Source of the DNA: a virus
Lineage: Duplodnaviria > Heunggongvirae > Uroviricota > Caudoviricetes
DNA length: 64,000 nt
IMG/VR virus record: IMGVR_UViG_3300021255_000114
Coordinates: 32,001-96,000 of that record
Direction: 5' to 3' (one strand)
Of this stretch, positions 1 to 64,000 are shown in pieces (the first letter of the stretch is position 1; each line of letters starts with the position of its first letter). The translations under genes were made by a program, and so were the position numbers. Under the pieces are notes generated by a model. It had not been told where the DNA came from. It searched no databases and saw nothing but the letters and a program-made list of their open reading frames with translations.

Positions 1-295
1 TTTCATATGGTGAAATGTACGCATTATTGATGTATAACGCGGTAAAGGTATTGCTTGAATTCCAAGTTTGACCGGTTGGTTCGACTGTGCCTAAAAGCCT
101 GTAATGATAACCTGTAACTTTGATGATTTTGGGTTGTGTGGAAATTAAAGTGATAGATTCCGATGCCGGAATGAATGTATAGCCTGTGGCGGCATTATCA
201 ATATCTGTAGTCGATGGTTTTTCCATATAATGGTACTCCACACGATCAGTGTTCACATTCTGACTATGGCGTCTGGAGACGTTTGTCTGTGGCAT
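1..295 (-). CDS. Partial ORF running off the window start; probable structural protein carrying the Tyr-rich repeat module
   Basis: Hand-translated from ATG at 295: MPQTNVSRRHSQNVNTDRVEYHYMEKPSTTDIDNAATGYTFIPASESITLISTQPKIIKVTGYHYRLLGTVEPTGQTWNSSNTF..., open to the window edge. TATTTATA lies upstream at 363-356. Confidence 0.7.
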   Translation of the reverse strand, partial: MPQTNVSRRHSQNVNTDRVEYHYMEKPSTTDIDNAATGYTFIPASESITLISTQPKIIKVTGYHYRLLGTVEPTGQTWNSSNTFTALYINNAYISPYE

Positions 296-355
296 ATGCA
301 CTTATGTTAATAATAGCAATTATTTTTACTGTATTCCGTAGCGACGGTTATTATA

Positions 356-363
356 TATAAATA
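356..363 (-). promoter_or_regulatory. Putative late promoter TATTTATA
   Basis: Exact copy of the octamer that recurs upstream of structural genes; it lies just past a terminator. Confidence 0.5.
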
Positions 364-384
364 TAGTCTAAAGATAGTTGCAAT

Positions 385-418
385 AAAAAACAGCACTTGC
401 CTCTTCGGTAGTGCTGTT
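385..418 (-). terminator. Rho-independent terminator
   Basis: Minus strand AACAGCACTACC-GAAGA-GGCAAGTGCTGTT followed by a T-tract, downstream of ORF 442-1566. Confidence 0.7.
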
Positions 419-441
419 CAATTTATTGAATCTTTAATAAA

Positions 442-1566
442 CTAAAAACCAATGTTTTTCAAATAGTTATTAAATTTTGACCAAGGAATAAATTCTTCCG
501 GATCTTCATCATAATGCACTCCGTTTTTTGAAATATACCCTTCGAATGGTTCACCTGTTGCTTTAACATATTTCGGGTCATTAATGGTTACAAATGCGAG
601 ACCATTCTCTCTAACGGGGGAAGCGGAGTCGAAAGAGACCAAGGGTGATATTTTTTGGTGGTTTAAGTCAATAAAATTATACTTTCCACCTTCTTTAACC
701 ATAATGAGGTCGTTGATTCGCTTATTCAAACCGGTATCAACTTTTTCCGTATCACGGAATTTCCTCACATCTTTACCAAGAAACGTGTGGACATCAACAT
801 CATAGAATATAGTATTGACGGTGTCTTGTGTGAACATATCGTTTTTCCAAGTGCGTCCCCGGTCGGTTGAATACGCAATAGGCAATATATTCTTGAAATC
901 CCTGATTACACAAACATAACCATCATGTCCCCCGAAAAAGATAAACCCTGCAATTCCGTGTTCAATAAGTACAGTATCACCGAGATTCTTCCACACTTGC
1001 AACACCGAAACCGACGTTTTTCCATTACTGGGTTCCATATCGGTCATACGTCCCCAAATACCTCTATGCATAAATTCTCTGCATTCTTCAGGTGTAAAGT
1101 ATTTATACATCTGTTTTGAAACTGGCCAATCTTTCCCATATACACGTTTTGCTATACTTTTATCATAAATCAAAAAATCGCTGAACTTGGATAAAACCAA
1201 CATTTTAACAAAAGTATCGCCATAAAAGCCGTGTTGCACATTCTTTTCACTTGAAGCAAGCCTATAAGTCGAGTATGTTCCGGGGCCATACATGTTGCCA
1301 CCTTTTGAGCCGGTAAAGGCCCTGTCAAAACCGTTCTTGAAAATCGAAGGGATGTTGCCATGCGCCGTAACCTGATATATGACAGGGAAGCCACAAATGT
1401 ATTCCTCACCTGTTTTTTTATCAAAATGACTGTTTTGCCTATCCTTGAAATCGTCAACGGTAAGACCTTCTTTGTTGTCGTATAATTCGGTTATTTCTTC
1501 TGTAATATATGTTCCTCCGACGGAGGGATTGTAGCCATTTATGAATTTGATTTTGTCTATATCCAT
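442..1566 (-). CDS. PARP/ADP-ribosyltransferase-like protein with a C-terminal WG-repeat-like segment
   Basis: aa 64-100 YQVT...I...GF...GNMYGPGTYST matches the PARP-type YHGT...GF...YGxGxYxT NAD-binding signature, with H replaced by Q. The C-terminal VKEGGKYNFIDLNHQKISPLVSFDSASPVRENGLAFV resembles a WG repeat. Confidence 0.6.
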   Translation of the reverse strand: MDIDKIKFINGYNPSVGGTYITEEITELYDNKEGLTVDDFKDRQNSHFDKKTGEEYICGFPVIYQVTAHGNIPSIFKNGFDRAFTGSKGGNMYGPGTYSTYRLASSEKNVQHGFYGDTFVKMLVLSKFSDFLIYDKSIAKRVYGKDWPVSKQMYKYFTPEECREFMHRGIWGRMTDMEPSNGKTSVSVLQVWKNLGDTVLIEHGIAGFIFFGGHDGYVCVIRDFKNILPIAYSTDRGRTWKNDMFTQDTVNTIFYDVDVHTFLGKDVRKFRDTEKVDTGLNKRINDLIMVKEGGKYNFIDLNHQKISPLVSFDSASPVRENGLAFVTINDPKYVKATGEPFEGYISKNGVHYDEDPEEFIPWSKFNNYLKNIGF

Positions 1567-1569
1567 GAT

Positions 1570-3282
1570 TCAGTAATATAACGGCTTTTTATTGAGGTTA
1601 TTCATACGAGTTAGCATTTCGTACATTTCATTCATGTTTTCATTGCGCTTTTGTGTGAACTCAGCATCACTCATACCATTGCTTGGTATAACCTGCAAGT
1701 CCAATAACTGTATTAATTTTTCGGGAGTGCAATAAACCCGGTTATTGGCAATACCTTCATTCATCGAACCGCTTGATTGTGGGGTAGCACCGACTTTTCT
1801 TTCTTCACCTTCGGGGAATTTGATAAGGTCACGGAGTTCTTTTACCTTCGCTTTTTTACCTTCATCAAGAAGTGTCAAAAGTCTGTTGATAATGGTACTA
1901 TAATGTGCCGCTTCCTCATGGGTAACTTTACCACCACGTACAGCAGCTAATGCATTTGCATCCCAAACACCACAAAAGTAAAGCACCATACCGGTTATAC
2001 GGTCTCTTGCCCTAACCCTATCACCGGGTTTTTTCACCTTATATTCATCCTCTAACCAACTATCTACCATATATCTCACAAGGTTCGGTAAGAGCATACT
2101 AAAATCAGGATTCTGTGATGGATGTGCCTTCCTTCCATATTGTATTGCAATCTGTTCCGTTTTTGGATTTTTTTCAAGATTTTCAACAAGTACAAGGTAT
2201 AGGAGTTTTGCATTGTCATTTATTAGGTTACGAATGCCTTCATAGCGTTTTTCTTTACCTTCTTTTGCACCAAGACTATTGACATAGTCAGTGGTAAGTT
2301 GGTTCATTTCACCGGTAAGATTATTGATAAAACCGTATGTATTCTGCAATTTTTCAGCATCTTTTGGTGACAGGGCGACAACATCCGAAACGTCATAGCC
2401 ATAAACAGGGAGATATTCACCATATAAATCAGAAACCTCCATAGCAAGTGCGTTTTTTGATTGAGTCGAATGTTCATATCCTTTGTCGAACTGAATACCC
2501 ATTATATCAGCACGTTCTTTTTGTTTTTTGTAATTGTTGTCAATGTTGCGTTTATTCGAATATGGCGCCCAATATAGGATTGGTTTCGCGCCGTCGCGCG
2601 GTACATGGTTATAGAGGCGCTTCCAATCATATGCCGTAAATATAAGTGTTGCATCAGGTTTTTGGGATAATATGAGTTGCGCATTGTTGAATGTAAGTTT
2701 ATGGCCGTAATGCCATTCATATACCTTGCCGAATATTTCAATAAAACGTTCAATCAGTTCGTTTGTTTCCCCGTTTCCAAGGTCTTGTACCATCTTAATC
2801 CATTTTTCATTGGCAAGACGTTCAACTTTTTCAATCTCACCGTTTTCGGGAATTTGAGAGGCTTGACGCCTTATTTCGTCAAGAATGGGCTCTTTGTAGT
2901 ATTGCTGCAATATTGCCACAGCCTTTAACATTATGTTCCAACCCTTATCGTTTTCCCTTTTGCAGTTATATGTGAAATTGTATGTGCCGTTTTGATTTTC
3001 ACCATGGAACCTTCCAAGTGTCTTCGATGATTTCCATATGGCTAAACCCGCTTTTTCGATGTCATCCAAGGCATCAAGTGAAACGTTTTTAAAATTTATG
3101 TTTAATGTGCGCACATTCAATGTTTTTTCACTGTTCGGGTCATTTGGGTTGTAGTCCATATTAGCCACCTTATTCCAATATGCACCAACACTCACAAAGA
3201 ATTGTCCACCGTTCTCCAAACCAACCTGTTCGTCTTCCCTGAGATATTGTCTTATATCATCATAAAATAAAAACTTCGCCAT
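1570..3282 (-). CDS. ArdC-N (DUF1738)-like ssDNA-binding domain protein
   Basis: LTFNNAQLILSQKPDATLIFTAYDWKRLYNHVPRDGAKPILYWAP...PVYGYDVSDV follows the ArdC-N pattern YSxxNxxLIxxQxPxAT...WxxxgrxvxkGxkxixixaP...VFDxsqt. Confidence 0.6.
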   Translation of the reverse strand: MAKFLFYDDIRQYLREDEQVGLENGGQFFVSVGAYWNKVANMDYNPNDPNSEKTLNVRTLNINFKNVSLDALDDIEKAGLAIWKSSKTLGRFHGENQNGTYNFTYNCKRENDKGWNIMLKAVAILQQYYKEPILDEIRRQASQIPENGEIEKVERLANEKWIKMVQDLGNGETNELIERFIEIFGKVYEWHYGHKLTFNNAQLILSQKPDATLIFTAYDWKRLYNHVPRDGAKPILYWAPYSNKRNIDNNYKKQKERADIMGIQFDKGYEHSTQSKNALAMEVSDLYGEYLPVYGYDVSDVVALSPKDAEKLQNTYGFINNLTGEMNQLTTDYVNSLGAKEGKEKRYEGIRNLINDNAKLLYLVLVENLEKNPKTEQIAIQYGRKAHPSQNPDFSMLLPNLVRYMVDSWLEDEYKVKKPGDRVRARDRITGMVLYFCGVWDANALAAVRGGKVTHEEAAHYSTIINRLLTLLDEGKKAKVKELRDLIKFPEGEERKVGATPQSSGSMNEGIANNRVYCTPEKLIQLLDLQVIPSNGMSDAEFTQKRNENMNEMYEMLTRMNNLNKKPLYY

Positions 3283-3342
3283 TTATATCATAGTATTTTC
3301 CGGTCGTTATTTTTGTTTTGAACAAAGTATAACGTTATTTAC

Positions 3343-3350
3343 TATAAATA
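3343..3350 (-). promoter_or_regulatory. Putative late promoter TATTTATA for the 3282-442 operon
   Basis: Exact octamer about 60 nt upstream of the ATG at 3282. Confidence 0.5.
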
Positions 3351-3352
3351 GT

Positions 3353-3799
3353 TTAGAAGCCAATATAATGCAATGTCAGGTCACGTTTTGCCAACTCTTC
3401 CTCAATATCGTCCAACAAATCGCCATAATGGAATATAAGTCTGACATTGGGATACTCTTCGTAGCCATCAATATTTTCATATGCCATTGCGACGCACCCG
3501 TCACAAACATCCTGGTAACTGCAACAGCAGTTTTCCTGGCCAAGGATAAAATCCACATCCGATTTTAGTTCGAGTACAGTTTCGTAATACTGCTCCTCGG
3601 GTTGCAAGTACCTGCAATTACATGCGGGTTTTTCACCCCACTCTTCAGCCCAAACATCATCTATATTCTTGGTGCACAGGAAATGGAACAACTTATTGCC
3701 TTCAGTATCCTCCCCAACCCTGACAATATAGATTACTTTCAATTTATCCGATTCGTCAACAGGTCTGTCTTCTACATTGAAATCAATTTCCTCTATCAT
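3353..3799 (-). CDS. Hypothetical protein (acidic, Cys-containing)
   Basis: 148-aa ORF, ATGA-coupled to the upstream gene. Confidence 0.75.
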   Translation of the reverse strand: MIEEIDFNVEDRPVDESDKLKVIYIVRVGEDTEGNKLFHFLCTKNIDDVWAEEWGEKPACNCRYLQPEEQYYETVLELKSDVDFILGQENCCCSYQDVCDGCVAMAYENIDGYEEYPNVRLIFHYGDLLDDIEEELAKRDLTLHYIGF

Positions 3800-4185
3800 T
3801 TAACTTCAAGTTTAAGAATAATATTACTAGTTAGTTTTTCTGTTTCATCGATAAGAGGCTCCTCCACATTATCACTTTCTTTCTCCGGTTCAGGAAAGAC
3901 AGCAATATCTTGAAAATAGTCAGGGTAAATATCAAAACTGAATTGAGGTATTCTCAAATTGAATATTGAAGTTTCATGGTCGCCTCCAATATGGTTTTCT
4001 GTGTATGGAAAACCGGGTTCGTTAGTTTCAGTCATTGTAAGATAACAATTATGCAGAAGTCTATTACAGAAATTGTATTTCAAAACAATGTCAAACCCAT
4101 TGTTAGGGTCAATAGTAACTTCCTCACCATCTTTATTTCTGAAGCAAATAAGGAAATTTGTACCTTCTATAGTTCTATTCATCAT
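3796..4185 (-). CDS. Hypothetical protein
   Basis: 129-aa ORF in a tightly packed minus-strand operon. Confidence 0.7.
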   Translation of the reverse strand: MMNRTIEGTNFLICFRNKDGEEVTIDPNNGFDIVLKYNFCNRLLHNCYLTMTETNEPGFPYTENHIGGDHETSIFNLRIPQFSFDIYPDYFQDIAVFPEPEKESDNVEEPLIDETEKLTSNIILKLEVK

Positions 4186-4464
4186 TTATACACAATTATC
4201 GTCTAATTCAATGTTATTTGAGAGTTTTTCTTCGGCTCTATCATCCCCTTTTGAAATATTTGTGTTTTTCGGAACAATTTCAAGAATAATACTGTCATTT
4301 CCTTCACACCGGCCGGGAGAAATTCGTGATACAATGCAGTTTCCTCCATGGAAACGTGTACCATAGTAGTTTATATCGATATCAAACCAACCTTGATTGG
4401 CCTTCACAGAGAATCTTTCTCCAATACGGTTGGTTATAACGATATCAGGTTGTACGTTTATCAT
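4186..4464 (-). CDS. Hypothetical protein
   Basis: 92-aa ORF abutting its neighbours. Confidence 0.65.
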   Translation of the reverse strand: MINVQPDIVITNRIGERFSVKANQGWFDIDINYYGTRFHGGNCIVSRISPGRCEGNDSIILEIVPKNTNISKGDDRAEEKLSNNIELDDNCV

Positions 4465-4622
4465 TTTGCCATTTGTTTTTGTGTTTCCGATTTGATTGTT
4501 TGATCCATAAGGTAGCCTTTATAAAGCGCATTCATGTAAATAAAATGTTCATAACTATATTTCCCGTTATGTTTTTCTGTTGCTTCTTTTACAAATTGTT
4601 CTTTTGTTTTTTTCTGTGCCAT
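4461..4622 (-). pseudogene. 53-aa ORF resembling a truncated N-terminal repeat of phage homing endonucleases
   Basis: Hand-translated MAQKKTKEQFVKEATEKHNGKYSYEHFIYMNALYKGY... resembles the KKTTEEFIxxAxxxHGxKYDYSxVxYxNxxTKV repeat, but it lacks the Cys residues and nuclease domain that normally follow. Confidence 0.5.
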
Positions 4623-4661
4623 GTTATTAGTATATACCCAATTTATTATACTAATAAATGC

Positions 4662-6614
4662 TTACTTATCGTTTTCTGATTTAATTAATTCTTCTGACAA
4701 ATAACTTTTATATAACACTTTGTTGAACATTTCTTCTGAAATGCTGTCATTAAAAAGCATATAAATACATTCAACATCTCTTGTCTGCGTAAGTCTATGA
4801 ATCCTCGATTCGCTTTGTTTGTTTACTGCTGATACCCAATCATAATTGTTAAAAATACAAAAACGTGATGCCGGAAGAGACAAACCAACCCCACTAGCAA
4901 TTAGATTTCCAACAAAAACCATAACATTTTTATCATTGTTAAAAGCGTATTGTGCTTCATCTTTCTGTTTAATATTCATTTTACCATTATAGCACACCGC
5001 TTTTTTACCATAGTAATTCATAAGCATATCCATTTCTTTTTGATATGCAGTGAATATAACTACTTTGTCACCATCTTCAATAATTTCGTCAGCGGCTTCT
5101 ATTGTATGTTGTACCATTTCCCTTCCAAAAAACTGCCTAATAAGACCGCCCTCAATCAATTTACGATTTTTGTCAATATCTGTTTCGTCGGAATATTCAT
5201 CCCAAAAGTCTGAGTATTCATCACCAATTGAAATTTGGTATCCGTCTTGTGCTTTGACATAATCAGACCACAGTTTTGAATATTTTACACGTTGTTCATC
5301 GGTGAAATCGAAATATCTACGGGTAATTTTTTTATCAACCATAGTTCCAACATCGGTTGTGAGTCTACGAATATAGCAATCTTTGATTTTATCTCTCAAT
5401 TCATCCAAATTTTGTGGTTCTCCGAATGTAATATATTTTCCACCGTCTTTTTTCTTATGTTCAACGGCATTCATGAACCGTTTTGCGTAATATTGGTAAT
5501 CTTTCGTTACATCGGCATTGATGAGATTGAGAATGTTGTAAAGATTCATTGGATTATTGGTCAATGGGGTGCCGGTAAGAAGAAAAACATAATTTGGATT
5601 TGATTTTCTCAGGAAATCATAAATGGTTTTGTATCTGATAGACCCTTTGTTTGACAGTTTTTGTGCCTCGTCAATGATAACACAATCAAAGTTATGGAGA
5701 AACAGCGGAGAATTCGCCAATGCTTTTGAAATATCACTCTTTTTCCTTGATTTCTGCATTTTCTGAACGAGTTTTCCGTTCTTTTTAACCATAACCGGTT
5801 TTTTTATAACCTCAGACACATTACCGTCAGCGTCAAGTATCTCCATTTCTTCAAAAACAGGCTCCTCGGCAACTTCATAGAAGTTCTGTACAATTTCGTA
5901 ATTGATAATGGTGAATTTGGGGGTATCGTCGCGCCATTTTTTTCCATTGACTATTTGGACATCATCGTTACCAACCAAACGAAGACATTCACGTTTCCAA
6001 TTAGTCTTGAGTGATGCCGGAGAAATAACCAAAACATGCTCTGCACCCGATTCAAGTGAAGCAATTATTGATGTAAGTGTTTTGCCTGTACCCTGTTCGT
6101 CTGCACAGATACATTTTTTGCTTGCAACAAGGAATTTTACACCCTCTCTTTGATAGTCTTTCAGTGTAAACGGATTTTTTTCGAGTTTTGAAGTATGGTT
6201 GTCATATTTAGCAAAATCGATGTCGAAATTCTTCCAATCAATGGTAAATAGTTTGCCTAACAAACCTTTCTTCTGTATATAAGCAAGTTTTACACCTTCG
6301 CTTTGTCTATATTTGAAGTAGGCATGATAACTGTCTCCCATTTCACCGACAATCTTCGTTATCAGTATTTTTTCAGGAACAAATTCAAGTTTATACTTCT
6401 CAAACAGTTTCTGTCCGAGTTCAGGTGTTATCTTGATTACCTTATTAGGTTCAAGCGGGATGTAATCCTTGTTTTTGTTGATGTATTGAATGTCGAAGTC
6501 GGACAATACTTTACCTCCACGCTTATATTGTGATGAAAGCATAGATATATACGGATTAAGTCCTTTATAATCCTCAAGTATCTCATATGCTTTTGTTATC
6601 TTCGTCTTTGCCAT
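4662..6614 (-). CDS. SNF2/SWI2-family helicase/ATPase
   Basis: LKDYQREGVKFL, ADEQGTGKT (Walker A), ISPASLKTNW, IIDEAQ (Walker B), LTGTPLTN, SGVGLSL and QSESRIHR. Confidence 0.93.
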   Translation of the reverse strand: MAKTKITKAYEILEDYKGLNPYISMLSSQYKRGGKVLSDFDIQYINKNKDYIPLEPNKVIKITPELGQKLFEKYKLEFVPEKILITKIVGEMGDSYHAYFKYRQSEGVKLAYIQKKGLLGKLFTIDWKNFDIDFAKYDNHTSKLEKNPFTLKDYQREGVKFLVASKKCICADEQGTGKTLTSIIASLESGAEHVLVISPASLKTNWKRECLRLVGNDDVQIVNGKKWRDDTPKFTIINYEIVQNFYEVAEEPVFEEMEILDADGNVSEVIKKPVMVKKNGKLVQKMQKSRKKSDISKALANSPLFLHNFDCVIIDEAQKLSNKGSIRYKTIYDFLRKSNPNYVFLLTGTPLTNNPMNLYNILNLINADVTKDYQYYAKRFMNAVEHKKKDGGKYITFGEPQNLDELRDKIKDCYIRRLTTDVGTMVDKKITRRYFDFTDEQRVKYSKLWSDYVKAQDGYQISIGDEYSDFWDEYSDETDIDKNRKLIEGGLIRQFFGREMVQHTIEAADEIIEDGDKVVIFTAYQKEMDMLMNYYGKKAVCYNGKMNIKQKDEAQYAFNNDKNVMVFVGNLIASGVGLSLPASRFCIFNNYDWVSAVNKQSESRIHRLTQTRDVECIYMLFNDSISEEMFNKVLYKSYLSEELIKSENDK

Positions 6615-6622
6615 ACTTGTAG

Positions 6623-6636
6623 TAAATATACTATTT
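6623..6636 (-). promoter_or_regulatory. Putative early/middle promoter element AAATAGTATATTTA
   Basis: The same AA(A/G)TAGTATATTT word occurs upstream of 36482, 40080 and 42491. Confidence 0.45.
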
Positions 6637-6681
6637 TTACACTATTTATGTTATAATAAATGTAACTTTTTTTGACAGGGA

Positions 6682-7203
6682 ATGCCAAATAACACTTTTA
6701 CACCGATTAACAGGAACAAGATTTTCTATTCCGAGCGCGAATTCGACTATGAAACGGATTTGCTTATGGATTACATTGAAGGTGACCTGAACCAAACAGT
6801 TGTGGTATACCCCGTTGATAGGGAGAAAACACAGGTCAACGCCATTACGCAAAATGCGACCAATGGCATACGTTTCAAAAATCCAATTGAAATACCCTGC
6901 CAATATGAAATTGAGGATTCTGAAATTAAAACATTTGATAAGAAGACATCAAATGGTGTGTATGCTTTGTCCGGTAATCTTACTGTCTATGCGCTTACAA
7001 AAATACTCGAAAAATATGAATGTGAAATAAGTAGGGGTGATTATGTCGGAGTGTATGTCGATGAGGGCAGGATGACCTACTTTGTTGTTACAGACGATGG
7101 TAAGGTTAATACAAGTAATAAAAACTATGTCGGTGCTTATCGCCCTGTATGGAGATTGATAAAAGCATCCCCTGTGAGTAATGATGAATTTAATGGTCAG
7201 TAA
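6682..7203 (+). CDS. Putative neck/head-closure protein
   Basis: First gene of the tail morphogenesis block. Size and position before the terminator and sheath genes fit; TATTTATG lies upstream at 6643-6650. Confidence 0.5.
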   Translation: MPNNTFTPINRNKIFYSEREFDYETDLLMDYIEGDLNQTVVVYPVDREKTQVNAITQNATNGIRFKNPIEIPCQYEIEDSEIKTFDKKTSNGVYALSGNLTVYALTKILEKYECEISRGDYVGVYVDEGRMTYFVVTDDGKVNTSNKNYVGAYRPVWRLIKASPVSNDEFNGQ

Positions 7204-7214
7204 ATTAATGAATT

Positions 7215-8243
7215 ATGCCTCAAAGTCCAAAAAGAAATATAACGAAGTTATCACTCGTACCTAATATTGAGGGTACACTTAGGCGAATCGAAAATGCCAG
7301 AGAGGCTTTTGATGAGAACCTGATATTCCCTAAACCTGTGGAATATGAAGATATTGATAGGGCAGTATTGGAGTTTGTCAGGGATAATATCCATTTACAG
7401 GCCGATGGTAAGGAGGCACCCACATTCACCCTATTCAGCAATCAGCGTTTCTCGGAATATTCGCAAACTTGGGAGCATGTTGATGCCGAGGGGAATCTTT
7501 TGATGGATTTCAAAACAGTAAATAGAGAGAGTAATCCTACATGGGGGGATAATCAAGGTGGTGCCTTTAATATACCTGGCGATAGACGTTACACGATACA
7601 GATGAAGGAAGTTCTTGATGATAACGGTACAGAATCATATGAAGTCTATTCTATGGGACAGCCTTTGTCGATTAATTTGGATTATACGGTAAATTACGTA
7701 ACGGCGGATTGGGACAAGTTGAATGATTTCAACTTACAGTTAAATGAACTTTTTAAGTCGATTCAATGCTATATCAAGCCGAACGGGTGGTATATGCCCA
7801 TAAAACTTGAGTCTATTGACGATGAGACGGAATATGCGGTAGATAATCGCAAAATTTATATTCAGAGTGCAGGTTTGAGTGTTCAGGGCATAATTTCACC
7901 GAAGTCAAGTTACAAAATAGAGAAATTCCCGAAAAGGAAATTTATAGGAACCGCGTTTGACAAGAACAGAAACAAGGCACATGTGGATGTCGAGGAGAAT
8001 ATTGGAGGTGATAGGATAACCATCAGTTTTTCCGCAGGTGTCGATAAGACAGAATTCACATTTGACGATAAACTTTACATCAGTGAATTTGAAAAAGAGA
8101 ATGTGAGGGATTTTACAATCTACATAGATGGAGAGAAAATCACCAATCCATACGAGGGTATCACCCTTTATGACGGTTCAGAGGTAAAAATCAAGATAAA
8201 TAATGTTGAAAAAGGCCTCCCGGCGACCCTCATACTTCATTAA
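7215..8243 (+). CDS. Putative tail terminator/completion protein (gp15-like)
   Basis: Lies between the neck and sheath genes. The EDIDRAVLEF...P.SINLDYTVNY...LNDFNLQL pattern is typical of tail terminators. Confidence 0.5.
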   Translation: MPQSPKRNITKLSLVPNIEGTLRRIENAREAFDENLIFPKPVEYEDIDRAVLEFVRDNIHLQADGKEAPTFTLFSNQRFSEYSQTWEHVDAEGNLLMDFKTVNRESNPTWGDNQGGAFNIPGDRRYTIQMKEVLDDNGTESYEVYSMGQPLSINLDYTVNYVTADWDKLNDFNLQLNELFKSIQCYIKPNGWYMPIKLESIDDETEYAVDNRKIYIQSAGLSVQGIISPKSSYKIEKFPKRKFIGTAFDKNRNKAHVDVEENIGGDRITISFSAGVDKTEFTFDDKLYISEFEKENVRDFTIYIDGEKITNPYEGITLYDGSEVKIKINNVEKGLPATLILH

Positions 8244-8316
8244 TTTCCTGAAAAATTTTTCCAGTGACTGTTGTTATAGTGACTTATCGATCATTATATA
8301 CGTACAGTAACTGATC

Positions 8317-8352
8317 ATTATAATAATAATTTATTTTATTTATTATTATAAT
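8317..8352. repeat. AT-only inverted repeat (13-bp arms) in a 280-bp intergenic region
   Basis: ATTATAATAATAA (8317-8329) pairs with TTATTATTATAAT (8340-8352) across a 10-nt loop. Confidence 0.7.
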
Positions 8353-8470
8353 AATATTATACTAGAAGTGATAGTAGTTAAACGTAGATACTGGTTTGTT
8401 TAACGATCATACCAGCAACTCCAAAATAGTTTAAAAATACCGGAAAATATCAATTCACAAAATTGGCTGA

Positions 8471-8478
8471 TATTTATA
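8471..8478 (+). promoter_or_regulatory. Putative late promoter TATTTATA
   Basis: Exact octamer 47 nt upstream of the sheath ATG. Confidence 0.55.
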
Positions 8479-8525
8479 TAGTAAGACTTAATAAGGAAAA
8501 TAATAATATCAAAGTTTAAAGAATA

Positions 8526-11500
8526 ATGGCAAATAGAACAAATACAACAAGGCCACATTCAGCACCTGGTCTATATTTCAAGGATTCTGTGCAGACCTAC
8601 TCAAGCAAGTCACTTGGAATTACTACTCTTGGTGTTACGGGTGAAACACTTCGTGGTCCTGCATTCCAACCAATTTCAATCAGTAATTGGAGGGAATTCC
8701 AAACCTATTTCGGGGGTACAAGTACCGCCAAGTTCAAGGGCAGCCAATATCCGAAGTATGAACTTCCCTACATTGCCAAAAGTTACCTTGAGCAGAGTAA
8801 CCAACTTGAAGTTGTTCGTGTTCTTGGTTTATCGGGTGTAAATGCCGGTCCGGCTTGGGTTATTACAGCAACAAAACATAAAGTTTTTACTGGCTATGAC
8901 TATGTATTGCTGAGTTCAGAACCATCTGAAGAATGCGCAATTTACACAACACTCCCAAAACCACCATACATCGACGACAATTATCCCGATTACATCAAGA
9001 TTGCCTCGAACCTTGAATGGCATACATTGTGCAGTGCTTGTGACGATACTCGCATTGAGGATGAAGAGAAGCAGGTTTTTGACCTTACAAAAGGTGATAC
9101 AGTTCCTGACGCAAACACATTTACGGAGTATGATTACATCAAAGTCATACAAAAGTGGTTTTATACACCTGTTGACCACACTACAATTACTGATTTCAGC
9201 AAATACGTTACAGTGACACAATTCCCTGAGACGATTTCGGGCGAATCAGAAAAGAACATAAGAATTGCCACAATCGAAAACCCGTCAAGTGATGCTGATT
9301 ATGATTACTATGACTTGGAAAACACCGCTTATTGCTACGAAAAACAAGAAAATTATAACTACTACAAAAAAACGTGGAGATCAGGCGTACAACTTGAAGA
9401 GGAAGATTACTGTGAGGGAAATCGTAACAATATGGTTGTGGCAGTACTCCGTTCGCGTGGAGAACACAAAAAAGCAGCGTTTGTCCGTACACCGACCCAA
9501 GACGACATTGCTAATGGAATTTGCGATGATATCTATAGTTACGACGGCATAGAATATTTTGCAAAAGAGATACGTCTTGAACCTAGCAAATCATTGACAC
9601 TCGGTTCAAGTTGCAATCCGGGATTTTCAACTGTAACGGGTGATTTTACAGTCGACAGTTTCAATTACGGTACATTTACCATTGCCGTTGACACTATCTA
9701 TGGCGAAACAAAATACTACTCAGTATCTTTAAACCCGGGCGAAAAGAATTATATCTACAATGTAATCGGCGGAAATCCTGAAGAGGGTGATGCAGAAATT
9801 TACGTTGAGGAACTTTATGACGTTGCACTTCGCCAACTTATCGACGAAGGTGTGTTCAATGCCATCAACTCAGAGGTTATCAAATATCCTGCAATCAACA
9901 TTCTCCCAAAATTCGCCGACGTTGATGATATTATGACTGATTCGGTTCTCACCAAGAAATATCGCGGTAAACGCTATCTTTACAGCAATGAACTTTCCGA
10001 AGGTATAAAAGTAAGGTATAGCGAGGATGGCGGAAATACATGGTATGAAGGTGACGGCATCAATGGTGTTATTTACACAGTATTCGAGCGTACCAATGCA
10101 GCAACCGGCAAGAAAGAGTATTTCTATGGTGCATATACCGATGCCATTCAGTTCAAATATGAGATTTACGACGGTGAACCTAAAGACGTGGAATGGATTG
10201 AATGCTCGCAAACAGTTACAAACGAACAACAGAATGTCTTCGTGGCAAAACCTGAGTTTTTCGACAAACCTAATACCACGAACCCCGAATACATCAAGAT
10301 AATCACACCAAACGATAATCTTGTCAATGGTGACGATTCGATTGTTGTTGAAAATGGCGTTATTAAAGATGAAACAACCGGCACAGTAATCTCAGAAGAA
10401 AAGGTAACCTATTACCCATTCCATTTTCAGATTACAACAACGCAAACAATCGTTGGCAGAAATTCTGTAAAAATTACATTCCCGAAAAAGGCCGAACTAA
10501 AAGATTTCGAAGTTTATTCATACAGTAACCTTAATCCTAAACTTTATGAGTATGAATGGGACAAGGGAGAGGGTAACACTTTCATTTCAAGAAATGCAAT
10601 TCCAGAACTTGAACCAGGCACCTATGATTTCGTACTCTATACTACAATAGATGGTGATTATACCATCAAGATTGATGACCAGACTGTCACACTTACCGTT
10701 AAGAAGAGTAATGGTGTCAATTATGTGAAGAAAGTTACCGATATCACCGATAGCACAAGAGCAAAGAAGACAACCGAACGTCTTACGGTTTATAAATTCA
10801 GCGCAGACGTCGTTCATGGAAAATTCACGAACTGCGTGAAGGTTCTTGCTGACAATATGATTTATGTCAACAATACTACCGTTGATGATAAACATAATAT
10901 GACAGAGGATGTTTTCCCGATAACACTTGATTTCAACAACTACAAAGAACAGTACAGGTATGCTTCAACACCTTGGATAGTTTCCGAAATTAAAGGTAGC
11001 GCAGAACAGGTACAACTTGCCAAACTGTTCCGCTTCCATACGATTTCAGACGGCAACAATTCATCGCTTGAAGTCAAGATTTCAATTGAGAATATTGACC
11101 CTTCAACCGGTAAATTTGATGTTCTCGTCCGTAACTTTAATGATACTGACCTCAACACCAACGTCATCGAACGCTTTGTTGGATGTACTCTTGTTCCTGG
11201 TGACCCTGACTATATTGCGCTAAAAATTGGTTCATTCGACGAATCATATAATGCAGTTTCAAATTATATTACTGTTGAGGTTATTGAGAATGACACAACC
11301 AAGAATTCAATCCCGGCAGGATTCCTCGGATATCCAATGCGTGACTACAGTGGATTTGCTATCAAAGAGACTGCATGGAAGTACACCAAAATAGATAATC
11401 CAATGGATACATCAGTGTTTGTGAAGGTTGACAGTTTACCGGATACTGTTAAAGATACCGATCCGTGGTTTGTGTATATTGAGAGCGAAACCGGAAATAC

Positions 11501-12998
11501 ATATTACGGAAGAGAATTTGCCATCACATCAAACCCAACGCAGCCGTATTTCAAATTCAACACTGATGTTGATGAAGACATCAAGATCAAGAAACAATAC
11601 TTTGGCGTTTCCGACCTTACGGGAATCGATACCGATGCGTTGACTTATAAAGGTGTTGAGGCTTATAATGAAGTTCCCGCAGGTATGACACCTTGCTTCC
11701 ACCTTGATGCACGCATTCTTAATGGTGTGCCTAACGAGCATGGTGAAATTGAGAACGGCGATATTAAACAAACAGTTTCGGTTGACGGTATTACCGGATA
11801 CAGTTGGGTAACTGTTAACAAGAACATCACCACGAGTGAAGGTATTGAACCTCGTATCGGTTCGGAAAGTGTAATGGCCGGTACAATCTATGAAGACAAG
11901 AAATACCGTAAATTCACTGTGGCATTCTATGGCGGATGGGATGGTTGGGACTATTACAGAACCTACCGTTCGAACACCAATGAATATCGTGCCAAAGAAT
12001 ACAAAGGCTACATTAACAGTGTGAGTGGATATGGCGATATGTTTAACGTTGTTAAAAATCCTGAAGCCTTCAATTTTGATAGTAACCAAAAGGTCATAAA
12101 TTCTGACTACTATGCATATCTCGCAGGTGTCCGTCAGTTTAACAATCCTAAGTCGATTGCAATCAATGTACTTGCAACACCAGGTATTGACTATGTCAAC
12201 AACGGCCAATTGGTAAACGAAGTTATCGATATGGTTGAAGAGGATCGTCAGGATTGTATTTACGTTGTGACTACACCTGACAAACCATTCGGAGCAAGCG
12301 ACTCGAAGGACGATATGTATAATGCCGATGAAGTAGTTGCAAATCTTGAGGATTCAGATATTGACAGTAACCATACAACGACATATTATCCTTGGGTGAA
12401 GTATTTTGATGCAGACAATTCAGACTACATCTACCTTCCAATCACCCGCGACGTCGTTAAATCAATAGCTTTGACTGACAACCAGGCATTCCCGTGGTTT
12501 GCTGCGGCAGGTTGGACTCGTGGCCCGATTTCGGGAGACGCTCCAAAACGCAGACTGAAACAAGGTGAACAGGATACTCTTTATGACGGACGTATCAACT
12601 TCGTTGCAAGTTTCGCCGGCGAAGATTTCGGTGACACTAATGTAACAGACCGTATTTGGGGCGATAAAAACCTCCAGATAGCCGATAACCAACTCAACAG
12701 GCTGTCAGCACGCCGACTCTTGCTCCGCATCAAACGTATGTTACAGACTTCCTGCATTGGTCTCATCTTTGACCCGAACGACAACAACCAAACCAAGGCT
12801 ATCAGGAATTCAGTCGGAAGTGTCCTCGACTATATCAAAGAGAATCGTGGTATTACCGATTGGAGAATCGAAATCGACGATAGCCCGTCCACAACTGATC
12901 AACTCGGACGCGGTGTAACGTATTATATCAAACGCACCCCATTGCTTGAATGGATTTCATTCACGAGTGTCTTAACACCACAGGGTATGGAGTGGTAA
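8526..12998 (+). CDS. Contractile tail sheath protein with large insertions (1490 aa)
   Basis: N-terminal PGLYF...GVTGETLRGPAFQP...EFQTYFGG...VVRVLG; C-terminal INVLATPGID, YYPWV, PWFAAAGWTRG, LYDGRIN, IWGDKNLQ, RRLLLRIK and IFDPND. Confidence 0.93.
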   Translation: MANRTNTTRPHSAPGLYFKDSVQTYSSKSLGITTLGVTGETLRGPAFQPISISNWREFQTYFGGTSTAKFKGSQYPKYELPYIAKSYLEQSNQLEVVRVLGLSGVNAGPAWVITATKHKVFTGYDYVLLSSEPSEECAIYTTLPKPPYIDDNYPDYIKIASNLEWHTLCSACDDTRIEDEEKQVFDLTKGDTVPDANTFTEYDYIKVIQKWFYTPVDHTTITDFSKYVTVTQFPETISGESEKNIRIATIENPSSDADYDYYDLENTAYCYEKQENYNYYKKTWRSGVQLEEEDYCEGNRNNMVVAVLRSRGEHKKAAFVRTPTQDDIANGICDDIYSYDGIEYFAKEIRLEPSKSLTLGSSCNPGFSTVTGDFTVDSFNYGTFTIAVDTIYGETKYYSVSLNPGEKNYIYNVIGGNPEEGDAEIYVEELYDVALRQLIDEGVFNAINSEVIKYPAINILPKFADVDDIMTDSVLTKKYRGKRYLYSNELSEGIKVRYSEDGGNTWYEGDGINGVIYTVFERTNAATGKKEYFYGAYTDAIQFKYEIYDGEPKDVEWIECSQTVTNEQQNVFVAKPEFFDKPNTTNPEYIKIITPNDNLVNGDDSIVVENGVIKDETTGTVISEEKVTYYPFHFQITTTQTIVGRNSVKITFPKKAELKDFEVYSYSNLNPKLYEYEWDKGEGNTFISRNAIPELEPGTYDFVLYTTIDGDYTIKIDDQTVTLTVKKSNGVNYVKKVTDITDSTRAKKTTERLTVYKFSADVVHGKFTNCVKVLADNMIYVNNTTVDDKHNMTEDVFPITLDFNNYKEQYRYASTPWIVSEIKGSAEQVQLAKLFRFHTISDGNNSSLEVKISIENIDPSTGKFDVLVRNFNDTDLNTNVIERFVGCTLVPGDPDYIALKIGSFDESYNAVSNYITVEVIENDTTKNSIPAGFLGYPMRDYSGFAIKETAWKYTKIDNPMDTSVFVKVDSLPDTVKDTDPWFVYIESETGNTYYGREFAITSNPTQPYFKFNTDVDEDIKIKKQYFGVSDLTGIDTDALTYKGVEAYNEVPAGMTPCFHLDARILNGVPNEHGEIENGDIKQTVSVDGITGYSWVTVNKNITTSEGIEPRIGSESVMAGTIYEDKKYRKFTVAFYGGWDGWDYYRTYRSNTNEYRAKEYKGYINSVSGYGDMFNVVKNPEAFNFDSNQKVINSDYYAYLAGVRQFNNPKSIAINVLATPGIDYVNNGQLVNEVIDMVEEDRQDCIYVVTTPDKPFGASDSKDDMYNADEVVANLEDSDIDSNHTTTYYPWVKYFDADNSDYIYLPITRDVVKSIALTDNQAFPWFAAAGWTRGPISGDAPKRRLKQGEQDTLYDGRINFVASFAGEDFGDTNVTDRIWGDKNLQIADNQLNRLSARRLLLRIKRMLQTSCIGLIFDPNDNNQTKAIRNSVGSVLDYIKENRGITDWRIEIDDSPSTTDQLGRGVTYYIKRTPLLEWISFTSVLTPQGMEW

Positions 12999-13020
12999 GC
13001 GATAACCCACACAAAGTAAG

Positions 13021-13050
13021 AAAGGGAGAAAACAAAAATTCTCCCTTTTT
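13021..13050 (+). terminator. Rho-independent terminator after the sheath gene
   Basis: AAAGGGAGAA-loop-TTCTCCCTTTTT. Confidence 0.85.
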
Positions 13051-13060
13051 CGTTTTAATC

Positions 13061-13068
13061 TATTTATA
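13061..13068 (+). promoter_or_regulatory. Putative late promoter TATTTATA
   Basis: Exact octamer between the terminator and the ATG at 13088. Confidence 0.55.
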
Positions 13069-13087
13069 GTAAAAGAAATATGATACT

Positions 13088-13492
13088 ATGGCACAGACAT
13101 TCATAATCAATAAAAATAGCACACTCCCAATATTAAGGATGAATTTAAACAACGACGGATATTCTGAATATTGGAAAGCCTATCTTGCATTACAAGGGGC
13201 AAACGGTGTAACATTTTCAATGTGGAATCAGGAAACCGGAATATACAAGATTGCAAACGCCCCTGCTGAAATAACCTATGATGAATACAGTGGATGCGAG
13301 GAACGTTATCTTATACAATACAAATGGAAGGAACGTGATACGAATGAGTCCGGCCGGTATATCGGACAATTCAAGATTAGTTTTTCTGATGATATTGTCA
13401 TGGAAGGCGTTACATTCCCAAGCGGGGAGTTAATAACCCCAATTTCTGAAGATCTTGTAATTGTAGTAAATGACTCTTGGAAAAAGAACTAA
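13088..13492 (+). CDS. Virion protein, possibly a BppU-N-like beta-sandwich
   Basis: FIINKNSTLPILRM...QYKWKERDTNESGRYIGQFKISF resembles baseplate upper-protein N-terminal domains. Confidence 0.4.
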   Translation: MAQTFIINKNSTLPILRMNLNNDGYSEYWKAYLALQGANGVTFSMWNQETGIYKIANAPAEITYDEYSGCEERYLIQYKWKERDTNESGRYIGQFKISFSDDIVMEGVTFPSGELITPISEDLVIVVNDSWKKN

Positions 13493-13496
13493 AAGA

Positions 13497-13521
13497 AAAG
13501 CCACCCATTTTGAGTGGCTTT
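13497..13521. terminator. Bidirectional terminator between convergent genes
   Basis: AAAGCCAC-loop-GTGGCTTT flanked by A- and T-tracts. Confidence 0.75.
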
Positions 13522-13539
13522 ATTTCTTTATTTTTTTTT

Positions 13540-13908
13540 TTATTGTCTTCTGTAAGCGTTTTGATATCGCTCTATAATATCTTTTTTAATGTAATCTATT
13601 ATAACACTATCCGGTTTGCTATAATAATTGTCAGGGAATGGTAATGTACCGAAATCCCAAATAAAGCAATCTTTTGGTGGATATGCCCAACCGCCTTGTA
13701 TTCTCCAAACGCCCCAATCAGGACCGAGGTCTATGGTTTTACCTTCCTTTTTGATTCGTTCATTCTCGGCTCTTTCGCTATCTTGGTGTTTTTGTGCGTA
13801 ATATTGGTCGGCAGTATTGCCATATTCTATTTCAGAAACAATTTCCATTATACTTTCATGTATGAGTTTTTTGAGTTTAGTTTCTGATAGATTAATACTT
13901 TGCTTCAT
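13540..13908 (-). CDS. Hypothetical protein with an LSE..L...IHESI.EIVSE leader (putative head-internal protein)
   Basis: N-terminus MKQSINLSETKLKKLIHESIMEIVSE. Confidence 0.7.
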   Translation of the reverse strand: MKQSINLSETKLKKLIHESIMEIVSEIEYGNTADQYYAQKHQDSERAENERIKKEGKTIDLGPDWGVWRIQGGWAYPPKDCFIWDFGTLPFPDNYYSKPDSVIIDYIKKDIIERYQNAYRRQ

Positions 13909-13922
13909 TTTATATGAATGGG

Positions 13923-14342
13923 TTATTTTTGTTTATCTTGAGATTCAACGGGTTTATCGATAATTTGGAGTATCTTTTTCATAGTACTGTATTCTACTGA
14001 TTCTGCACGATTTGCAAGTTTACCAAGGGCTTTAATAACAGCAACGCGGATATCATCAAGCATACCTTTTACTTCAGGATCCATTACTGCTTCGCTTGGA
14101 AGTGTTCCTTGGATAGGTTGTATATCGCCATCTTGACCTGATTGTTGGGGTTGCTGTGGGGCGACTTCAGGTTCAGGACCACCTGCGCTCGTATCATATC
14201 CTGGATTATCAATTTCCTGTGGATTCATATCGTTATTGAACACCATTTCCATAAGTGTCATTGATTTCTTTTCTTCTTTTTTTGGTTTAGGGTTTTTTAC
14301 ACCATGGAGGTCTTGTTTTATTTCATTAATCAATTGTGACAT
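13923..14342 (-). CDS. Hypothetical protein (LINE/LME motifs, Pro/Gln-rich linker, C-terminal helical hairpin)
   Basis: 139-aa ORF in the minus-strand three-gene island. Confidence 0.75.
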   Translation of the reverse strand: MSQLINEIKQDLHGVKNPKPKKEEKKSMTLMEMVFNNDMNPQEIDNPGYDTSAGGPEPEVAPQQPQQSGQDGDIQPIQGTLPSEAVMDPEVKGMLDDIRVAVIKALGKLANRAESVEYSTMKKILQIIDKPVESQDKQK

Positions 14343-14370
14343 ATCTTCTATATTCTTTTTTCTCTATTAT

Positions 14371-14649
14371 TTAGAATTTGAAAGCATCAGGGAGTGTAAG
14401 TGTTGGTTGTGAACCCTTTCCTACTGCATAGTTCATAAGATCTGAACGGTAGGCAAGCAGCACTCCAAGTGCCTGTACATTGAGTTTCATTTCGTCTAAC
14501 TCAGCCTGATTGGTTTTGGTTCCAAAGAAGGTCTCATATTCATAGGTGCTGTTGATAGCCCCCATAATGTTTTCGTTTGAACGTATTTTTCTTTGAACAT
14601 GGTCGATCATTTTGTCGAGAACATCCAATTCATTTTTAATGTCAGTCAT
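14371..14649 (-). CDS. Hypothetical protein
   Basis: 92-aa helical ORF with TATTTATA upstream at 14677-14670. Confidence 0.75.
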   Translation of the reverse strand: MTDIKNELDVLDKMIDHVQRKIRSNENIMGAINSTYEYETFFGTKTNQAELDEMKLNVQALGVLLAYRSDLMNYAVGKGSQPTLTLPDAFKF

Positions 14650-14669
14650 TTTTCAATATTCTTATTACA

Positions 14670-14677
14670 TATAAATA
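14670..14677 (-). promoter_or_regulatory. Putative late promoter TATTTATA
   Basis: Exact octamer 20 nt upstream of the ATG at 14649. Confidence 0.55.
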
Positions 14678-14721
14678 TGGAGGTTGAGAAAAACAATAAC
14701 AATCTGTTAGATTAATTTAAC

Positions 14722-15306
14722 ATGACAAAGATTAAACAACCGAAACGGCCAAGCAATAATGCCACAAATAAAAAGACAACCACGCCAAAGAAGAAGACCA
14801 TAAAGAAACCAAGGATTAGGCAAGCATACGGTACATCTAAACTTGAAGCATACTTTGCAACGGAATTTCTTGACAAACTTGGTCTTAACTACATTTACGA
14901 ATATGAGGCGAAGGATATAAAACGTTTCTATGATTTCGCTATAGTAGCCGTTCCACAGGAAACACAGCCAATATATGAGGAAAAACACGGAGTGAAATGT
15001 ATAGACTACATGAAGAACACAGTACGTACATTATTTCTTATTGAGGTTGATGGTGAACATTGGCACCCGGATTTAAATAAAGTTAAATGGGATGAACTTT
15101 CTCCAATGCAGAAGCATAATGCCATGGTGGACAAGATAAAAAACGAATGGTGTGTAAAGCACAGAATTCCGTTGTTACGTTTTTGGGAGAGCGACATACG
15201 AAACAATCCAAGTATGGTTTTAAAAGAACTTAAGGAAATGTTGGATAAACTATCAAAGCGTGATCAAATTAAAGCGGGTTTAAACAGGCCACATCCAAGG
15301 CACTGA
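14722..15306 (+). CDS. DUF559/Vsr-like PD-(D/E)xK endonuclease
   Basis: TSKLE...YIYEY...YDFAI...LIEVDGEHWH...DKIKNEWC...LLRFWESDI, with a basic N-terminal tail. Confidence 0.8.
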   Translation: MTKIKQPKRPSNNATNKKTTTPKKKTIKKPRIRQAYGTSKLEAYFATEFLDKLGLNYIYEYEAKDIKRFYDFAIVAVPQETQPIYEEKHGVKCIDYMKNTVRTLFLIEVDGEHWHPDLNKVKWDELSPMQKHNAMVDKIKNEWCVKHRIPLLRFWESDIRNNPSMVLKELKEMLDKLSKRDQIKAGLNRPHPRH

Positions 15307-15307
15307 A

Positions 15308-15339
15308 TTTGGAAAAATTAAATTCTTATACTATATTTT
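15308..15339 (+). promoter_or_regulatory. Bacteroidota-type promoter (TTTG-N20-TATATTTT)
   Basis: TTTG at 15308-15311 and TATATTTT at 15332-15339, upstream of 15358. Confidence 0.45.
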
Positions 15340-15357
15340 ATATAAATTGGATATATT

Positions 15358-15864
15358 ATGGAACAAACTCCGAAATATAAATTAGGGCAGAAGGTATGGT
15401 TCGTTGCAGAGAACGAAAACGTGTGTTACGGGATAATCAACACCATAACACCTGTTAACTATACTTTTAATTATAACATAAAAATGAACCTTCACAGTAT
15501 AGGTGAGGTTGTAAAGAACACTGTATGGGAAGAAGATATTTTAGGAGACTACAACGATGACATTGTCGATATTATAAATTATGCCGCAAATCATGGAGTC
15601 GAAAAAGAATTAGATCAACTAATTTTAAAAAGACTTTTCAGTCTAGGTGTTTTAAATAGAAAAGAAAACAACAAACAATTTGAAAGTATTTTTAAAAATG
15701 AACTTGTTGGTGGAGCAGAACGAGTAATATTATCTCCTGGAAAAATGGAAGAAATCGAAGACGCAATGTATGATGAAAACGGTTGGAAAAATATAGGCAA
15801 TGGATTAAAAATGGACAGGCATGGAAATATTGCAGGAGGACTAAAACCTTCTAATAATAATTAA
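15358..15864 (+). CDS. Hypothetical protein (N-terminal SH3/KOW-like KYKLGQKVWF)
   Basis: 168-aa ORF. Confidence 0.7.
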   Translation: MEQTPKYKLGQKVWFVAENENVCYGIINTITPVNYTFNYNIKMNLHSIGEVVKNTVWEEDILGDYNDDIVDIINYAANHGVEKELDQLILKRLFSLGVLNRKENNKQFESIFKNELVGGAERVILSPGKMEEIEDAMYDENGWKNIGNGLKMDRHGNIAGGLKPSNNN

Positions 15865-15881
15865 TTATACATTAAAAAAAA

Positions 15882-16490
15882 ATGAATAGAACCCCAGGTA
15901 AAGATTCTACGATTACGCTTTTAGTCCCATATAGCAATGGCGATGCTGTCAAAGGTTTCAAATATGAAGGAGGTGACATTACGGAACAGCAGTACAGCCG
16001 GCTTATGGTTGATACATACAACAAATACAAAAACGGTGTATGGGATACATACATTGAGCGTGCCGGTATGAATATGGCAATCAACAATTACGAAAAAGAA
16101 ATAGTCCATTATGCACAGCAGCAATATTACTTTGACGAAACAAAGGTTGACATATTCAACGCTGCCGGTGGTGATATAACCATTGATGAACTTATTTCAT
16201 ATTATCAGAGCAGAACCCCATTCATTCTTATTGTGGATATGTACAAGATGAGTGAAAATCCGGATCTTGAGACTGACATGAAGTCATGGCTAAGAGAATG
16301 CGTGAAAATCAAAAGCAACCCACATTTCTCAGATGCGGAGAAAATCCAATATTCAAGCAAAAAGAATTTGAAGATAAAATTCGATGACGCTAAAAGTCAG
16401 GCGATATTACAAAACTGCAAAATGATGGATTACAAAAACAACCATAAATTTGTATTCATCGTGGAGAAGATAATATTTGTTACCGGTTGA
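15882..16490 (+). CDS. Hypothetical protein
   Basis: 202-aa ORF. Confidence 0.75.
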   Translation: MNRTPGKDSTITLLVPYSNGDAVKGFKYEGGDITEQQYSRLMVDTYNKYKNGVWDTYIERAGMNMAINNYEKEIVHYAQQQYYFDETKVDIFNAAGGDITIDELISYYQSRTPFILIVDMYKMSENPDLETDMKSWLRECVKIKSNPHFSDAEKIQYSSKKNLKIKFDDAKSQAILQNCKMMDYKNNHKFVFIVEKIIFVTG

Positions 16491-16547
16491 TAAAAATTTA
16501 TAAAATAAACCATATTTAAAAAGAATAATATTTTAAAACAAAAACAT

Positions 16548-17114
16548 ATGACAATATTTAGTTTATTTAAGAAAAAGAAAAATAACTCATCACCGGTTAC
16601 CAAGAATGATAATGCCGAAACATCATCAACCGAAACAGGAGAACCCGTAATGAACGAAGAGAATCTCGGCTACACCGACAATTATCAGAACAAAACCGCT
16701 ATGACAACCCCGAGCAACAACGAGCCTGGCAAGAACGTCAAGAGCATTGAAGGTTCAATAACCGGTAACTCAAATAAACCCGTCGTTACGGAAAAGAAGA
16801 GACTTGGACAGATAGACGTAACATATCACATAGACAGTGAGACCCCATCATGGGTAAATGACGTTAATATCGGAGACAAGGATTTGGCCGGTTCATCAAA
16901 TGTTATTATCGACAATATTGAAGCATACCCAAATTTGAAACGTTCAAAAGAACTTTTAGATAAACTCAATATGAGGGATAAACATGGTGATTTCAAAACC
17001 GAGTGTATTAAATTTCAGAATGAATTGAGAAGCGAATCAGAGAAGATTGCTTCCATGACCGAATCATTCATTGAAAGGGTGAATAAATATATGAACGATA
17101 CAAATGTACTTTAA
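16548..17114 (+). CDS. Hypothetical protein
   Basis: 188-aa ORF with a low-complexity N-terminal half. Confidence 0.7.
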   Translation: MTIFSLFKKKKNNSSPVTKNDNAETSSTETGEPVMNEENLGYTDNYQNKTAMTTPSNNEPGKNVKSIEGSITGNSNKPVVTEKKRLGQIDVTYHIDSETPSWVNDVNIGDKDLAGSSNVIIDNIEAYPNLKRSKELLDKLNMRDKHGDFKTECIKFQNELRSESEKIASMTESFIERVNKYMNDTNVL

Positions 17115-17457
17115 TATGGATTATACAAAAAAATATAATAGTTTTCTTGAAAGTCTTGAAAGACAAATGTCTCCTGATGAGGAACGCGAAAGTCAAAACA
17201 TCTATGAAGGATGGAGAAATGGAAATCGCCTCTCAGACCTTGAGTTGGCAATGTTCATGTCTGATAAATTGGATAATATCACAAAAATCATGCATGAGAG
17301 TGACAGACTTCGTACTAGAGACGGTAAAGTTTCCAGAATCACCATAACTGAGACAACGAACAACAACGGAGACAATGAAAAACTAAGAAAGGAAATTGAT
17401 GACCTTAAAGGCGATATTAAGGAACTCAAAGAATTATTAATTAACAAACTATCATAA
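17104..17457 (+). CDS. Hypothetical protein with a C-terminal coiled coil
   Basis: Heptad pattern in NEKLRKEIDDLKGDIKELKELL. Confidence 0.7.
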   Translation: MYFNMDYTKKYNSFLESLERQMSPDEERESQNIYEGWRNGNRLSDLELAMFMSDKLDNITKIMHESDRLRTRDGKVSRITITETTNNNGDNEKLRKEIDDLKGDIKELKELLINKLS

Positions 17458-17458
17458 A

Positions 17459-18148
17459 ATGAACGATAATAAATGCGATAATGATATTCCGCAGTGGAAA
17501 AAGGACCTCATGAAGTTTCGTGACGATTACAATGAGAAAGAAACAAATACCAAAAAGTATTCTGATACTTTAAAATATAGCAATCAGATGCTTGAAGAAT
17601 GTAAGCGTAAGAATTTTGAAAAGAACGAACCTTCGGTTGCAAAACACATCGCAGATGGCATCGATAAAGCGATTGACGAGAATAAGTGTGAAATCGAGAA
17701 ATGCGAGGAAAAAACATACCTTAAAAAGTTCGGTATTCTGACGGAGAATAAACAAACAACCAACTTTATGAATCCATTTGATAATGTTGATTTTAGTGAA
17801 TACAATGCAAACAACAGATTCTTAATTACAGTTGAGAGCGGTTTATTTAATGCAAAACCGGTTAATATCAGGTCTTTTTGGCATGATGATTTAAACAGGA
17901 TTAAAATTAATATGATTGAACCTATTGATCAGTGCCTTCCTATGTTGCTTGATACGAGTATCGATAAAGGCGTTACATATAAAATCACAAAGAGTATCAT
18001 AAAAGCCAAAGGTGAGATTGCATATTCGGTTGTATATACCGGTTGTAAAGTTATGGATTATACTGAATCAGCATTGGATTATAGTGATATAAACTTAAGA
18101 ACATTTACAATAACACTTGATTATAAAGACTATACCTATGATGTTTAA
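17459..18148 (+). CDS. Divergent tail-tube (gp19)-like protein with an N-terminal helical domain
   Basis: C-terminal half NRFLITV...IKINMIEPI...GEIAYSVVYTGCKVMDYTESALDYSDINLRTFTITLDY resembles the tube-fold signature NRF...G...w...GC......LDYS......T.TL.Y. Confidence 0.5.
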   Translation: MNDNKCDNDIPQWKKDLMKFRDDYNEKETNTKKYSDTLKYSNQMLEECKRKNFEKNEPSVAKHIADGIDKAIDENKCEIEKCEEKTYLKKFGILTENKQTTNFMNPFDNVDFSEYNANNRFLITVESGLFNAKPVNIRSFWHDDLNRIKINMIEPIDQCLPMLLDTSIDKGVTYKITKSIIKAKGEIAYSVVYTGCKVMDYTESALDYSDINLRTFTITLDYKDYTYDV

Positions 18149-19346
18149 CAGGAAAAAGGATTTAATTCAACAACATATCACCTTAAAGGAAATATTCAAA
18201 CAACACTATAGTGACTTGTCGTCTAATGAACGTAACGATGTAAGACAGGCAATTTTCGACCTTGAGGAAGTTATTTGCGATAGGTACGGGCTATGTAATA
18301 ACATATATAACCCGTATAAGTATATTTTTGCAAACGCATCATCTTCAATAGTTTCAGAGAAGATGTTGGAAATTATCGACAAACTTACAGTTAGCAATAA
18401 AGATTTGCTTATTACAAAAACACGCGCTTGCGGGGTTACTAATATATTGGCTACATTTGTTATGTGGACATGCCTCAACGAGAAACCAAAGGATACGGAT
18501 ACCATTTGGGTTGTAACACCAAATTGGAGCATGTCTGAGGAATTCAACGAAAAGTTAAGAATAAAACTATCTAATATAGGAAACAAGCCATCGATATGCA
18601 ATAAGAAAGAAATCGAATTCAATGATTGGAAAATCCGATTCATGACTACAAACGGTGATTTTAGGAATATAGTTAATGAAAAGAAACCATATATGATTGT
18701 TATGGACGAAGTTAATTTTGATTTAAATAGGAAATTGAATTTTGAAGCCCTGCTGCGTGATTATTATTCCAACGTTCGTGTGATTGAGGCTATGACACGC
18801 AGGGATGACGAAATTAATCGATATATTAGGGATGGTCATAAGGTAAAAAGAATTGGAAGTGTAAACATCCAATGGTTTCACGACCTTAAAAAATGTAAAG
18901 GTTTGAGATTTGAACGAACACTTAAAGGAATTGAAAATATAATCAGGATATCAGAGGAAGATATCCCAACGGTTGTCGGTAATGATGATTATCTTTATAG
19001 GATGTTCGAAGAGGGTTGGAGATTGAATAGTGATTGGCTCGAAAATTGGGATAAAATGCACATTAAAGAATATGGTGATGAAGACAAAGCAGTTGAACCT
19101 GTATCAAAGTCTGAAATTATTTCAGCAATAAACAAGGCCGTGACAGAACTCTGTGAAATAACAGATTTTAAAGTATATACTTCAAACACATATGCCGGAA
19201 TTGTTGAATTTTTCAAGAATTGTGAGACGATTGAAGATGTTGAGAATATGAAGAAGAAACTGATGGCATTAATAAATCCGGTTGGAAAAAAGAAGGAAAA
19301 CATAAATGGATATGTGAATTTATTGAAGGACGTTTTTGAACTTTAA
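18138..19346 (+). CDS. Terminase large subunit ATPase-like protein without a nuclease domain
   Basis: LLITKTRACGVT (compare KxRQxGxT/S), WVVTPNWSMSEEF, KKEIEFNDWKIRF and YMIVMDE (Walker B). Only about 400 aa. Start moved to the ATG at 18138. Confidence 0.55.
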   Translation: MMFNRKKDLIQQHITLKEIFKQHYSDLSSNERNDVRQAIFDLEEVICDRYGLCNNIYNPYKYIFANASSSIVSEKMLEIIDKLTVSNKDLLITKTRACGVTNILATFVMWTCLNEKPKDTDTIWVVTPNWSMSEEFNEKLRIKLSNIGNKPSICNKKEIEFNDWKIRFMTTNGDFRNIVNEKKPYMIVMDEVNFDLNRKLNFEALLRDYYSNVRVIEAMTRRDDEINRYIRDGHKVKRIGSVNIQWFHDLKKCKGLRFERTLKGIENIIRISEEDIPTVVGNDDYLYRMFEEGWRLNSDWLENWDKMHIKEYGDEDKAVEPVSKSEIISAINKAVTELCEITDFKVYTSNTYAGIVEFFKNCETIEDVENMKKKLMALINPVGKKKENINGYVNLLKDVFEL

Positions 19347-19379
19347 ACTATATATATTTTAGCAAACACACATTAGATT

Positions 19380-21017
19380 ATGTCAACAAGGGAAGAAAAA
19401 GAAAAACAGCAGCAGATTTTGGAATCAAAACGCCAAATGACCAATTCCAATGCTGAAAAAAGCCAAAGGGATAAAGAGGTCATTGCATTGAAGGCCGCAA
19501 ACCAAATGCTTGAAGATGCAAAGGAAAATATCCGTGAGAAATGGCACGATGATCCATCAACAATGAATCGTCTTCTTGGATATATTGATAATGCAGAGGA
19601 ACAGAATATTGAAAAGGGCCGTTACCAATACAACGCATCTGAGGCCGAAATCAATAATTCAACATACAACGAGGTCTCGAAGTCTTGGGAGGAAAAATAT
19701 CAGAAACATCTTGAGAATAAGGGTATTACTGACGAGGAAATGCGTGCTAAATCAAGTGATGACGCAGCAGGTAAAGGTGTTAAAGTAATTATGAGTTCTA
19801 ATAGCAAGAAGGAAAAAGAAGGAAAGTGGTTTTCATTCAGGAAGAAGAAACCAGAAGTTGACAATAATGGTGAAGAAATCATAACCGAAATAGATAATGC
19901 CAAACGTACTCAAATAGGAAACGGTTACATTCCGGATACCGAAGAGGATAATGTTTCACCTGAAAAATTCATGAAGGAAATGGAACAGAAAGTTGAAAAA
20001 CAGAAAAACAATACATCAAACGATGAAAATGCAACAAAACCTATTGTTGATGTAAATGATAAAATCGAACAAAAACTCGATATCAAGGAACGTAGCAAAG
20101 TTTATGAATATCCTGAGTTTGATCCGTTAACCGTAAACCCGTTGACCCGATATGACATTATTGAATTACCATCACATGGAGAATGTTATGCACATAAGAA
20201 GGGACGTATTCCTGTAAGGGAACTTACTGCATCGGACGAGAATTTGATTGCTTCACCTAATATGTACGCAAACGGTCAATTGATTGAAACAATCCTTAGA
20301 AGATGTATTCTGGATAAGAATTTCAATGTTGATGAAATGTGCACCGGTGATAGGGATGCGGTTGTCATGTGGCTAAGGGCAACGGCATATGGCCCGGAAT
20401 ATAATGTTTCGGCTGTTAATCCGGATAATGGAAAAACATATAAAAGTACAATTAACTTATCCGATTTCCAGTTTAAAGTATTTGACCTGAAGGGTGACGA
20501 GAACGGTTATTTTGACTACACATTTGAGAATGGTGATGTTGCAAAATTCAAGATTCTTTCGTTTAAGGAAACCAATAAATTACAAGAAGATATTGCATTA
20601 CAATATATTAATCAGAAAAAATATACTGTTTACCAAAAGATAAAAGATATTAAATATCAAGTTGATGAAGTATTCAAAAACGAAACTGGTGATGAAATAT
20701 TGAATGACGCAATTGACTATATTTATGATTGGGCTAACAATGATTCACTTATAAAAGATGAAAATACGTTATATAGTAATTTCATGACTAGTTCTTTGAC
20801 AAAAAGGACTATTTCAATAAATGGAATTGAAGACTCGGAGTATATTGAAAATTATATCAATGAACTGCGAATTGCTGAATCAAAAAAATATCGCGAATAT
20901 ATATTCAGTCACAATCCGGGTATTGACTTTTCAATTACTATGGAAATTCCTGAGTCGGATGGAGGCGGCTCCTTTGAGTCTACCTTTCAGTACGGAGAGA
21001 CTATATTCATTTCTTAA
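19380..21017 (+). CDS. T4 gp26-like baseplate hub/tail assembly chaperone with a ~250-aa N-terminal extension
   Basis: YDIIELPSHGECY...VRELTASDENLI...GDRDAVVMWLRATAYGPEY...INLSD...PGIDF; lies immediately upstream of the tape measure gene. Confidence 0.75.
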   Translation: MSTREEKEKQQQILESKRQMTNSNAEKSQRDKEVIALKAANQMLEDAKENIREKWHDDPSTMNRLLGYIDNAEEQNIEKGRYQYNASEAEINNSTYNEVSKSWEEKYQKHLENKGITDEEMRAKSSDDAAGKGVKVIMSSNSKKEKEGKWFSFRKKKPEVDNNGEEIITEIDNAKRTQIGNGYIPDTEEDNVSPEKFMKEMEQKVEKQKNNTSNDENATKPIVDVNDKIEQKLDIKERSKVYEYPEFDPLTVNPLTRYDIIELPSHGECYAHKKGRIPVRELTASDENLIASPNMYANGQLIETILRRCILDKNFNVDEMCTGDRDAVVMWLRATAYGPEYNVSAVNPDNGKTYKSTINLSDFQFKVFDLKGDENGYFDYTFENGDVAKFKILSFKETNKLQEDIALQYINQKKYTVYQKIKDIKYQVDEVFKNETGDEILNDAIDYIYDWANNDSLIKDENTLYSNFMTSSLTKRTISINGIEDSEYIENYINELRIAESKKYREYIFSHNPGIDFSITMEIPESDGGGSFESTFQYGETIFIS

Positions 21018-21183
21018 AGAATTTAATGAACGCCATTTTAAAAACGAAATATGGTTATGTCATGAGTTCATGGAAATGGATATGAAAGATGTATATAATA
21101 TTCCTGTAAGTGATAGAAGAGAATTTATAAAGATTCATAATAAAATTGGAAGGGAACGTAAAGAAAAAATGGGCGGAAAATAA
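21010..21183 (+). CDS. Short gp51/gpT-like coding region in the +1 frame overlapping the chaperone stop
   Basis: FLKEFNERHFKNEIWLCHEFMEMDMKDVYNIPVSDRREFIKIHNK... resembles the small partner protein (motif ...d...mP..eR..fi). The true start is uncertain. Confidence 0.55.
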   Translation, partial: FLKEFNERHFKNEIWLCHEFMEMDMKDVYNIPVSDRREFIKIHNKIGRERKEKMGGK

Positions 21184-21201
21184 TTGAAAAACCGCCCTTT
21201 T
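21171..21201 (+). terminator. Terminator-like hairpin
   Basis: GGGCGG...CCGCCC-TTTT. Confidence 0.6.
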
Positions 21202-21203
21202 AC

Positions 21204-21211
21204 TATTTATA
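21204..21211 (+). promoter_or_regulatory. Putative late promoter TATTTATA
   Basis: Exact octamer between the hairpin and the tape measure ATG. Confidence 0.55.
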
Positions 21212-21232
21212 AAAAAGACTATTTGGGTTTAT

Positions 21233-24184
21233 ATGGCTAAAACAATAGAAGATCTGGCTAATGAAATGAGTGCGCTGGCAGATGCAATAAATAGAAATAC
21301 AGCTGCAACAGATGCGGAACGTAAACAACTCGAGAAGGATGAATTAGAAATGAGTCGTTTTGAGGGTAAGGCCGGGTCTATGTTTGATAGACAAACTACT
21401 TTAAATAAAAGGTCATGGCAAGACAAAAGGAAAAAAAAATTCATCAATTCTTTAAAAAATAACGATAAAGCAGATGCCCAAAAAATAATAAAGGGTACTA
21501 AAGCAGCAAATTATGCCGGAATGATAGCTGGTGTCGCCACAGATGCCGCAAAAAAAATTGCTGATTTTGTGGTCAAAATGAAGGAGTTCGAAATTAAAGA
21601 ACAAAACATTAAACTTCAAGCTGCCGCAAAAAGCATGGAAGTGCAAAATGCTTTATATGGCTCTGCAATAAGTAAAGCAGTTTCTATCGGAGCTAATACA
21701 TTAGTTGGTGATATTAAAGATAGTACGTATTCTGCGATGGAAAATGTGATGGAGTTAGGAAAGCAAAATTTAACTTCAACCATTGAATTGTCAAGAATAC
21801 AATTTGATAAAGAAACAGATTTAAACATTAACGCAATACAGAAAAAGGCTGCTCAAGTAGGTGCTGTTGCCGATACGGTGTCCGGAGTACTGGAGGCAAT
21901 ACCAAATCCATATACAATGGTAATTGGTTCGGCAGTTTCTATAGCAAATTCCATTTTTCAGGCGTCAGCAGAAATTGATATTAAAAAAGCAGAGTTTGCA
22001 AAGGAAGCCAAGTCAGTTTTAAGTAATTTTCAGAAGGATATTATTGATAAAACTTATGAAGCAGTTAAACCAATTCTTGACTTAACAAAAAGTGTTGATA
22101 AATTGTTAATGGAACTTGACAATAATGCACACATTGTGGGACGGGGTTTTGGTTTTTACGGTAGGCAATTAGATAATTATATCAATGCTTCGTCAAAATT
22201 AAATCTTGATATGGCTGAAATGGGTAAAACATTTGAGGATTTGAAAAAATCACAAGAGGCATATGTATCAGCCAGTGGACGTAATCTTTTGATGAATGGT
22301 AAAGAAGGTCAACAATTATCATCATTAGATACCTTATTTAATTTAGGTGATAATGAGACGGCACAATTGATGGGCGCAATGAATATTTTCAACACCTCTA
22401 TTGAGAGCGGTTCGGATATGATGTTTGAAATGTACAAAACCGCGAATAAAATGGGTGTTTCAAATCAGAAGTTTGCTAAAGATTTGCAAAAAAATCTTAA
22501 ACTTGCCGAAAAATATCAATTCAAAGGTGGCGTCGAAGGTATGATGAAAATGTCATTATGGGCACAAAAAGTTCGTTTTAACATGGATAGTTTATCAGCA
22601 GCTCTTGATAAAATGCATACAGGTAATATAGAGGATGTTATTCAAACAAGTGCCCGTCTTAATGTTCTTGGTGGCAATGCAGGATTACTATCAGATCCAA
22701 TGGCCATGTTGTATAATGCTTATGCTGATCCGGAACAGTATGCAAAAAACATGCAGCAAATGGTTGCTGGATTTGGTCATTTTAATAGTAAAACCGGTGA
22801 AACTGAATTCAATATTAATGAACAAATGCGTATGGAGGCTATGGCTTCTGCTATGGGTGTCTCTAAAGAAGAATTCTTTAATATGGCACGTCAAACCAAA
22901 AAAGAAGGCGTTTTAAAAAAAGAATTTGGAAATCGTTTTGATCAAGATCAAATGGATTTACTTACTCAACATGCAACATATGATAGAAAAAATAAAGAAT
23001 GGGTTGTTAATGTTGTTGGTAAAAATGGGGAGGTTGAGCAAAAAAGTGTAAATGATTTAAATGATGATGATTTAAAAAGTATATTTCCTGAAGATACACA
23101 AGAGCAATTAGTAGAGTACACTAAGGGGATATATAGTTTACTACAGGAGCAACATGTTGTTGAAGCCACAAATAAGGCTGAGATAATGGATAGAACACAG
23201 AAAACGCATAAAACTGAAACACTTAGACAACATGGAATAACAGCGTCACACTATGAGAATAATATGGATGCTTATACTAAAGAGATTCAAAAAGGTTTTC
23301 GATTTTCTACAAATTCATTAGAAGCATCTTTACAGATGACTGAGGAACTCTTAAATAATATCGATGAAAACGGTTCATTAACTGATAAATATTATAAAGC
23401 ATCATTAACCAGTGTTCAACAAATATCAGGGCAAATAGTAACATTTCAGGATGCTATGGGTAATATGTTGGAAAATAATTTTCAGGCTGTGTTGGATGCA
23501 ATGGCGGTTTTGAATCCCGATGCTGCCGCAGAATTTCAAGCAGGTAGTTTATATTCTGAAATTCAAGCAATGAAAAATGCGGATAAAGTTGAAGATTATG
23601 AGTCTGTATTAGGAAGACGTGTTGGAATGAGTGGTTCAAAAGCATATGATATTGTTAAAAAGATGAATTATGATGTAGATGAAATGAACGGGATTTATGG
23701 AAGAACTGATGATGATAGAATGATGGCTAGTATGCTGGCTGATCCTGAAGTTTATGGGCATAAAATCAATGGTGTTGAATATATTTTTAGACATGGTGCC
23801 GCTATTTTGGACGATAATAATCAAATGTTGAAGGTTCCTAGAGAATTTGTTGGTAAATTAAAAAGAGCAAATGATTTAATTATATCACCAAAACATGGTA
23901 TTTTCCAATTAGATCCTGAAGATACAATTACTGCAAGTAAACCAGGTGGTTCATTAGACCGTGCGGAACAGCGTATAAACAGAAGTCCCGAAAATCTTAA
24001 TTTAACCGTAAATGGGACATTAACATTATCAACTGGTAAACAAAGTATAGATTTATTAGATGTATTAAGAAACGACCCGAATGCCTTAAGAGAGTTGGCA
24101 AAGGAAATCATTGTTGAAGGCAGCAGAACGACATTCGGTGGCAAACATCAATGGGCTCCAAACCGTTACACATTTGGAAATTAA
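21233..24184 (+). CDS. Tape measure protein
   Basis: 983 aa, helical and A/K/M-rich, between the chaperone and baseplate genes; C-terminal DLIISPKHG...DTITASKPGG. Confidence 0.8.
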   Translation: MAKTIEDLANEMSALADAINRNTAATDAERKQLEKDELEMSRFEGKAGSMFDRQTTLNKRSWQDKRKKKFINSLKNNDKADAQKIIKGTKAANYAGMIAGVATDAAKKIADFVVKMKEFEIKEQNIKLQAAAKSMEVQNALYGSAISKAVSIGANTLVGDIKDSTYSAMENVMELGKQNLTSTIELSRIQFDKETDLNINAIQKKAAQVGAVADTVSGVLEAIPNPYTMVIGSAVSIANSIFQASAEIDIKKAEFAKEAKSVLSNFQKDIIDKTYEAVKPILDLTKSVDKLLMELDNNAHIVGRGFGFYGRQLDNYINASSKLNLDMAEMGKTFEDLKKSQEAYVSASGRNLLMNGKEGQQLSSLDTLFNLGDNETAQLMGAMNIFNTSIESGSDMMFEMYKTANKMGVSNQKFAKDLQKNLKLAEKYQFKGGVEGMMKMSLWAQKVRFNMDSLSAALDKMHTGNIEDVIQTSARLNVLGGNAGLLSDPMAMLYNAYADPEQYAKNMQQMVAGFGHFNSKTGETEFNINEQMRMEAMASAMGVSKEEFFNMARQTKKEGVLKKEFGNRFDQDQMDLLTQHATYDRKNKEWVVNVVGKNGEVEQKSVNDLNDDDLKSIFPEDTQEQLVEYTKGIYSLLQEQHVVEATNKAEIMDRTQKTHKTETLRQHGITASHYENNMDAYTKEIQKGFRFSTNSLEASLQMTEELLNNIDENGSLTDKYYKASLTSVQQISGQIVTFQDAMGNMLENNFQAVLDAMAVLNPDAAAEFQAGSLYSEIQAMKNADKVEDYESVLGRRVGMSGSKAYDIVKKMNYDVDEMNGIYGRTDDDRMMASMLADPEVYGHKINGVEYIFRHGAAILDDNNQMLKVPREFVGKLKRANDLIISPKHGIFQLDPEDTITASKPGGSLDRAEQRINRSPENLNLTVNGTLTLSTGKQSIDLLDVLRNDPNALRELAKEIIVEGSRTTFGGKHQWAPNRYTFGN

Positions 24185-24212
24185 TAAATAGAATTAAAAG
24201 AAAGAATATATA

Positions 24213-27200
24213 ATGCCAACAGTCAATGAATTAACAAACATAACCAATGGTGTTATCGATAGTACAGGTAATACCATTATCAATGCATTTAATACTATGT
24301 CTGATGCTCTTAATGCTGGAGGTGATTTCGTTACATTTGGTAGCAATGACAGACGGCAAGGGTATCTTGGTTTAATTCTCGGGCCAATATATGATGCCGT
24401 GTGGCAGAACTTATCGGTTATAATCACTACTATGCTCGGAATGGAAATTGGTGATTATTGTAATTTCAATGATAGAATGTACGGTTATATGACACGTTTG
24501 ATGTTGATTAATCTTTGGGAGCATAACACAACGTTGGCAATGTTATGTGAAAGCGGTTCAAATCAAGCAAACGCTAATAGTCAGACTATCACGCACGAAG
24601 CACAAATCCCTCCATATACGAGAGGAAACAACTACCTTGAGAATGTAAGGGGAATTATAGCAGGGGAAAGTGTCGGCGAACATTCGACCACGATGGATAT
24701 TCCTGAAGGCCCGTATTACAAAACCATTAACCGTTTTCCCGACGACAACAATCAACGTGCTGATGATTTTACTAATGGTGATGTGTGGAGTCTATCTGAC
24801 CCGAATTCCATCTTAACAAAAACAAAATGTTTATTCAGACAAAGGAAAATCAAATCCCTCATTTCCCGTTTCGGAACAAATGCAGATTCTAATCCGAAAG
24901 AAACACGGATACCTGAAGAAGGCAATGCACGTACGAGATTTGGATTGTCGCACGGTCGCAACCTTTTAACCAAAGACGCTGAAGAGGGTGGCACTGGTTA
25001 TAATAGAAACGGATACAACAACCCATATTGCAGGGTTTGGACACATCATTACCAATATGATAAGTACAATAAAACCATGCGCCCATTTGAGAACACGCAT
25101 GAGGAAATACGGCATTCTCATTTTTTGGGAGAGAAGTTTGGTGACTTTACACCTGATACAATCGATAAATTTAATTGGAAAGCCGGCAGTGCTCGATGGG
25201 ATAAAACCGTTCTTAATGGACGCGGTGATGGGTTAATCAATATAACTCCACATTTTTCTGGAGGAGGTGGAAATAATATACACTCTAAAGATTGTATGTT
25301 CTCTATTGAGAATCTTGCTTGGAAAGACTATAATCCGTATTCATTTGAAAAAGCCCTTTCCTGGGAACAACGTGGCCCTCTTGGTGGAAGGATTATGTGG
25401 TTTCCGCCATATGGTTTGACATTCAATGAAACATCACAGGCGCAGTGGAATGCCAATACATTTATTGGCCGTGGAGAGGATGTATACACTTATGTCAATA
25501 CAAAACGTACCGGTACATTGCAATTTTATCTTATCGTCGACCACCCGTCAATTCTCGACTATGTCTCATGGTATGAGGCCAACAGGGATAAAGTAAAAGA
25601 TACTGACATTCTGCGCTATTTTGCAGGATGTGACCCTAACAACCCAGACGATACTAATAGTTTATTGCACTATGCGCAACCGACACCTTTAACCGATGAA
25701 GGGTATGTTGGTAATAAACTAGGTGAGCCCAAAAACGCGGAAATAATAAATGCAAAGAAGACACCGTCCGGCAAAGAGGAGAAAGTTGAGTTTTTTGTTT
25801 ATTTCCCTAATAACTATTCAGGTATTTTTGATATCGGAAGTGTTGAGAATGGTGGAAATGCACTTGGTGCTGATTTTGTCATTGAGTATTTGTTGAGTGG
25901 TACTAATGCACAAGAAGAATACACCATAGACACCCAAACTAACGAGATAACCAAGAGCCTTAAAAATTTTACCTCGGCTAAGGAGGATATGACAGGCCCG
26001 GGTTATGAAATGGCCGGTGATACGGGTATTACAATTAACAATGAAGCAAAATATGGGATTATCGGCAATAAATATCCTTGGCGCAAAAACAAAGGCCAAA
26101 AATACATACCGGACAGTAATAAAATATGGCGTTACAGAATTGACGGAACTTATTCCGTACCTGGAACAGACAACATTAATAAATTAAACAATATATATTC
26201 CAACACATATGCTCAAACATTGTCTAATTCAGATTCATATAAAGACATCAACAATGAGCATTTGAATTGCAGTTTGGAAAAGCAAGGGGAAAATTATAAC
26301 GGAAGCATACCTGATACGGCATACACATTCACTGAGGTTGTACAGGCTATTGCTGAACTTAGTAAGAAAGAGATGATTATTAACTTCTTTCAGAACAACC
26401 CTAACATAAATAATTCCAACAGGGTTGCTTATTTGAAAGAGATATTTAGTGGTATAAGTTCGAACGGCAAAAAGACAAGCCTTCAACATATGAATTTTCA
26501 TGGCTACTCCAACAGCCATGGCTCAAATGAAAGCCAAAATATAAACGACGAGAGGAACAGAATACTTGCTGATGGTAGGGCTCAGACTATCAAAACGTGG
26601 CTATGCGAAGCAATGGCCAAATATAAATGGAATGAAACAGATGGTAATCTCTACACAACACCATCCAAAAAAGTAAACACACGTAATGAGAATGACCTTG
26701 AAGCAAAACGTTATAGAGCAACTAAATGTGTATTGGTATTCAGAGAGGATGAAACGGTTGATGCAACTGAAGTCGAAGAAAAGGATAATACTGACACACT
26801 CGCCTTTTATGAGGACGAAGGACAGAAATTCGGAGGAGAACAGGTCTATAGGCTTGCAAAAGATGACGGTTCAAAATGGGTGAAACTTAAAAATGGCCAG
26901 ATGGCAAAAATTGACGAAAACCAGGATATCAAAGATTACGCTGATGAACAGTTTTGGCTTGATGTTATGAACGGAAAATACGCAGATTGGGAGGTTAATG
27001 CTATGAAGTATGATACCGGGCCAACTGGTGAAGATTCATTTAATAATTTTTCGTTATTTAATAAAGTCAGGTACGACCAGGAATACCATTTCTTTAAAAG
27101 GGTCCAGAAGGAAACACCGTTAATCTATCAAAATTTGATGGACAAGATTAAATACTTTGATCCGGCATTTCATTCAATGACCCCTGAAGGATTCAATGCA

Positions 27201-27680
27201 CGTTGTACATTTCTTAACCAGTGTACCCGTCAGGGTAATACGGTGGGTGTTTCGGATGGAGATAGACTGTCTGCAAGTAATATGGCGTTCGGCAGGCCAC
27301 CATTTTGTGTATTAAGACTTGGTGATTTCTATAATCAGTTAATTGTCATTGATAATGTTAACATACAGTATGATACCTCAGGCGGTGTTGTTTGGGATTT
27401 AAATGATGAAGGTGTCGGCGTTCAACCGATGTTGGCTCAGGTATCCTTGAATTTTACATTCATTGGTGGTGGAAGCCTCGACGGTCCGGTACGCAGGTTG
27501 CAGAATGCAATGGCATTCAACTATTATGCCAATGCCGAACTTTATGACAACCGCGCAGATAGGGCTGTTTATGATTATGATATAAACTTAACTATGGGAG
27601 GTGCAGGAAAAGGGCAAATGAATTTAGATGAGTCAAAGTTCCACAGTGTTGAAATGTATAACCCGGAAAAATTAAATTAA
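24213..27680 (+). CDS. Baseplate tail-tube initiator (gp48/54-like) with an inserted OmpA-like domain
   Basis: WFPPYGLTFNETSQAQWNANTFIGRGEDVYTYVNTKRTGTLQF and PPFCVLRLGDFY...YD...WDLN...QPMLAQVSLNFTFIGG (tube-like fold). FHGYSNSHG...NRILADGRAQTIKTWL...R is OmpA_C-like. Confidence 0.65.
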   Translation: MPTVNELTNITNGVIDSTGNTIINAFNTMSDALNAGGDFVTFGSNDRRQGYLGLILGPIYDAVWQNLSVIITTMLGMEIGDYCNFNDRMYGYMTRLMLINLWEHNTTLAMLCESGSNQANANSQTITHEAQIPPYTRGNNYLENVRGIIAGESVGEHSTTMDIPEGPYYKTINRFPDDNNQRADDFTNGDVWSLSDPNSILTKTKCLFRQRKIKSLISRFGTNADSNPKETRIPEEGNARTRFGLSHGRNLLTKDAEEGGTGYNRNGYNNPYCRVWTHHYQYDKYNKTMRPFENTHEEIRHSHFLGEKFGDFTPDTIDKFNWKAGSARWDKTVLNGRGDGLINITPHFSGGGGNNIHSKDCMFSIENLAWKDYNPYSFEKALSWEQRGPLGGRIMWFPPYGLTFNETSQAQWNANTFIGRGEDVYTYVNTKRTGTLQFYLIVDHPSILDYVSWYEANRDKVKDTDILRYFAGCDPNNPDDTNSLLHYAQPTPLTDEGYVGNKLGEPKNAEIINAKKTPSGKEEKVEFFVYFPNNYSGIFDIGSVENGGNALGADFVIEYLLSGTNAQEEYTIDTQTNEITKSLKNFTSAKEDMTGPGYEMAGDTGITINNEAKYGIIGNKYPWRKNKGQKYIPDSNKIWRYRIDGTYSVPGTDNINKLNNIYSNTYAQTLSNSDSYKDINNEHLNCSLEKQGENYNGSIPDTAYTFTEVVQAIAELSKKEMIINFFQNNPNINNSNRVAYLKEIFSGISSNGKKTSLQHMNFHGYSNSHGSNESQNINDERNRILADGRAQTIKTWLCEAMAKYKWNETDGNLYTTPSKKVNTRNENDLEAKRYRATKCVLVFREDETVDATEVEEKDNTDTLAFYEDEGQKFGGEQVYRLAKDDGSKWVKLKNGQMAKIDENQDIKDYADEQFWLDVMNGKYADWEVNAMKYDTGPTGEDSFNNFSLFNKVRYDQEYHFFKRVQKETPLIYQNLMDKIKYFDPAFHSMTPEGFNARCTFLNQCTRQGNTVGVSDGDRLSASNMAFGRPPFCVLRLGDFYNQLIVIDNVNIQYDTSGGVVWDLNDEGVGVQPMLAQVSLNFTFIGGGSLDGPVRRLQNAMAFNYYANAELYDNRADRAVYDYDINLTMGGAGKGQMNLDESKFHSVEMYNPEKLN

Positions 27681-27699
27681 TATATAAGGAAGAATTACA

Positions 27700-28026
27700 A
27701 TGGAATATTACGACAGATATAAAAAATTCAGGGTAGATGAGACAGTAAAACAACCCATTCCATTCATTAAAATAAAAGAGAGTGGTACTGATATATATAT
27801 CCTGTTTGATAAACGCACCATGCGCCTTGATTCCTTGTCATATAAGTATTATGGTGATCCGAATTTCGCGTGGTTAATTCTGAATGCTAATCCGGATTTA
27901 CCCATGTATGAATATCTTATTGAAAACGGTTCTTCCCTGAGGATACCCTATCCATTGGACAGTGCAATACAAAGATATGAAAAGGGTATTGAGAATTATG
28001 AAACTACATCTTATAAAGAAAGGTAA
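27700..28026 (+). CDS. Baseplate wedge protein, gp53/LysM-like
   Basis: RLDSLSYKYYGDPNFAWLILNANP...LRIPYP. Confidence 0.85.
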   Translation: MEYYDRYKKFRVDETVKQPIPFIKIKESGTDIYILFDKRTMRLDSLSYKYYGDPNFAWLILNANPDLPMYEYLIENGSSLRIPYPLDSAIQRYEKGIENYETTSYKER

Positions 28027-28031
28027 AAGAA

Positions 28032-31000
28032 ATGGCAAATCCAATAGAAACATTTTCGGATAATACCACTGTTTTAAGGAAAGACGCTCAAAACAGGATT
28101 ATATTTGTTGAACCCAATGATATAAACGGACATCTTAATGGTGTTCCGATTACACCTGACTATACCGATTTTTGTATTAGTTTCGATCTTATTGTTGACG
28201 TGGTTTCACGCATGCGTGCCAACAGTGTTACTATATCGTGTGATACTCCGAAAAACCCTGACAATGATACGAGCCAGCTACAGGCAATGAAAACATATGT
28301 CATATCTTGGTCGTCTAAATATGACCCTGACGGTACACAAAAAAATAACAACCCAAACCAAGTTTCATTCATGGGTGGTGTTCGTTATGGAAAAAGGGAT
28401 TATTTAACCACTTTCTACACTGATACACACTATAATGATTTTAAAAATAAAACAATTGTTGAAGGGCTTGGCGTTGAAAGCGTTAACGTTTCTTTCGAGA
28501 GTTATTATGCACCAACGGTTAAAATCCGTTTTATAGATGTTCGGGGTGCGTCCATATTTGGAAGGGAAGAAGTGCTACATACAGACGAAGTCCTTAAAGA
28601 GGATAGTATTTGGGGATGTTTTTTCACATTTCCATATCCCAAGTATAGACTTCAAATAAAAGGTTTCTATGGACAGGCAGTCACATATCAACTGTGTTGC
28701 ACGGATTTCAGAGCAAATTTCAATTCACAAACCGGAAATTATGAAATTGATATGACATTTCTTGGTTATGATTTTGGATTACTTGCCGATATACCAATAC
28801 AATATCTTATTGCAGCACCATACTGTAATTATGGTAACACAAGGGCGCATTGGGAAAAGGAGAGTGCTTCAAATGACGCGTGGAAAATGTCAGACGGACG
28901 ACCACCAAAAACATTCTACGAAATTAAACAGAAAATAAAGGCTGCGATGGAGAAATACCGTAGCAATGATGAGCAGAATGTAACAACTGAGGAATATGAA
29001 GTAGCGATTGTAAATGAAGAGCGTAAGGCGATAATGGATAAGATGTCTCCATTAGTAAGAGACATAAGCCAATTTTATGCTAATCAAAAAATTCAGGATT
29101 ATGAAAATTTTAGAATAGATTTACAGAATAAACAGAGCGTTGCCGATTCAACCTATGTAGCCCAACAACCGGTTATAAATTTAAACACACAGGACACATC
29201 ATCACTTCCTAGTTTAGATGAGGCACTCGGAATTAAACAAGAAATCAAGGAAGAAAAACTTAATAGAGAGGCGAAAGAATTAAGTCAACTATATAAGGAA
29301 TACAAAGAAAAATGGCCTGAAACTAAATTATCTAAATTAAAAGGATTTCATTTTTTATGTTCTGAAATCGAAAATAATACCTGTAAAGGTGAAGTTGCCG
29401 ACGCTTTGCATTTGTCTATGTATATGCCGATATTTGACAAGGCTTTCCAAGAAGACTACAAAACATTAACAACGGCAGAAACGCAAACACGAACAATTAA
29501 AAATTCAGAAGAACCCGAAAAAGAAAAAATACAGGAGTTAGTTGGTTTTTTACCTAATATAGGCAACGTATTCAGAACTTTATACTGCCATCTTGAGACG
29601 TTTGTCCACATGATATATACATGTGCCGACAATATTTATTCCCAAATAAGGAACAATGAGAGAGGATATGCTAAATTGGGTGTTCCCGGTATTGAGTTTA
29701 CTGACATAAACATCGATTCGATGACGAATGATCAAATGGATCCGTTCCCTGCCATCTATACTTATCAAAAACCGAATAGTCAAGGTAACAACACCGGTCA
29801 AGACGACGCTACTGATGAAGTTCAAGTTGATTCATGGATGGGTGAACTTCCTAAAAAAAATAACAGGGCAATTTGGGAAGAAGAAGTTCTAATTGAAGAA
29901 TTATTCAAGGCCATACTTCACACAAAAATGGATTCAGATGATACACCGGCCAATTTTAATTCAACACAGTTTCCTGTACTACCAAGTGATTTGAATCATA
30001 CAACCATATCTGGTATTGGTTTGAATACAACACCAGATGACCTTGCCGGTTATTTGGCCATACGAGCGGCTTCATTATTTGGAATTAGTGGATATGCCGA
30101 TTCTGAGGCGGAAGAGGTTGGTAAAACAGAGGCTTTCAATTATTTTGAAAGTGTTGCATCCAAAACCGCCATCAAGAACAAAATTTTGGATACATTAGGA
30201 AATGGCAATAAGGCAGATGCACTATATAATATTATACTTTGTGAAGGAGATTATGCAAATGCAAATAAACCACTTACATTTGAAAAGGCAGAGAATCTTA
30301 TTAGGTTAAAAAATACAAATAAATCAAAAAGGCAACCGTTTTTTGTTATAAACAGTAATAAAAACCTGCAATATTGTTATGCTGAGGATGATGCTTCCAA
30401 TGCGTTTGTCCCGTCAAGACTTGCCAATTGGGGGGAATTGAATAGTGATATACTAACCTATCACGGAAGTGCAAATGGTAGTTATTACGCTTTTAAAACT
30501 TTAAGCGGACCAAGCAGTAATATACTATATAAGATACATTCCGACAAGTTGACTGACGTATTGGATGAAGGAGATAAAAGATTCTATGTGAATAATGAAA
30601 TATTCACTGTCTATTATGGTGGTAGTTACGGTGATGGTTCTGTAATTGCTGATAAAGTTGAGGAAATTTACAATAATATGCAAGATGGAAGTGTAAGTCT
30701 TAATGGTTACACGAAAGAATCTGACCCAAATAGATTTAAAACAATCATAAAAAACCATTGGAAAAACATTAAACTTGACCAATATCAATCTGCCTATTAT
30801 TCAAAGTTACAATCATTATACGCTCCACTTGATGAGTATGGTATTGACAAGTCAACCACGGGTATACAGAGCGATGGAACAATAAAAATAGAGAACGGAA
30901 CGACATATTCATTAATTATCAACAAAAATGCTAGTTTTAGTAATGGTAGTTTCAAAAACGGTGATAAGGAAATTTCGGAGGAACAATGCAAGCCGCTTAT

Positions 31001-33626
31001 TCCGGAATTGAGATTGTATTACAACAAAACTAATACTACGATGAACGTGTTTACAACATCTGTTTACTATTTACAAAATGACATAAAATCAATACACAAT
31101 GATAAAAATTTCACATGGTCGTCAAAAGATACAACCATAGAGGCAATGAAGGCACTCCTTTTCCTCTCATCACTTGACTATATGGCTGACACCATACCAA
31201 ATTATCTGAATAACAAAAATTCAGGTAAAATAGAAAACGTTCCTTTATCTATCATTTTATTTCATGGCGGGTTATTATGGAGGAAACGTTTTTATGATAG
31301 AAATGGTTTTGACTCAATGTTATATACCGCAAGTGATGGCACCAAAGTCATTAAAACAATGGCAAAAGACGAAATACCTCTTGTTACCGTAACAGGAACA
31401 ACGTATGCACGAGGGTTTATTAAACCTAATGATAACTATCAATATAAAAAATATTCATTTTTAACCGGAGAAGAAGAACTTGATCCGGCTATTGAAAACA
31501 AGTTAATAGAAAAATTCATTTATTTTTTAAATAATGAATGGAAAACCATTGCTGACAACTGCGAATTGAAGAAAACCGGTGGTAATCTTCTAAAATATTC
31601 TGATTTTAAGGAATTATGCATAAAATCTGGTGGCATAACCAATGACGATTTAAAGACACTCGAAAAAACGTCGTATGTTGGTAAATATTTTTATATTAAT
31701 CGTTTAAATACAGGGAAAGATAACGGCTTAGCGTCCATATTATCTGAGGATAACCAGGCATTGGATACCATCAAGGAAATTTATCTTTCAAGAATAGTTG
31801 TTCAAAGAACTGTTTCATCTTTTACCAACAAGAATGGCTCAATCGCAATAGAACCTAACACACTAAAGAAATACTTAAACGGGTTTGTAAAACAAATTGA
31901 AGAAATTTGCGGTAGTGAAACCGTAAACACATTGAGTAAGAATCCTGAAATTGAAGACAATGAACAGGATAGGGACATTAAACGCTTAATTTATATGTAT
32001 ATTAAGAATATGTGGGATCGTTGGTTCTCTGGTAATAGTGAAAAAACATTTAGTGTTAAGAACTATATGGCAAACACCATATTCATCGATTCCATGTATA
32101 GGAATGTATATGAGCATATCCATATCAATTGCGAGATATTAGAATCTTTGCTTGATGAAACGGACGGCAAGGCAATGGCCTTTAAATTCCTTTCCGATTT
32201 AACAACGAAGCATCATTGTATGTATTTTGCCATGCCCGATTACATTAATCTTGGTGAGCCTAACAGGGATAAAGCGGAAGAAGCCTTATTAACATTGTTC
32301 AATCCAATACCATACAGTAAGATAAATAAAATACAGACTTTTAATCGGTACATTGTGATGTTCACACATAAGCCATCTGAAATAAATGAAAACACCAACA
32401 GTTACAAATATGATAGTTTTGATATATACAGTCACGATGAAAACAAAACCAATATATTACCAACATTTGCGAAACCATGTATAACAGGTGAAAACCTCTC
32501 AGAGCATGACTTACAGTGCACAAGGTATGGATATAATGTACCGGCATTCGGTGTTGAGTTTGGAAGGCAAAATAATGCCATATTCAAAAAAATAAATGTT
32601 GGAATGCAGAACCCCATTCAGACAGAACAGGCGATTAATGCATTGAGTCTCATTGCGAATCGTGGTAGGGGAGCTGGTGAACGTACCATATTCTATGGAC
32701 AGGATTTATATAGTGTATATTCAGGATATTCATATACAGCTACCATTGAAATGATGGGCAATGCACAGATAATGCCGCTCATGTATTTTCAATTATTCAA
32801 TGTACCGATGTTCCGTGGGGCATACATGATATACAGTGTAACACATACAATGCGTCCCGGTGATATGACAACCACAGTGAAGGCAATGAAAATGTCAAAA
32901 CGCACGTTACCGTGGTGTCAGGAATGGTTCGCTCATTACTATTTTGATTCCGAAGGTAATATCATTGACAAGGAGTATGATGATGAATGCGGAAAATTGC
33001 CAGAAGGTATGTGTAAAGGCCGTTTGGCATCTGAACAAAAACTAAAACCATATGAAATAACAAACAATTTTGCAGGCACATTAGCCAAACAGGTTGGTAA
33101 AAATCGTTTTCATAGTAGGGAACCGGAAATGTTAAGAGAAATAAACAATAATGTTGTTGCATTTCAAGTGAGACTTAAATCAACAGAAAAAGATGGTAAT
33201 GGCCAAAACAAAACGATGACAAAATGGATAGTTGTGCATAGACTATTAGAGAGTAGTGTTAGGCAAATTTTTGAAGAAATATACGTCAATACGGATTACA
33301 AATTTAACCCTGGACAATTTTACGGTGAATATGGCAAATTAGGAGAGAAAAAATTTCCTGAAATTCCAAAAGGTGAAAAAATTATCGGTTCTTATGAGTA
33401 TCGTGAGACAAAAAGAGGGAGTCTAAGTAATCATGCTTTTGCTTGTGCAATTGATATAAACCCAGGATACAATCCAATGATAGGGTGTTTAGACCAGTAC
33501 ACAGACGACGATTTGCACATAAGAACCAAAAAACACCCTGTGGTTCAAATATTCGCAAACCATGGATGGGGATGGGGTGGAAGTTACGGTGATTTCATGC
33601 ATTTTAGCCCATTTAACGGCTCATAA
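28032..33626 (+). CDS. Baseplate hub (gp27/VgrG-like) giant protein with a C-terminal M15 peptidase
   Basis: N-terminal LGVESVNV...PTVKIRFIDVRG...FFTFPYP; late YTATIEMMGNAQIMPLMYFQLFNVPMFRGAYMIYSVTH; C-terminal R...SNHAFACAIDINP...FANHGWGWGG...DFMHF (M15 Zn-peptidase SxHxxxxAxD...H). Confidence 0.75.
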   Translation: MANPIETFSDNTTVLRKDAQNRIIFVEPNDINGHLNGVPITPDYTDFCISFDLIVDVVSRMRANSVTISCDTPKNPDNDTSQLQAMKTYVISWSSKYDPDGTQKNNNPNQVSFMGGVRYGKRDYLTTFYTDTHYNDFKNKTIVEGLGVESVNVSFESYYAPTVKIRFIDVRGASIFGREEVLHTDEVLKEDSIWGCFFTFPYPKYRLQIKGFYGQAVTYQLCCTDFRANFNSQTGNYEIDMTFLGYDFGLLADIPIQYLIAAPYCNYGNTRAHWEKESASNDAWKMSDGRPPKTFYEIKQKIKAAMEKYRSNDEQNVTTEEYEVAIVNEERKAIMDKMSPLVRDISQFYANQKIQDYENFRIDLQNKQSVADSTYVAQQPVINLNTQDTSSLPSLDEALGIKQEIKEEKLNREAKELSQLYKEYKEKWPETKLSKLKGFHFLCSEIENNTCKGEVADALHLSMYMPIFDKAFQEDYKTLTTAETQTRTIKNSEEPEKEKIQELVGFLPNIGNVFRTLYCHLETFVHMIYTCADNIYSQIRNNERGYAKLGVPGIEFTDINIDSMTNDQMDPFPAIYTYQKPNSQGNNTGQDDATDEVQVDSWMGELPKKNNRAIWEEEVLIEELFKAILHTKMDSDDTPANFNSTQFPVLPSDLNHTTISGIGLNTTPDDLAGYLAIRAASLFGISGYADSEAEEVGKTEAFNYFESVASKTAIKNKILDTLGNGNKADALYNIILCEGDYANANKPLTFEKAENLIRLKNTNKSKRQPFFVINSNKNLQYCYAEDDASNAFVPSRLANWGELNSDILTYHGSANGSYYAFKTLSGPSSNILYKIHSDKLTDVLDEGDKRFYVNNEIFTVYYGGSYGDGSVIADKVEEIYNNMQDGSVSLNGYTKESDPNRFKTIIKNHWKNIKLDQYQSAYYSKLQSLYAPLDEYGIDKSTTGIQSDGTIKIENGTTYSLIINKNASFSNGSFKNGDKEISEEQCKPLIPELRLYYNKTNTTMNVFTTSVYYLQNDIKSIHNDKNFTWSSKDTTIEAMKALLFLSSLDYMADTIPNYLNNKNSGKIENVPLSIILFHGGLLWRKRFYDRNGFDSMLYTASDGTKVIKTMAKDEIPLVTVTGTTYARGFIKPNDNYQYKKYSFLTGEEELDPAIENKLIEKFIYFLNNEWKTIADNCELKKTGGNLLKYSDFKELCIKSGGITNDDLKTLEKTSYVGKYFYINRLNTGKDNGLASILSEDNQALDTIKEIYLSRIVVQRTVSSFTNKNGSIAIEPNTLKKYLNGFVKQIEEICGSETVNTLSKNPEIEDNEQDRDIKRLIYMYIKNMWDRWFSGNSEKTFSVKNYMANTIFIDSMYRNVYEHIHINCEILESLLDETDGKAMAFKFLSDLTTKHHCMYFAMPDYINLGEPNRDKAEEALLTLFNPIPYSKINKIQTFNRYIVMFTHKPSEINENTNSYKYDSFDIYSHDENKTNILPTFAKPCITGENLSEHDLQCTRYGYNVPAFGVEFGRQNNAIFKKINVGMQNPIQTEQAINALSLIANRGRGAGERTIFYGQDLYSVYSGYSYTATIEMMGNAQIMPLMYFQLFNVPMFRGAYMIYSVTHTMRPGDMTTTVKAMKMSKRTLPWCQEWFAHYYFDSEGNIIDKEYDDECGKLPEGMCKGRLASEQKLKPYEITNNFAGTLAKQVGKNRFHSREPEMLREINNNVVAFQVRLKSTEKDGNGQNKTMTKWIVVHRLLESSVRQIFEEIYVNTDYKFNPGQFYGEYGKLGEKKFPEIPKGEKIIGSYEYRETKRGSLSNHAFACAIDINPGYNPMIGCLDQYTDDDLHIRTKKHPVVQIFANHGWGWGGSYGDFMHFSPFNGS

Positions 33627-33655
33627 AATAAAATTAAAAAACGATTTGATAAAGC

Positions 33656-34192
33656 ATGTCTTGTGAAAGTAATACAGGAAACGTCACATATAAAACCATT
33701 CCAATAGGAGAAAAGGAGAGGTGGAATAATGCTATGACTATAATGAAAAAATTACTTGAAAGTAATTTAGGTTTAAAAGATTTTCAGGCAGCTGCTATTA
33801 CGGGTAATATGTATGCCGAAAGTAGGTGGAATCCAACTTCGTATGTAGCAAGTGATGCCGGCCAGGGTCAATCAGGTGGTTTATGTCAGTGGCATGATGC
33901 AGTTAATGGTAATGGTAGGTTTACAAACTTACTGAATAACGCTAAAACCATGAATAAGACGTGGCAAGACATAGAAGTACAATTAGCATATTTAGTTTCT
34001 GAACTAGATGGAACTGGTCAACATAGTGAGAAAGGGGCGTTGGTTGATTTAAAAAATACAAGTAATATTGAAAATGCAACGGTTTCCTTTTGCACTAAAT
34101 TTGAACGTCCAAAAAATGCCCAAGCAAAGGGACGCGAACGAATAACATATTCAAAGCAGGTTTTGGAAAAATGGAATGCACAAAATAGTTAA
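33656..34192 (+). CDS. Phage tail lysozyme (Phage_lysozyme2-like)
   Basis: AAAITGNMYAESRWNP...GLCQW...R...L...QLAYLVSEL...FERP. Confidence 0.85.
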   Translation: MSCESNTGNVTYKTIPIGEKERWNNAMTIMKKLLESNLGLKDFQAAAITGNMYAESRWNPTSYVASDAGQGQSGGLCQWHDAVNGNGRFTNLLNNAKTMNKTWQDIEVQLAYLVSELDGTGQHSEKGALVDLKNTSNIENATVSFCTKFERPKNAQAKGRERITYSKQVLEKWNAQNS

Positions 34193-34229
34193 AAATTGGT
34201 ATATTTATACCAAACAAATATGAAAACAG

Positions 34230-34847
34230 ATGCAAACAAAATACATTGGAAATATAATAACGGGATACAGCAAGGATAAATTCCCAAGTTTCTTTAACAT
34301 CACAAAAAAATATGGAGACAGGCTACCCAACATACCAACCATTATAGTGGGACTTGAGGAAGCAAGGGCAAATATCCAAGATTTCCTTATCATCAAGAAG
34401 CAGTATGGTGACATATGGTGGACATACAAAAAAACTGAACGTAAATATGAATTCGATAAAGATATCGAGGAATTCTATGATTTTTGTTTCAGAAAGTTCC
34501 TATCTGATGTAAAATATTTCTATTTAAACCTGCCAAAGTATAGATACAATGATGTGAAACGAATATATGGTTGGTTGAAATCAAATGAATTGAAACTGTG
34601 TTTTCTTACAAGGGATTCAAATTTCATATTCATTTATGATATTGGTAAGAATACTGTTTTTGGATTATCTTTGACACTTTGTGAATATATTGGTGTTGAA
34701 CGCAAGAAAGTTGTTAGATTAATAAAAACAAACAGGAATAACAGATTTGTATATGATACCGGCTTCATATCATCGGATGTAAGGAATATAATAACCAACA
34801 ACACACACTATATTCTCCCGTTAGCAAGTGTTTTAGCCGGAGCGTGA
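34230..34847 (+). CDS. Hypothetical protein
   Basis: 205-aa ORF with TATTTATA at 34202-34209. Confidence 0.75.
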   Translation: MQTKYIGNIITGYSKDKFPSFFNITKKYGDRLPNIPTIIVGLEEARANIQDFLIIKKQYGDIWWTYKKTERKYEFDKDIEEFYDFCFRKFLSDVKYFYLNLPKYRYNDVKRIYGWLKSNELKLCFLTRDSNFIFIYDIGKNTVFGLSLTLCEYIGVERKKVVRLIKTNRNNRFVYDTGFISSDVRNIITNNTHYILPLASVLAGA

Positions 34848-34855
34848 TATTTATA
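34848..34855 (+). promoter_or_regulatory. Putative late promoter TATTTATA
   Basis: Exact octamer upstream of 34884. Confidence 0.5.
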
Positions 34856-34883
34856 AGAATAATACTGCTAATGTAAAACAATC

Positions 34884-35294
34884 ATGTTTAAAAAAAGAAA
34901 TAGGCAAATACATAATAAAGTTATTAGACAAAGGAAGGCACAACCGGTAGTAATCGAGAGAATCGAGAATAAACCTGATGTTCTCAGTACTATAAAGAAA
35001 CTTGATGAGGTAAGGGCTGTGATTAATCCTATTGTCATCGCTCCGCTTGATGTGACGCCTGAGGTCATTGCACCAAAACCAATCGAAACAAAAAGCATAA
35101 TGGAAAGATACGAGGGGAAAACGGTTGATATGGAAAATTATGGTGGTAAAGGAAGAACCGGTGCGGATGAGAGTTCCGGTGTGATATATGCCCCGTACGA
35201 ACTTCCGGAAACGGTGGAGATTGTTGAAGAGGAGCCGAAACCCAAGAAAACGAAGAAGAAAGCGCCTAAAAAGGAAGAAAATAACGAAGAATAA
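34884..35294 (+). CDS. Hypothetical protein containing a gp23-like GVIYAPY motif
   Basis: 136 aa with charged termini. Confidence 0.65.
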   Translation: MFKKRNRQIHNKVIRQRKAQPVVIERIENKPDVLSTIKKLDEVRAVINPIVIAPLDVTPEVIAPKPIETKSIMERYEGKTVDMENYGGKGRTGADESSGVIYAPYELPETVEIVEEEPKPKKTKKKAPKKEENNEE

Positions 35295-35319
35295 GTTTAC
35301 ATAAAACCATATACATACA

Positions 35320-35481
35320 ATGGACGAGAAACTTTTAAAAGCACAAGAGATACTTGGAATGGAAGGCCAAATTCCTGAACCCAAAGTAAAATATGAACGC
35401 AAGGAACGTGGTCTCTATGAACGTGCTTCCAAGGATACCATCCTTATTACAGAAGATAATAAAGTAATGCTGAATGACTAA
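35320..35481 (+). CDS. Small hypothetical protein (53 aa, absent from the ORF track)
   Basis: MDEKLLKAQEILGMEGQIPEPKVKYERKERGLYERASKDTILITEDNKVMLND; fills the gap, with its stop 2 nt before the next ATG. Confidence 0.7.
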   Translation: MDEKLLKAQEILGMEGQIPEPKVKYERKERGLYERASKDTILITEDNKVMLND

Positions 35482-35483
35482 AA

Positions 35484-36308
35484 ATGGCCGTAGATAAGAA
35501 ATACTTAAAGGAATCGAACCTTATGAACGTATACAAACGTATGCGTCAAATAAATGAGTATGTGATAACCAACGGAAACACATTTGAGGCAGACAATATG
35601 CAGCAAGACCCGGATTCCGATCCTACTGACGCAAATATGGGTGGTAATGCAAACACAGCACCCGATATGCAAGCACCGGCCGGTAATATGAATGCTGTCC
35701 CTCAAGACACTAATCTTCCCGCCGACCCAAATATGGGGGATGATATGAATGGTGATATGGCTCCGGCAGAGCCCGACCCAACAATTGGTGCCGAAGCACC
35801 TGAAACACCCGAAAACATTGAAGAACCGGTTGAAGATGTCGATATGGAGGGTGACGAAACAGATATGGCCCATCCTGATGACGAAGTAATTGACATAGAT
35901 GATTTGACCAATTCTCAAGAAGCTTCAGAATATAAAATCGACGGAGTTGACGATAAACTTACGAAATTACTCACGATTGCAAGCAAATTTGCTAAGGCTA
36001 TTGAAGATAACGACAATAAAATCAATGACCTTAAGGCTGAAGTCGAGAGGCGTAACCCGACCGATATTGAACGCATCAATATTCGTTCACAGAACAGTCA
36101 GCCGTTTAGTGTGAACCCGGGGGAATATTGGAATGGTGTGCGTGCAAAGAATCCGAACTATCAAGTCGTGTCAGATAACGAGGTTTCCCCAAACGAGGAA
36201 GACAAACTCTATACAATCACCAATGACGACATTAAAGATTTTAATACAAGGGAGGTTGAGAAGAGCTTTTCGGATTTTCCAAAAGATCTGATGGACTATT
36301 TTAAATAA
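35484..36308 (+). CDS. Acidic hypothetical protein, possibly head scaffold/internal
   Basis: LKE...INEY leader, D/P/M-rich disordered middle and a coiled coil. Confidence 0.7.
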   Translation: MAVDKKYLKESNLMNVYKRMRQINEYVITNGNTFEADNMQQDPDSDPTDANMGGNANTAPDMQAPAGNMNAVPQDTNLPADPNMGDDMNGDMAPAEPDPTIGAEAPETPENIEEPVEDVDMEGDETDMAHPDDEVIDIDDLTNSQEASEYKIDGVDDKLTKLLTIASKFAKAIEDNDNKINDLKAEVERRNPTDIERINIRSQNSQPFSVNPGEYWNGVRAKNPNYQVVSDNEVSPNEEDKLYTITNDDIKDFNTREVEKSFSDFPKDLMDYFK

Positions 36309-36339
36309 ATAACGAAATGGACAAAACAAAATGCAAAAG

Positions 36340-36368
36340 AAGCGAACTGAAAAAATGTTCGCTTTTTT
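36340..36368 (+). terminator. Rho-independent terminator
   Basis: AAGCGAAC-loop-GTTCGCTT-TTTT. Confidence 0.75.
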
Positions 36369-36420
36369 GTTAAAAAAATCAAAAAAAAGTAGTATATTTA
36401 GCAAAAGCAAACTATTTATA
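36366..36420 (+). promoter_or_regulatory. Tandem promoters upstream of the SSB gene (TTTG-N23-TATATTTA and TATTTATA)
   Basis: AAGTAGTATATTTA ends at 36400; TATTTATA at 36413-36420. Confidence 0.45.
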
Positions 36421-36481
36421 GAAATACGAAACAATTGCAAAATTTAGTTGAAAAAATAATATATTAACACATTTTATAATA

Positions 36482-37522
36482 ATGGCAGATTATAATGATA
36501 ACTCTCCATTCGTGGAGGAAGAAAAGAAAAATCGTGAGGACGTTTATAAGAAAAAAGTTTTTGACCCGAAGATTTATCTCAACGTCAAACTTGCAGAGGA
36601 CGAAGACACTAGGGAAGTGAGAATAAGAATTCTTCCGGCAAGTCCGACTACAAAAAAAATTTCCACAGACATTCATATCCATAGCATGAAAGTGCCCACT
36701 GAGGTTGCGAAGAGCGGCTTCAAGGCATTCACCTGCCTTAATGACCAGCATATCGATGAGACTATGCGTGATTCTCGTGGATGCCCGTTTTGCAACGCTT
36801 TTGATGCATATAAAGCCGAGGCGATGAAATTGAAGGATGCTGATGGCAACATTAGCAACAGCATTCAATGGAAGGCACTTTGGAAGGAAGCATATAAATA
36901 TCAGCCGAAGACAGCACACATTGTTAGAGTTATTGATCGTGACAATGAATCTGAAGGTGTGAAGTTTTGGCGTTTTAACGAGTGGGATAACGGTAAGGGA
37001 TGCTATGACTATCTGAAAGATATCTATAAGGAATACAATGAAAATGCAGCCAAGAAAGCATTCAGGAATGAATTCAAAAAGAGTGCGACAAAAGAAGAAC
37101 TCGAAAATTATATGAGGGATGAGTACGGTAGGATTAAGGAATTCTACAATGTATTTGACCTTTATGAAGGCCACGACATAAAACTTACCCTTACACGTGG
37201 CGAAAAAACCAAGGATCGCACCGAGATCAAGATTATGGCTGACCTTGAAGAAACACCTCTATCAGATAACGAAACACAGATAGATGCATGGATTAATGAT
37301 GTGAAGACTTGGAATGACGCATATGTTGTCAAAAACTATGATTTTATGGAGGTTGTTCTTAACGGTGGTATTCCGGTATACGATAAGACCGTAGGTAAAT
37401 ATGTTTCCAAGGAAGAGAAAGAGGAAAGTGATGCACAGGCTGAACAACAGGCGGCTGAAGAAATCAGGAAGGCTGGTGAAGTGGTAGTTGAAGATAATCC
37501 CGACGAAGACCTTCCGTTCTAA
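36482..37522 (+). CDS. gp32-like single-stranded DNA-binding protein
   Basis: RIRILPA...H...C...CPFC zinc site, VRVIDRDNESEGVKFWRF and an acidic tail ending DEDLPF. Confidence 0.85.
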   Translation: MADYNDNSPFVEEEKKNREDVYKKKVFDPKIYLNVKLAEDEDTREVRIRILPASPTTKKISTDIHIHSMKVPTEVAKSGFKAFTCLNDQHIDETMRDSRGCPFCNAFDAYKAEAMKLKDADGNISNSIQWKALWKEAYKYQPKTAHIVRVIDRDNESEGVKFWRFNEWDNGKGCYDYLKDIYKEYNENAAKKAFRNEFKKSATKEELENYMRDEYGRIKEFYNVFDLYEGHDIKLTLTRGEKTKDRTEIKIMADLEETPLSDNETQIDAWINDVKTWNDAYVVKNYDFMEVVLNGGIPVYDKTVGKYVSKEEKEESDAQAEQQAAEEIRKAGEVVVEDNPDEDLPF

Positions 37523-37534
37523 ATTTTGTAAAAA

Positions 37535-37559
37535 ATGGGCTGGCATTTGTTCAGCCCAT
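37535..37559 (+). terminator. Hairpin after the SSB gene
   Basis: ATGGGCTG-loop-CAGCCCAT with a weak T-tract. Confidence 0.45.
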
Positions 37560-37585
37560 ATGTTTCATATATTAACGTATTCTTT

Positions 37586-38191
37586 ATGAAGAAATTATAT
37601 TTCATATACGGCCCGATGGGTTGTAGTAAAAGTGCAAATCTTCTTATGAAGGCATACGCTTTTGAAAAAAATAATATACCCGTCATGCTTATAAAACCTT
37701 CTGTTGATACAAGAGATGGAAAAACTATAATAAAAAGCCGCATTGGGCTTGAGCACGAGGCATATGTATGGGATAAGGACAAGCCTAATGAATTATGGTC
37801 TTTAATCGTTGAGTTTATGTCTAAGGGAAGGAAATATCCGGAATGGTTATTGGTTGACGAATCACAGTTTTTAACACCAGAGCAGGTTGATAAATTGGCA
37901 TGGGTTGTTGATGAATTGCAATTGGCAAATATAATGTGTTATGGGTTAAGAACTGACTTTCGAAGTCAGTTATTCCCAGGATCAAGAAGGCTTTTTGAAA
38001 TAGCAGATTCCATCGAAGAACTCAAATTAACTTGTGAATGTGGAAGAAAAGCAATAATAAACGCAAGGGTTGACGGACGGAATAAAATTATACTGGACGG
38101 CAATCAAATTGAGTTGGGTGGTGACGAGAAATATGTTTCGATGTGCAGAAAATGTTATAATAGAAAAATTAACGAACAAAGATTATGTTAA
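37586..38191 (+). CDS. tdk: Thymidine kinase
   Basis: LYFIYGPMGCSKSANLL, KPSVDTR, LVDESQFL, CYGLRTDF, C-x-C...CRKC. Start moved to the ATG at 37586. Confidence 0.95.
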   Translation: MKKLYFIYGPMGCSKSANLLMKAYAFEKNNIPVMLIKPSVDTRDGKTIIKSRIGLEHEAYVWDKDKPNELWSLIVEFMSKGRKYPEWLLVDESQFLTPEQVDKLAWVVDELQLANIMCYGLRTDFRSQLFPGSRRLFEIADSIEELKLTCECGRKAIINARVDGRNKIILDGNQIELGGDEKYVSMCRKCYNRKINEQRLC

Positions 38192-38577
38192 ACGAACAAA
38201 TAAAGGAAATACAGTGCAGAATCAATGAATTGCAGGATCAGTTGAATGAACTCCAAATCCAAGAGAGGAAAAACAATCTTAACCTTGAATGGATTAAACC
38301 TAACACGTACATTGAATATGATTTTATGCCAGACATAACAGGATATATGAAGGTACTTAAACTTGAAAAGGGAGAGAATGAATCATCTGTTATGGTGTAT
38401 GGTAAACGTGTTATTATTAAACATAAGGATGTATCAACACAGGTTTCTTTCAACTCCTATGATAACTTCCAAATTGAAATTCTTGATGAATATAGCCACA
38501 AGATAAAGGAAATCAGTGAGGAAAAATGGAACGAAATTTATACGAAGGCTAAAGACTTTGTAATGTCATTTGACTAA
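38185..38577 (+). CDS. Hypothetical protein
   Basis: 130 aa with an N-terminal coiled coil. Confidence 0.7.
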   Translation: MLNEQIKEIQCRINELQDQLNELQIQERKNNLNLEWIKPNTYIEYDFMPDITGYMKVLKLEKGENESSVMVYGKRVIIKHKDVSTQVSFNSYDNFQIEILDEYSHKIKEISEEKWNEIYTKAKDFVMSFD

Positions 38578-38584
38578 ACCATAA

Positions 38585-38860
38585 ATGATTATGTTAGATA
38601 AGGATAAATTACATATTATATTCTACGTCAATGTCAAAAATATTGATGAAGTTGATGTTCCGACATATCTGGAAGAAGTTGCGAATTCAATCTCAAAAGA
38701 TAATGACGGAAGTGTGATATATTATTTTATCCCAACCACAGAAGACAGGGAGAATTGGATAGAATTTCATTGGCCACCGTATATTCCGGATGAAGAGCAT
38801 AAATTACCGGATAATTTAGTGGAATATATAGAAGAAAATAATATTAATGTAAAACAATAA
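38585..38860 (+). CDS. Hypothetical protein
   Basis: 91-aa ORF within the operon. Confidence 0.7.
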   Translation: MIMLDKDKLHIIFYVNVKNIDEVDVPTYLEEVANSISKDNDGSVIYYFIPTTEDRENWIEFHWPPYIPDEEHKLPDNLVEYIEENNINVKQ

Positions 38861-38865
38861 AATAC

Positions 38866-39996
38866 ATGAAACAAGCAGTTAAAAAAGGTGCGGGAGTAAA
38901 ATCACTATCACCCGCTGACAAGTTGGCCGCATTAAAGGCTTTTAAGGAAAGTAATAATTTAACCGGAGCAAAGGAAAAAGATCCTTCATGGATTATTTTG
39001 CCAGAGGCGTTTCAAACAGCAACAAGACTTCCTGGTATTCCACAGGGCTATGTGTCAGCCATCCGTGGTCATTCAAATACAGGTAAATCAACTCTTAAAT
39101 TGGAAGTTATCAAGGCGGCACAGGCACAGGGTATAATCCCCGTTGTGTTTGAGTTGGAAAACAATTTTGCTTGGAAACATGCAAAATGCATGGGTGTAAA
39201 CATTAATGAGTATCCTGATGAGGAAACGGGTGAAATTATGTATGGCCCTGGTGATGATATGCTTTATTATGATACAGCCAAACTTTATGAATTGTATGGT
39301 AAGTTCGACCATGAACATGGCAAATGGCTATCAAAGCCCGCACGTGAAACTTACGTCATCGAAGATGTGGCTATGTGTATCAAAGATCTTATCCGCAAAC
39401 AGCGCGAGGGTGAACTACCATTTGATATGGTATTCATCATTGATAGTATAGGTGTGGGAGACTGTTACCGTAGTGCCACAAGCAATAGTTCAAATAATCA
39501 ATGGTTTGCCGGTGCATTGTCGAATTCATTCAATACAATTGTCAACGACCTTATACCATCATCAAGGAATGTCAATTCACCTTATTTAAATACATTGTTT
39601 GTTGTTCAAAAGATATGGGTTGCATCTACAGCTATGGGTCTCCCTTCAGTTAAAAATAAAGGCGGACAGACTTTGCAGTGGGCCTATAGAGTGCTCATTC
39701 ATCTAGGTGGTGTTGAAAGTGCAAGTATCAAGGCACTGAAGGCTACATCGGGTGGAAGAAACTATCAATTCGGGACACAGGTAAAAATTAAAGTTGAGAA
39801 AAACCACGTTGACAGTCTTACCTATGAGGGTGAAATTTGTTGTGTTGACCAAGGTCTTTGGGATCCAAACAAAATCGACAAGTACAAGAAGGAATACGGA
39901 GCATATATCAGACAGAAACTCGCCGACGGAGCAAACATGAGTGCTGAGGATATAGGAGATATCGAATATAGCGAGGAGGAAGTCACTGAAGGATAA
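38866..39996 (+). CDS. uvsX: RecA/UvsX-like recombinase
   Basis: GIPQGYVSAIRGHSNTGKST (Walker A), FIIDSIG (Walker B), KNKGG and KIKVEKNHV. Confidence 0.88.
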   Translation: MKQAVKKGAGVKSLSPADKLAALKAFKESNNLTGAKEKDPSWIILPEAFQTATRLPGIPQGYVSAIRGHSNTGKSTLKLEVIKAAQAQGIIPVVFELENNFAWKHAKCMGVNINEYPDEETGEIMYGPGDDMLYYDTAKLYELYGKFDHEHGKWLSKPARETYVIEDVAMCIKDLIRKQREGELPFDMVFIIDSIGVGDCYRSATSNSSNNQWFAGALSNSFNTIVNDLIPSSRNVNSPYLNTLFVVQKIWVASTAMGLPSVKNKGGQTLQWAYRVLIHLGGVESASIKALKATSGGRNYQFGTQVKIKVEKNHVDSLTYEGEICCVDQGLWDPNKIDKYKKEYGAYIRQKLADGANMSAEDIGDIEYSEEEVTEG

Positions 39997-40011
39997 TATT
40001 TTTAGATGTTT

Positions 40012-40044
40012 TTTGGAAAATACACTTAAGAAATAGTATATTTG
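40012..40044 (+). promoter_or_regulatory. Bacteroidota consensus promoter TTTG-N21-TATATTTG
   Basis: Exact match to the -33 TTTG / -7 TAnnTTTG consensus with a 21-nt spacer. Confidence 0.7.
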
Positions 40045-40079
40045 GGTAACAAGAACGAAAAATAATAATATAAAACATA

Positions 40080-40277
40080 ATGAACATGGCAAATAGTATT
40101 GAATCAATGATTAATGAGATGCTCAACAGCCTTGAGGATTGCCTTAACGATGCTAAGAAATTCGACAATGGCAATAAGAGTGCCGGTACACGTATTAGAA
40201 AAGTCATGCAGGAAATGAAGGTTTCTGCACAGACCGTTCGTGAGACCATCAGCCAGATCAAGAATGCTGAAAAGTAA
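40080..40277 (+). CDS. Histone H1-like Hc1-family small protein
   Basis: DAKKFDNGNKSAGTRIRKVMQEMKVSAQTVR carries the GNKAAGTRxRK signature. Confidence 0.85.
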   Translation: MNMANSIESMINEMLNSLEDCLNDAKKFDNGNKSAGTRIRKVMQEMKVSAQTVRETISQIKNAEK

Positions 40278-40297
40278 GTGAAAAATAGGTGAATAAC

Positions 40298-40337
40298 GAC
40301 CGGGGAAGGCAGCAATTCTGTTTTTCTCCGGTCTTTT
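40298..40337 (+). terminator. Rho-independent terminator
   Basis: GACCGGGGAAGGCAG-loop-CTGTTTTTCTCCGGTC-TTTT. Confidence 0.75.
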
Positions 40338-40348
40338 ATCTTAAAATT

Positions 40349-41257
40349 ATGTTTAACCGTGGTAAACTTTCTTTTAAAACATTGAATAATAATGAATGCG
40401 CTTCATTATTAAATGAAACACAACATAGAACCGATTTTTTAACACCATTAAAAAACGATATTACTGTTTTTATCGAAAAACGTATACATTCGGGTGTTAT
40501 TGGTGGAAACAACCATATAGACATGGCATATTCAAATGACAATGACTATTTCGATGTTATGTACATTCGTGTTTATCTTGTTACAAGCGAACAATATAAA
40601 ACCATTACAGGAAATGGAGGTGAGTTTTATAACGAGGAAAAATTAGAGAACGGGAAGATAAAAGAATGTTATCTTGATATACAAATAAAAATAAGTCCAG
40701 AAGGCCAAATTTACAGGCCTATATTAGAACAAATAGTAGACCATGAAATAAACCATATGTATGACGATTGGGAGTGGATAGTACTTGGCCACGAGCCGTT
40801 AAGTTTAACGAAAAAAATTAATATATCTGCAAAATTTATAGAGGATAACATTAATAGTAATGATGGTTTATTAAAAGCAATAGCATGGTGTTTGTATCTA
40901 TCTAAATGGACTGAAGAGAACGCACACGTTAACCAAGCTTATTCTGAGTTTCAAAAAGTAAAATTAACGCGTAGGAATGTTCACTGGAAACTTAAGTCAA
41001 CCAACGCCTATAGAAACTATAACAAAGCCAAAATAGATATGGAGTATTATGTTGGGAATACATCAGAGAATACTCTTAAAAACACCTATAATTCAATTAC
41101 ATCACAATATGGAAATATAGGTTTACCGGTACCGACAAAGGAGAACAAATACGGAGAAAAGTTACTAATGTGGGCTGAGAATATATTTAACCATTTCTTA
41201 AAACGTTATTGTTCAGAAGCGTCATTATATTTAGATAGATTGACAACGACAAAATGA
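40349..41257 (+). CDS. Putative zincin-like metallopeptidase (HExxH)
   Basis: IVDHEINHMYD plus downstream YL...EENAHV. Start moved to the ATG at 40349, after the terminator. Confidence 0.5.
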   Translation: MFNRGKLSFKTLNNNECASLLNETQHRTDFLTPLKNDITVFIEKRIHSGVIGGNNHIDMAYSNDNDYFDVMYIRVYLVTSEQYKTITGNGGEFYNEEKLENGKIKECYLDIQIKISPEGQIYRPILEQIVDHEINHMYDDWEWIVLGHEPLSLTKKINISAKFIEDNINSNDGLLKAIAWCLYLSKWTEENAHVNQAYSEFQKVKLTRRNVHWKLKSTNAYRNYNKAKIDMEYYVGNTSENTLKNTYNSITSQYGNIGLPVPTKENKYGEKLLMWAENIFNHFLKRYCSEASLYLDRLTTTK

Positions 41258-42432
41258 CACAACCAATACCTAAACGGATAATTGAAACAAAACCTGAAAT
41301 GGCAGTAAAGAAGTTCAATACATTGTTAATTGATGCATCGAATCTTATGGAGGTATGCTTTGCTGCTAATAAAACCCTAAATACTCAAGGACAAGAAGTA
41401 GGAGCGATATTTTCCTTTTTATTGCAAATTAAATTACTTTTAAGAAAAGGTAATTTTAAATATATATATGCTTTCTTTGACGGTCAAAATTCAGGAGTAC
41501 TCCGTAATAATCAAGTTCCTGATTATAAACAGAATAGAGATAAAACATATGATGAATCAGATTTATCTGATTATGCAAAGGCGCTTAACCAATATATGCG
41601 CTATATGCAGGAACATGTATACAAAAAGAAGAAGCAATCCAAAACCGAAGACGAAAAGGCTTCATTCTTCAGACAACGCAATATTTTGATACAATGCCTT
41701 GATGAATTGTTCATCAGGGTACTTGAATGTGATGGAACGGAGGCGGATGATTTCATTGGGTATTATGTTTCACATAAGAAGCCGGAGGAACGAATCGTTA
41801 TTGTTTCCAATGACAGGGATTTAACACAACTTATATCCGATGATGTGATAGTCTATGTTCAATCTATGAAGGATTTTGTAAATACTAAGAATCATAGGGA
41901 GAAAATGGGATATGACTATCATAACGTACTTCTCAAGAAGGTTATCTGTGGTGATACATCGGACAACATCAAAGGTATTAAAGGTGTGGGTGAAACAACA
42001 TTGCTCAATAATTTTCCTGAAATACGTGAAAGGGAGGTTACACTTGACGAGATAATCGAGAAGGCTAGATTAATCAATGAAGAACGTGTAAAAGAGAAGA
42101 AAAAACCTTTAAAATGGGCGGAAAATATCGTAAACAGGGTAACTGATGGTTGTCAAGGGGAAGAAGTATATGAGTTAAATGAAAAAATCATCAATCTTAA
42201 AGATCCTCTTATGCCGGATGAAGCAAAAGAACTTTTAGAACAGTTTATGTATGCTCCATTGGATCCGGAAGGGCGTAGTTTTGACAACCTATATAGGATA
42301 TTGTGCGAAGCCGGTGTAGATGAACTAAAAGATGAAAGAAGTTTCGGTAATTTTTTCAGCGAATTCAATTATCTGATAGATAGCGAAACAAAGGAATGGA
42401 AGAAATATTTGGAAAATTCGAATGAAAAATAG
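41254..42432 (+). CDS. 5'-3' exonuclease/flap endonuclease (T4 RNase H / PolI N-terminal-like)
   Basis: LLIDASNL, FFDG, YKQNR, EADDFIG, SNDRDLTQL and GDTSDNIKGIKGVGETT. Confidence 0.93.
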   Translation: MTQPIPKRIIETKPEMAVKKFNTLLIDASNLMEVCFAANKTLNTQGQEVGAIFSFLLQIKLLLRKGNFKYIYAFFDGQNSGVLRNNQVPDYKQNRDKTYDESDLSDYAKALNQYMRYMQEHVYKKKKQSKTEDEKASFFRQRNILIQCLDELFIRVLECDGTEADDFIGYYVSHKKPEERIVIVSNDRDLTQLISDDVIVYVQSMKDFVNTKNHREKMGYDYHNVLLKKVICGDTSDNIKGIKGVGETTLLNNFPEIREREVTLDEIIEKARLINEERVKEKKKPLKWAENIVNRVTDGCQGEEVYELNEKIINLKDPLMPDEAKELLEQFMYAPLDPEGRSFDNLYRILCEAGVDELKDERSFGNFFSEFNYLIDSETKEWKKYLENSNEK

Positions 42433-42440
42433 TATATTTA
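42408..42440 (+). promoter_or_regulatory. Bacteroidota-type promoter TTTG-N21-TATATTTA
   Basis: TTTGGAAAA-N10-AAATAGTATATTT, the same layout as 40012-40044. Confidence 0.6.
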
Positions 42441-42490
42441 AAAAAGAAACGGCTAAGTAATTTATTGTTTAACTTTCAAAACGATTTTCA

Positions 42491-43477
42491 ATGAATCAAG
42501 AAGAAATTAAAAAGGAAGTAAAAGTTGATAACAGTGCCTATAGGGATAGGTTTAGGTTTTTATTTTCCGCAAATGAAAACATCGTATGTGAACGTTTTTT
42601 TAAAATCAACCATTTTAATCTGTCTTCACTTTATTCAGAAGAATTGAAGGACACGATTGAGGCAATTGTCGAAAACATTCAGAACGATTTGAAATCCAAG
42701 AGTAGAATATACGATTGGTACACAACAGCAGGTCCTGTTAAGATTACAGGATTCAAGCCAAATGGTATGGGCTTGCAGAACAAGGATAGCCAATACGTTG
42801 TTTATCCTGAAAAACAGCCGGAGGCTGAGAGTGAAAAGGAAAGTGCAGGCAATACCGCAATAGAGCCCTATGCGGTCACTTTTAAGTTTGAGTTTCAGAT
42901 GGCTCAGAAAATTGAAACTAATCCAGAGGATGGTAAACCTGTTTTTTCTGATTATAAGACAATTTATGTCGCTATTTGGGATGGAACCGTTTACCAAAAA
43001 GATATCCGCAATAGCGTTGACCTCTCAAATTCCATTTCTTCATATAGGGACAGTGATATCAATTCAATGAACTTTATCCGTACACTCAATTATCGAATGG
43101 TAAACGGCAAAACTGACCTTATTTATGACACAATTAAACGCATCTGTGAAACAACAAGCGGTGAAGGCAAGACCTATACGAGTAGTATGTTCTATGGTAC
43201 AGAACATGTTGTTTCCGCCAAGGAAGGAAACAGTTTCAAGAAGTGCCAAGACAAATACTATCAGATTTACCAACGTGACAATAATGTAATTACCGGTGCT
43301 ACCCACAAAGAGATATATCGCTCGAATGATGGAAAACACTACGTAAAACGTAATGACGGTAATTATATGGAAGTGGTCGAATACACGTATGACCCGTACA
43401 GCAAGTATGTTAAATCGTGGGAAATGGCCGTCAAGGCAAAGACCGAAGAATACAAACGCACTTTTTCCGGTCGATAA
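42491..43477 (+). CDS. Hypothetical protein (replication cluster)
   Basis: 328-aa ORF between the exonuclease and helicase genes. Confidence 0.75.
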   Translation: MNQEEIKKEVKVDNSAYRDRFRFLFSANENIVCERFFKINHFNLSSLYSEELKDTIEAIVENIQNDLKSKSRIYDWYTTAGPVKITGFKPNGMGLQNKDSQYVVYPEKQPEAESEKESAGNTAIEPYAVTFKFEFQMAQKIETNPEDGKPVFSDYKTIYVAIWDGTVYQKDIRNSVDLSNSISSYRDSDINSMNFIRTLNYRMVNGKTDLIYDTIKRICETTSGEGKTYTSSMFYGTEHVVSAKEGNSFKKCQDKYYQIYQRDNNVITGATHKEIYRSNDGKHYVKRNDGNYMEVVEYTYDPYSKYVKSWEMAVKAKTEEYKRTFSGR

Positions 43478-43495
43478 TTGTGTAACTTGGATAAA

Positions 43496-43527
43496 GCCAC
43501 ACTATAGAGTTATAGTGTGGCCTTTTT
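43496..43527 (+). terminator. Rho-independent terminator
   Basis: GCCACACTATA-GAGT-TATAGTGTGGC-CTTTTT, a perfect 11-bp stem. Confidence 0.8.
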
Positions 43528-43545
43528 CCGCTAAACAGATTTTAA

Positions 43546-44985
43546 ATGGCAAGACCGAAAAAGACCGTTAATGATTTAAGCCTTTTTAGTTATGACTACC
43601 AGTGCTCCATCCTTAAGATGTTTATGGAGAATGATGAATTCTCCCTGTCAACCATTGATACTATGGATCAGAATCATTTTACGGGCAGTCCTGAACTACG
43701 TAAAATTGCCGGTATCATTAAGGATAAAGTCTCCAAACTGAACCGAAGGATTTCATACGAAGAACTTGAAATATGGTTAAATAACTCAATCGAGGATGCA
43801 ATTACGCTCGAGAATTGTATCACTATAGTCAACGAGAAACTTAAAAAAAACAAATACAGTGAGGCCGAACTTACCACCATCAAGGAAGAGTATCATAATT
43901 TTCTTGTTGCGATGGAAACCATCAAACTTGGTAATGAGATAAACGAGCGCAATAAAGAAGGCGCAACCAAGGATGACATAATGGCTATTGTCAAGAAATA
44001 TGATGAAAAAACCACCTTTGAGGAAGTAACCGCAAGAGCCATCAATATGGATGATGACCATTTTGAGTCACTTATGGCTGACGATAACTGCGAAGTTGTT
44101 CCCACAGGTTGTCCGGAACTTGACAAACGTCTTGGTGGTGGTATGCGTAAAGGGGACTTTGGTATTCTTGTAGCAGGAACCGGTATCGGTAAAACCTGTG
44201 TTACAAGTGGCTTTGCTGCATATGCCGCATGGCATGGATATAAAGTTGCACATGTTATTTTGGAGGATAAACCCGATGATATCGATGCGAAATATCTTGG
44301 ATATATCCTGAATCAGCCGGTAAGTTCATTCAGGGGAAAATATGCAACACAAGAAGACAGGGATGAACTAAGGGCGAAACGAGAACAGGTAAAGGATAAA
44401 TTATCAAAAACCTTAAAGGAAAATATCCGTCAAATATCCGCGATCGATAGTAAGAAAAAGATACACCCTATGACAATTAGGGACATCGACAATAAACTTA
44501 CTAAACTTGAGGCAGAAGGATTCTATCCTGATATTGTTATTATCGACTATTTTGACAGAATACGGTGCGCGGTTCCAAATATCGAAATATGGAGGAAAGA
44601 CAGTATATTATCCGATGAACTTAATGAGCTTGCAGTCAACCATAATATAGCAATGTGGGTGCCAAGCCAAGGCAACAAGAGCGTTCAGGATAGGGCCACG
44701 AAAATCAATATATCCAATATGTCAGGAGGAGCATGGAAAGGATTTACGGCACAAATCGTAATTTCAATGCAGAAAGACGCTGACGATATGTCGACGAAGA
44801 ATACCGTGGTTCAGATGCTTAAAAACCGTTATAACAATGATTTTTCACCAATTGTCATTGAATTTGACAACGGAACTTGCAGGTTTGGAGATGTTTTGAA
44901 TGATATTTCTCCGATAACAGATGGGGATGGAAATGAGGTGGCGGACGAAGTATATGACAGAAATAAGAAGTCGAAAAAACTTTAA
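43546..44985 (+). CDS. DnaB/gp41-like replicative helicase
   Basis: PTGCPELDKRLGGG, AGTGIGKT, VIIDYFD, WVPSQ and LKNRY. Confidence 0.92.
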   Translation: MARPKKTVNDLSLFSYDYQCSILKMFMENDEFSLSTIDTMDQNHFTGSPELRKIAGIIKDKVSKLNRRISYEELEIWLNNSIEDAITLENCITIVNEKLKKNKYSEAELTTIKEEYHNFLVAMETIKLGNEINERNKEGATKDDIMAIVKKYDEKTTFEEVTARAINMDDDHFESLMADDNCEVVPTGCPELDKRLGGGMRKGDFGILVAGTGIGKTCVTSGFAAYAAWHGYKVAHVILEDKPDDIDAKYLGYILNQPVSSFRGKYATQEDRDELRAKREQVKDKLSKTLKENIRQISAIDSKKKIHPMTIRDIDNKLTKLEAEGFYPDIVIIDYFDRIRCAVPNIEIWRKDSILSDELNELAVNHNIAMWVPSQGNKSVQDRATKINISNMSGGAWKGFTAQIVISMQKDADDMSTKNTVVQMLKNRYNNDFSPIVIEFDNGTCRFGDVLNDISPITDGDGNEVADEVYDRNKKSKKL

Positions 44986-45091
44986 AAATTTTTAAGTAAG
45001 GCTATCAGCGAGTTAAATAAAATGCATAGATGTTCAGAATTCAATTTACATTTTTGAAGACTATGTATTATTTACTAACGATTTTTAATTT

Positions 45092-47275
45092 ATGGATATA
45101 AGAAAAAGTAAAGGTTACATCGAAGAATACGATGTTCAGAAACTAAAAGACAGTATTTGCGCCGCTTATCAAACAGCGGGGGAGAAATGCGAAGAAGTTT
45201 TACTTGATAGTGCAGCACAGAACTTCTATCTTTATAACCTAATGTCAACTTCGGAGTTGAGGAGACAGGTTGAGGAATGGCTTATGTCAATCAATAAGAA
45301 GGTGGCGAAGGCCTATATTGAGAAATTCAATGATTCGAAGGACATCAAAAAGAAAGAAGATTTCATTCGTTCATATATTGAAGCTTCAAATGCTGCAACC
45401 GGTTCTAAATTTGATTCGAATGCAAATGTATCGAACAAAAACATTGTTACACTTGGGCAGGAACTATATAAGGAAAATAACATCAAACAGAATAGGTACA
45501 TTCTTACGAGTAAGATTAGGTCAATGTACAGTAAAAAATTGGCTGATCAATACATTCAAGACCTCGAAAGCCATGTATTATATAAGCATGATGAAACTGG
45601 AACCCCTGGTTATCCATATTGTGTAGCAATTACAATGTTTCCGTTTCTTACTGATGGATTAAAGGGTTTGGGTGGTGTTTCTGTTGCCCCTACTGACACA
45701 AAGTCGTTTTGTGGTGAATTCATTAACCTTGTATACAGTGTTTCATCACAGTTTCTTGGTGCGGTTGCTACACCTGAATTCCTTATGTATATGGATTATT
45801 TCCTTCGTAAAGATTATGGCGAGGATTACACAAAGAAACTCAACCTTATTGTTGATTATACAGCAAAAAAACGTACAATCGAACAGGTGATTGAGAACTA
45901 TTTCCAACAGGTGGTTCATAGTATGAACATGCCAGCGGGCAATCGTGGCTACCAAACCGTGTTTTGGAACGTTGGCTACTTTGATAAACCGTATTTCGAG
46001 GGAGTATTCGGTGAATTTACCTTCCCTGATGGAACTTCACCTGTTTGGGAAACTTTATCATGGTTACAGAAGAAATTTATGAAATGGTTTAATCAAGAAC
46101 GCACAAAATACGTTCTTACATTTCCGGTTGAAACAATGGCATTGCTTACGGATGGTAAAAATGGTTTTGTTGATGAAGAATATGCTGATTTTACAGCCCA
46201 AATGTGGTCTGAAGGACATAGTTTCTTCTGTTATTTGAGTGATTCACCTGATAGTTTAAGTTCATGTTGCAGATTACGTAATTCATTAAAGGACATGGAG
46301 GATGTGGACCTTGAACATAACTACACAACACACCAATATTCAATGGGAACCGCTTCAGTTTCAACGGGTTCTAAATCAGTTATGTCTATAAACCTGCCTC
46401 GCCTTATACAGAACGCCGCGAATCGTTATGCACACGAAATCGAGCATAAAAATATCGACAAAGGTGTACAGTTTCCTTTGGATGAAGTGAAAGATAAAAC
46501 CAAACTTTATGAATTTATTCGCGAGGATGTTACTGAAATAGTTGAACGAGTTCATAAGTATCAGAATGCATTCAATGAAACAATAAAAGACTTTTTGAAG
46601 GCTAATATGCTTGATGTTTACAGGGCCGGTTTCATTGACATTCGCAAGCAATATCTTACCGTTGGTGTTAATGGTATAACCGATGCGGCTGAATTCTTTG
46701 ATATTAAGGTATCGAATAATGAAATATACCGTGAATTCGTTAATAACATTCTTGAAACAATCAACATTTGCAACCGTAAGAATAAAACACGCGACACCAT
46801 GTTCAACACTGAGTTTGTTCCGGCTGAAAATCTCGCTGCCAAAAATTATAAGTGGGACAAAAAAGATGGATATTGGGTTTCACCTTATAGAAATCTTTAC
46901 AGTTCATACTTCTATAACCCAGAGGATGATTCGTTGTCAGTTATTGATAAACTAAAACTACATGGTAAGAGTTATGTTGAATATTTGGATGGTGGATCCG
47001 CCGCGCATTTGAATTTGAACGAACATCTTTCAAAAGAACAATATCGTCAACTTATGTCTGTTGCCGCAGAAAATGGTTGCAATTATTTTACATTCAACAT
47101 CAAGAACACATGTTGTGAAGATTGTGGACACATTGACAAACACACTCTTGACAAGTGTCCGATTTGTGGAAGTGAAAATGTTTCGTACTTAACGAGGGTT
47201 ATTGGATACCTTAAAAAGACCAGTTCATTTGGAGAACCCAGGCAAATCGAGGAAAAGAAACGCTACTACGCTTAA
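45092..47275 (+). CDS. nrdD: Anaerobic (class III) ribonucleoside-triphosphate reductase
   Basis: N-terminal ATP cone, YKHDE...PYCVAI, SSCCRLRN, EFVPAENL, CxxC...CPIC and the glycyl-radical motif TRVIGYL. Confidence 0.96.
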   Translation: MDIRKSKGYIEEYDVQKLKDSICAAYQTAGEKCEEVLLDSAAQNFYLYNLMSTSELRRQVEEWLMSINKKVAKAYIEKFNDSKDIKKKEDFIRSYIEASNAATGSKFDSNANVSNKNIVTLGQELYKENNIKQNRYILTSKIRSMYSKKLADQYIQDLESHVLYKHDETGTPGYPYCVAITMFPFLTDGLKGLGGVSVAPTDTKSFCGEFINLVYSVSSQFLGAVATPEFLMYMDYFLRKDYGEDYTKKLNLIVDYTAKKRTIEQVIENYFQQVVHSMNMPAGNRGYQTVFWNVGYFDKPYFEGVFGEFTFPDGTSPVWETLSWLQKKFMKWFNQERTKYVLTFPVETMALLTDGKNGFVDEEYADFTAQMWSEGHSFFCYLSDSPDSLSSCCRLRNSLKDMEDVDLEHNYTTHQYSMGTASVSTGSKSVMSINLPRLIQNAANRYAHEIEHKNIDKGVQFPLDEVKDKTKLYEFIREDVTEIVERVHKYQNAFNETIKDFLKANMLDVYRAGFIDIRKQYLTVGVNGITDAAEFFDIKVSNNEIYREFVNNILETINICNRKNKTRDTMFNTEFVPAENLAAKNYKWDKKDGYWVSPYRNLYSSYFYNPEDDSLSVIDKLKLHGKSYVEYLDGGSAAHLNLNEHLSKEQYRQLMSVAAENGCNYFTFNIKNTCCEDCGHIDKHTLDKCPICGSENVSYLTRVIGYLKKTSSFGEPRQIEEKKRYYA

Positions 47276-47294
47276 TAATAACAGACAATGGATA

Positions 47295-47334
47295 AACGGT
47301 TGTTATCTTATTCAGAATAACAACCGTTCTTTTT
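47295..47334 (+). terminator. Hairpin/terminator between nrdD and nrdG
   Basis: AACGGTTGTTAT-loop-ATAACAACCGTT-CTTTTT, a 12-bp stem. Confidence 0.7.
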
Positions 47335-47338
47335 CAGT

Positions 47339-47809
47339 ATGGAGAATTTAAGGATAAAATATGTGGATTCAAAGGTAGTCTTTGAAGAAATACCGGATAA
47401 AGTAACGTTAGCAATCACAATCAGCAATTGCCCGTTCCATTGTGAAGGATGCCACTCTGATTATTTAAGACGGGATATTGGTAAGGATTTGACTGTTGAT
47501 GAAATAGATATATTGATAAAACAAAATAAAGGAATAAACTGTGTTCTCTTTTTGGGTGATGGCATAAATACAATGGGTTTGGCAGTGCTTTCAAAATTTA
47601 TAAAGGAGAAATACCAAAATATTTCCACTGCAATATATTCTGGTTATGATGATATATTATCTGAATATAGAAGTTTCGACTATGTTAAAACCGGTAAATA
47701 TATAGAAGAATTGGGGCCGCTTAATAAAGAGACAACAAACCAGCGCCTATATAGATTAAATGAAGGTGAAGTAACCGACATAACATATCTTTTTTGGAAG
47801 CGTAAATAA
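47339..47809 (+). CDS. nrdG: Anaerobic RNR activating radical-SAM enzyme
   Basis: VFEEIPDKVTLAITISNCPFHCEGCHS (CxxxCxxC), and KTGKYIEELGPL...TNQRLY. Confidence 0.93.
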   Translation: MENLRIKYVDSKVVFEEIPDKVTLAITISNCPFHCEGCHSDYLRRDIGKDLTVDEIDILIKQNKGINCVLFLGDGINTMGLAVLSKFIKEKYQNISTAIYSGYDDILSEYRSFDYVKTGKYIEELGPLNKETTNQRLYRLNEGEVTDITYLFWKRK

Positions 47810-47815
47810 TTATAT

Positions 47816-48088
47816 ATGAATGATAATAATGAAAAAATTGCACATATAGATGATTATTTACAAAGTAACTAAAAAGACATCAACCAATATATAGGTGTAA
47901 CAGATGACAGAACAACAGCAAAGGTGGTTGGGTGTTCATTTAGAAAGGATTTTGTTCATTTTCTACAAGATTCCATTAATATATTGGGTAAACATGGTAA
48001 TAATAAGTGTGATAAATGTAGATGTGAGACCATAGAGAACAATGGATATACTATATGCCCATCTTGTGGATACTCAAAATGTTTATAA
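47816..48088 (+). pseudogene. Interrupted small zinc-ribbon ORF (in-frame TAA at 47870-47872)
   Basis: MNDNNEKIAHIDDYLQSN*KDINQYIGVT...KCDKCRCETIENNGYTICPSCGYSKCL*. Confidence 0.5.
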
Positions 48089-48108
48089 TCAAATACTTAT
48101 ATATAACG

Positions 48109-48140
48109 GAAGGTGTGGTTATAAAGGCCATACCTTTTTT
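48109..48140 (+). terminator. Rho-independent terminator
   Basis: AAGGTGTGGTT-loop-GGCCATACCTT followed by a long T-tract. Confidence 0.7.
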
Positions 48141-48174
48141 CTTTTTCTTATTTTTCCTATATTTATTTGATATT

Positions 48175-48561
48175 ATGGCTAAAATACAGAAATACGGAAT
48201 TAAATTCCCAATCACAATATTATCGGATGAAAAAAGTCTGTTCGACACAAATGTCTTACAGTCGGATAGTGTTTTATCTGAATTAATGCATATTCTTTTC
48301 ACACCAAAAGGGCAAAGGTTACGTGACCCCGAATTCGGGACAAATCTAATCCAATTTATCTACAATCCAAATGACATGCAAACATGGGACGATGTTGTTT
48401 TAGAGGTTAAAAACAGTGTCGTAAGATATTTAAAGGATTGTAAAATAAACAACATTGAAATATACGAAGGTGAGGACGGAAACGGTCTATATGTGAAATT
48501 CAATTATTCCGTTTGGGATGGTGGAAAAGTTCGAAATTATAATGCAGTGGCAAAGATTTAA
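48175..48561 (+). CDS. Baseplate wedge subunit, gp25-like
   Basis: YGIKFP...LMHILFTPKGQRLRDPEFGTNLIQFIYNPND. Start moved to the ATG at 48175. Confidence 0.9.
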   Translation: MAKIQKYGIKFPITILSDEKSLFDTNVLQSDSVLSELMHILFTPKGQRLRDPEFGTNLIQFIYNPNDMQTWDDVVLEVKNSVVRYLKDCKINNIEIYEGEDGNGLYVKFNYSVWDGGKVRNYNAVAKI

Positions 48562-48564
48562 ACA

Positions 48565-50565
48565 ATGGCAGAGAACAGGATACAATATTCAAAGAGGAAT
48601 TACGATGAAGTAAGAAACTCCTTAGTTGAAGTAACAAAAAGATACTACACCAACATTTTTAATTCATTGAACGATGCTTCAATCGGTCAATGGATGATTG
48701 ATTTGAATTCTGATATATTTGATAGTTTAATGTACGCTATCGATAGGTCGTACCAGGAAACGAGCATTGATTCAGCCAACAGTAGGGCAAGTCTTTTAAA
48801 TATTGCCAGAAGTCTTGGCGTAAAAATTCCTGGTCCGAAAAGTGCGTTGGTTGAGGTTGAATTATCTTGTATCCTTCCGTTAAATACAAGTGATGTTCCA
48901 GAAAGCGACAACAATCAAGCAGTCGCCGATGAAAGTTATGCCCCATTCATTAAACGAGGAAGTTTGTTTAGTGATGGTAGAAATACATTTGAGTTGCTTG
49001 AGGATGTTAATTTTAAAGACCAATTCGATTCAAATGGAATGAGTAACCGGCAAATTATCCCAAGGCGCAACAGTAACGGCGAAATCGTCAGTTACAAATA
49101 TAAGAAATTAGCCACTGCAACTGCCGGACAGAGCAAGATTTATAAAAGATTTATTACTGATAGTGATATTGAACCGTTTTTCACTATAACTTTGCAGGAC
49201 AATAATATTCTTGGTGTTGAGAGTATTATACTTAAACAAGGTAGGACACTTTCAAGTAATCCGGCTACAGCAGAGTTTTTTGTTGACCGTGAGTCATATG
49301 AAGATAAAGAAGGCAAACCTGTTCAGCGTTTTTTTGAGGTCGACAATTTAGTGGACCAATATAGATTTGGGTATGAAGAACAAGAAGTTTCCAGTGCTGA
49401 TGGGAAATACACCTATTATTCACCAGTTTGGGATGTAACTGATGCGATTGAACTTGAGGATAAAACCTTGGAACCAATACGTGTTGCTGCACGTGGAAAA
49501 TGGAAACGCCTTAAAAATAAGTTTGTTACGGAATATACAGATAATGGATATCTAAACATTACATTTGGTAGTGGTCTTTGTAATTCCTACGGCTCAATAC
49601 CTGATTCGGCAGCAGAGTATACACAATACAGAATGAGTAGAATGGAAGCAAATGACTATCTTGGTGTACTTCCGGAACCGAATACAACCATGTATATTCT
49701 TTATCGTACCGGGGGTGGTGAAATAAGTAACATTGGTGCAAATACATTGACGAACATTTTGTCTTTAACTGTTTCTATTGACGGCAATTGTAATGATGCA
49801 AATGATGCAAGGAAAAAGGCCGCTGTAAGAAACTCCATTGAAGTAACCAACCCATCACAATCATATGGCGGTAAAGATGCCCCAACCAATGAAGAAATCA
49901 AGTTTATGACCAAGTATATTGCAGCAGCACAAAACAGATGCGTCACATTATCTGATTATTACGCAAGACTCATGGAAATGCCGGCGAAGTACGGTTTACC
50001 ATTTAGGGTTGGGGTTGTTGAGGAAAACAACAAAGTGGTAATTTATTCGTTAGGGCTTGATTGGGAGGGTAGATTAACAAGCCGTTTATCCGAACGTGTT
50101 GCTGAGAATATGAAGCAATACCTCTCCAATTACAGAATGATTAACGATTTTGTAGAAATTAGATCCGGAAGAATTATCAATATAGCGTTTGAGATTGATA
50201 TCTACGTTGAAAAAAGTTACGACAAGAGCGAAGTATCGAAACGCATTATTGAACTTGTGAGAGACTATATGGATGTTCGCAAACATCAAATGGGTGAAGA
50301 TATATTCATTGGCGATCTCGAAAAAGAGATATCAAAACTTGATGGTGTCCAAAATCTTATTGAACTAAGGTGCTACAACAAAGTAGGGCATGGTTACTCC
50401 GACACACAAATTTCACAACAGTTGGTAACAAACACTGATAATACAAATTCAAGCGATGAAATTGACTTAAGGGAAAGTGACAAGACATTATTCAGTGAGG
50501 CAGGTTCACTGTTTGAGGTGAAGTACCCCAACGACATCCAAATCAGAATAAAAAGCCGTGAATAG
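48565..50565 (+). CDS. Baseplate wedge subunit, gp6/baseplate J-like
   Basis: YSKRNYDEVRNSL...FNSLNDASIG...SLLNIARSLG...ITFGSG...YRTGGG...GGKDAPT...AQNRCVTLSDY. Confidence 0.9.
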   Translation: MAENRIQYSKRNYDEVRNSLVEVTKRYYTNIFNSLNDASIGQWMIDLNSDIFDSLMYAIDRSYQETSIDSANSRASLLNIARSLGVKIPGPKSALVEVELSCILPLNTSDVPESDNNQAVADESYAPFIKRGSLFSDGRNTFELLEDVNFKDQFDSNGMSNRQIIPRRNSNGEIVSYKYKKLATATAGQSKIYKRFITDSDIEPFFTITLQDNNILGVESIILKQGRTLSSNPATAEFFVDRESYEDKEGKPVQRFFEVDNLVDQYRFGYEEQEVSSADGKYTYYSPVWDVTDAIELEDKTLEPIRVAARGKWKRLKNKFVTEYTDNGYLNITFGSGLCNSYGSIPDSAAEYTQYRMSRMEANDYLGVLPEPNTTMYILYRTGGGEISNIGANTLTNILSLTVSIDGNCNDANDARKKAAVRNSIEVTNPSQSYGGKDAPTNEEIKFMTKYIAAAQNRCVTLSDYYARLMEMPAKYGLPFRVGVVEENNKVVIYSLGLDWEGRLTSRLSERVAENMKQYLSNYRMINDFVEIRSGRIINIAFEIDIYVEKSYDKSEVSKRIIELVRDYMDVRKHQMGEDIFIGDLEKEISKLDGVQNLIELRCYNKVGHGYSDTQISQQLVTNTDNTNSSDEIDLRESDKTLFSEAGSLFEVKYPNDIQIRIKSRE

Positions 50566-50619
50566 TTTTCTTAAAAAAATAGTAAAATAACCTCGACTTG
50601 GCAAACTAATATTTTTCGT

Positions 50620-50646
50620 AGCGTCTTGACAACAGGACGCTTTTTT
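50620..50646 (+). terminator. Rho-independent terminator
   Basis: AGCGTCTTG-ACAA-CAGGACGCT-TTTTT. Confidence 0.75.
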
Positions 50647-50677
50647 ATTATATTTAATATAAAATATAGTATTTCAA

Positions 50678-50941
50678 ATGGCTTGCAATTGCAAAAAGAT
50701 AGCTGAAAATGCCGGTAAATATTCGGATGACGGAAGTGGTCTCGAAGAAGTCAAATATCTCGGCAGAATACCGATAGTATTACTCCGTATCATACTTACA
50801 ATTTTGACTGTCTGTCTAATTATTGTTATATTGCCATTCTTCCTTTTATGGATAATCTTCCGTATGGTGATTGGTAAGGATATAAGCATAAACTTGCGTA
50901 AATTACTGAAAATTAATGAAGAACGAAAACAACAGTTATAG
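50678..50941 (+). CDS. Small membrane protein (CxCK N-terminus, long hydrophobic segment)
   Basis: IPIVLLRIILTILTVCLIIVILPFFLLWIIF. Confidence 0.65.
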   Translation: MACNCKKIAENAGKYSDDGSGLEEVKYLGRIPIVLLRIILTILTVCLIIVILPFFLLWIIFRMVIGKDISINLRKLLKINEERKQQL

Positions 50942-53900
50942 AATACGAACTCAAATTGGAATTGATGCTCCGAATGTCTTGAATGTAAAACTCAATCAAA
51001 CATTTGAGTTCCTTAACATACTATCACTTCATATTGGGCAAAAAAACCTCTATAAAATGCCCGCTTCAAAATATGGTGTGGTATGTGGGCGTGTGTTGCT
51101 TGGCGGCAAATCGTTTGGGGTTCAGAACGCAAAAGTGTCTGTGTTTATTCCAAAGGATACTACTGTTTTTGATGTAAAGGACGACATCCTATACACCTAT
51201 TCTTCGGTTGATTCGGTTAATTACGATGGTGTAAGATACAATTTATTGCCTTCATATATTGACAACGACTGCCATCAGAATGTCGGTACAATGTTCGAGA
51301 AGGAATATGTGCTTGATAATAATGACATTATCAGGATATTTGACACATATTACACATACACAACCACAACAAACAATGCAGGGGATTATTTCATCTATGG
51401 TGTCCCTGTTGGCCAACATACACTTCATGTTGACGTAGACCTTTCCGATATTGGCAAATTATCTGTAAGGCCGCATGATATGATGGGGCAGGGATACAAT
51501 ATTGACCAATTTGAAAGTCCCAACAAATTCAAGGCGGACAAAAATCTCAACATATTACCGCAGATTAAAAGTCAGGACAAACCATTGTATATATATCCAT
51601 TCTGGGGAGATACTTCAGAAGATGATACTAACGCAATGATAACAAGGGCTGATATTGAAATCGATTACAAATTTGAACCTACGGCAGTATTCATTGGAAG
51701 CATTGTAACTGATAAAGGAAGTAATTCAATTTCCCACAAATGTGTTCCGGATGACCTTACGGGTAAAATGAGTGAACTTGTTACCGGAGAAGGTATGATT
51801 GAAATGATTCGCAAGACCTTCGACGGTAAAGTGGAACAATTCTCTGTAAAAGGAAACAGACTTATTGACGGGGATGGTGTATGGTGTTATCAGGTTCCGA
51901 TGAACCTTGATTATGTTTGTATGGATGAATTCGGTAACATTGTACCCACTGACAATCCAGAAAACGGTATTCCAACGAGGGCGCGTGTAAGATTCAGGAT
52001 ATCACTGGACGAGAACCCAATGGACGATAGCGCAAGGAAACGTGCAAGATTCCTTGTTCCAAACAATCCAAGACTAACAGATGATTACCCTAACTTCCAA
52101 ACAACCCACGAACCCGATTATGAATTTGGAACATTTACCAAAGAAGAGAGTTACAGGGATATGTTTTGGAACAACGTATATACAGTAAAGAGTTATATCC
52201 CTAGACTACAAAAGAGGACAACAACAAACACTAAGAAATACACAGGAATAAAGATGACAAACCATGCGGGGGATAACAACCCGATGCCATATAATAATCT
52301 GGCAATCAGAATGGGGTTTGTCTATCGATTTTTATGCGTCCTATTAACGGTATTCATATATTTAGTTGCTTCAATCAATATAGTGATGTCTTTGATTGGG
52401 GATATGTTTATAGGGATTGGAGATATATTTTATAATATAGGAGATGCCATATCAAAGATACCTATAATTCGTGGAATCAATGGATTTTTTAAAAAAATAG
52501 GATGTTGGTTTTACAAAACTTCCGCAGGTCTACTAATTAATCTTGGCGATTTTTGTGATGACGGTAATACAACAGTGAATTATATACCCGGTTTTGAAGG
52601 TCCAATAGGACTTGTCGCCAATTTTATTACCAAAATAAAAAATAAGTGTAATAATGTAGATTGTTTTAGGGATACTGAAGAAGGTAGAAGAAAATGTGAT
52701 ATTTATCAAAATGCCACATCAGAAACAGATAGGTTAATAAATTGTGTTCAGAATGCACTTGCTCAAGATAATGAAGTAACGTCTTTTGATTTCCAAAACG
52801 ATTGGATTAATGGTGTGCTTTATGCCCCGTTGTGGTATCGTAAAATTAAACCAAAACGTAGATTATTTTTCGGATTAATTAAAGTTGGTGGCGTTGATGA
52901 TTGGTGTGATGGTAATAGTAGCAAAATGGCCGGCAGGGATAGTCTCTTTAGCCGTGGTTTAAAACTCTATCAAACTTGTGCCCAACAGAGGGAATTTGAC
53001 GCCAACAAAAAGAGAATAAAACCTATTGTTTATGTAGGGGCTAATGACAATTCTGAAGCGAATTGTTATGGTTTAAAATGCCATAAAAGAACTTTAAGCA
53101 CTATTCAAGTTGACAAGGGTATTATTATTCGTAAGGAAACTAAATATGGTGAATATGTCTATTACTATAAATCAGTAGAGTACTCCAGCAACAAATTCAG
53201 AAACGTTTTGGACGGAACACCTGGTGACATAAAGATAATCTTCGCAACCGACTTGGTACTTCTCGGAAGTATTAATGATTGTGACGAAAAAGGCATTCCG
53301 CAGTTTTTTAAACATCTAAACGAAACAACATACCAAATGCCGCCTAATTTATTGTCATTAACATGGCAAGTTAACGAACAGGCTGTAAGAATATTATCGA
53401 ATGATGACATGAGTGACAGTGAATCGGCTGTCATTGACAGTACAGTGCATAGTGAATATTCAGGTGCTGATTGGGGTAATGCCGGGTTTGATCAATGGTA
53501 TAGAAAAAACAAATACGAAGGCGAATATATAAAAGATGGTGAAAAGGAGCATGATAACGGTGGTGTGTTCTATGGCATAGATTGTAACTTTTCCTATGTC
53601 AAACCAAAAAGTTGTGTAAACCTGTCGAGAGCATGTGAGTTCGGTGTCACGTTGGATCAATCCATTTCGTTTCTTGATGCAAGCGGACAGGAAACGGTTA
53701 TGGCACCGGATGGGTATATTTCATATGACGAGATTTATAATCCCGATGCAAGAGCCATGTTTGCTACAATGAACGGAAATCGTTTAAGAGAGCGCCAAGA
53801 CCCGAAAACCGGTTTTCCGACTTATGATTTTAATTACCTTTATCCTGAGAATTTTGACGGGACAATGTATAATCTTATGGAGGACATTGATACCCACCAG

Positions 53901-56900
53901 CCTGATGCTGAAATTGACGGCTATCCATATGGCAATAAAAAGAACTTAACATATAAAAACAATTATAAAATTGAGGCAAATAGTGATGCTTACTTGCTGT
54001 TTAGATACGGTTTTGACCCCAAACCGGGTAATTTTGCTGTAGCGTTCTACGATAATGATGTCAAACTTGGGTGGTTTACAAATGATAATTTAACGTCATT
54101 AAACCAACGCCGTTTCCCAAGATATGAAAATTCATTTTACTTCTACTTCGGGTTAAAATCAGGTAAGACTGCCATAGACAAATTCAGGAGGAATTATTAC
54201 GCTGAATGCACAAATGATGAAGAATCAAAAAGCCCGATTGAAATGGAATTCCAACCTAACAGTTGGTGTAATAACGAACCGGCCACTTTGCGTGACGGAT
54301 ATATAAAATTTGACTTATGCAACCTTGATATGCCATGTTCAATTTCTTTTGACGAGAGAGATCATGATGGAAGTGGGTATGATGAAACATATACAGATAT
54401 AAACGATTGTAAAATCTATATCGGTGGAAAAAGGCTCCAATTTCTTGGTTACACAAAACTATATGTTGACGATGACAACAGGGCGGTCCATACAGACGAT
54501 GATAGATTAAATGTTAATACACTCCATGCACCAAGTCTTCCAAACGGATATTATACTGTTACCATTACAGATGCAAACGGTGAACAATACAGACAGAATA
54601 TCACTTTTGAGGCAGAAAAACTAAAATATGGCGTAACATCAACAACTTTTACCATGACCAACACTGAAATGGACGAGGTGTATCCTGAATCAGGCGGAAG
54701 AAGTACAAATCAGAGAGTTGCAGAGGATACAACGCACGCCCTCTCCAACACAAATTATTTACGTGACCTCGGTGGATATGTGACTGTCAGTCTTATAACC
54801 TACCAAAACAAGCCGCTGACCGATAATTTCGAAATTAGGATTACACCGTATGATGATACTATGGAGTGGTATACTGGTACTGTTTATTCCGTTATAGACG
54901 GTGTGGTAAGTATAACTGGTGTTAATCCCCTGTCGACTTCTGATGGTGAATATGCGTTTCCTGTTCCAAGAGGTGACCAATATTACAATGTTACGGTAAG
55001 TGAATATTGTACATTAAAAGGTGAAACAAGTCAGAATAGTGTTTTGACAAGAGTCTATGTAAGTGAAGCACTCCCATTCAAAATGTTTGTGAATGGTGTT
55101 GATGTTGAATTGCTTAAAAACTTTAGAGTTGGCTATCAAAAAGACGATAATGGAGTAATAAAAATGCCTTATTCAGGCTATAATGACAACGATGGTATTA
55201 GAACCGACCTACCTGATAGCGTAAAGGGATGGCTATCAATAAATGATATTGGGGTGGATAAATTTTTGGAGTATCGCGATGATATTAGCTATACTGACAG
55301 TGTTGAAAATGCTGTCAATATTCTCTCAGCAAGCAATAACACAATATATAATTTCACTGAGGAATACACCTTTCAAGACTCTGATGTAAACAAATTGCTT
55401 AACACGTATTCATCAATTCCAAATCCGAGCGAGATTGGGGGTAGTATAATACCTAAGTATATTAGGGTTAAAAGAAACGGAACTGACGATGAGACATATG
55501 GGCGTGATGGCGAAAAATATGACCCGTTTGATGAAACCACTTGGATATTTGAGTTGTCAAGCAACAACACTCAATATATTTTGAGATACAATAACGGCAA
55601 ACCCGCTACTGATATTTCACTCCGTGAGTATTTTGAAATGAATACCGAGGGTAATCAGAACAAACGTGACGTTATCAATGTTCTCAACTCCATAATACAG
55701 AAGAGGATGGATTTGGTGCAGGCTATGATTACCGCATTCTGGATGTATGATGTAAACGAAGAGAACAAATTGGTCAGCATCACTTTTCAAACAAACGAAA
55801 TCCCGGTTAAAACGCTTGTGTATTATATACCCGATGAATCGAATACACTAAGGCCACTCAATGCCCAAACAAATTACGTTATACTTGATATAAATAAGGA
55901 AGAAAATACAATTTCTTCATTCTCAAGACCTACTATTACCAAAAATCCTCAAAATACTTTACCAATATTCACGGAATTGCCCGCAACTTTTGGACATCAT
56001 TCATATAAACTCCCGCCATATTGTGGCATTAAGAATAATATGAATGTAACAATACCAAGCAAATTGACGAATGCTCCGTTTATAAATCCTAATGGCATCA
56101 TAGATGCTATGCGTAATTTAAGTGGCGGTATGGATAATATGTTTGGTTTTCATGTGATTGACAAACGCCCATTCACCAAAGCCAATATATGGGTTCCCTT
56201 GAATGAGCACCCAATTTATTGGCCTGATGTTCTTAACGATGATGCCATAGATACATCTGAAGCATCTAGTGTAGCAAATTTTGTTGAAGGTGGAAGATTC
56301 AGTATGGGTGGCTGTATATCAGGTTATTTTTATAACGGATTTTCAACATCAACCCAACGTGAAGCACAGTTTACTATACAGAAGGCGACAAGTAATATTG
56401 GAATATATACTATTAGTGGAACAACAGTACCTGATGAATTTGCCGTTCCGACAAAACGATTGATGTATCGGCCAGTACCTGAAGATGGATACGCACCGAA
56501 TTATAATGATTTCTTTAAAGATACTCAGCCCTATGAAGGTTTTGACATTCAGGCTACAGATCCAGTCAATACAAGTTACAGGTACATTTCATATGATGCA
56601 AATACGAACTACCTAACCGTTTCTGATAAACGTGCAACATTTAATGATAACCTTTACCCCAGGGCTAATTTTGGAATACCGGAAGATACTGTTGTTGGTA
56701 AGGGTATGGAGATTAAACCGGAATTTAATGGCATTGAAGATGATGTACGTTATACAGTAATCAATGGGTTATACCCTGTTTATCGTAAAGTTTATAATAA
56801 TGATGAACATTTGCCTGCTGATGTATCACTCAATATGGTTTATGGTGCACCACTCCCGTCAAATAACCTAATAATACCTACAGGTGACGATGTGAAACGT

Positions 56901-57266
56901 GTGTATTACATAGGTTTTACCGCCGATGGCAAGTATAGGGGCATTTCCCCTGTTTATGAAGTTTCAGAGGTGAAGATAACTTATGAAACCGATACGAATA
57001 ATCATCCGAGGGTTTCAGTAAATTACAATGATAATACAGACTATTACATACTTAAATACAGTTATCAGATAATCCTAACTTATGAAAAAACCGTTGGTGA
57101 CCATACAGAACAATACGAATCAGTTTCCCCATTCATAACCCATGAACCGGATACAGAGACAGACTCGTACGCGTTTAGTGATATCGATGATACTGTTATA
57201 TCAAACAAAAAAGTCTACATAAAAGACGTAACAGGTATAAGAAGAACAACAACAAGGATAAGGTAA
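50916..57266 (+). CDS. Giant baseplate/tail-associated structural protein (2116 aa)
   Basis: Follows gp25/gp6. N-terminal YGVVCGRV...GVQNAKVSVF...TTNNAGDYFIYGVPVGQHTLHVDVD is a transthyretin/carboxypeptidase-regulatory-like sandwich; GYYTVTITDANG is Ig-like. Confidence 0.6.
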   Translation: MKNENNSYRIRTQIGIDAPNVLNVKLNQTFEFLNILSLHIGQKNLYKMPASKYGVVCGRVLLGGKSFGVQNAKVSVFIPKDTTVFDVKDDILYTYSSVDSVNYDGVRYNLLPSYIDNDCHQNVGTMFEKEYVLDNNDIIRIFDTYYTYTTTTNNAGDYFIYGVPVGQHTLHVDVDLSDIGKLSVRPHDMMGQGYNIDQFESPNKFKADKNLNILPQIKSQDKPLYIYPFWGDTSEDDTNAMITRADIEIDYKFEPTAVFIGSIVTDKGSNSISHKCVPDDLTGKMSELVTGEGMIEMIRKTFDGKVEQFSVKGNRLIDGDGVWCYQVPMNLDYVCMDEFGNIVPTDNPENGIPTRARVRFRISLDENPMDDSARKRARFLVPNNPRLTDDYPNFQTTHEPDYEFGTFTKEESYRDMFWNNVYTVKSYIPRLQKRTTTNTKKYTGIKMTNHAGDNNPMPYNNLAIRMGFVYRFLCVLLTVFIYLVASINIVMSLIGDMFIGIGDIFYNIGDAISKIPIIRGINGFFKKIGCWFYKTSAGLLINLGDFCDDGNTTVNYIPGFEGPIGLVANFITKIKNKCNNVDCFRDTEEGRRKCDIYQNATSETDRLINCVQNALAQDNEVTSFDFQNDWINGVLYAPLWYRKIKPKRRLFFGLIKVGGVDDWCDGNSSKMAGRDSLFSRGLKLYQTCAQQREFDANKKRIKPIVYVGANDNSEANCYGLKCHKRTLSTIQVDKGIIIRKETKYGEYVYYYKSVEYSSNKFRNVLDGTPGDIKIIFATDLVLLGSINDCDEKGIPQFFKHLNETTYQMPPNLLSLTWQVNEQAVRILSNDDMSDSESAVIDSTVHSEYSGADWGNAGFDQWYRKNKYEGEYIKDGEKEHDNGGVFYGIDCNFSYVKPKSCVNLSRACEFGVTLDQSISFLDASGQETVMAPDGYISYDEIYNPDARAMFATMNGNRLRERQDPKTGFPTYDFNYLYPENFDGTMYNLMEDIDTHQPDAEIDGYPYGNKKNLTYKNNYKIEANSDAYLLFRYGFDPKPGNFAVAFYDNDVKLGWFTNDNLTSLNQRRFPRYENSFYFYFGLKSGKTAIDKFRRNYYAECTNDEESKSPIEMEFQPNSWCNNEPATLRDGYIKFDLCNLDMPCSISFDERDHDGSGYDETYTDINDCKIYIGGKRLQFLGYTKLYVDDDNRAVHTDDDRLNVNTLHAPSLPNGYYTVTITDANGEQYRQNITFEAEKLKYGVTSTTFTMTNTEMDEVYPESGGRSTNQRVAEDTTHALSNTNYLRDLGGYVTVSLITYQNKPLTDNFEIRITPYDDTMEWYTGTVYSVIDGVVSITGVNPLSTSDGEYAFPVPRGDQYYNVTVSEYCTLKGETSQNSVLTRVYVSEALPFKMFVNGVDVELLKNFRVGYQKDDNGVIKMPYSGYNDNDGIRTDLPDSVKGWLSINDIGVDKFLEYRDDISYTDSVENAVNILSASNNTIYNFTEEYTFQDSDVNKLLNTYSSIPNPSEIGGSIIPKYIRVKRNGTDDETYGRDGEKYDPFDETTWIFELSSNNTQYILRYNNGKPATDISLREYFEMNTEGNQNKRDVINVLNSIIQKRMDLVQAMITAFWMYDVNEENKLVSITFQTNEIPVKTLVYYIPDESNTLRPLNAQTNYVILDINKEENTISSFSRPTITKNPQNTLPIFTELPATFGHHSYKLPPYCGIKNNMNVTIPSKLTNAPFINPNGIIDAMRNLSGGMDNMFGFHVIDKRPFTKANIWVPLNEHPIYWPDVLNDDAIDTSEASSVANFVEGGRFSMGGCISGYFYNGFSTSTQREAQFTIQKATSNIGIYTISGTTVPDEFAVPTKRLMYRPVPEDGYAPNYNDFFKDTQPYEGFDIQATDPVNTSYRYISYDANTNYLTVSDKRATFNDNLYPRANFGIPEDTVVGKGMEIKPEFNGIEDDVRYTVINGLYPVYRKVYNNDEHLPADVSLNMVYGAPLPSNNLIIPTGDDVKRVYYIGFTADGKYRGISPVYEVSEVKITYETDTNNHPRVSVNYNDNTDYYILKYSYQIILTYEKTVGDHTEQYESVSPFITHEPDTETDSYAFSDIDDTVISNKKVYIKDVTGIRRTTTRIR

Positions 57267-57267
57267 A

Positions 57268-60200
57268 ATGCAGGAAATACGCTTAGGCTCAATAGATTCA
57301 ATATTCTCTACAGATAGAGGAAACACAACACACGTTCAGCTGGAACAAACAGCGAAGAAAATTCCGTTGACAAATCTGTCGACAGTTATCGACCAATATG
57401 ATGTTTACAGAAGTGAAGTGTCCGCTTGCAATAAGTACAGGCTGACACTCACCGTAAAACCGTATTGCACTAATGTATTGTTTAATACCTGCACGGAGAT
57501 TGTTAAAGATGATGGCTCTGATGAAATACAGGTTGTGAGGGATAACGCTCCGATAACAATTACTGATACCAAAATAAAGGGGAACATATCAGGTTTAATT
57601 AGTTCCTTAACAAGGGCTTATATGTTAGATAACACCGAATATTCAAGTGAAAATGTGGGTTTTACCTATTATCCTGGTTATGATATATTCGGAAATCACA
57701 TATTGAGGAATTTATCATTTAGACCGATTATTCCACTTGCCGCTAATGTTCACAACAGTACATACAACACCATTGAGGATACAATGCGCACTTTAGAAGG
57801 CAATGATATCAAAATAGTCCCAAGATTTTCGCCGAATGACACTGAATTCATCAACAAACATGTTTACGAGACAACCAATATCCTATCTATGGAGAACGGG
57901 GATTCTGTTGCATCAAATCTTGTGAACGAGAATGGATGGTATGGTTTCTACAACAATTCATCAATCACTCCTAAGAGAATAACAAATACTGTAGCTGAAC
58001 ATGATTCAAATACTGTAACTGAACGTGATTCAAATCACGTTGTAAACAACAAGGGAAATTGTGAGTTTGTTGATATGTATCCCGATAGGACGCTTTATTC
58101 ATTTACACCCAAACTCAATATGCATAAACACAGGCTTGAGAGGAATTGGGATGTGTTTGTCACCTATCCATATAAGAATTTTTACAGACATAACCTTGTA
58201 ACCAACATATACGCTTATGATGTAGAGAGTGAGCAAGCGGCTTATGACAATATTGAAGCCGATGGCCAAACAAATGCACTTCTTATAATGGAGGCTAAAA
58301 GCCAATATTGTAGGAATGGTATGAAGGGTGTTCAGTTTAGGACTTTTTGCAAGCATAACTTACAACAGAACGATAACGTCCTGATTTATTATGCATTTGG
58401 TGATGATACGTCTTTCAAACTTTGCCACGGCACGTTTAGAGTGAACTACATCGGTGACATGAACAATGAAAATAAGGATTATTATTTCACCATTACCAAC
58501 TCTTCCATTTTAGATGAAATATTTGACGGGAGAGTTGCCTCAACCTTCTATGAGAATCCAACCAATGTACCTCCGGCGCATTTTAGGGAGTTAAGCGGAG
58601 AAATAACCGAAATACCTGAGGATATCAACACATCTGATACAAGTTATGAACCCAATATTTGCAGATGGTTTTATAAAGAGATTGAAACAGAGCCGTCAGT
58701 GACTTGGGACAGTCAAAATACAGTTGATATTCTGCCTGTTGATGTTAAAAACGGTCCAATATACGTAAGACAAAAGGAAACAATATCCGGACAATATGTT
58801 TATACGTACTACCATTATGAAAATAATGCATACCAAACACTCCCCGATACATTTAACCCATTATCCGAGGAATTTGGTGATGGGAATACATTCGATAACA
58901 TACCTATCGGCTATGTCACCGATTATGTTAGGGTTCATGCGTACAAATATTATGAAAAATCTTATGAATATTACATACAGAAAAGAGATAAGGTGGATGA
59001 TATCATCAATCAACGGCTCTGCTATAGCATACCGCTCCGATTTGCAAAAATAGTCAATGGAACCAAATGCAAGTACTACATAAGGATGTTCAAGAAACTC
59101 CCCAACCTCAATAAAAGCGTGGAAAATCTAACTAACCACATAGCAATTAACAGAACACGTTTTGAGCAATACATTCAAAGAAACGCAACTAAGGACGGAG
59201 TTAAAATGCGTGATTTTGACCGTGAAATATATCCGCTTGCATTTGCAAAAACCATTTATGCTGATGACATAACGCAATATCAGTTTACGGAAACAATGGA
59301 TATTGCATACATAAGGGATAACCTCGGAAGGCCATTAACCAATTTGTATATCACTATTGTTAAAAAGAATGTTGGGTACAAGGAATGGTATGGGCCGCTT
59401 AAGCAATACACCGACTATACAGAAAACAACAAAACACATAGGATTGAATTCTCCCATTGTTTCGGTAAAGTAACGAGTGGCCTAGATTTTATGTGCAAAG
59501 AAGGCGATGATTCTGAAATCATCCGCAAGACAAAAGGTTTCTTATCCGATGCAAGGCTTATAACAAATGCAATGAACGTAACAAACTTAGGACAGCCGTT
59601 GGAATTTTGGGGTGATGTTCACCTTGACACAAGCAAAATAACCGATGGTATTCTTGAGGATGATGAACTCTTCTTTGGTGATGTTGTCGAATACAACCCA
59701 ATGCAGGTGGCGGAAACCACATTATCTGATGTACAGTTCAGGTTTAATACGGCGCAACGCGAAAACGGTGATTCAAATGATTACACCTTTACCTATAAGG
59801 AAGTTATTTCAGATGATTATGGGTTAAAGCGTTACCGGAATAATAATTGTGGATTTGCTACGGAGGAGCACACTAATGAACGTAGCCTTATTTGTCCTGA
59901 AGGCTATTACTATAAAGCTCATTACCCAATCGGAGTTAGGGCGTTTGCAAATACAGTAAAACAAGCCTCACATTATTCAGTCTTGCTTGAACATGCAGAA
60001 CCAGTACAGATGGAAGGTATTTTCATTAGAATCATTACCAGAAACAATCACGGTTATGCTGTAGGCAGAAAAGCTTTTATTTGCAATGACTCTGAAGGGA
60101 TATGGTACAATACTCAAATTGTATATGTTGATTCAAAAACAAGTTTCATAATCAAACCAATCAGTAAAGATATTGAGGCTTATGAAAACAAGCCGTATCT

Positions 60201-60537
60201 TGATTGGGTGCAGGTTTGCAACCTTTTAAACAATGAAACCTTTAGAGTGAGGATTGAAAATACTGACATCCCGGATTATGCTGACAACATTTCAAAGAAC
60301 TTATTTCTTTGGAGGGAGGTAATTCCGGCTTCAGAATCAGATGACGAAACAATGAACGCATATCCGTTTGCCAACGGTGCGTTATATATTGATAAAAGTA
60401 TCAATTTTTTCCTAAAACGCCAAGACCCTGACGCACTCAACGGACTTTACTATCATGGAACCTTTCCCGATATTCAAGGTAAAATTAAAATCCCATCTAA
60501 TTATGATTATATACCTGAGAACGAAGCAATATGTTAA
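57268..60537 (+). CDS. Large putative baseplate/tail structural protein (1089 aa)
   Basis: Co-transcribed with the baseplate block; contains nested Tyr-rich modules. Confidence 0.6.
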   Translation: MQEIRLGSIDSIFSTDRGNTTHVQLEQTAKKIPLTNLSTVIDQYDVYRSEVSACNKYRLTLTVKPYCTNVLFNTCTEIVKDDGSDEIQVVRDNAPITITDTKIKGNISGLISSLTRAYMLDNTEYSSENVGFTYYPGYDIFGNHILRNLSFRPIIPLAANVHNSTYNTIEDTMRTLEGNDIKIVPRFSPNDTEFINKHVYETTNILSMENGDSVASNLVNENGWYGFYNNSSITPKRITNTVAEHDSNTVTERDSNHVVNNKGNCEFVDMYPDRTLYSFTPKLNMHKHRLERNWDVFVTYPYKNFYRHNLVTNIYAYDVESEQAAYDNIEADGQTNALLIMEAKSQYCRNGMKGVQFRTFCKHNLQQNDNVLIYYAFGDDTSFKLCHGTFRVNYIGDMNNENKDYYFTITNSSILDEIFDGRVASTFYENPTNVPPAHFRELSGEITEIPEDINTSDTSYEPNICRWFYKEIETEPSVTWDSQNTVDILPVDVKNGPIYVRQKETISGQYVYTYYHYENNAYQTLPDTFNPLSEEFGDGNTFDNIPIGYVTDYVRVHAYKYYEKSYEYYIQKRDKVDDIINQRLCYSIPLRFAKIVNGTKCKYYIRMFKKLPNLNKSVENLTNHIAINRTRFEQYIQRNATKDGVKMRDFDREIYPLAFAKTIYADDITQYQFTETMDIAYIRDNLGRPLTNLYITIVKKNVGYKEWYGPLKQYTDYTENNKTHRIEFSHCFGKVTSGLDFMCKEGDDSEIIRKTKGFLSDARLITNAMNVTNLGQPLEFWGDVHLDTSKITDGILEDDELFFGDVVEYNPMQVAETTLSDVQFRFNTAQRENGDSNDYTFTYKEVISDDYGLKRYRNNNCGFATEEHTNERSLICPEGYYYKAHYPIGVRAFANTVKQASHYSVLLEHAEPVQMEGIFIRIITRNNHGYAVGRKAFICNDSEGIWYNTQIVYVDSKTSFIIKPISKDIEAYENKPYLDWVQVCNLLNNETFRVRIENTDIPDYADNISKNLFLWREVIPASESDDETMNAYPFANGALYIDKSINFFLKRQDPDALNGLYYHGTFPDIQGKIKIPSNYDYIPENEAIC
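57983..58035 (+). repeat. In-frame 24-bp tandem duplication
   Basis: CAAATACTGTAGCTGAACATGATT / CAAATACTGTAACTGAACGTGATT (2 mismatches), then CAAAT. Confidence 0.85.
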
Positions 60538-62468
60538 AATATGAAGTCAATTACCGAGATTTACTAACCGATAGTGTCAATATCCCTATTATCAACTACG
60601 AAATGGAGGATGATGCTGATAATGAGAACATCCTCAATGTTACATGTTATTATGGTGATGATATCAGTATTGGCCCGGAAACACCAATAACCATCACAAA
60701 ATACTATGACGTCGAATTGGCTTCTTCGGATGTTTCAGATACTAATCTTGTGTCAGTTTCCTCTCAAATAACGGAGGTTAACACGAATTTCAGATACTTT
60801 TCTTTCAATCTTGGTAAATATTTTAACCTAAAAATAAGCGAACTCCAAATAGAAATACGTGACAATCAACCATATCTTAGGTTTATCTTCGAAGATTTAC
60901 ATTTTTTCAATAGTTGGGATGAGCCAATTACGTTTTATGTGAAATTTTTAGGCGATGACGGCGTTTTTTATGAAAAAACCTTTGAGGATTGTATGTGGGA
61001 GAATGAATACACATTAATGTGGAAATATGTGAACGACAGTCCTGATATTGAAAACTTTATGTGTAGTGTATTTCATGGTGACACATATGAATTTGTGGGA
61101 TATGAAGGAAATCCTGATTCGGTTGTTGTTGATGAGGTGCCTGTACAAGCGTGTTTTACAGATGAGCACTATATTAAAAAACCTGTAGCCATTGGTTGTG
61201 ATAACCGTTACGAATATTACGAAAAAACATGCAATGACGGTGACATAAATGGTCTATCAACCTATAGGGAACAATTCATTAGCGATTTTGATGTTTATGC
61301 CACAATCGGCCAATTTAAGTTGAATGTTCCTTTATCACAAATGCATGATGTAACACTCCAACAGGAGGACAACATTATGAATCGTTTTGTTCATGATGAA
61401 ACAAGGCGTGCAATCAATAGTGTTGTTGAAATGGAAAAGTTTGTTTATCACCCTGTATTTCAAATAGAGCCATCTAACCCAAACGACTTTCGGACAGAGG
61501 ATATATACAAAATAAAATTCAATCTTCATTTTAGACAACATAGGGGTGATGATTGGACAGTAAATGACAATTCCTATTGGAATGGTGTCAATAACGAAAC
61601 GGTGCAGCTGGAAGAAATGATGGATTCTACCATCGGCACACCATATTTTTCGTATCACGAGGGCAATTGGGCTAAAAGTAGGCAATCCGACCTTTTATCA
61701 TATCTAGGTTTTACAAATGCTGATGTAAAATATCAGAAAAATAAATTGAAGAAATCCTTTTTGCGTATCTCCATATATGATAGCGACAACCCTCTAATTC
61801 AGAATATGGTAGCTTATTCAACCGTATTTATGGATGGCGGCGCATTATTCAGTAAGTTTATGAATAACACAATGACAACAGGCTATGCTATTTCGGAAGG
61901 TGAGCCTAATAATACGTTTATGGGAGCAAAAGTCAATATGGAATACGCACCGGATAACTATCAGAACATTCCTGACGAAGATTTAGAGAATCATAGACTG
62001 TCATCACAAATTGTGATTTCGGACACATACACTTCCAAAGCATCAAGTGAAGGTTTCAATTTCTATATGTGGGTTGACAATGATAGTGGCAATATTCCAT
62101 CTGATTTATATATGAAGGTTGAATTTAATCATGCAGGATATGGAAGAATACTACCTTTCATGATGCCCTTCTATGATTATAAAAAAGAAGGTAAGTACGG
62201 CATCAAAACATTTGAAGAAATAGTTGCAGATTGGCGAGACGGACGTGGGTATGGTATTAGGAAATACTTGAAATACAGTTATATTCACCTAAAATGCAGG
62301 TATGATAAAGAAAAAGAGAAACATGTTTACTATTTAGACCCAGATACATATGGGCCATATGCCTATTATAGACATGAAGGGCAAAACGATACGTCGCCAA
62401 ATGAAATGGAACTTAATTTATACGAAGCAAAACTAACATTTTTGAACGAAAACGATGAAACAGTATAG
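60531..62468 (+). CDS. Putative structural protein (645 aa)
   Basis: Overlap-coupled in the baseplate operon; KKSFLRISIYDS...LYMKVEFNHA; carries one Tyr-rich module. Confidence 0.6.
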   Translation: MLKYEVNYRDLLTDSVNIPIINYEMEDDADNENILNVTCYYGDDISIGPETPITITKYYDVELASSDVSDTNLVSVSSQITEVNTNFRYFSFNLGKYFNLKISELQIEIRDNQPYLRFIFEDLHFFNSWDEPITFYVKFLGDDGVFYEKTFEDCMWENEYTLMWKYVNDSPDIENFMCSVFHGDTYEFVGYEGNPDSVVVDEVPVQACFTDEHYIKKPVAIGCDNRYEYYEKTCNDGDINGLSTYREQFISDFDVYATIGQFKLNVPLSQMHDVTLQQEDNIMNRFVHDETRRAINSVVEMEKFVYHPVFQIEPSNPNDFRTEDIYKIKFNLHFRQHRGDDWTVNDNSYWNGVNNETVQLEEMMDSTIGTPYFSYHEGNWAKSRQSDLLSYLGFTNADVKYQKNKLKKSFLRISIYDSDNPLIQNMVAYSTVFMDGGALFSKFMNNTMTTGYAISEGEPNNTFMGAKVNMEYAPDNYQNIPDEDLENHRLSSQIVISDTYTSKASSEGFNFYMWVDNDSGNIPSDLYMKVEFNHAGYGRILPFMMPFYDYKKEGKYGIKTFEEIVADWRDGRGYGIRKYLKYSYIHLKCRYDKEKEKHVYYLDPDTYGPYAYYRHEGQNDTSPNEMELNLYEAKLTFLNENDETV

Positions 62469-64000
62469 ATTTGACACAAGCATAGAACCCATGATATCCA
62501 GGATACCGAGTATGTTTGCATATCTTGAATTCAATGATGATTGGACAACCACGTTGCATCCGGCCAGTGACTCCCCCAATGGTTCTTGGGGTAAAGTGGT
62601 TGAAAATATCACTTTGCCTTGCGGTATCAATTTATACACCTACGTTATTGCCGAAGAGCCGACACCATACCTATGGAATGAAGGCAATACCTTTCCGACG
62701 AATGCGGATATAGAGAATGAATACGCGATAAACGCTTCAGAATACATTCGCAGAGTAGAGGGTTGCCAATATGTGGACGAGGAATATAACAGATTGTATA
62801 CTTATACTGAATATGATTCGTTTCCTGAAGAGGTTACTACCGGAATGCCTGAACGTATAAAATCACCTGAGTTAGATAGACTTGGAAATTATGTGATGGA
62901 TTGTGATGGAAACAAAATATACAAGTATTATCACAAGGAAGTATCATATATATACTACAAAAAGCAGCACCTTTTACTTGAAGGCAGTACATACACTTAT
63001 AGAACCCTCATAGATTATTATTACAGATATAAAGACATTTTACCCGCCGGTCATAATTTTATTGTTTTCATGGAGAAGGCTATTGGCAAAGTCAAAGTTG
63101 ATAAAGCATTGCTTCACATGGAGGATTATTCAAATGTTCCGGACTATCTTTACCTTGGATATGTCAAATTAATGATAGAGAAATATAAGAAATATCATCG
63201 GATTTGCGAATATTACAGAACACATTTTATAAATTTAGGCAAGCATGATGATAAACTTTTTGAAAAATGCAAGTATTATGAGTCAATTGGCGGGGATAAG
63301 TTCCTAAAATATCTTGAAACCCTTTTGCGAACACTGAACAAAGTTGCCGCCGAATATTTTTGTTATGCCGAACACGCCGATCATCAACTGCAAATATCAG
63401 TCAACGTTCCGTTATTTCAGACGAAGAATGATTTAGGGTATTTATCAACGTATTTGAATGAGTTTTCACCGGGAATACATGTCCGCCACGGTGAATTGGT
63501 GACTTACAATGGCAGAACATACATCTGTGTATTGAATCGTTTTCAAACTGGCGGTGTAAACTATCAATATTGCCTTTGCAATGGCGATTTGTATGTTCTA
63601 TCGGCAAATACATATAATAAAGTGGGGTTTGGTAAGGTTTTATTGCCTACATTACCATTGGTTATATATAATGGAAACACGTTTATTATGTTCGCCGGTG
63701 AATACTACATGTGGAGTAATGGAGAATATAAGAAAATTGATGTTGTGGAGTATTGTAGTGGTAAATGGAATGAGAACCTTGAAGTAAATGAATTTGATAC
63801 ACAGCATTTCGTATTACTATCCGAATATACCTCAAAAAACGCCTCTGCTTTGTCAATTCCTGAAAAGAGCGCATTGCCTATGAGTGATGAATGGTACAAT
63901 CAGGATAATGCATATGGGAATCACTTCCAAATCTATATAACAGTCTCGCATATCCCACAGCACTTTATTTATAAGAACATAAAAAAAGGTGATGTCTTCT
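62455..64000 (+). CDS. Partial large putative structural protein running off the window end (absent from the ORF track)
   Basis: ATG at 62455: MKQYRFDTSIEPMISRIPSMFAYLEFNDDW... The frame is open where checked at both ends and contains nested Tyr-rich modules. Confidence 0.75.
   Translation, partial: MKQYRFDTSIEPMISRIPSMFAYLEFNDDWTTTLHPASDSPNGSWGKVVENITLPCGINLYTYVIAEEPTPYLWNEGNTFPTNADIENEYAINASEYIRRVEGCQYVDEEYNRLYTYTEYDSFPEEVTTGMPERIKSPELDRLGNYVMDCDGNKIYKYYHKEVSYIYYKKQHLLLEGSTYTYRTLIDYYYRYKDILPAGHNFIVFMEKAIGKVKVDKALLHMEDYSNVPDYLYLGYVKLMIEKYKKYHRICEYYRTHFINLGKHDDKLFEKCKYYESIGGDKFLKYLETLLRTLNKVAAEYFCYAEHADHQLQISVNVPLFQTKNDLGYLSTYLNEFSPGIHVRHGELVTYNGRTYICVLNRFQTGGVNYQYCLCNGDLYVLSANTYNKVGFGKVLLPTLPLVIYNGNTFIMFAGEYYMWSNGEYKKIDVVEYCSGKWNENLEVNEFDTQHFVLLSEYTSKNASALSIPEKSALPMSDEWYNQDNAYGNHFQIYITVSHIPQHFIYKNIKKGDVF

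Follow-up and report, generated by a model that had tools for sequence, protein, structure and literature searches.

The window, the whole 64,000-nucleotide stretch of DNA that was analysed (G000:C1:32001-96000), belongs to a virus record of 372,793 nt (G000) that has direct terminal repeats and is rated complete (~372.8 kb). It contains a tail sheath gene with three insertion sites (Table 1), and a T4-type baseplate gene (PF12322) lies near this ORF. Pfam gave no match on the sheath or on its insert. Relatives of the sheath match PF04984 and PF17482, which together with its PHROG 23 match places the gene among the contractile tail sheaths (PHROG 23/PF04984). Further along the window, an 1864-aa protein (28032-33626) carries an M15 peptidase domain at its C-terminus (E 3e-14) and is followed by a 178-aa ORF (33656-34192) that by eye has the look of a tail lysozyme. 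The two are likely the cell-wall-degrading pair of the baseplate hub. Several acidic ORFs (13540-14342 and 35484-36308) have a common N-terminal pattern, LxE..L..LI.E, which recurs in L001 and around G000 366-371 kb and may mark a paralog family. Genes just outside the window encode BACON and Listeria-Bacteroides repeat domains, which suggests a host among the Bacteroidota.

At least half of the sheath-gene words were present in six sequencing runs from two bovine-gut studies; a possible source sample was left out of this count, and the small-share runs X16-X20 were not used. In X3 and X4, which belong to separate and independent bovine-gut studies, one contig each covers the whole sheath gene, without gaps and with 41 and 49 differences respectively. 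Because single contigs cover the entire gene and seven relatives have the same layout, the sheath insert is real and not an artefact of assembly.

Each insertion site holds copies of a small tyrosine-rich unit of ~40-55 residues (~45 in the sheath copies) with four short strands. From the sequence and the strand list of the model, the unit reads b1 (G-Y-x-Y-x-x-L/I), a loop, a short b2, a proline loop, b3 (P-x-Y-I-x-V), a hairpin and b4 (Y-x-Y-Y-E-K/L). Mean column identity among the copies is 22%. A preliminary description of this DNA had read three opening halves and, after them, three closing strands in the first insert, and had pointed to an intact, un-nested copy elsewhere in the sheath. 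The motifs it quoted do lie in frame in the sheath ORF where it had placed them, and the order of the six parts was confirmed. The openers A, B and C start at 8895, 9015 and 9156, the closers at 9297, 9327 and 9351, and the intact copy is the unit at site 3.

Table 1. Tyrosine-rich units and their carrier genes, in window positions
Feature	Position	Strand	Basis or remark
Tail sheath gene, 1490 aa, three insertion sites	8526..12998	+	PHROG 23, E 5e-36; tblastn matches to annotated sheaths
Site 1, opener A, outer copy (b1-b2-b3)	8895..9005	+	HHalign 95%; model strands E8-17, E26-28, start of E44-55
Site 1, opener B, divergent middle copy with CxxC	9012..9152	+	strand pattern in the model; HHalign score 16.1
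Site 1, complete innermost copy C: opener, empty hairpin, closer C' (9297-9320)	9153..9320	+	HHalign 79% / 35%
Site 1, closer B'	9327..9347	+	9 residues past C', 9 ahead of A'; within strand E147-177
Site 1, closer A'	9351..9371	+	closer PSSM score 13.2; strand E147-177
Site 2, single unit with cargo in the hairpin (opener 10149-10304, closer 10716-10733)	10149..10733	+	HMM 14.1 bits, positions 3-38
Site 3, intact un-nested unit	11373..11519	+	site 60-77 aa in 15 sheaths, at most 50 aa in the rest
Pair of complete units (58663-58824, 58825-58965), enclosed by an outer opener and closer seen by eye	58543..58983	+	ORF 57268-60537
Single unit	61083..61232	+	ORF 60531-62468
Two-deep nest, by eye	62629..62970	+	ORF starting at 62455 (G000 94455-96902); HMM envelope residues 59-172, 10.7 bits
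Two-deep nest that leaves the window: opener A (113-244) and, in part, inner unit B	1..244	-	ORF G000 31114-32301

The unit at site 2 is a fifth sheath copy, beyond the four of the preliminary description, which also does not list the copies outside the sheath. Its hairpin holds a beta-rich domain of ~135 aa (10305-10715) for which no Pfam match was found. The nearest Atlas families were Big_5 and CopC at 0.77-0.79, below a usable score and a lead only; the cargo domain is possibly Ig-like. Among the matches listed, 11 relatives have the site 2 unit with an empty hairpin. Tyrosine makes up ~10% of the site-1 inserts vs 6-7% of the sheath core, and aspartate plus glutamate 16-20% vs 14-16%. Compared with a strain that is 96-97% identical, pN/pS of the insert was 0.33 (8 nonsynonymous and 6 synonymous codons); such purifying selection would also result if the insert simply has to fold.

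Homology of the site-1 parts was assessed by three tests, none of them trained on site 1. An HMM of 15 un-nested site-3 units matched opener A with 10.1 bits, vs a best score of 8.8 in 1000 shuffles. The match covered model positions 3-40 of ~47, the last strand being absent. An opener HMM was built from 61 non-sheath units, in which b1 reads G-Y-x-Y-V-E-L/I and b4 reads G-Y-T-Y-Y-E-K/L with matching column frequencies. It scored A at 18.7 bits and C at a weak 5.4 bits (best of 500 shuffles 8.8), and opener B was undetected by this HMM in HMMER. Among the matches listed, the same HMM exceeded the shuffle null in 28 of 32 unit-bearing sheaths and found a third-level opener in 11 of them and a second-level opener in none of the 32. 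HHalign against a 14-row non-sheath profile gave probabilities of 95% for A (columns 1-43 of 56), 35% for C, 9% for B and 24% for the closer block (columns 45-54). As a control, 53 windows from the remaining sheath were aligned to this profile, and the best reached 3.7%. Copy B, with a score of 16.1 vs 13.75 for the best control, was above all 53. In these alignments the openers match the unit minus its final strand, and the closers match that final strand. Copy C has counterparts in relatives, with scores of up to 30.5 bits. Judged by sequence, all nested parts are copies of a single unit, with homology that is strong for A, moderate for C and weak for B. The assignment of B, weak in this respect, relies on the identical strand pattern of the predicted structure.

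AlphaFold2 was run on window positions 8862-9443 with an alignment of 10 rows. The insert was modelled with a mean pLDDT of 85.3 and a pTM of 0.65, and the confidence blocks were 84-95 across residues 11-170. The outgoing chain forms strands E8-17 (A b1), E26-28, E44-55 (b3 of A joined to b1 of B), E72-74, E92-104 (b3 of B joined to b1 of C), E116-118 and E132-136 (C b3). All three closers lie within one unbroken strand of 31 residues, E147-177. From strand continuity and model confidence, the closing strands are predicted to pair in reverse order, A with A', B with B' and C with C'. At ~3.3 A per residue each level would measure an estimated ~3 nm, and three levels ~9 nm.

The prediction was repeated for the 534-aa insert of relative P0023, for which the expected parse was written down before the run. 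With 3 informative alignment rows, the model shows E57-69, E100-113 and E144-156 as fused strands, together with a return strand of 45 residues, E471-515. The outer three levels were in confidence blocks of 58-88 and residues 481-510 in blocks of 70-88; residues 156-479 (levels D-H) had a pLDDT below 50, with a mean of 43. The closers are 320 residues away from the openers, and the outer three levels are folded as in the sheath of the window. The confident placement of such remote closers points to packing on the N-terminal openers, and another explanation is hard to find. Fold searches with the three-deep model gave best values of E 1.4 (Foldseek, PDB), E 0.43 (Foldseek, BFVD) and Z 2.7 among 48,161 chains (VIA). 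The hybrid-motif (SBHM/HABAS) domain was not among the VIA or Foldseek matches to this query, and absence of a match in these searches is not proof of a new fold.

Variation of the insert was followed in sheath relatives. Of 2850 homologs found, 120 were listed, and with the sheath of the window 121 were compared. Among these listed matches, site 1 is at most 40 aa long in 77 sheaths, 62 aa in 1 and above 100 aa in 43, of which 32 carry the unit and 11 another insert. The latter (P0078, P0084, P0098, P0104, P0110, P0111, P0113, P0115, P0117, P0118 and P0121) are a sister group with a different insert of 220-300 aa, whose ends show no more than a faint opener and closer. Counted by eye, there are two levels in P0014-17, P0019, P0025 and L001, and two with a tip domain in P0020, P0021 and P0024. 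Three levels are present in P0001 and P0003-8, with a tip domain in P0009, P0010 and P0018, and four with a tip domain in P0026-28, P0030 and P0031. P0023, P0029 and P0032 probably have about seven to eight. Seven relatives with 49-56% identity keep the layout of the window's sheath. In P0017 an entire unit sits in the first loop of A, a second entry site. The hairpin of copy C holds an extra domain in P0009 and P0010; cargo in a tip hairpin is also seen at site 2 of P0001 and in P0020, P0021 and P0024. Most copies have an empty tip, and cargo display is thus not the sole role of the stalk. The cysteines of copy B at site 1 (window 9018-9041 and 9333-9335) and of the site 2 unit (10191-10205) are conserved and co-occur across relatives, and are a possible disulfide or metal site, inside a stalk or between stalks.

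A FastTree phylogeny of the C-terminal sheath core, built from 120 rows without the fragment P0008 and rooted at the midpoint, placed all long inserts in one clade (support 1.0), together with three short ones. Since 77 of the 121 sheaths among the matches listed lack the insert, 3 of them inside this clade, the insert is dispensable. The two-deep P0014, P0017, P0019 and P0025 sit inside the three-deep group. Both C and C' are absent from them and were probably lost together. As tip-ward growth predicts, the outer levels appear, by sequence comparison, to be more widely shared than the tips. Among the matches listed, the last two detected closers are at most 30 aa apart in 24 of 32 sheaths, and in 23 of these 24, rows that are not independent, the gap is 9, 18 or 27 residues.

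The preliminary description had proposed that copies entered the same loop of earlier copies, as A[B[C]B']A'. The three checks it suggested all gave the expected outcome. The outgoing strands are fused and the return strand is continuous in the model, a result repeated in P0023. Relatives have 0, 2, 3, 4 and more levels at site 1, with opener and closer lost together. The similarity among the copies holds, strong for A (18.7 bits) and weak for B (HHalign 9%), and the site-3 units match opener A. With the order A1-B1-C-B2-A2 seen in two models and opener and closer lost jointly, we put the probability that the site-1 insert is nested at about 0.93.

The spread of the unit through the genome was scanned with an HMM trained on the sheath site-2 and site-3 units only (1206 ORFs, null2 off). 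Nine of the 1206 ORFs were matched at E up to 0.034, the next value being 0.27. Besides the sheath, they comprise three genes between 17.6 and 32.3 kb of G000 and another five between 89 and 108 kb. All lie in regions of tail, baseplate or fibre-like character that adjoin BACON and InlB B-repeat genes. The non-sheath copies are single, tandem or nested, and some have a cargo domain at the tip. At the site in G000 31114-32301, P0145 has one unit and P0139, P0142 and P0156 have two nested units. No PHROG structural match was obtained for the eight non-sheath ORFs, the sheath having the only firm virion annotation; from their context they are probably virion genes. No clear copy was seen in non-structural genes. 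Two low matches in unrelated ORFs (12.6 and 11.6 bits) were doubtful on inspection, and so was an additional unit at window 55362-55523 (3.1 bits) in the 2116-aa ORF 50916-57266. The cluster at G000 17.6-32.3 kb (L002:3629-18301) consists of long Thr/Gly/Asn-rich fibre-like ORFs on both strands without family match; two of them have a duplicated block of ~60 aa in common, and three carry the unit. Genes with InlB B-repeat, Listeria-Bacteroides repeat and BACON domains follow one another at G000 101.7-108.7 kb (L003:7693-14745), and one of these genes joins the tyrosine-rich unit to a weak BACON match.

A domain-library search returned only a PHROG match at E 0.006, no NCBIfam or Pfam family (E up to 1) matched more than 1 of 26 unit copies, and the best PDB sequence match was at E 2.6. 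The best Atlas matches (0.87-0.89) were all unnamed. Mtd_N (Atlas 0.84) was set aside because its score is at chance level. The sheath domain-II-like PF17481 module (~95-105 aa) was also rejected; the unit is about half as long, and no match was found at E up to 0.1 or 1. A profile search of 1.84 billion representatives at E up to 0.001 yielded 27 proteins, and the 26 new ones comprise 22 relatives of G000 ORFs and 4 others. A word search gave 17 proteins, mostly or all from the same phage group, and an insert-only search gave 3. Cultured phages had no match to three units (tblastn, E up to 1), and a viral-contig scan with query A6 had none. Database matches are almost confined to this phage group, as read with a 51-position profile of limited reach. 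Searches of open-access main texts met neither the unit nor a self-nested unit within a sheath. The preliminary description did not recognise the unit as a named domain, and none was found for it in Pfam, PHROG or NCBIfam; PDB and BFVD gave no match.

For the origin of the nest, we propose that the unit is copied into its own final b3-b4 hairpin. With a guest in this hairpin, b3 of the host would run on without a break into the guest's b1, while successive b4 strands would stack 9 residues apart into one long strand. The resulting fold would be a thin rod zipped by a single long return strand. Since its ends should lie side by side, the unit could enter surface loops of many virion proteins and also itself; close termini are described as a general requirement for inserted domains in the part of PMC13114784 that treats them. 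The near-identical 7-residue motif in b1 and b4 means that recombination between the DNA coding for them could turn tandem copies into nested ones. Such a crossover might be the integration of a looped-out copy, or an unequal exchange with a 27-nt duplication. We suggest this route tentatively, at somewhat less than even odds; the alternative is plain illegitimate insertion followed by selection for register.

The rod would stand out from the tail, serving as a spacer with weak adhesive properties, and could carry other domains at its tip, held at a distance from the sheath. Being mildly acidic and rich in aromatic residues, the stalk might bind weakly to glycans of the host cell or the gut, although the tyrosines may serve core packing rather than be exposed. 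A function in display or adhesion appears somewhat more probable than any lack of it. PMC9230969, as far as it covers accessory sheath domains, places them on the side that faces away from the tube and proposes that they contribute to adhesion or stability. The fullest version of our proposal is doubtful and is offered as speculation. It holds that the unit is a new minimal fold with look-alike end strands, extended recursively by ordinary recombination into an evolvable telescopic mast of ~3 nm per step and up to ~20-25 nm. Rumen jumbo phages would cover their sheath, baseplate and fibres with such masts and use them to hold out exchangeable binding domains at a tunable distance.

Rather than being nested, the insert could consist of repeats in tandem or permuted order, with an unrelated tyrosine-rich strand behind them. 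b1 resembles b4, so other pairings can be imagined, and tandem pairs of the unit are present in other genes. This is nevertheless very improbable, as the return strand is continuous in two independent models, opener and closer are lost jointly, and the openers lack exactly those last model columns that the closers match. Rickettsia palindromic elements are coding palindromic elements inserted in genes. A translated selfish DNA element of this type would fit the similar size and the in-frame insertion in many unrelated genes. The 18 unit-coding stretches had a mean folding z of -0.2 (range -2.0 to +1.6), however, and among 8035 six-frame G000 segments no out-of-frame, antisense or intergenic copy exceeded 9.0 bits (best reversed decoy 7.1). 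With neither hairpin-forming DNA nor copies outside reading frames found, the element is largely refuted and the least probable of all the readings considered.

The other alternatives accept the nest and differ on its role. Under near-neutral accretion, a self-folding unit is tolerated in surface loops, each copy supplies a new tolerant hairpin, and depth drifts with no advantage to the phage. Depth does vary freely among sister lineages, empty sites persist or return, the tips are mostly empty and the copies are divergent (22% mean column identity). At least nine genes and three sheath sites, however, retain the unit even at the cost this brings to a protein needed in many copies, non-structural genes showed no clear copy, and some lineages have gained cargo at the tip. 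We hold such drift to be unlikely. Distinctly less probable is an outer brace, in which stalks joined through cysteines (disulfide or metal) would cross-link sheath subunits or virion parts and stabilise the particle. Among the matches listed, closer B' has a cysteine in 13 of 24 sheaths, all with at least two cysteines in opener B, and 9 of the 11 sheaths without it have at most one there. A further cysteine in B at site 1 co-occurs with the cysteine of the site 2 unit, both being missing in P0018, and a bracing role is among the proposals for accessory sheath domains in the relevant part of PMC9230969. Against the brace, the 13 cysteine-bearing sheaths form one clade and so represent one event, P0022, P0070 and P0028 are exceptions, and most copies in other genes have no cysteine. 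We favour the spacer and weak adhesin over both neutral accretion and the cysteine-linked brace.

Repeat proteins nearly always extend head to tail, and the sheath unit extends from inside. With its small size and constant register, it offers a simple case in which to test how recursive insertion comes about, how it folds and how it determines the length of a rod. For the virions of uncultured rumen jumbo phages it is a further surface module, so far unmodelled, that may bear on their attachment. Even if the nest is neutral, the sheaths are a natural series, from 0 to ~8 levels, of insertion begetting insertion. The telescopic mast, if true, would also give protein design a natural beta-zipper rod of extendable length. 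Nesting may also be known from giant flagellins; the open-access literature searched gave no account of it.

Among known systems, the contractile sheaths of T4 (gp18), diffocin (CD1363) and DSY3957 come closest in setting; their domain organisation is likened to a Russian doll in the part of PMC6088184 that deals with it, and multi-domain type 3 sheaths of jumbo phages are treated in PMC9230969. On the evidence of these portions, the sheath as host, the nesting of extra domains off the core and the construction of some domains from outgoing and returning parts of the chain are alike. The Russian-doll sheaths are described there as nesting different folds, often Ig-like, whereas the ~45-aa unit nests within copies of its own kind, in a fixed 9-residue register, with variable depth and in other genes as well. 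Ig-like accessory domains of phage virions are promiscuous (Fraser et al. 2006, as cited in PMC9230969, in the section consulted). Like them, the unit is an optional module across structural proteins (here 9 of 1206 ORFs, the virion roles of 8 being probable from context). Weak adhesion to carbohydrates is proposed for them in that section, and for the stalk it may be supposed by analogy. They are beta-sandwiches of ~90 aa, in contrast to a self-nesting loop insert of 40-55 aa, which had no Ig-like Pfam match in 26 unit members and which can carry a possibly Ig-like domain as cargo. The closest parallel in principle is Si3 of the cyanobacterial RNA polymerase subunit RpoC2, for which the portion of PMC13114784 on this subunit describes recursive nesting to six levels, hybrid-motif domains included. 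Recursive insertion, including that of homologous small beta domains, is alike in the two. As presented there, Si3 belongs to a cytoplasmic enzyme, unlike the unit, which occurs across many virion genes and is at or below the 50-200 residues given in the same text as typical for inserts. The principle of self-nesting is thus already known from RpoC2 Si3; new here are the unit itself, its small size, the fixed 9-residue zipper register, the look-alike ends and the proposed use as a cargo mast.
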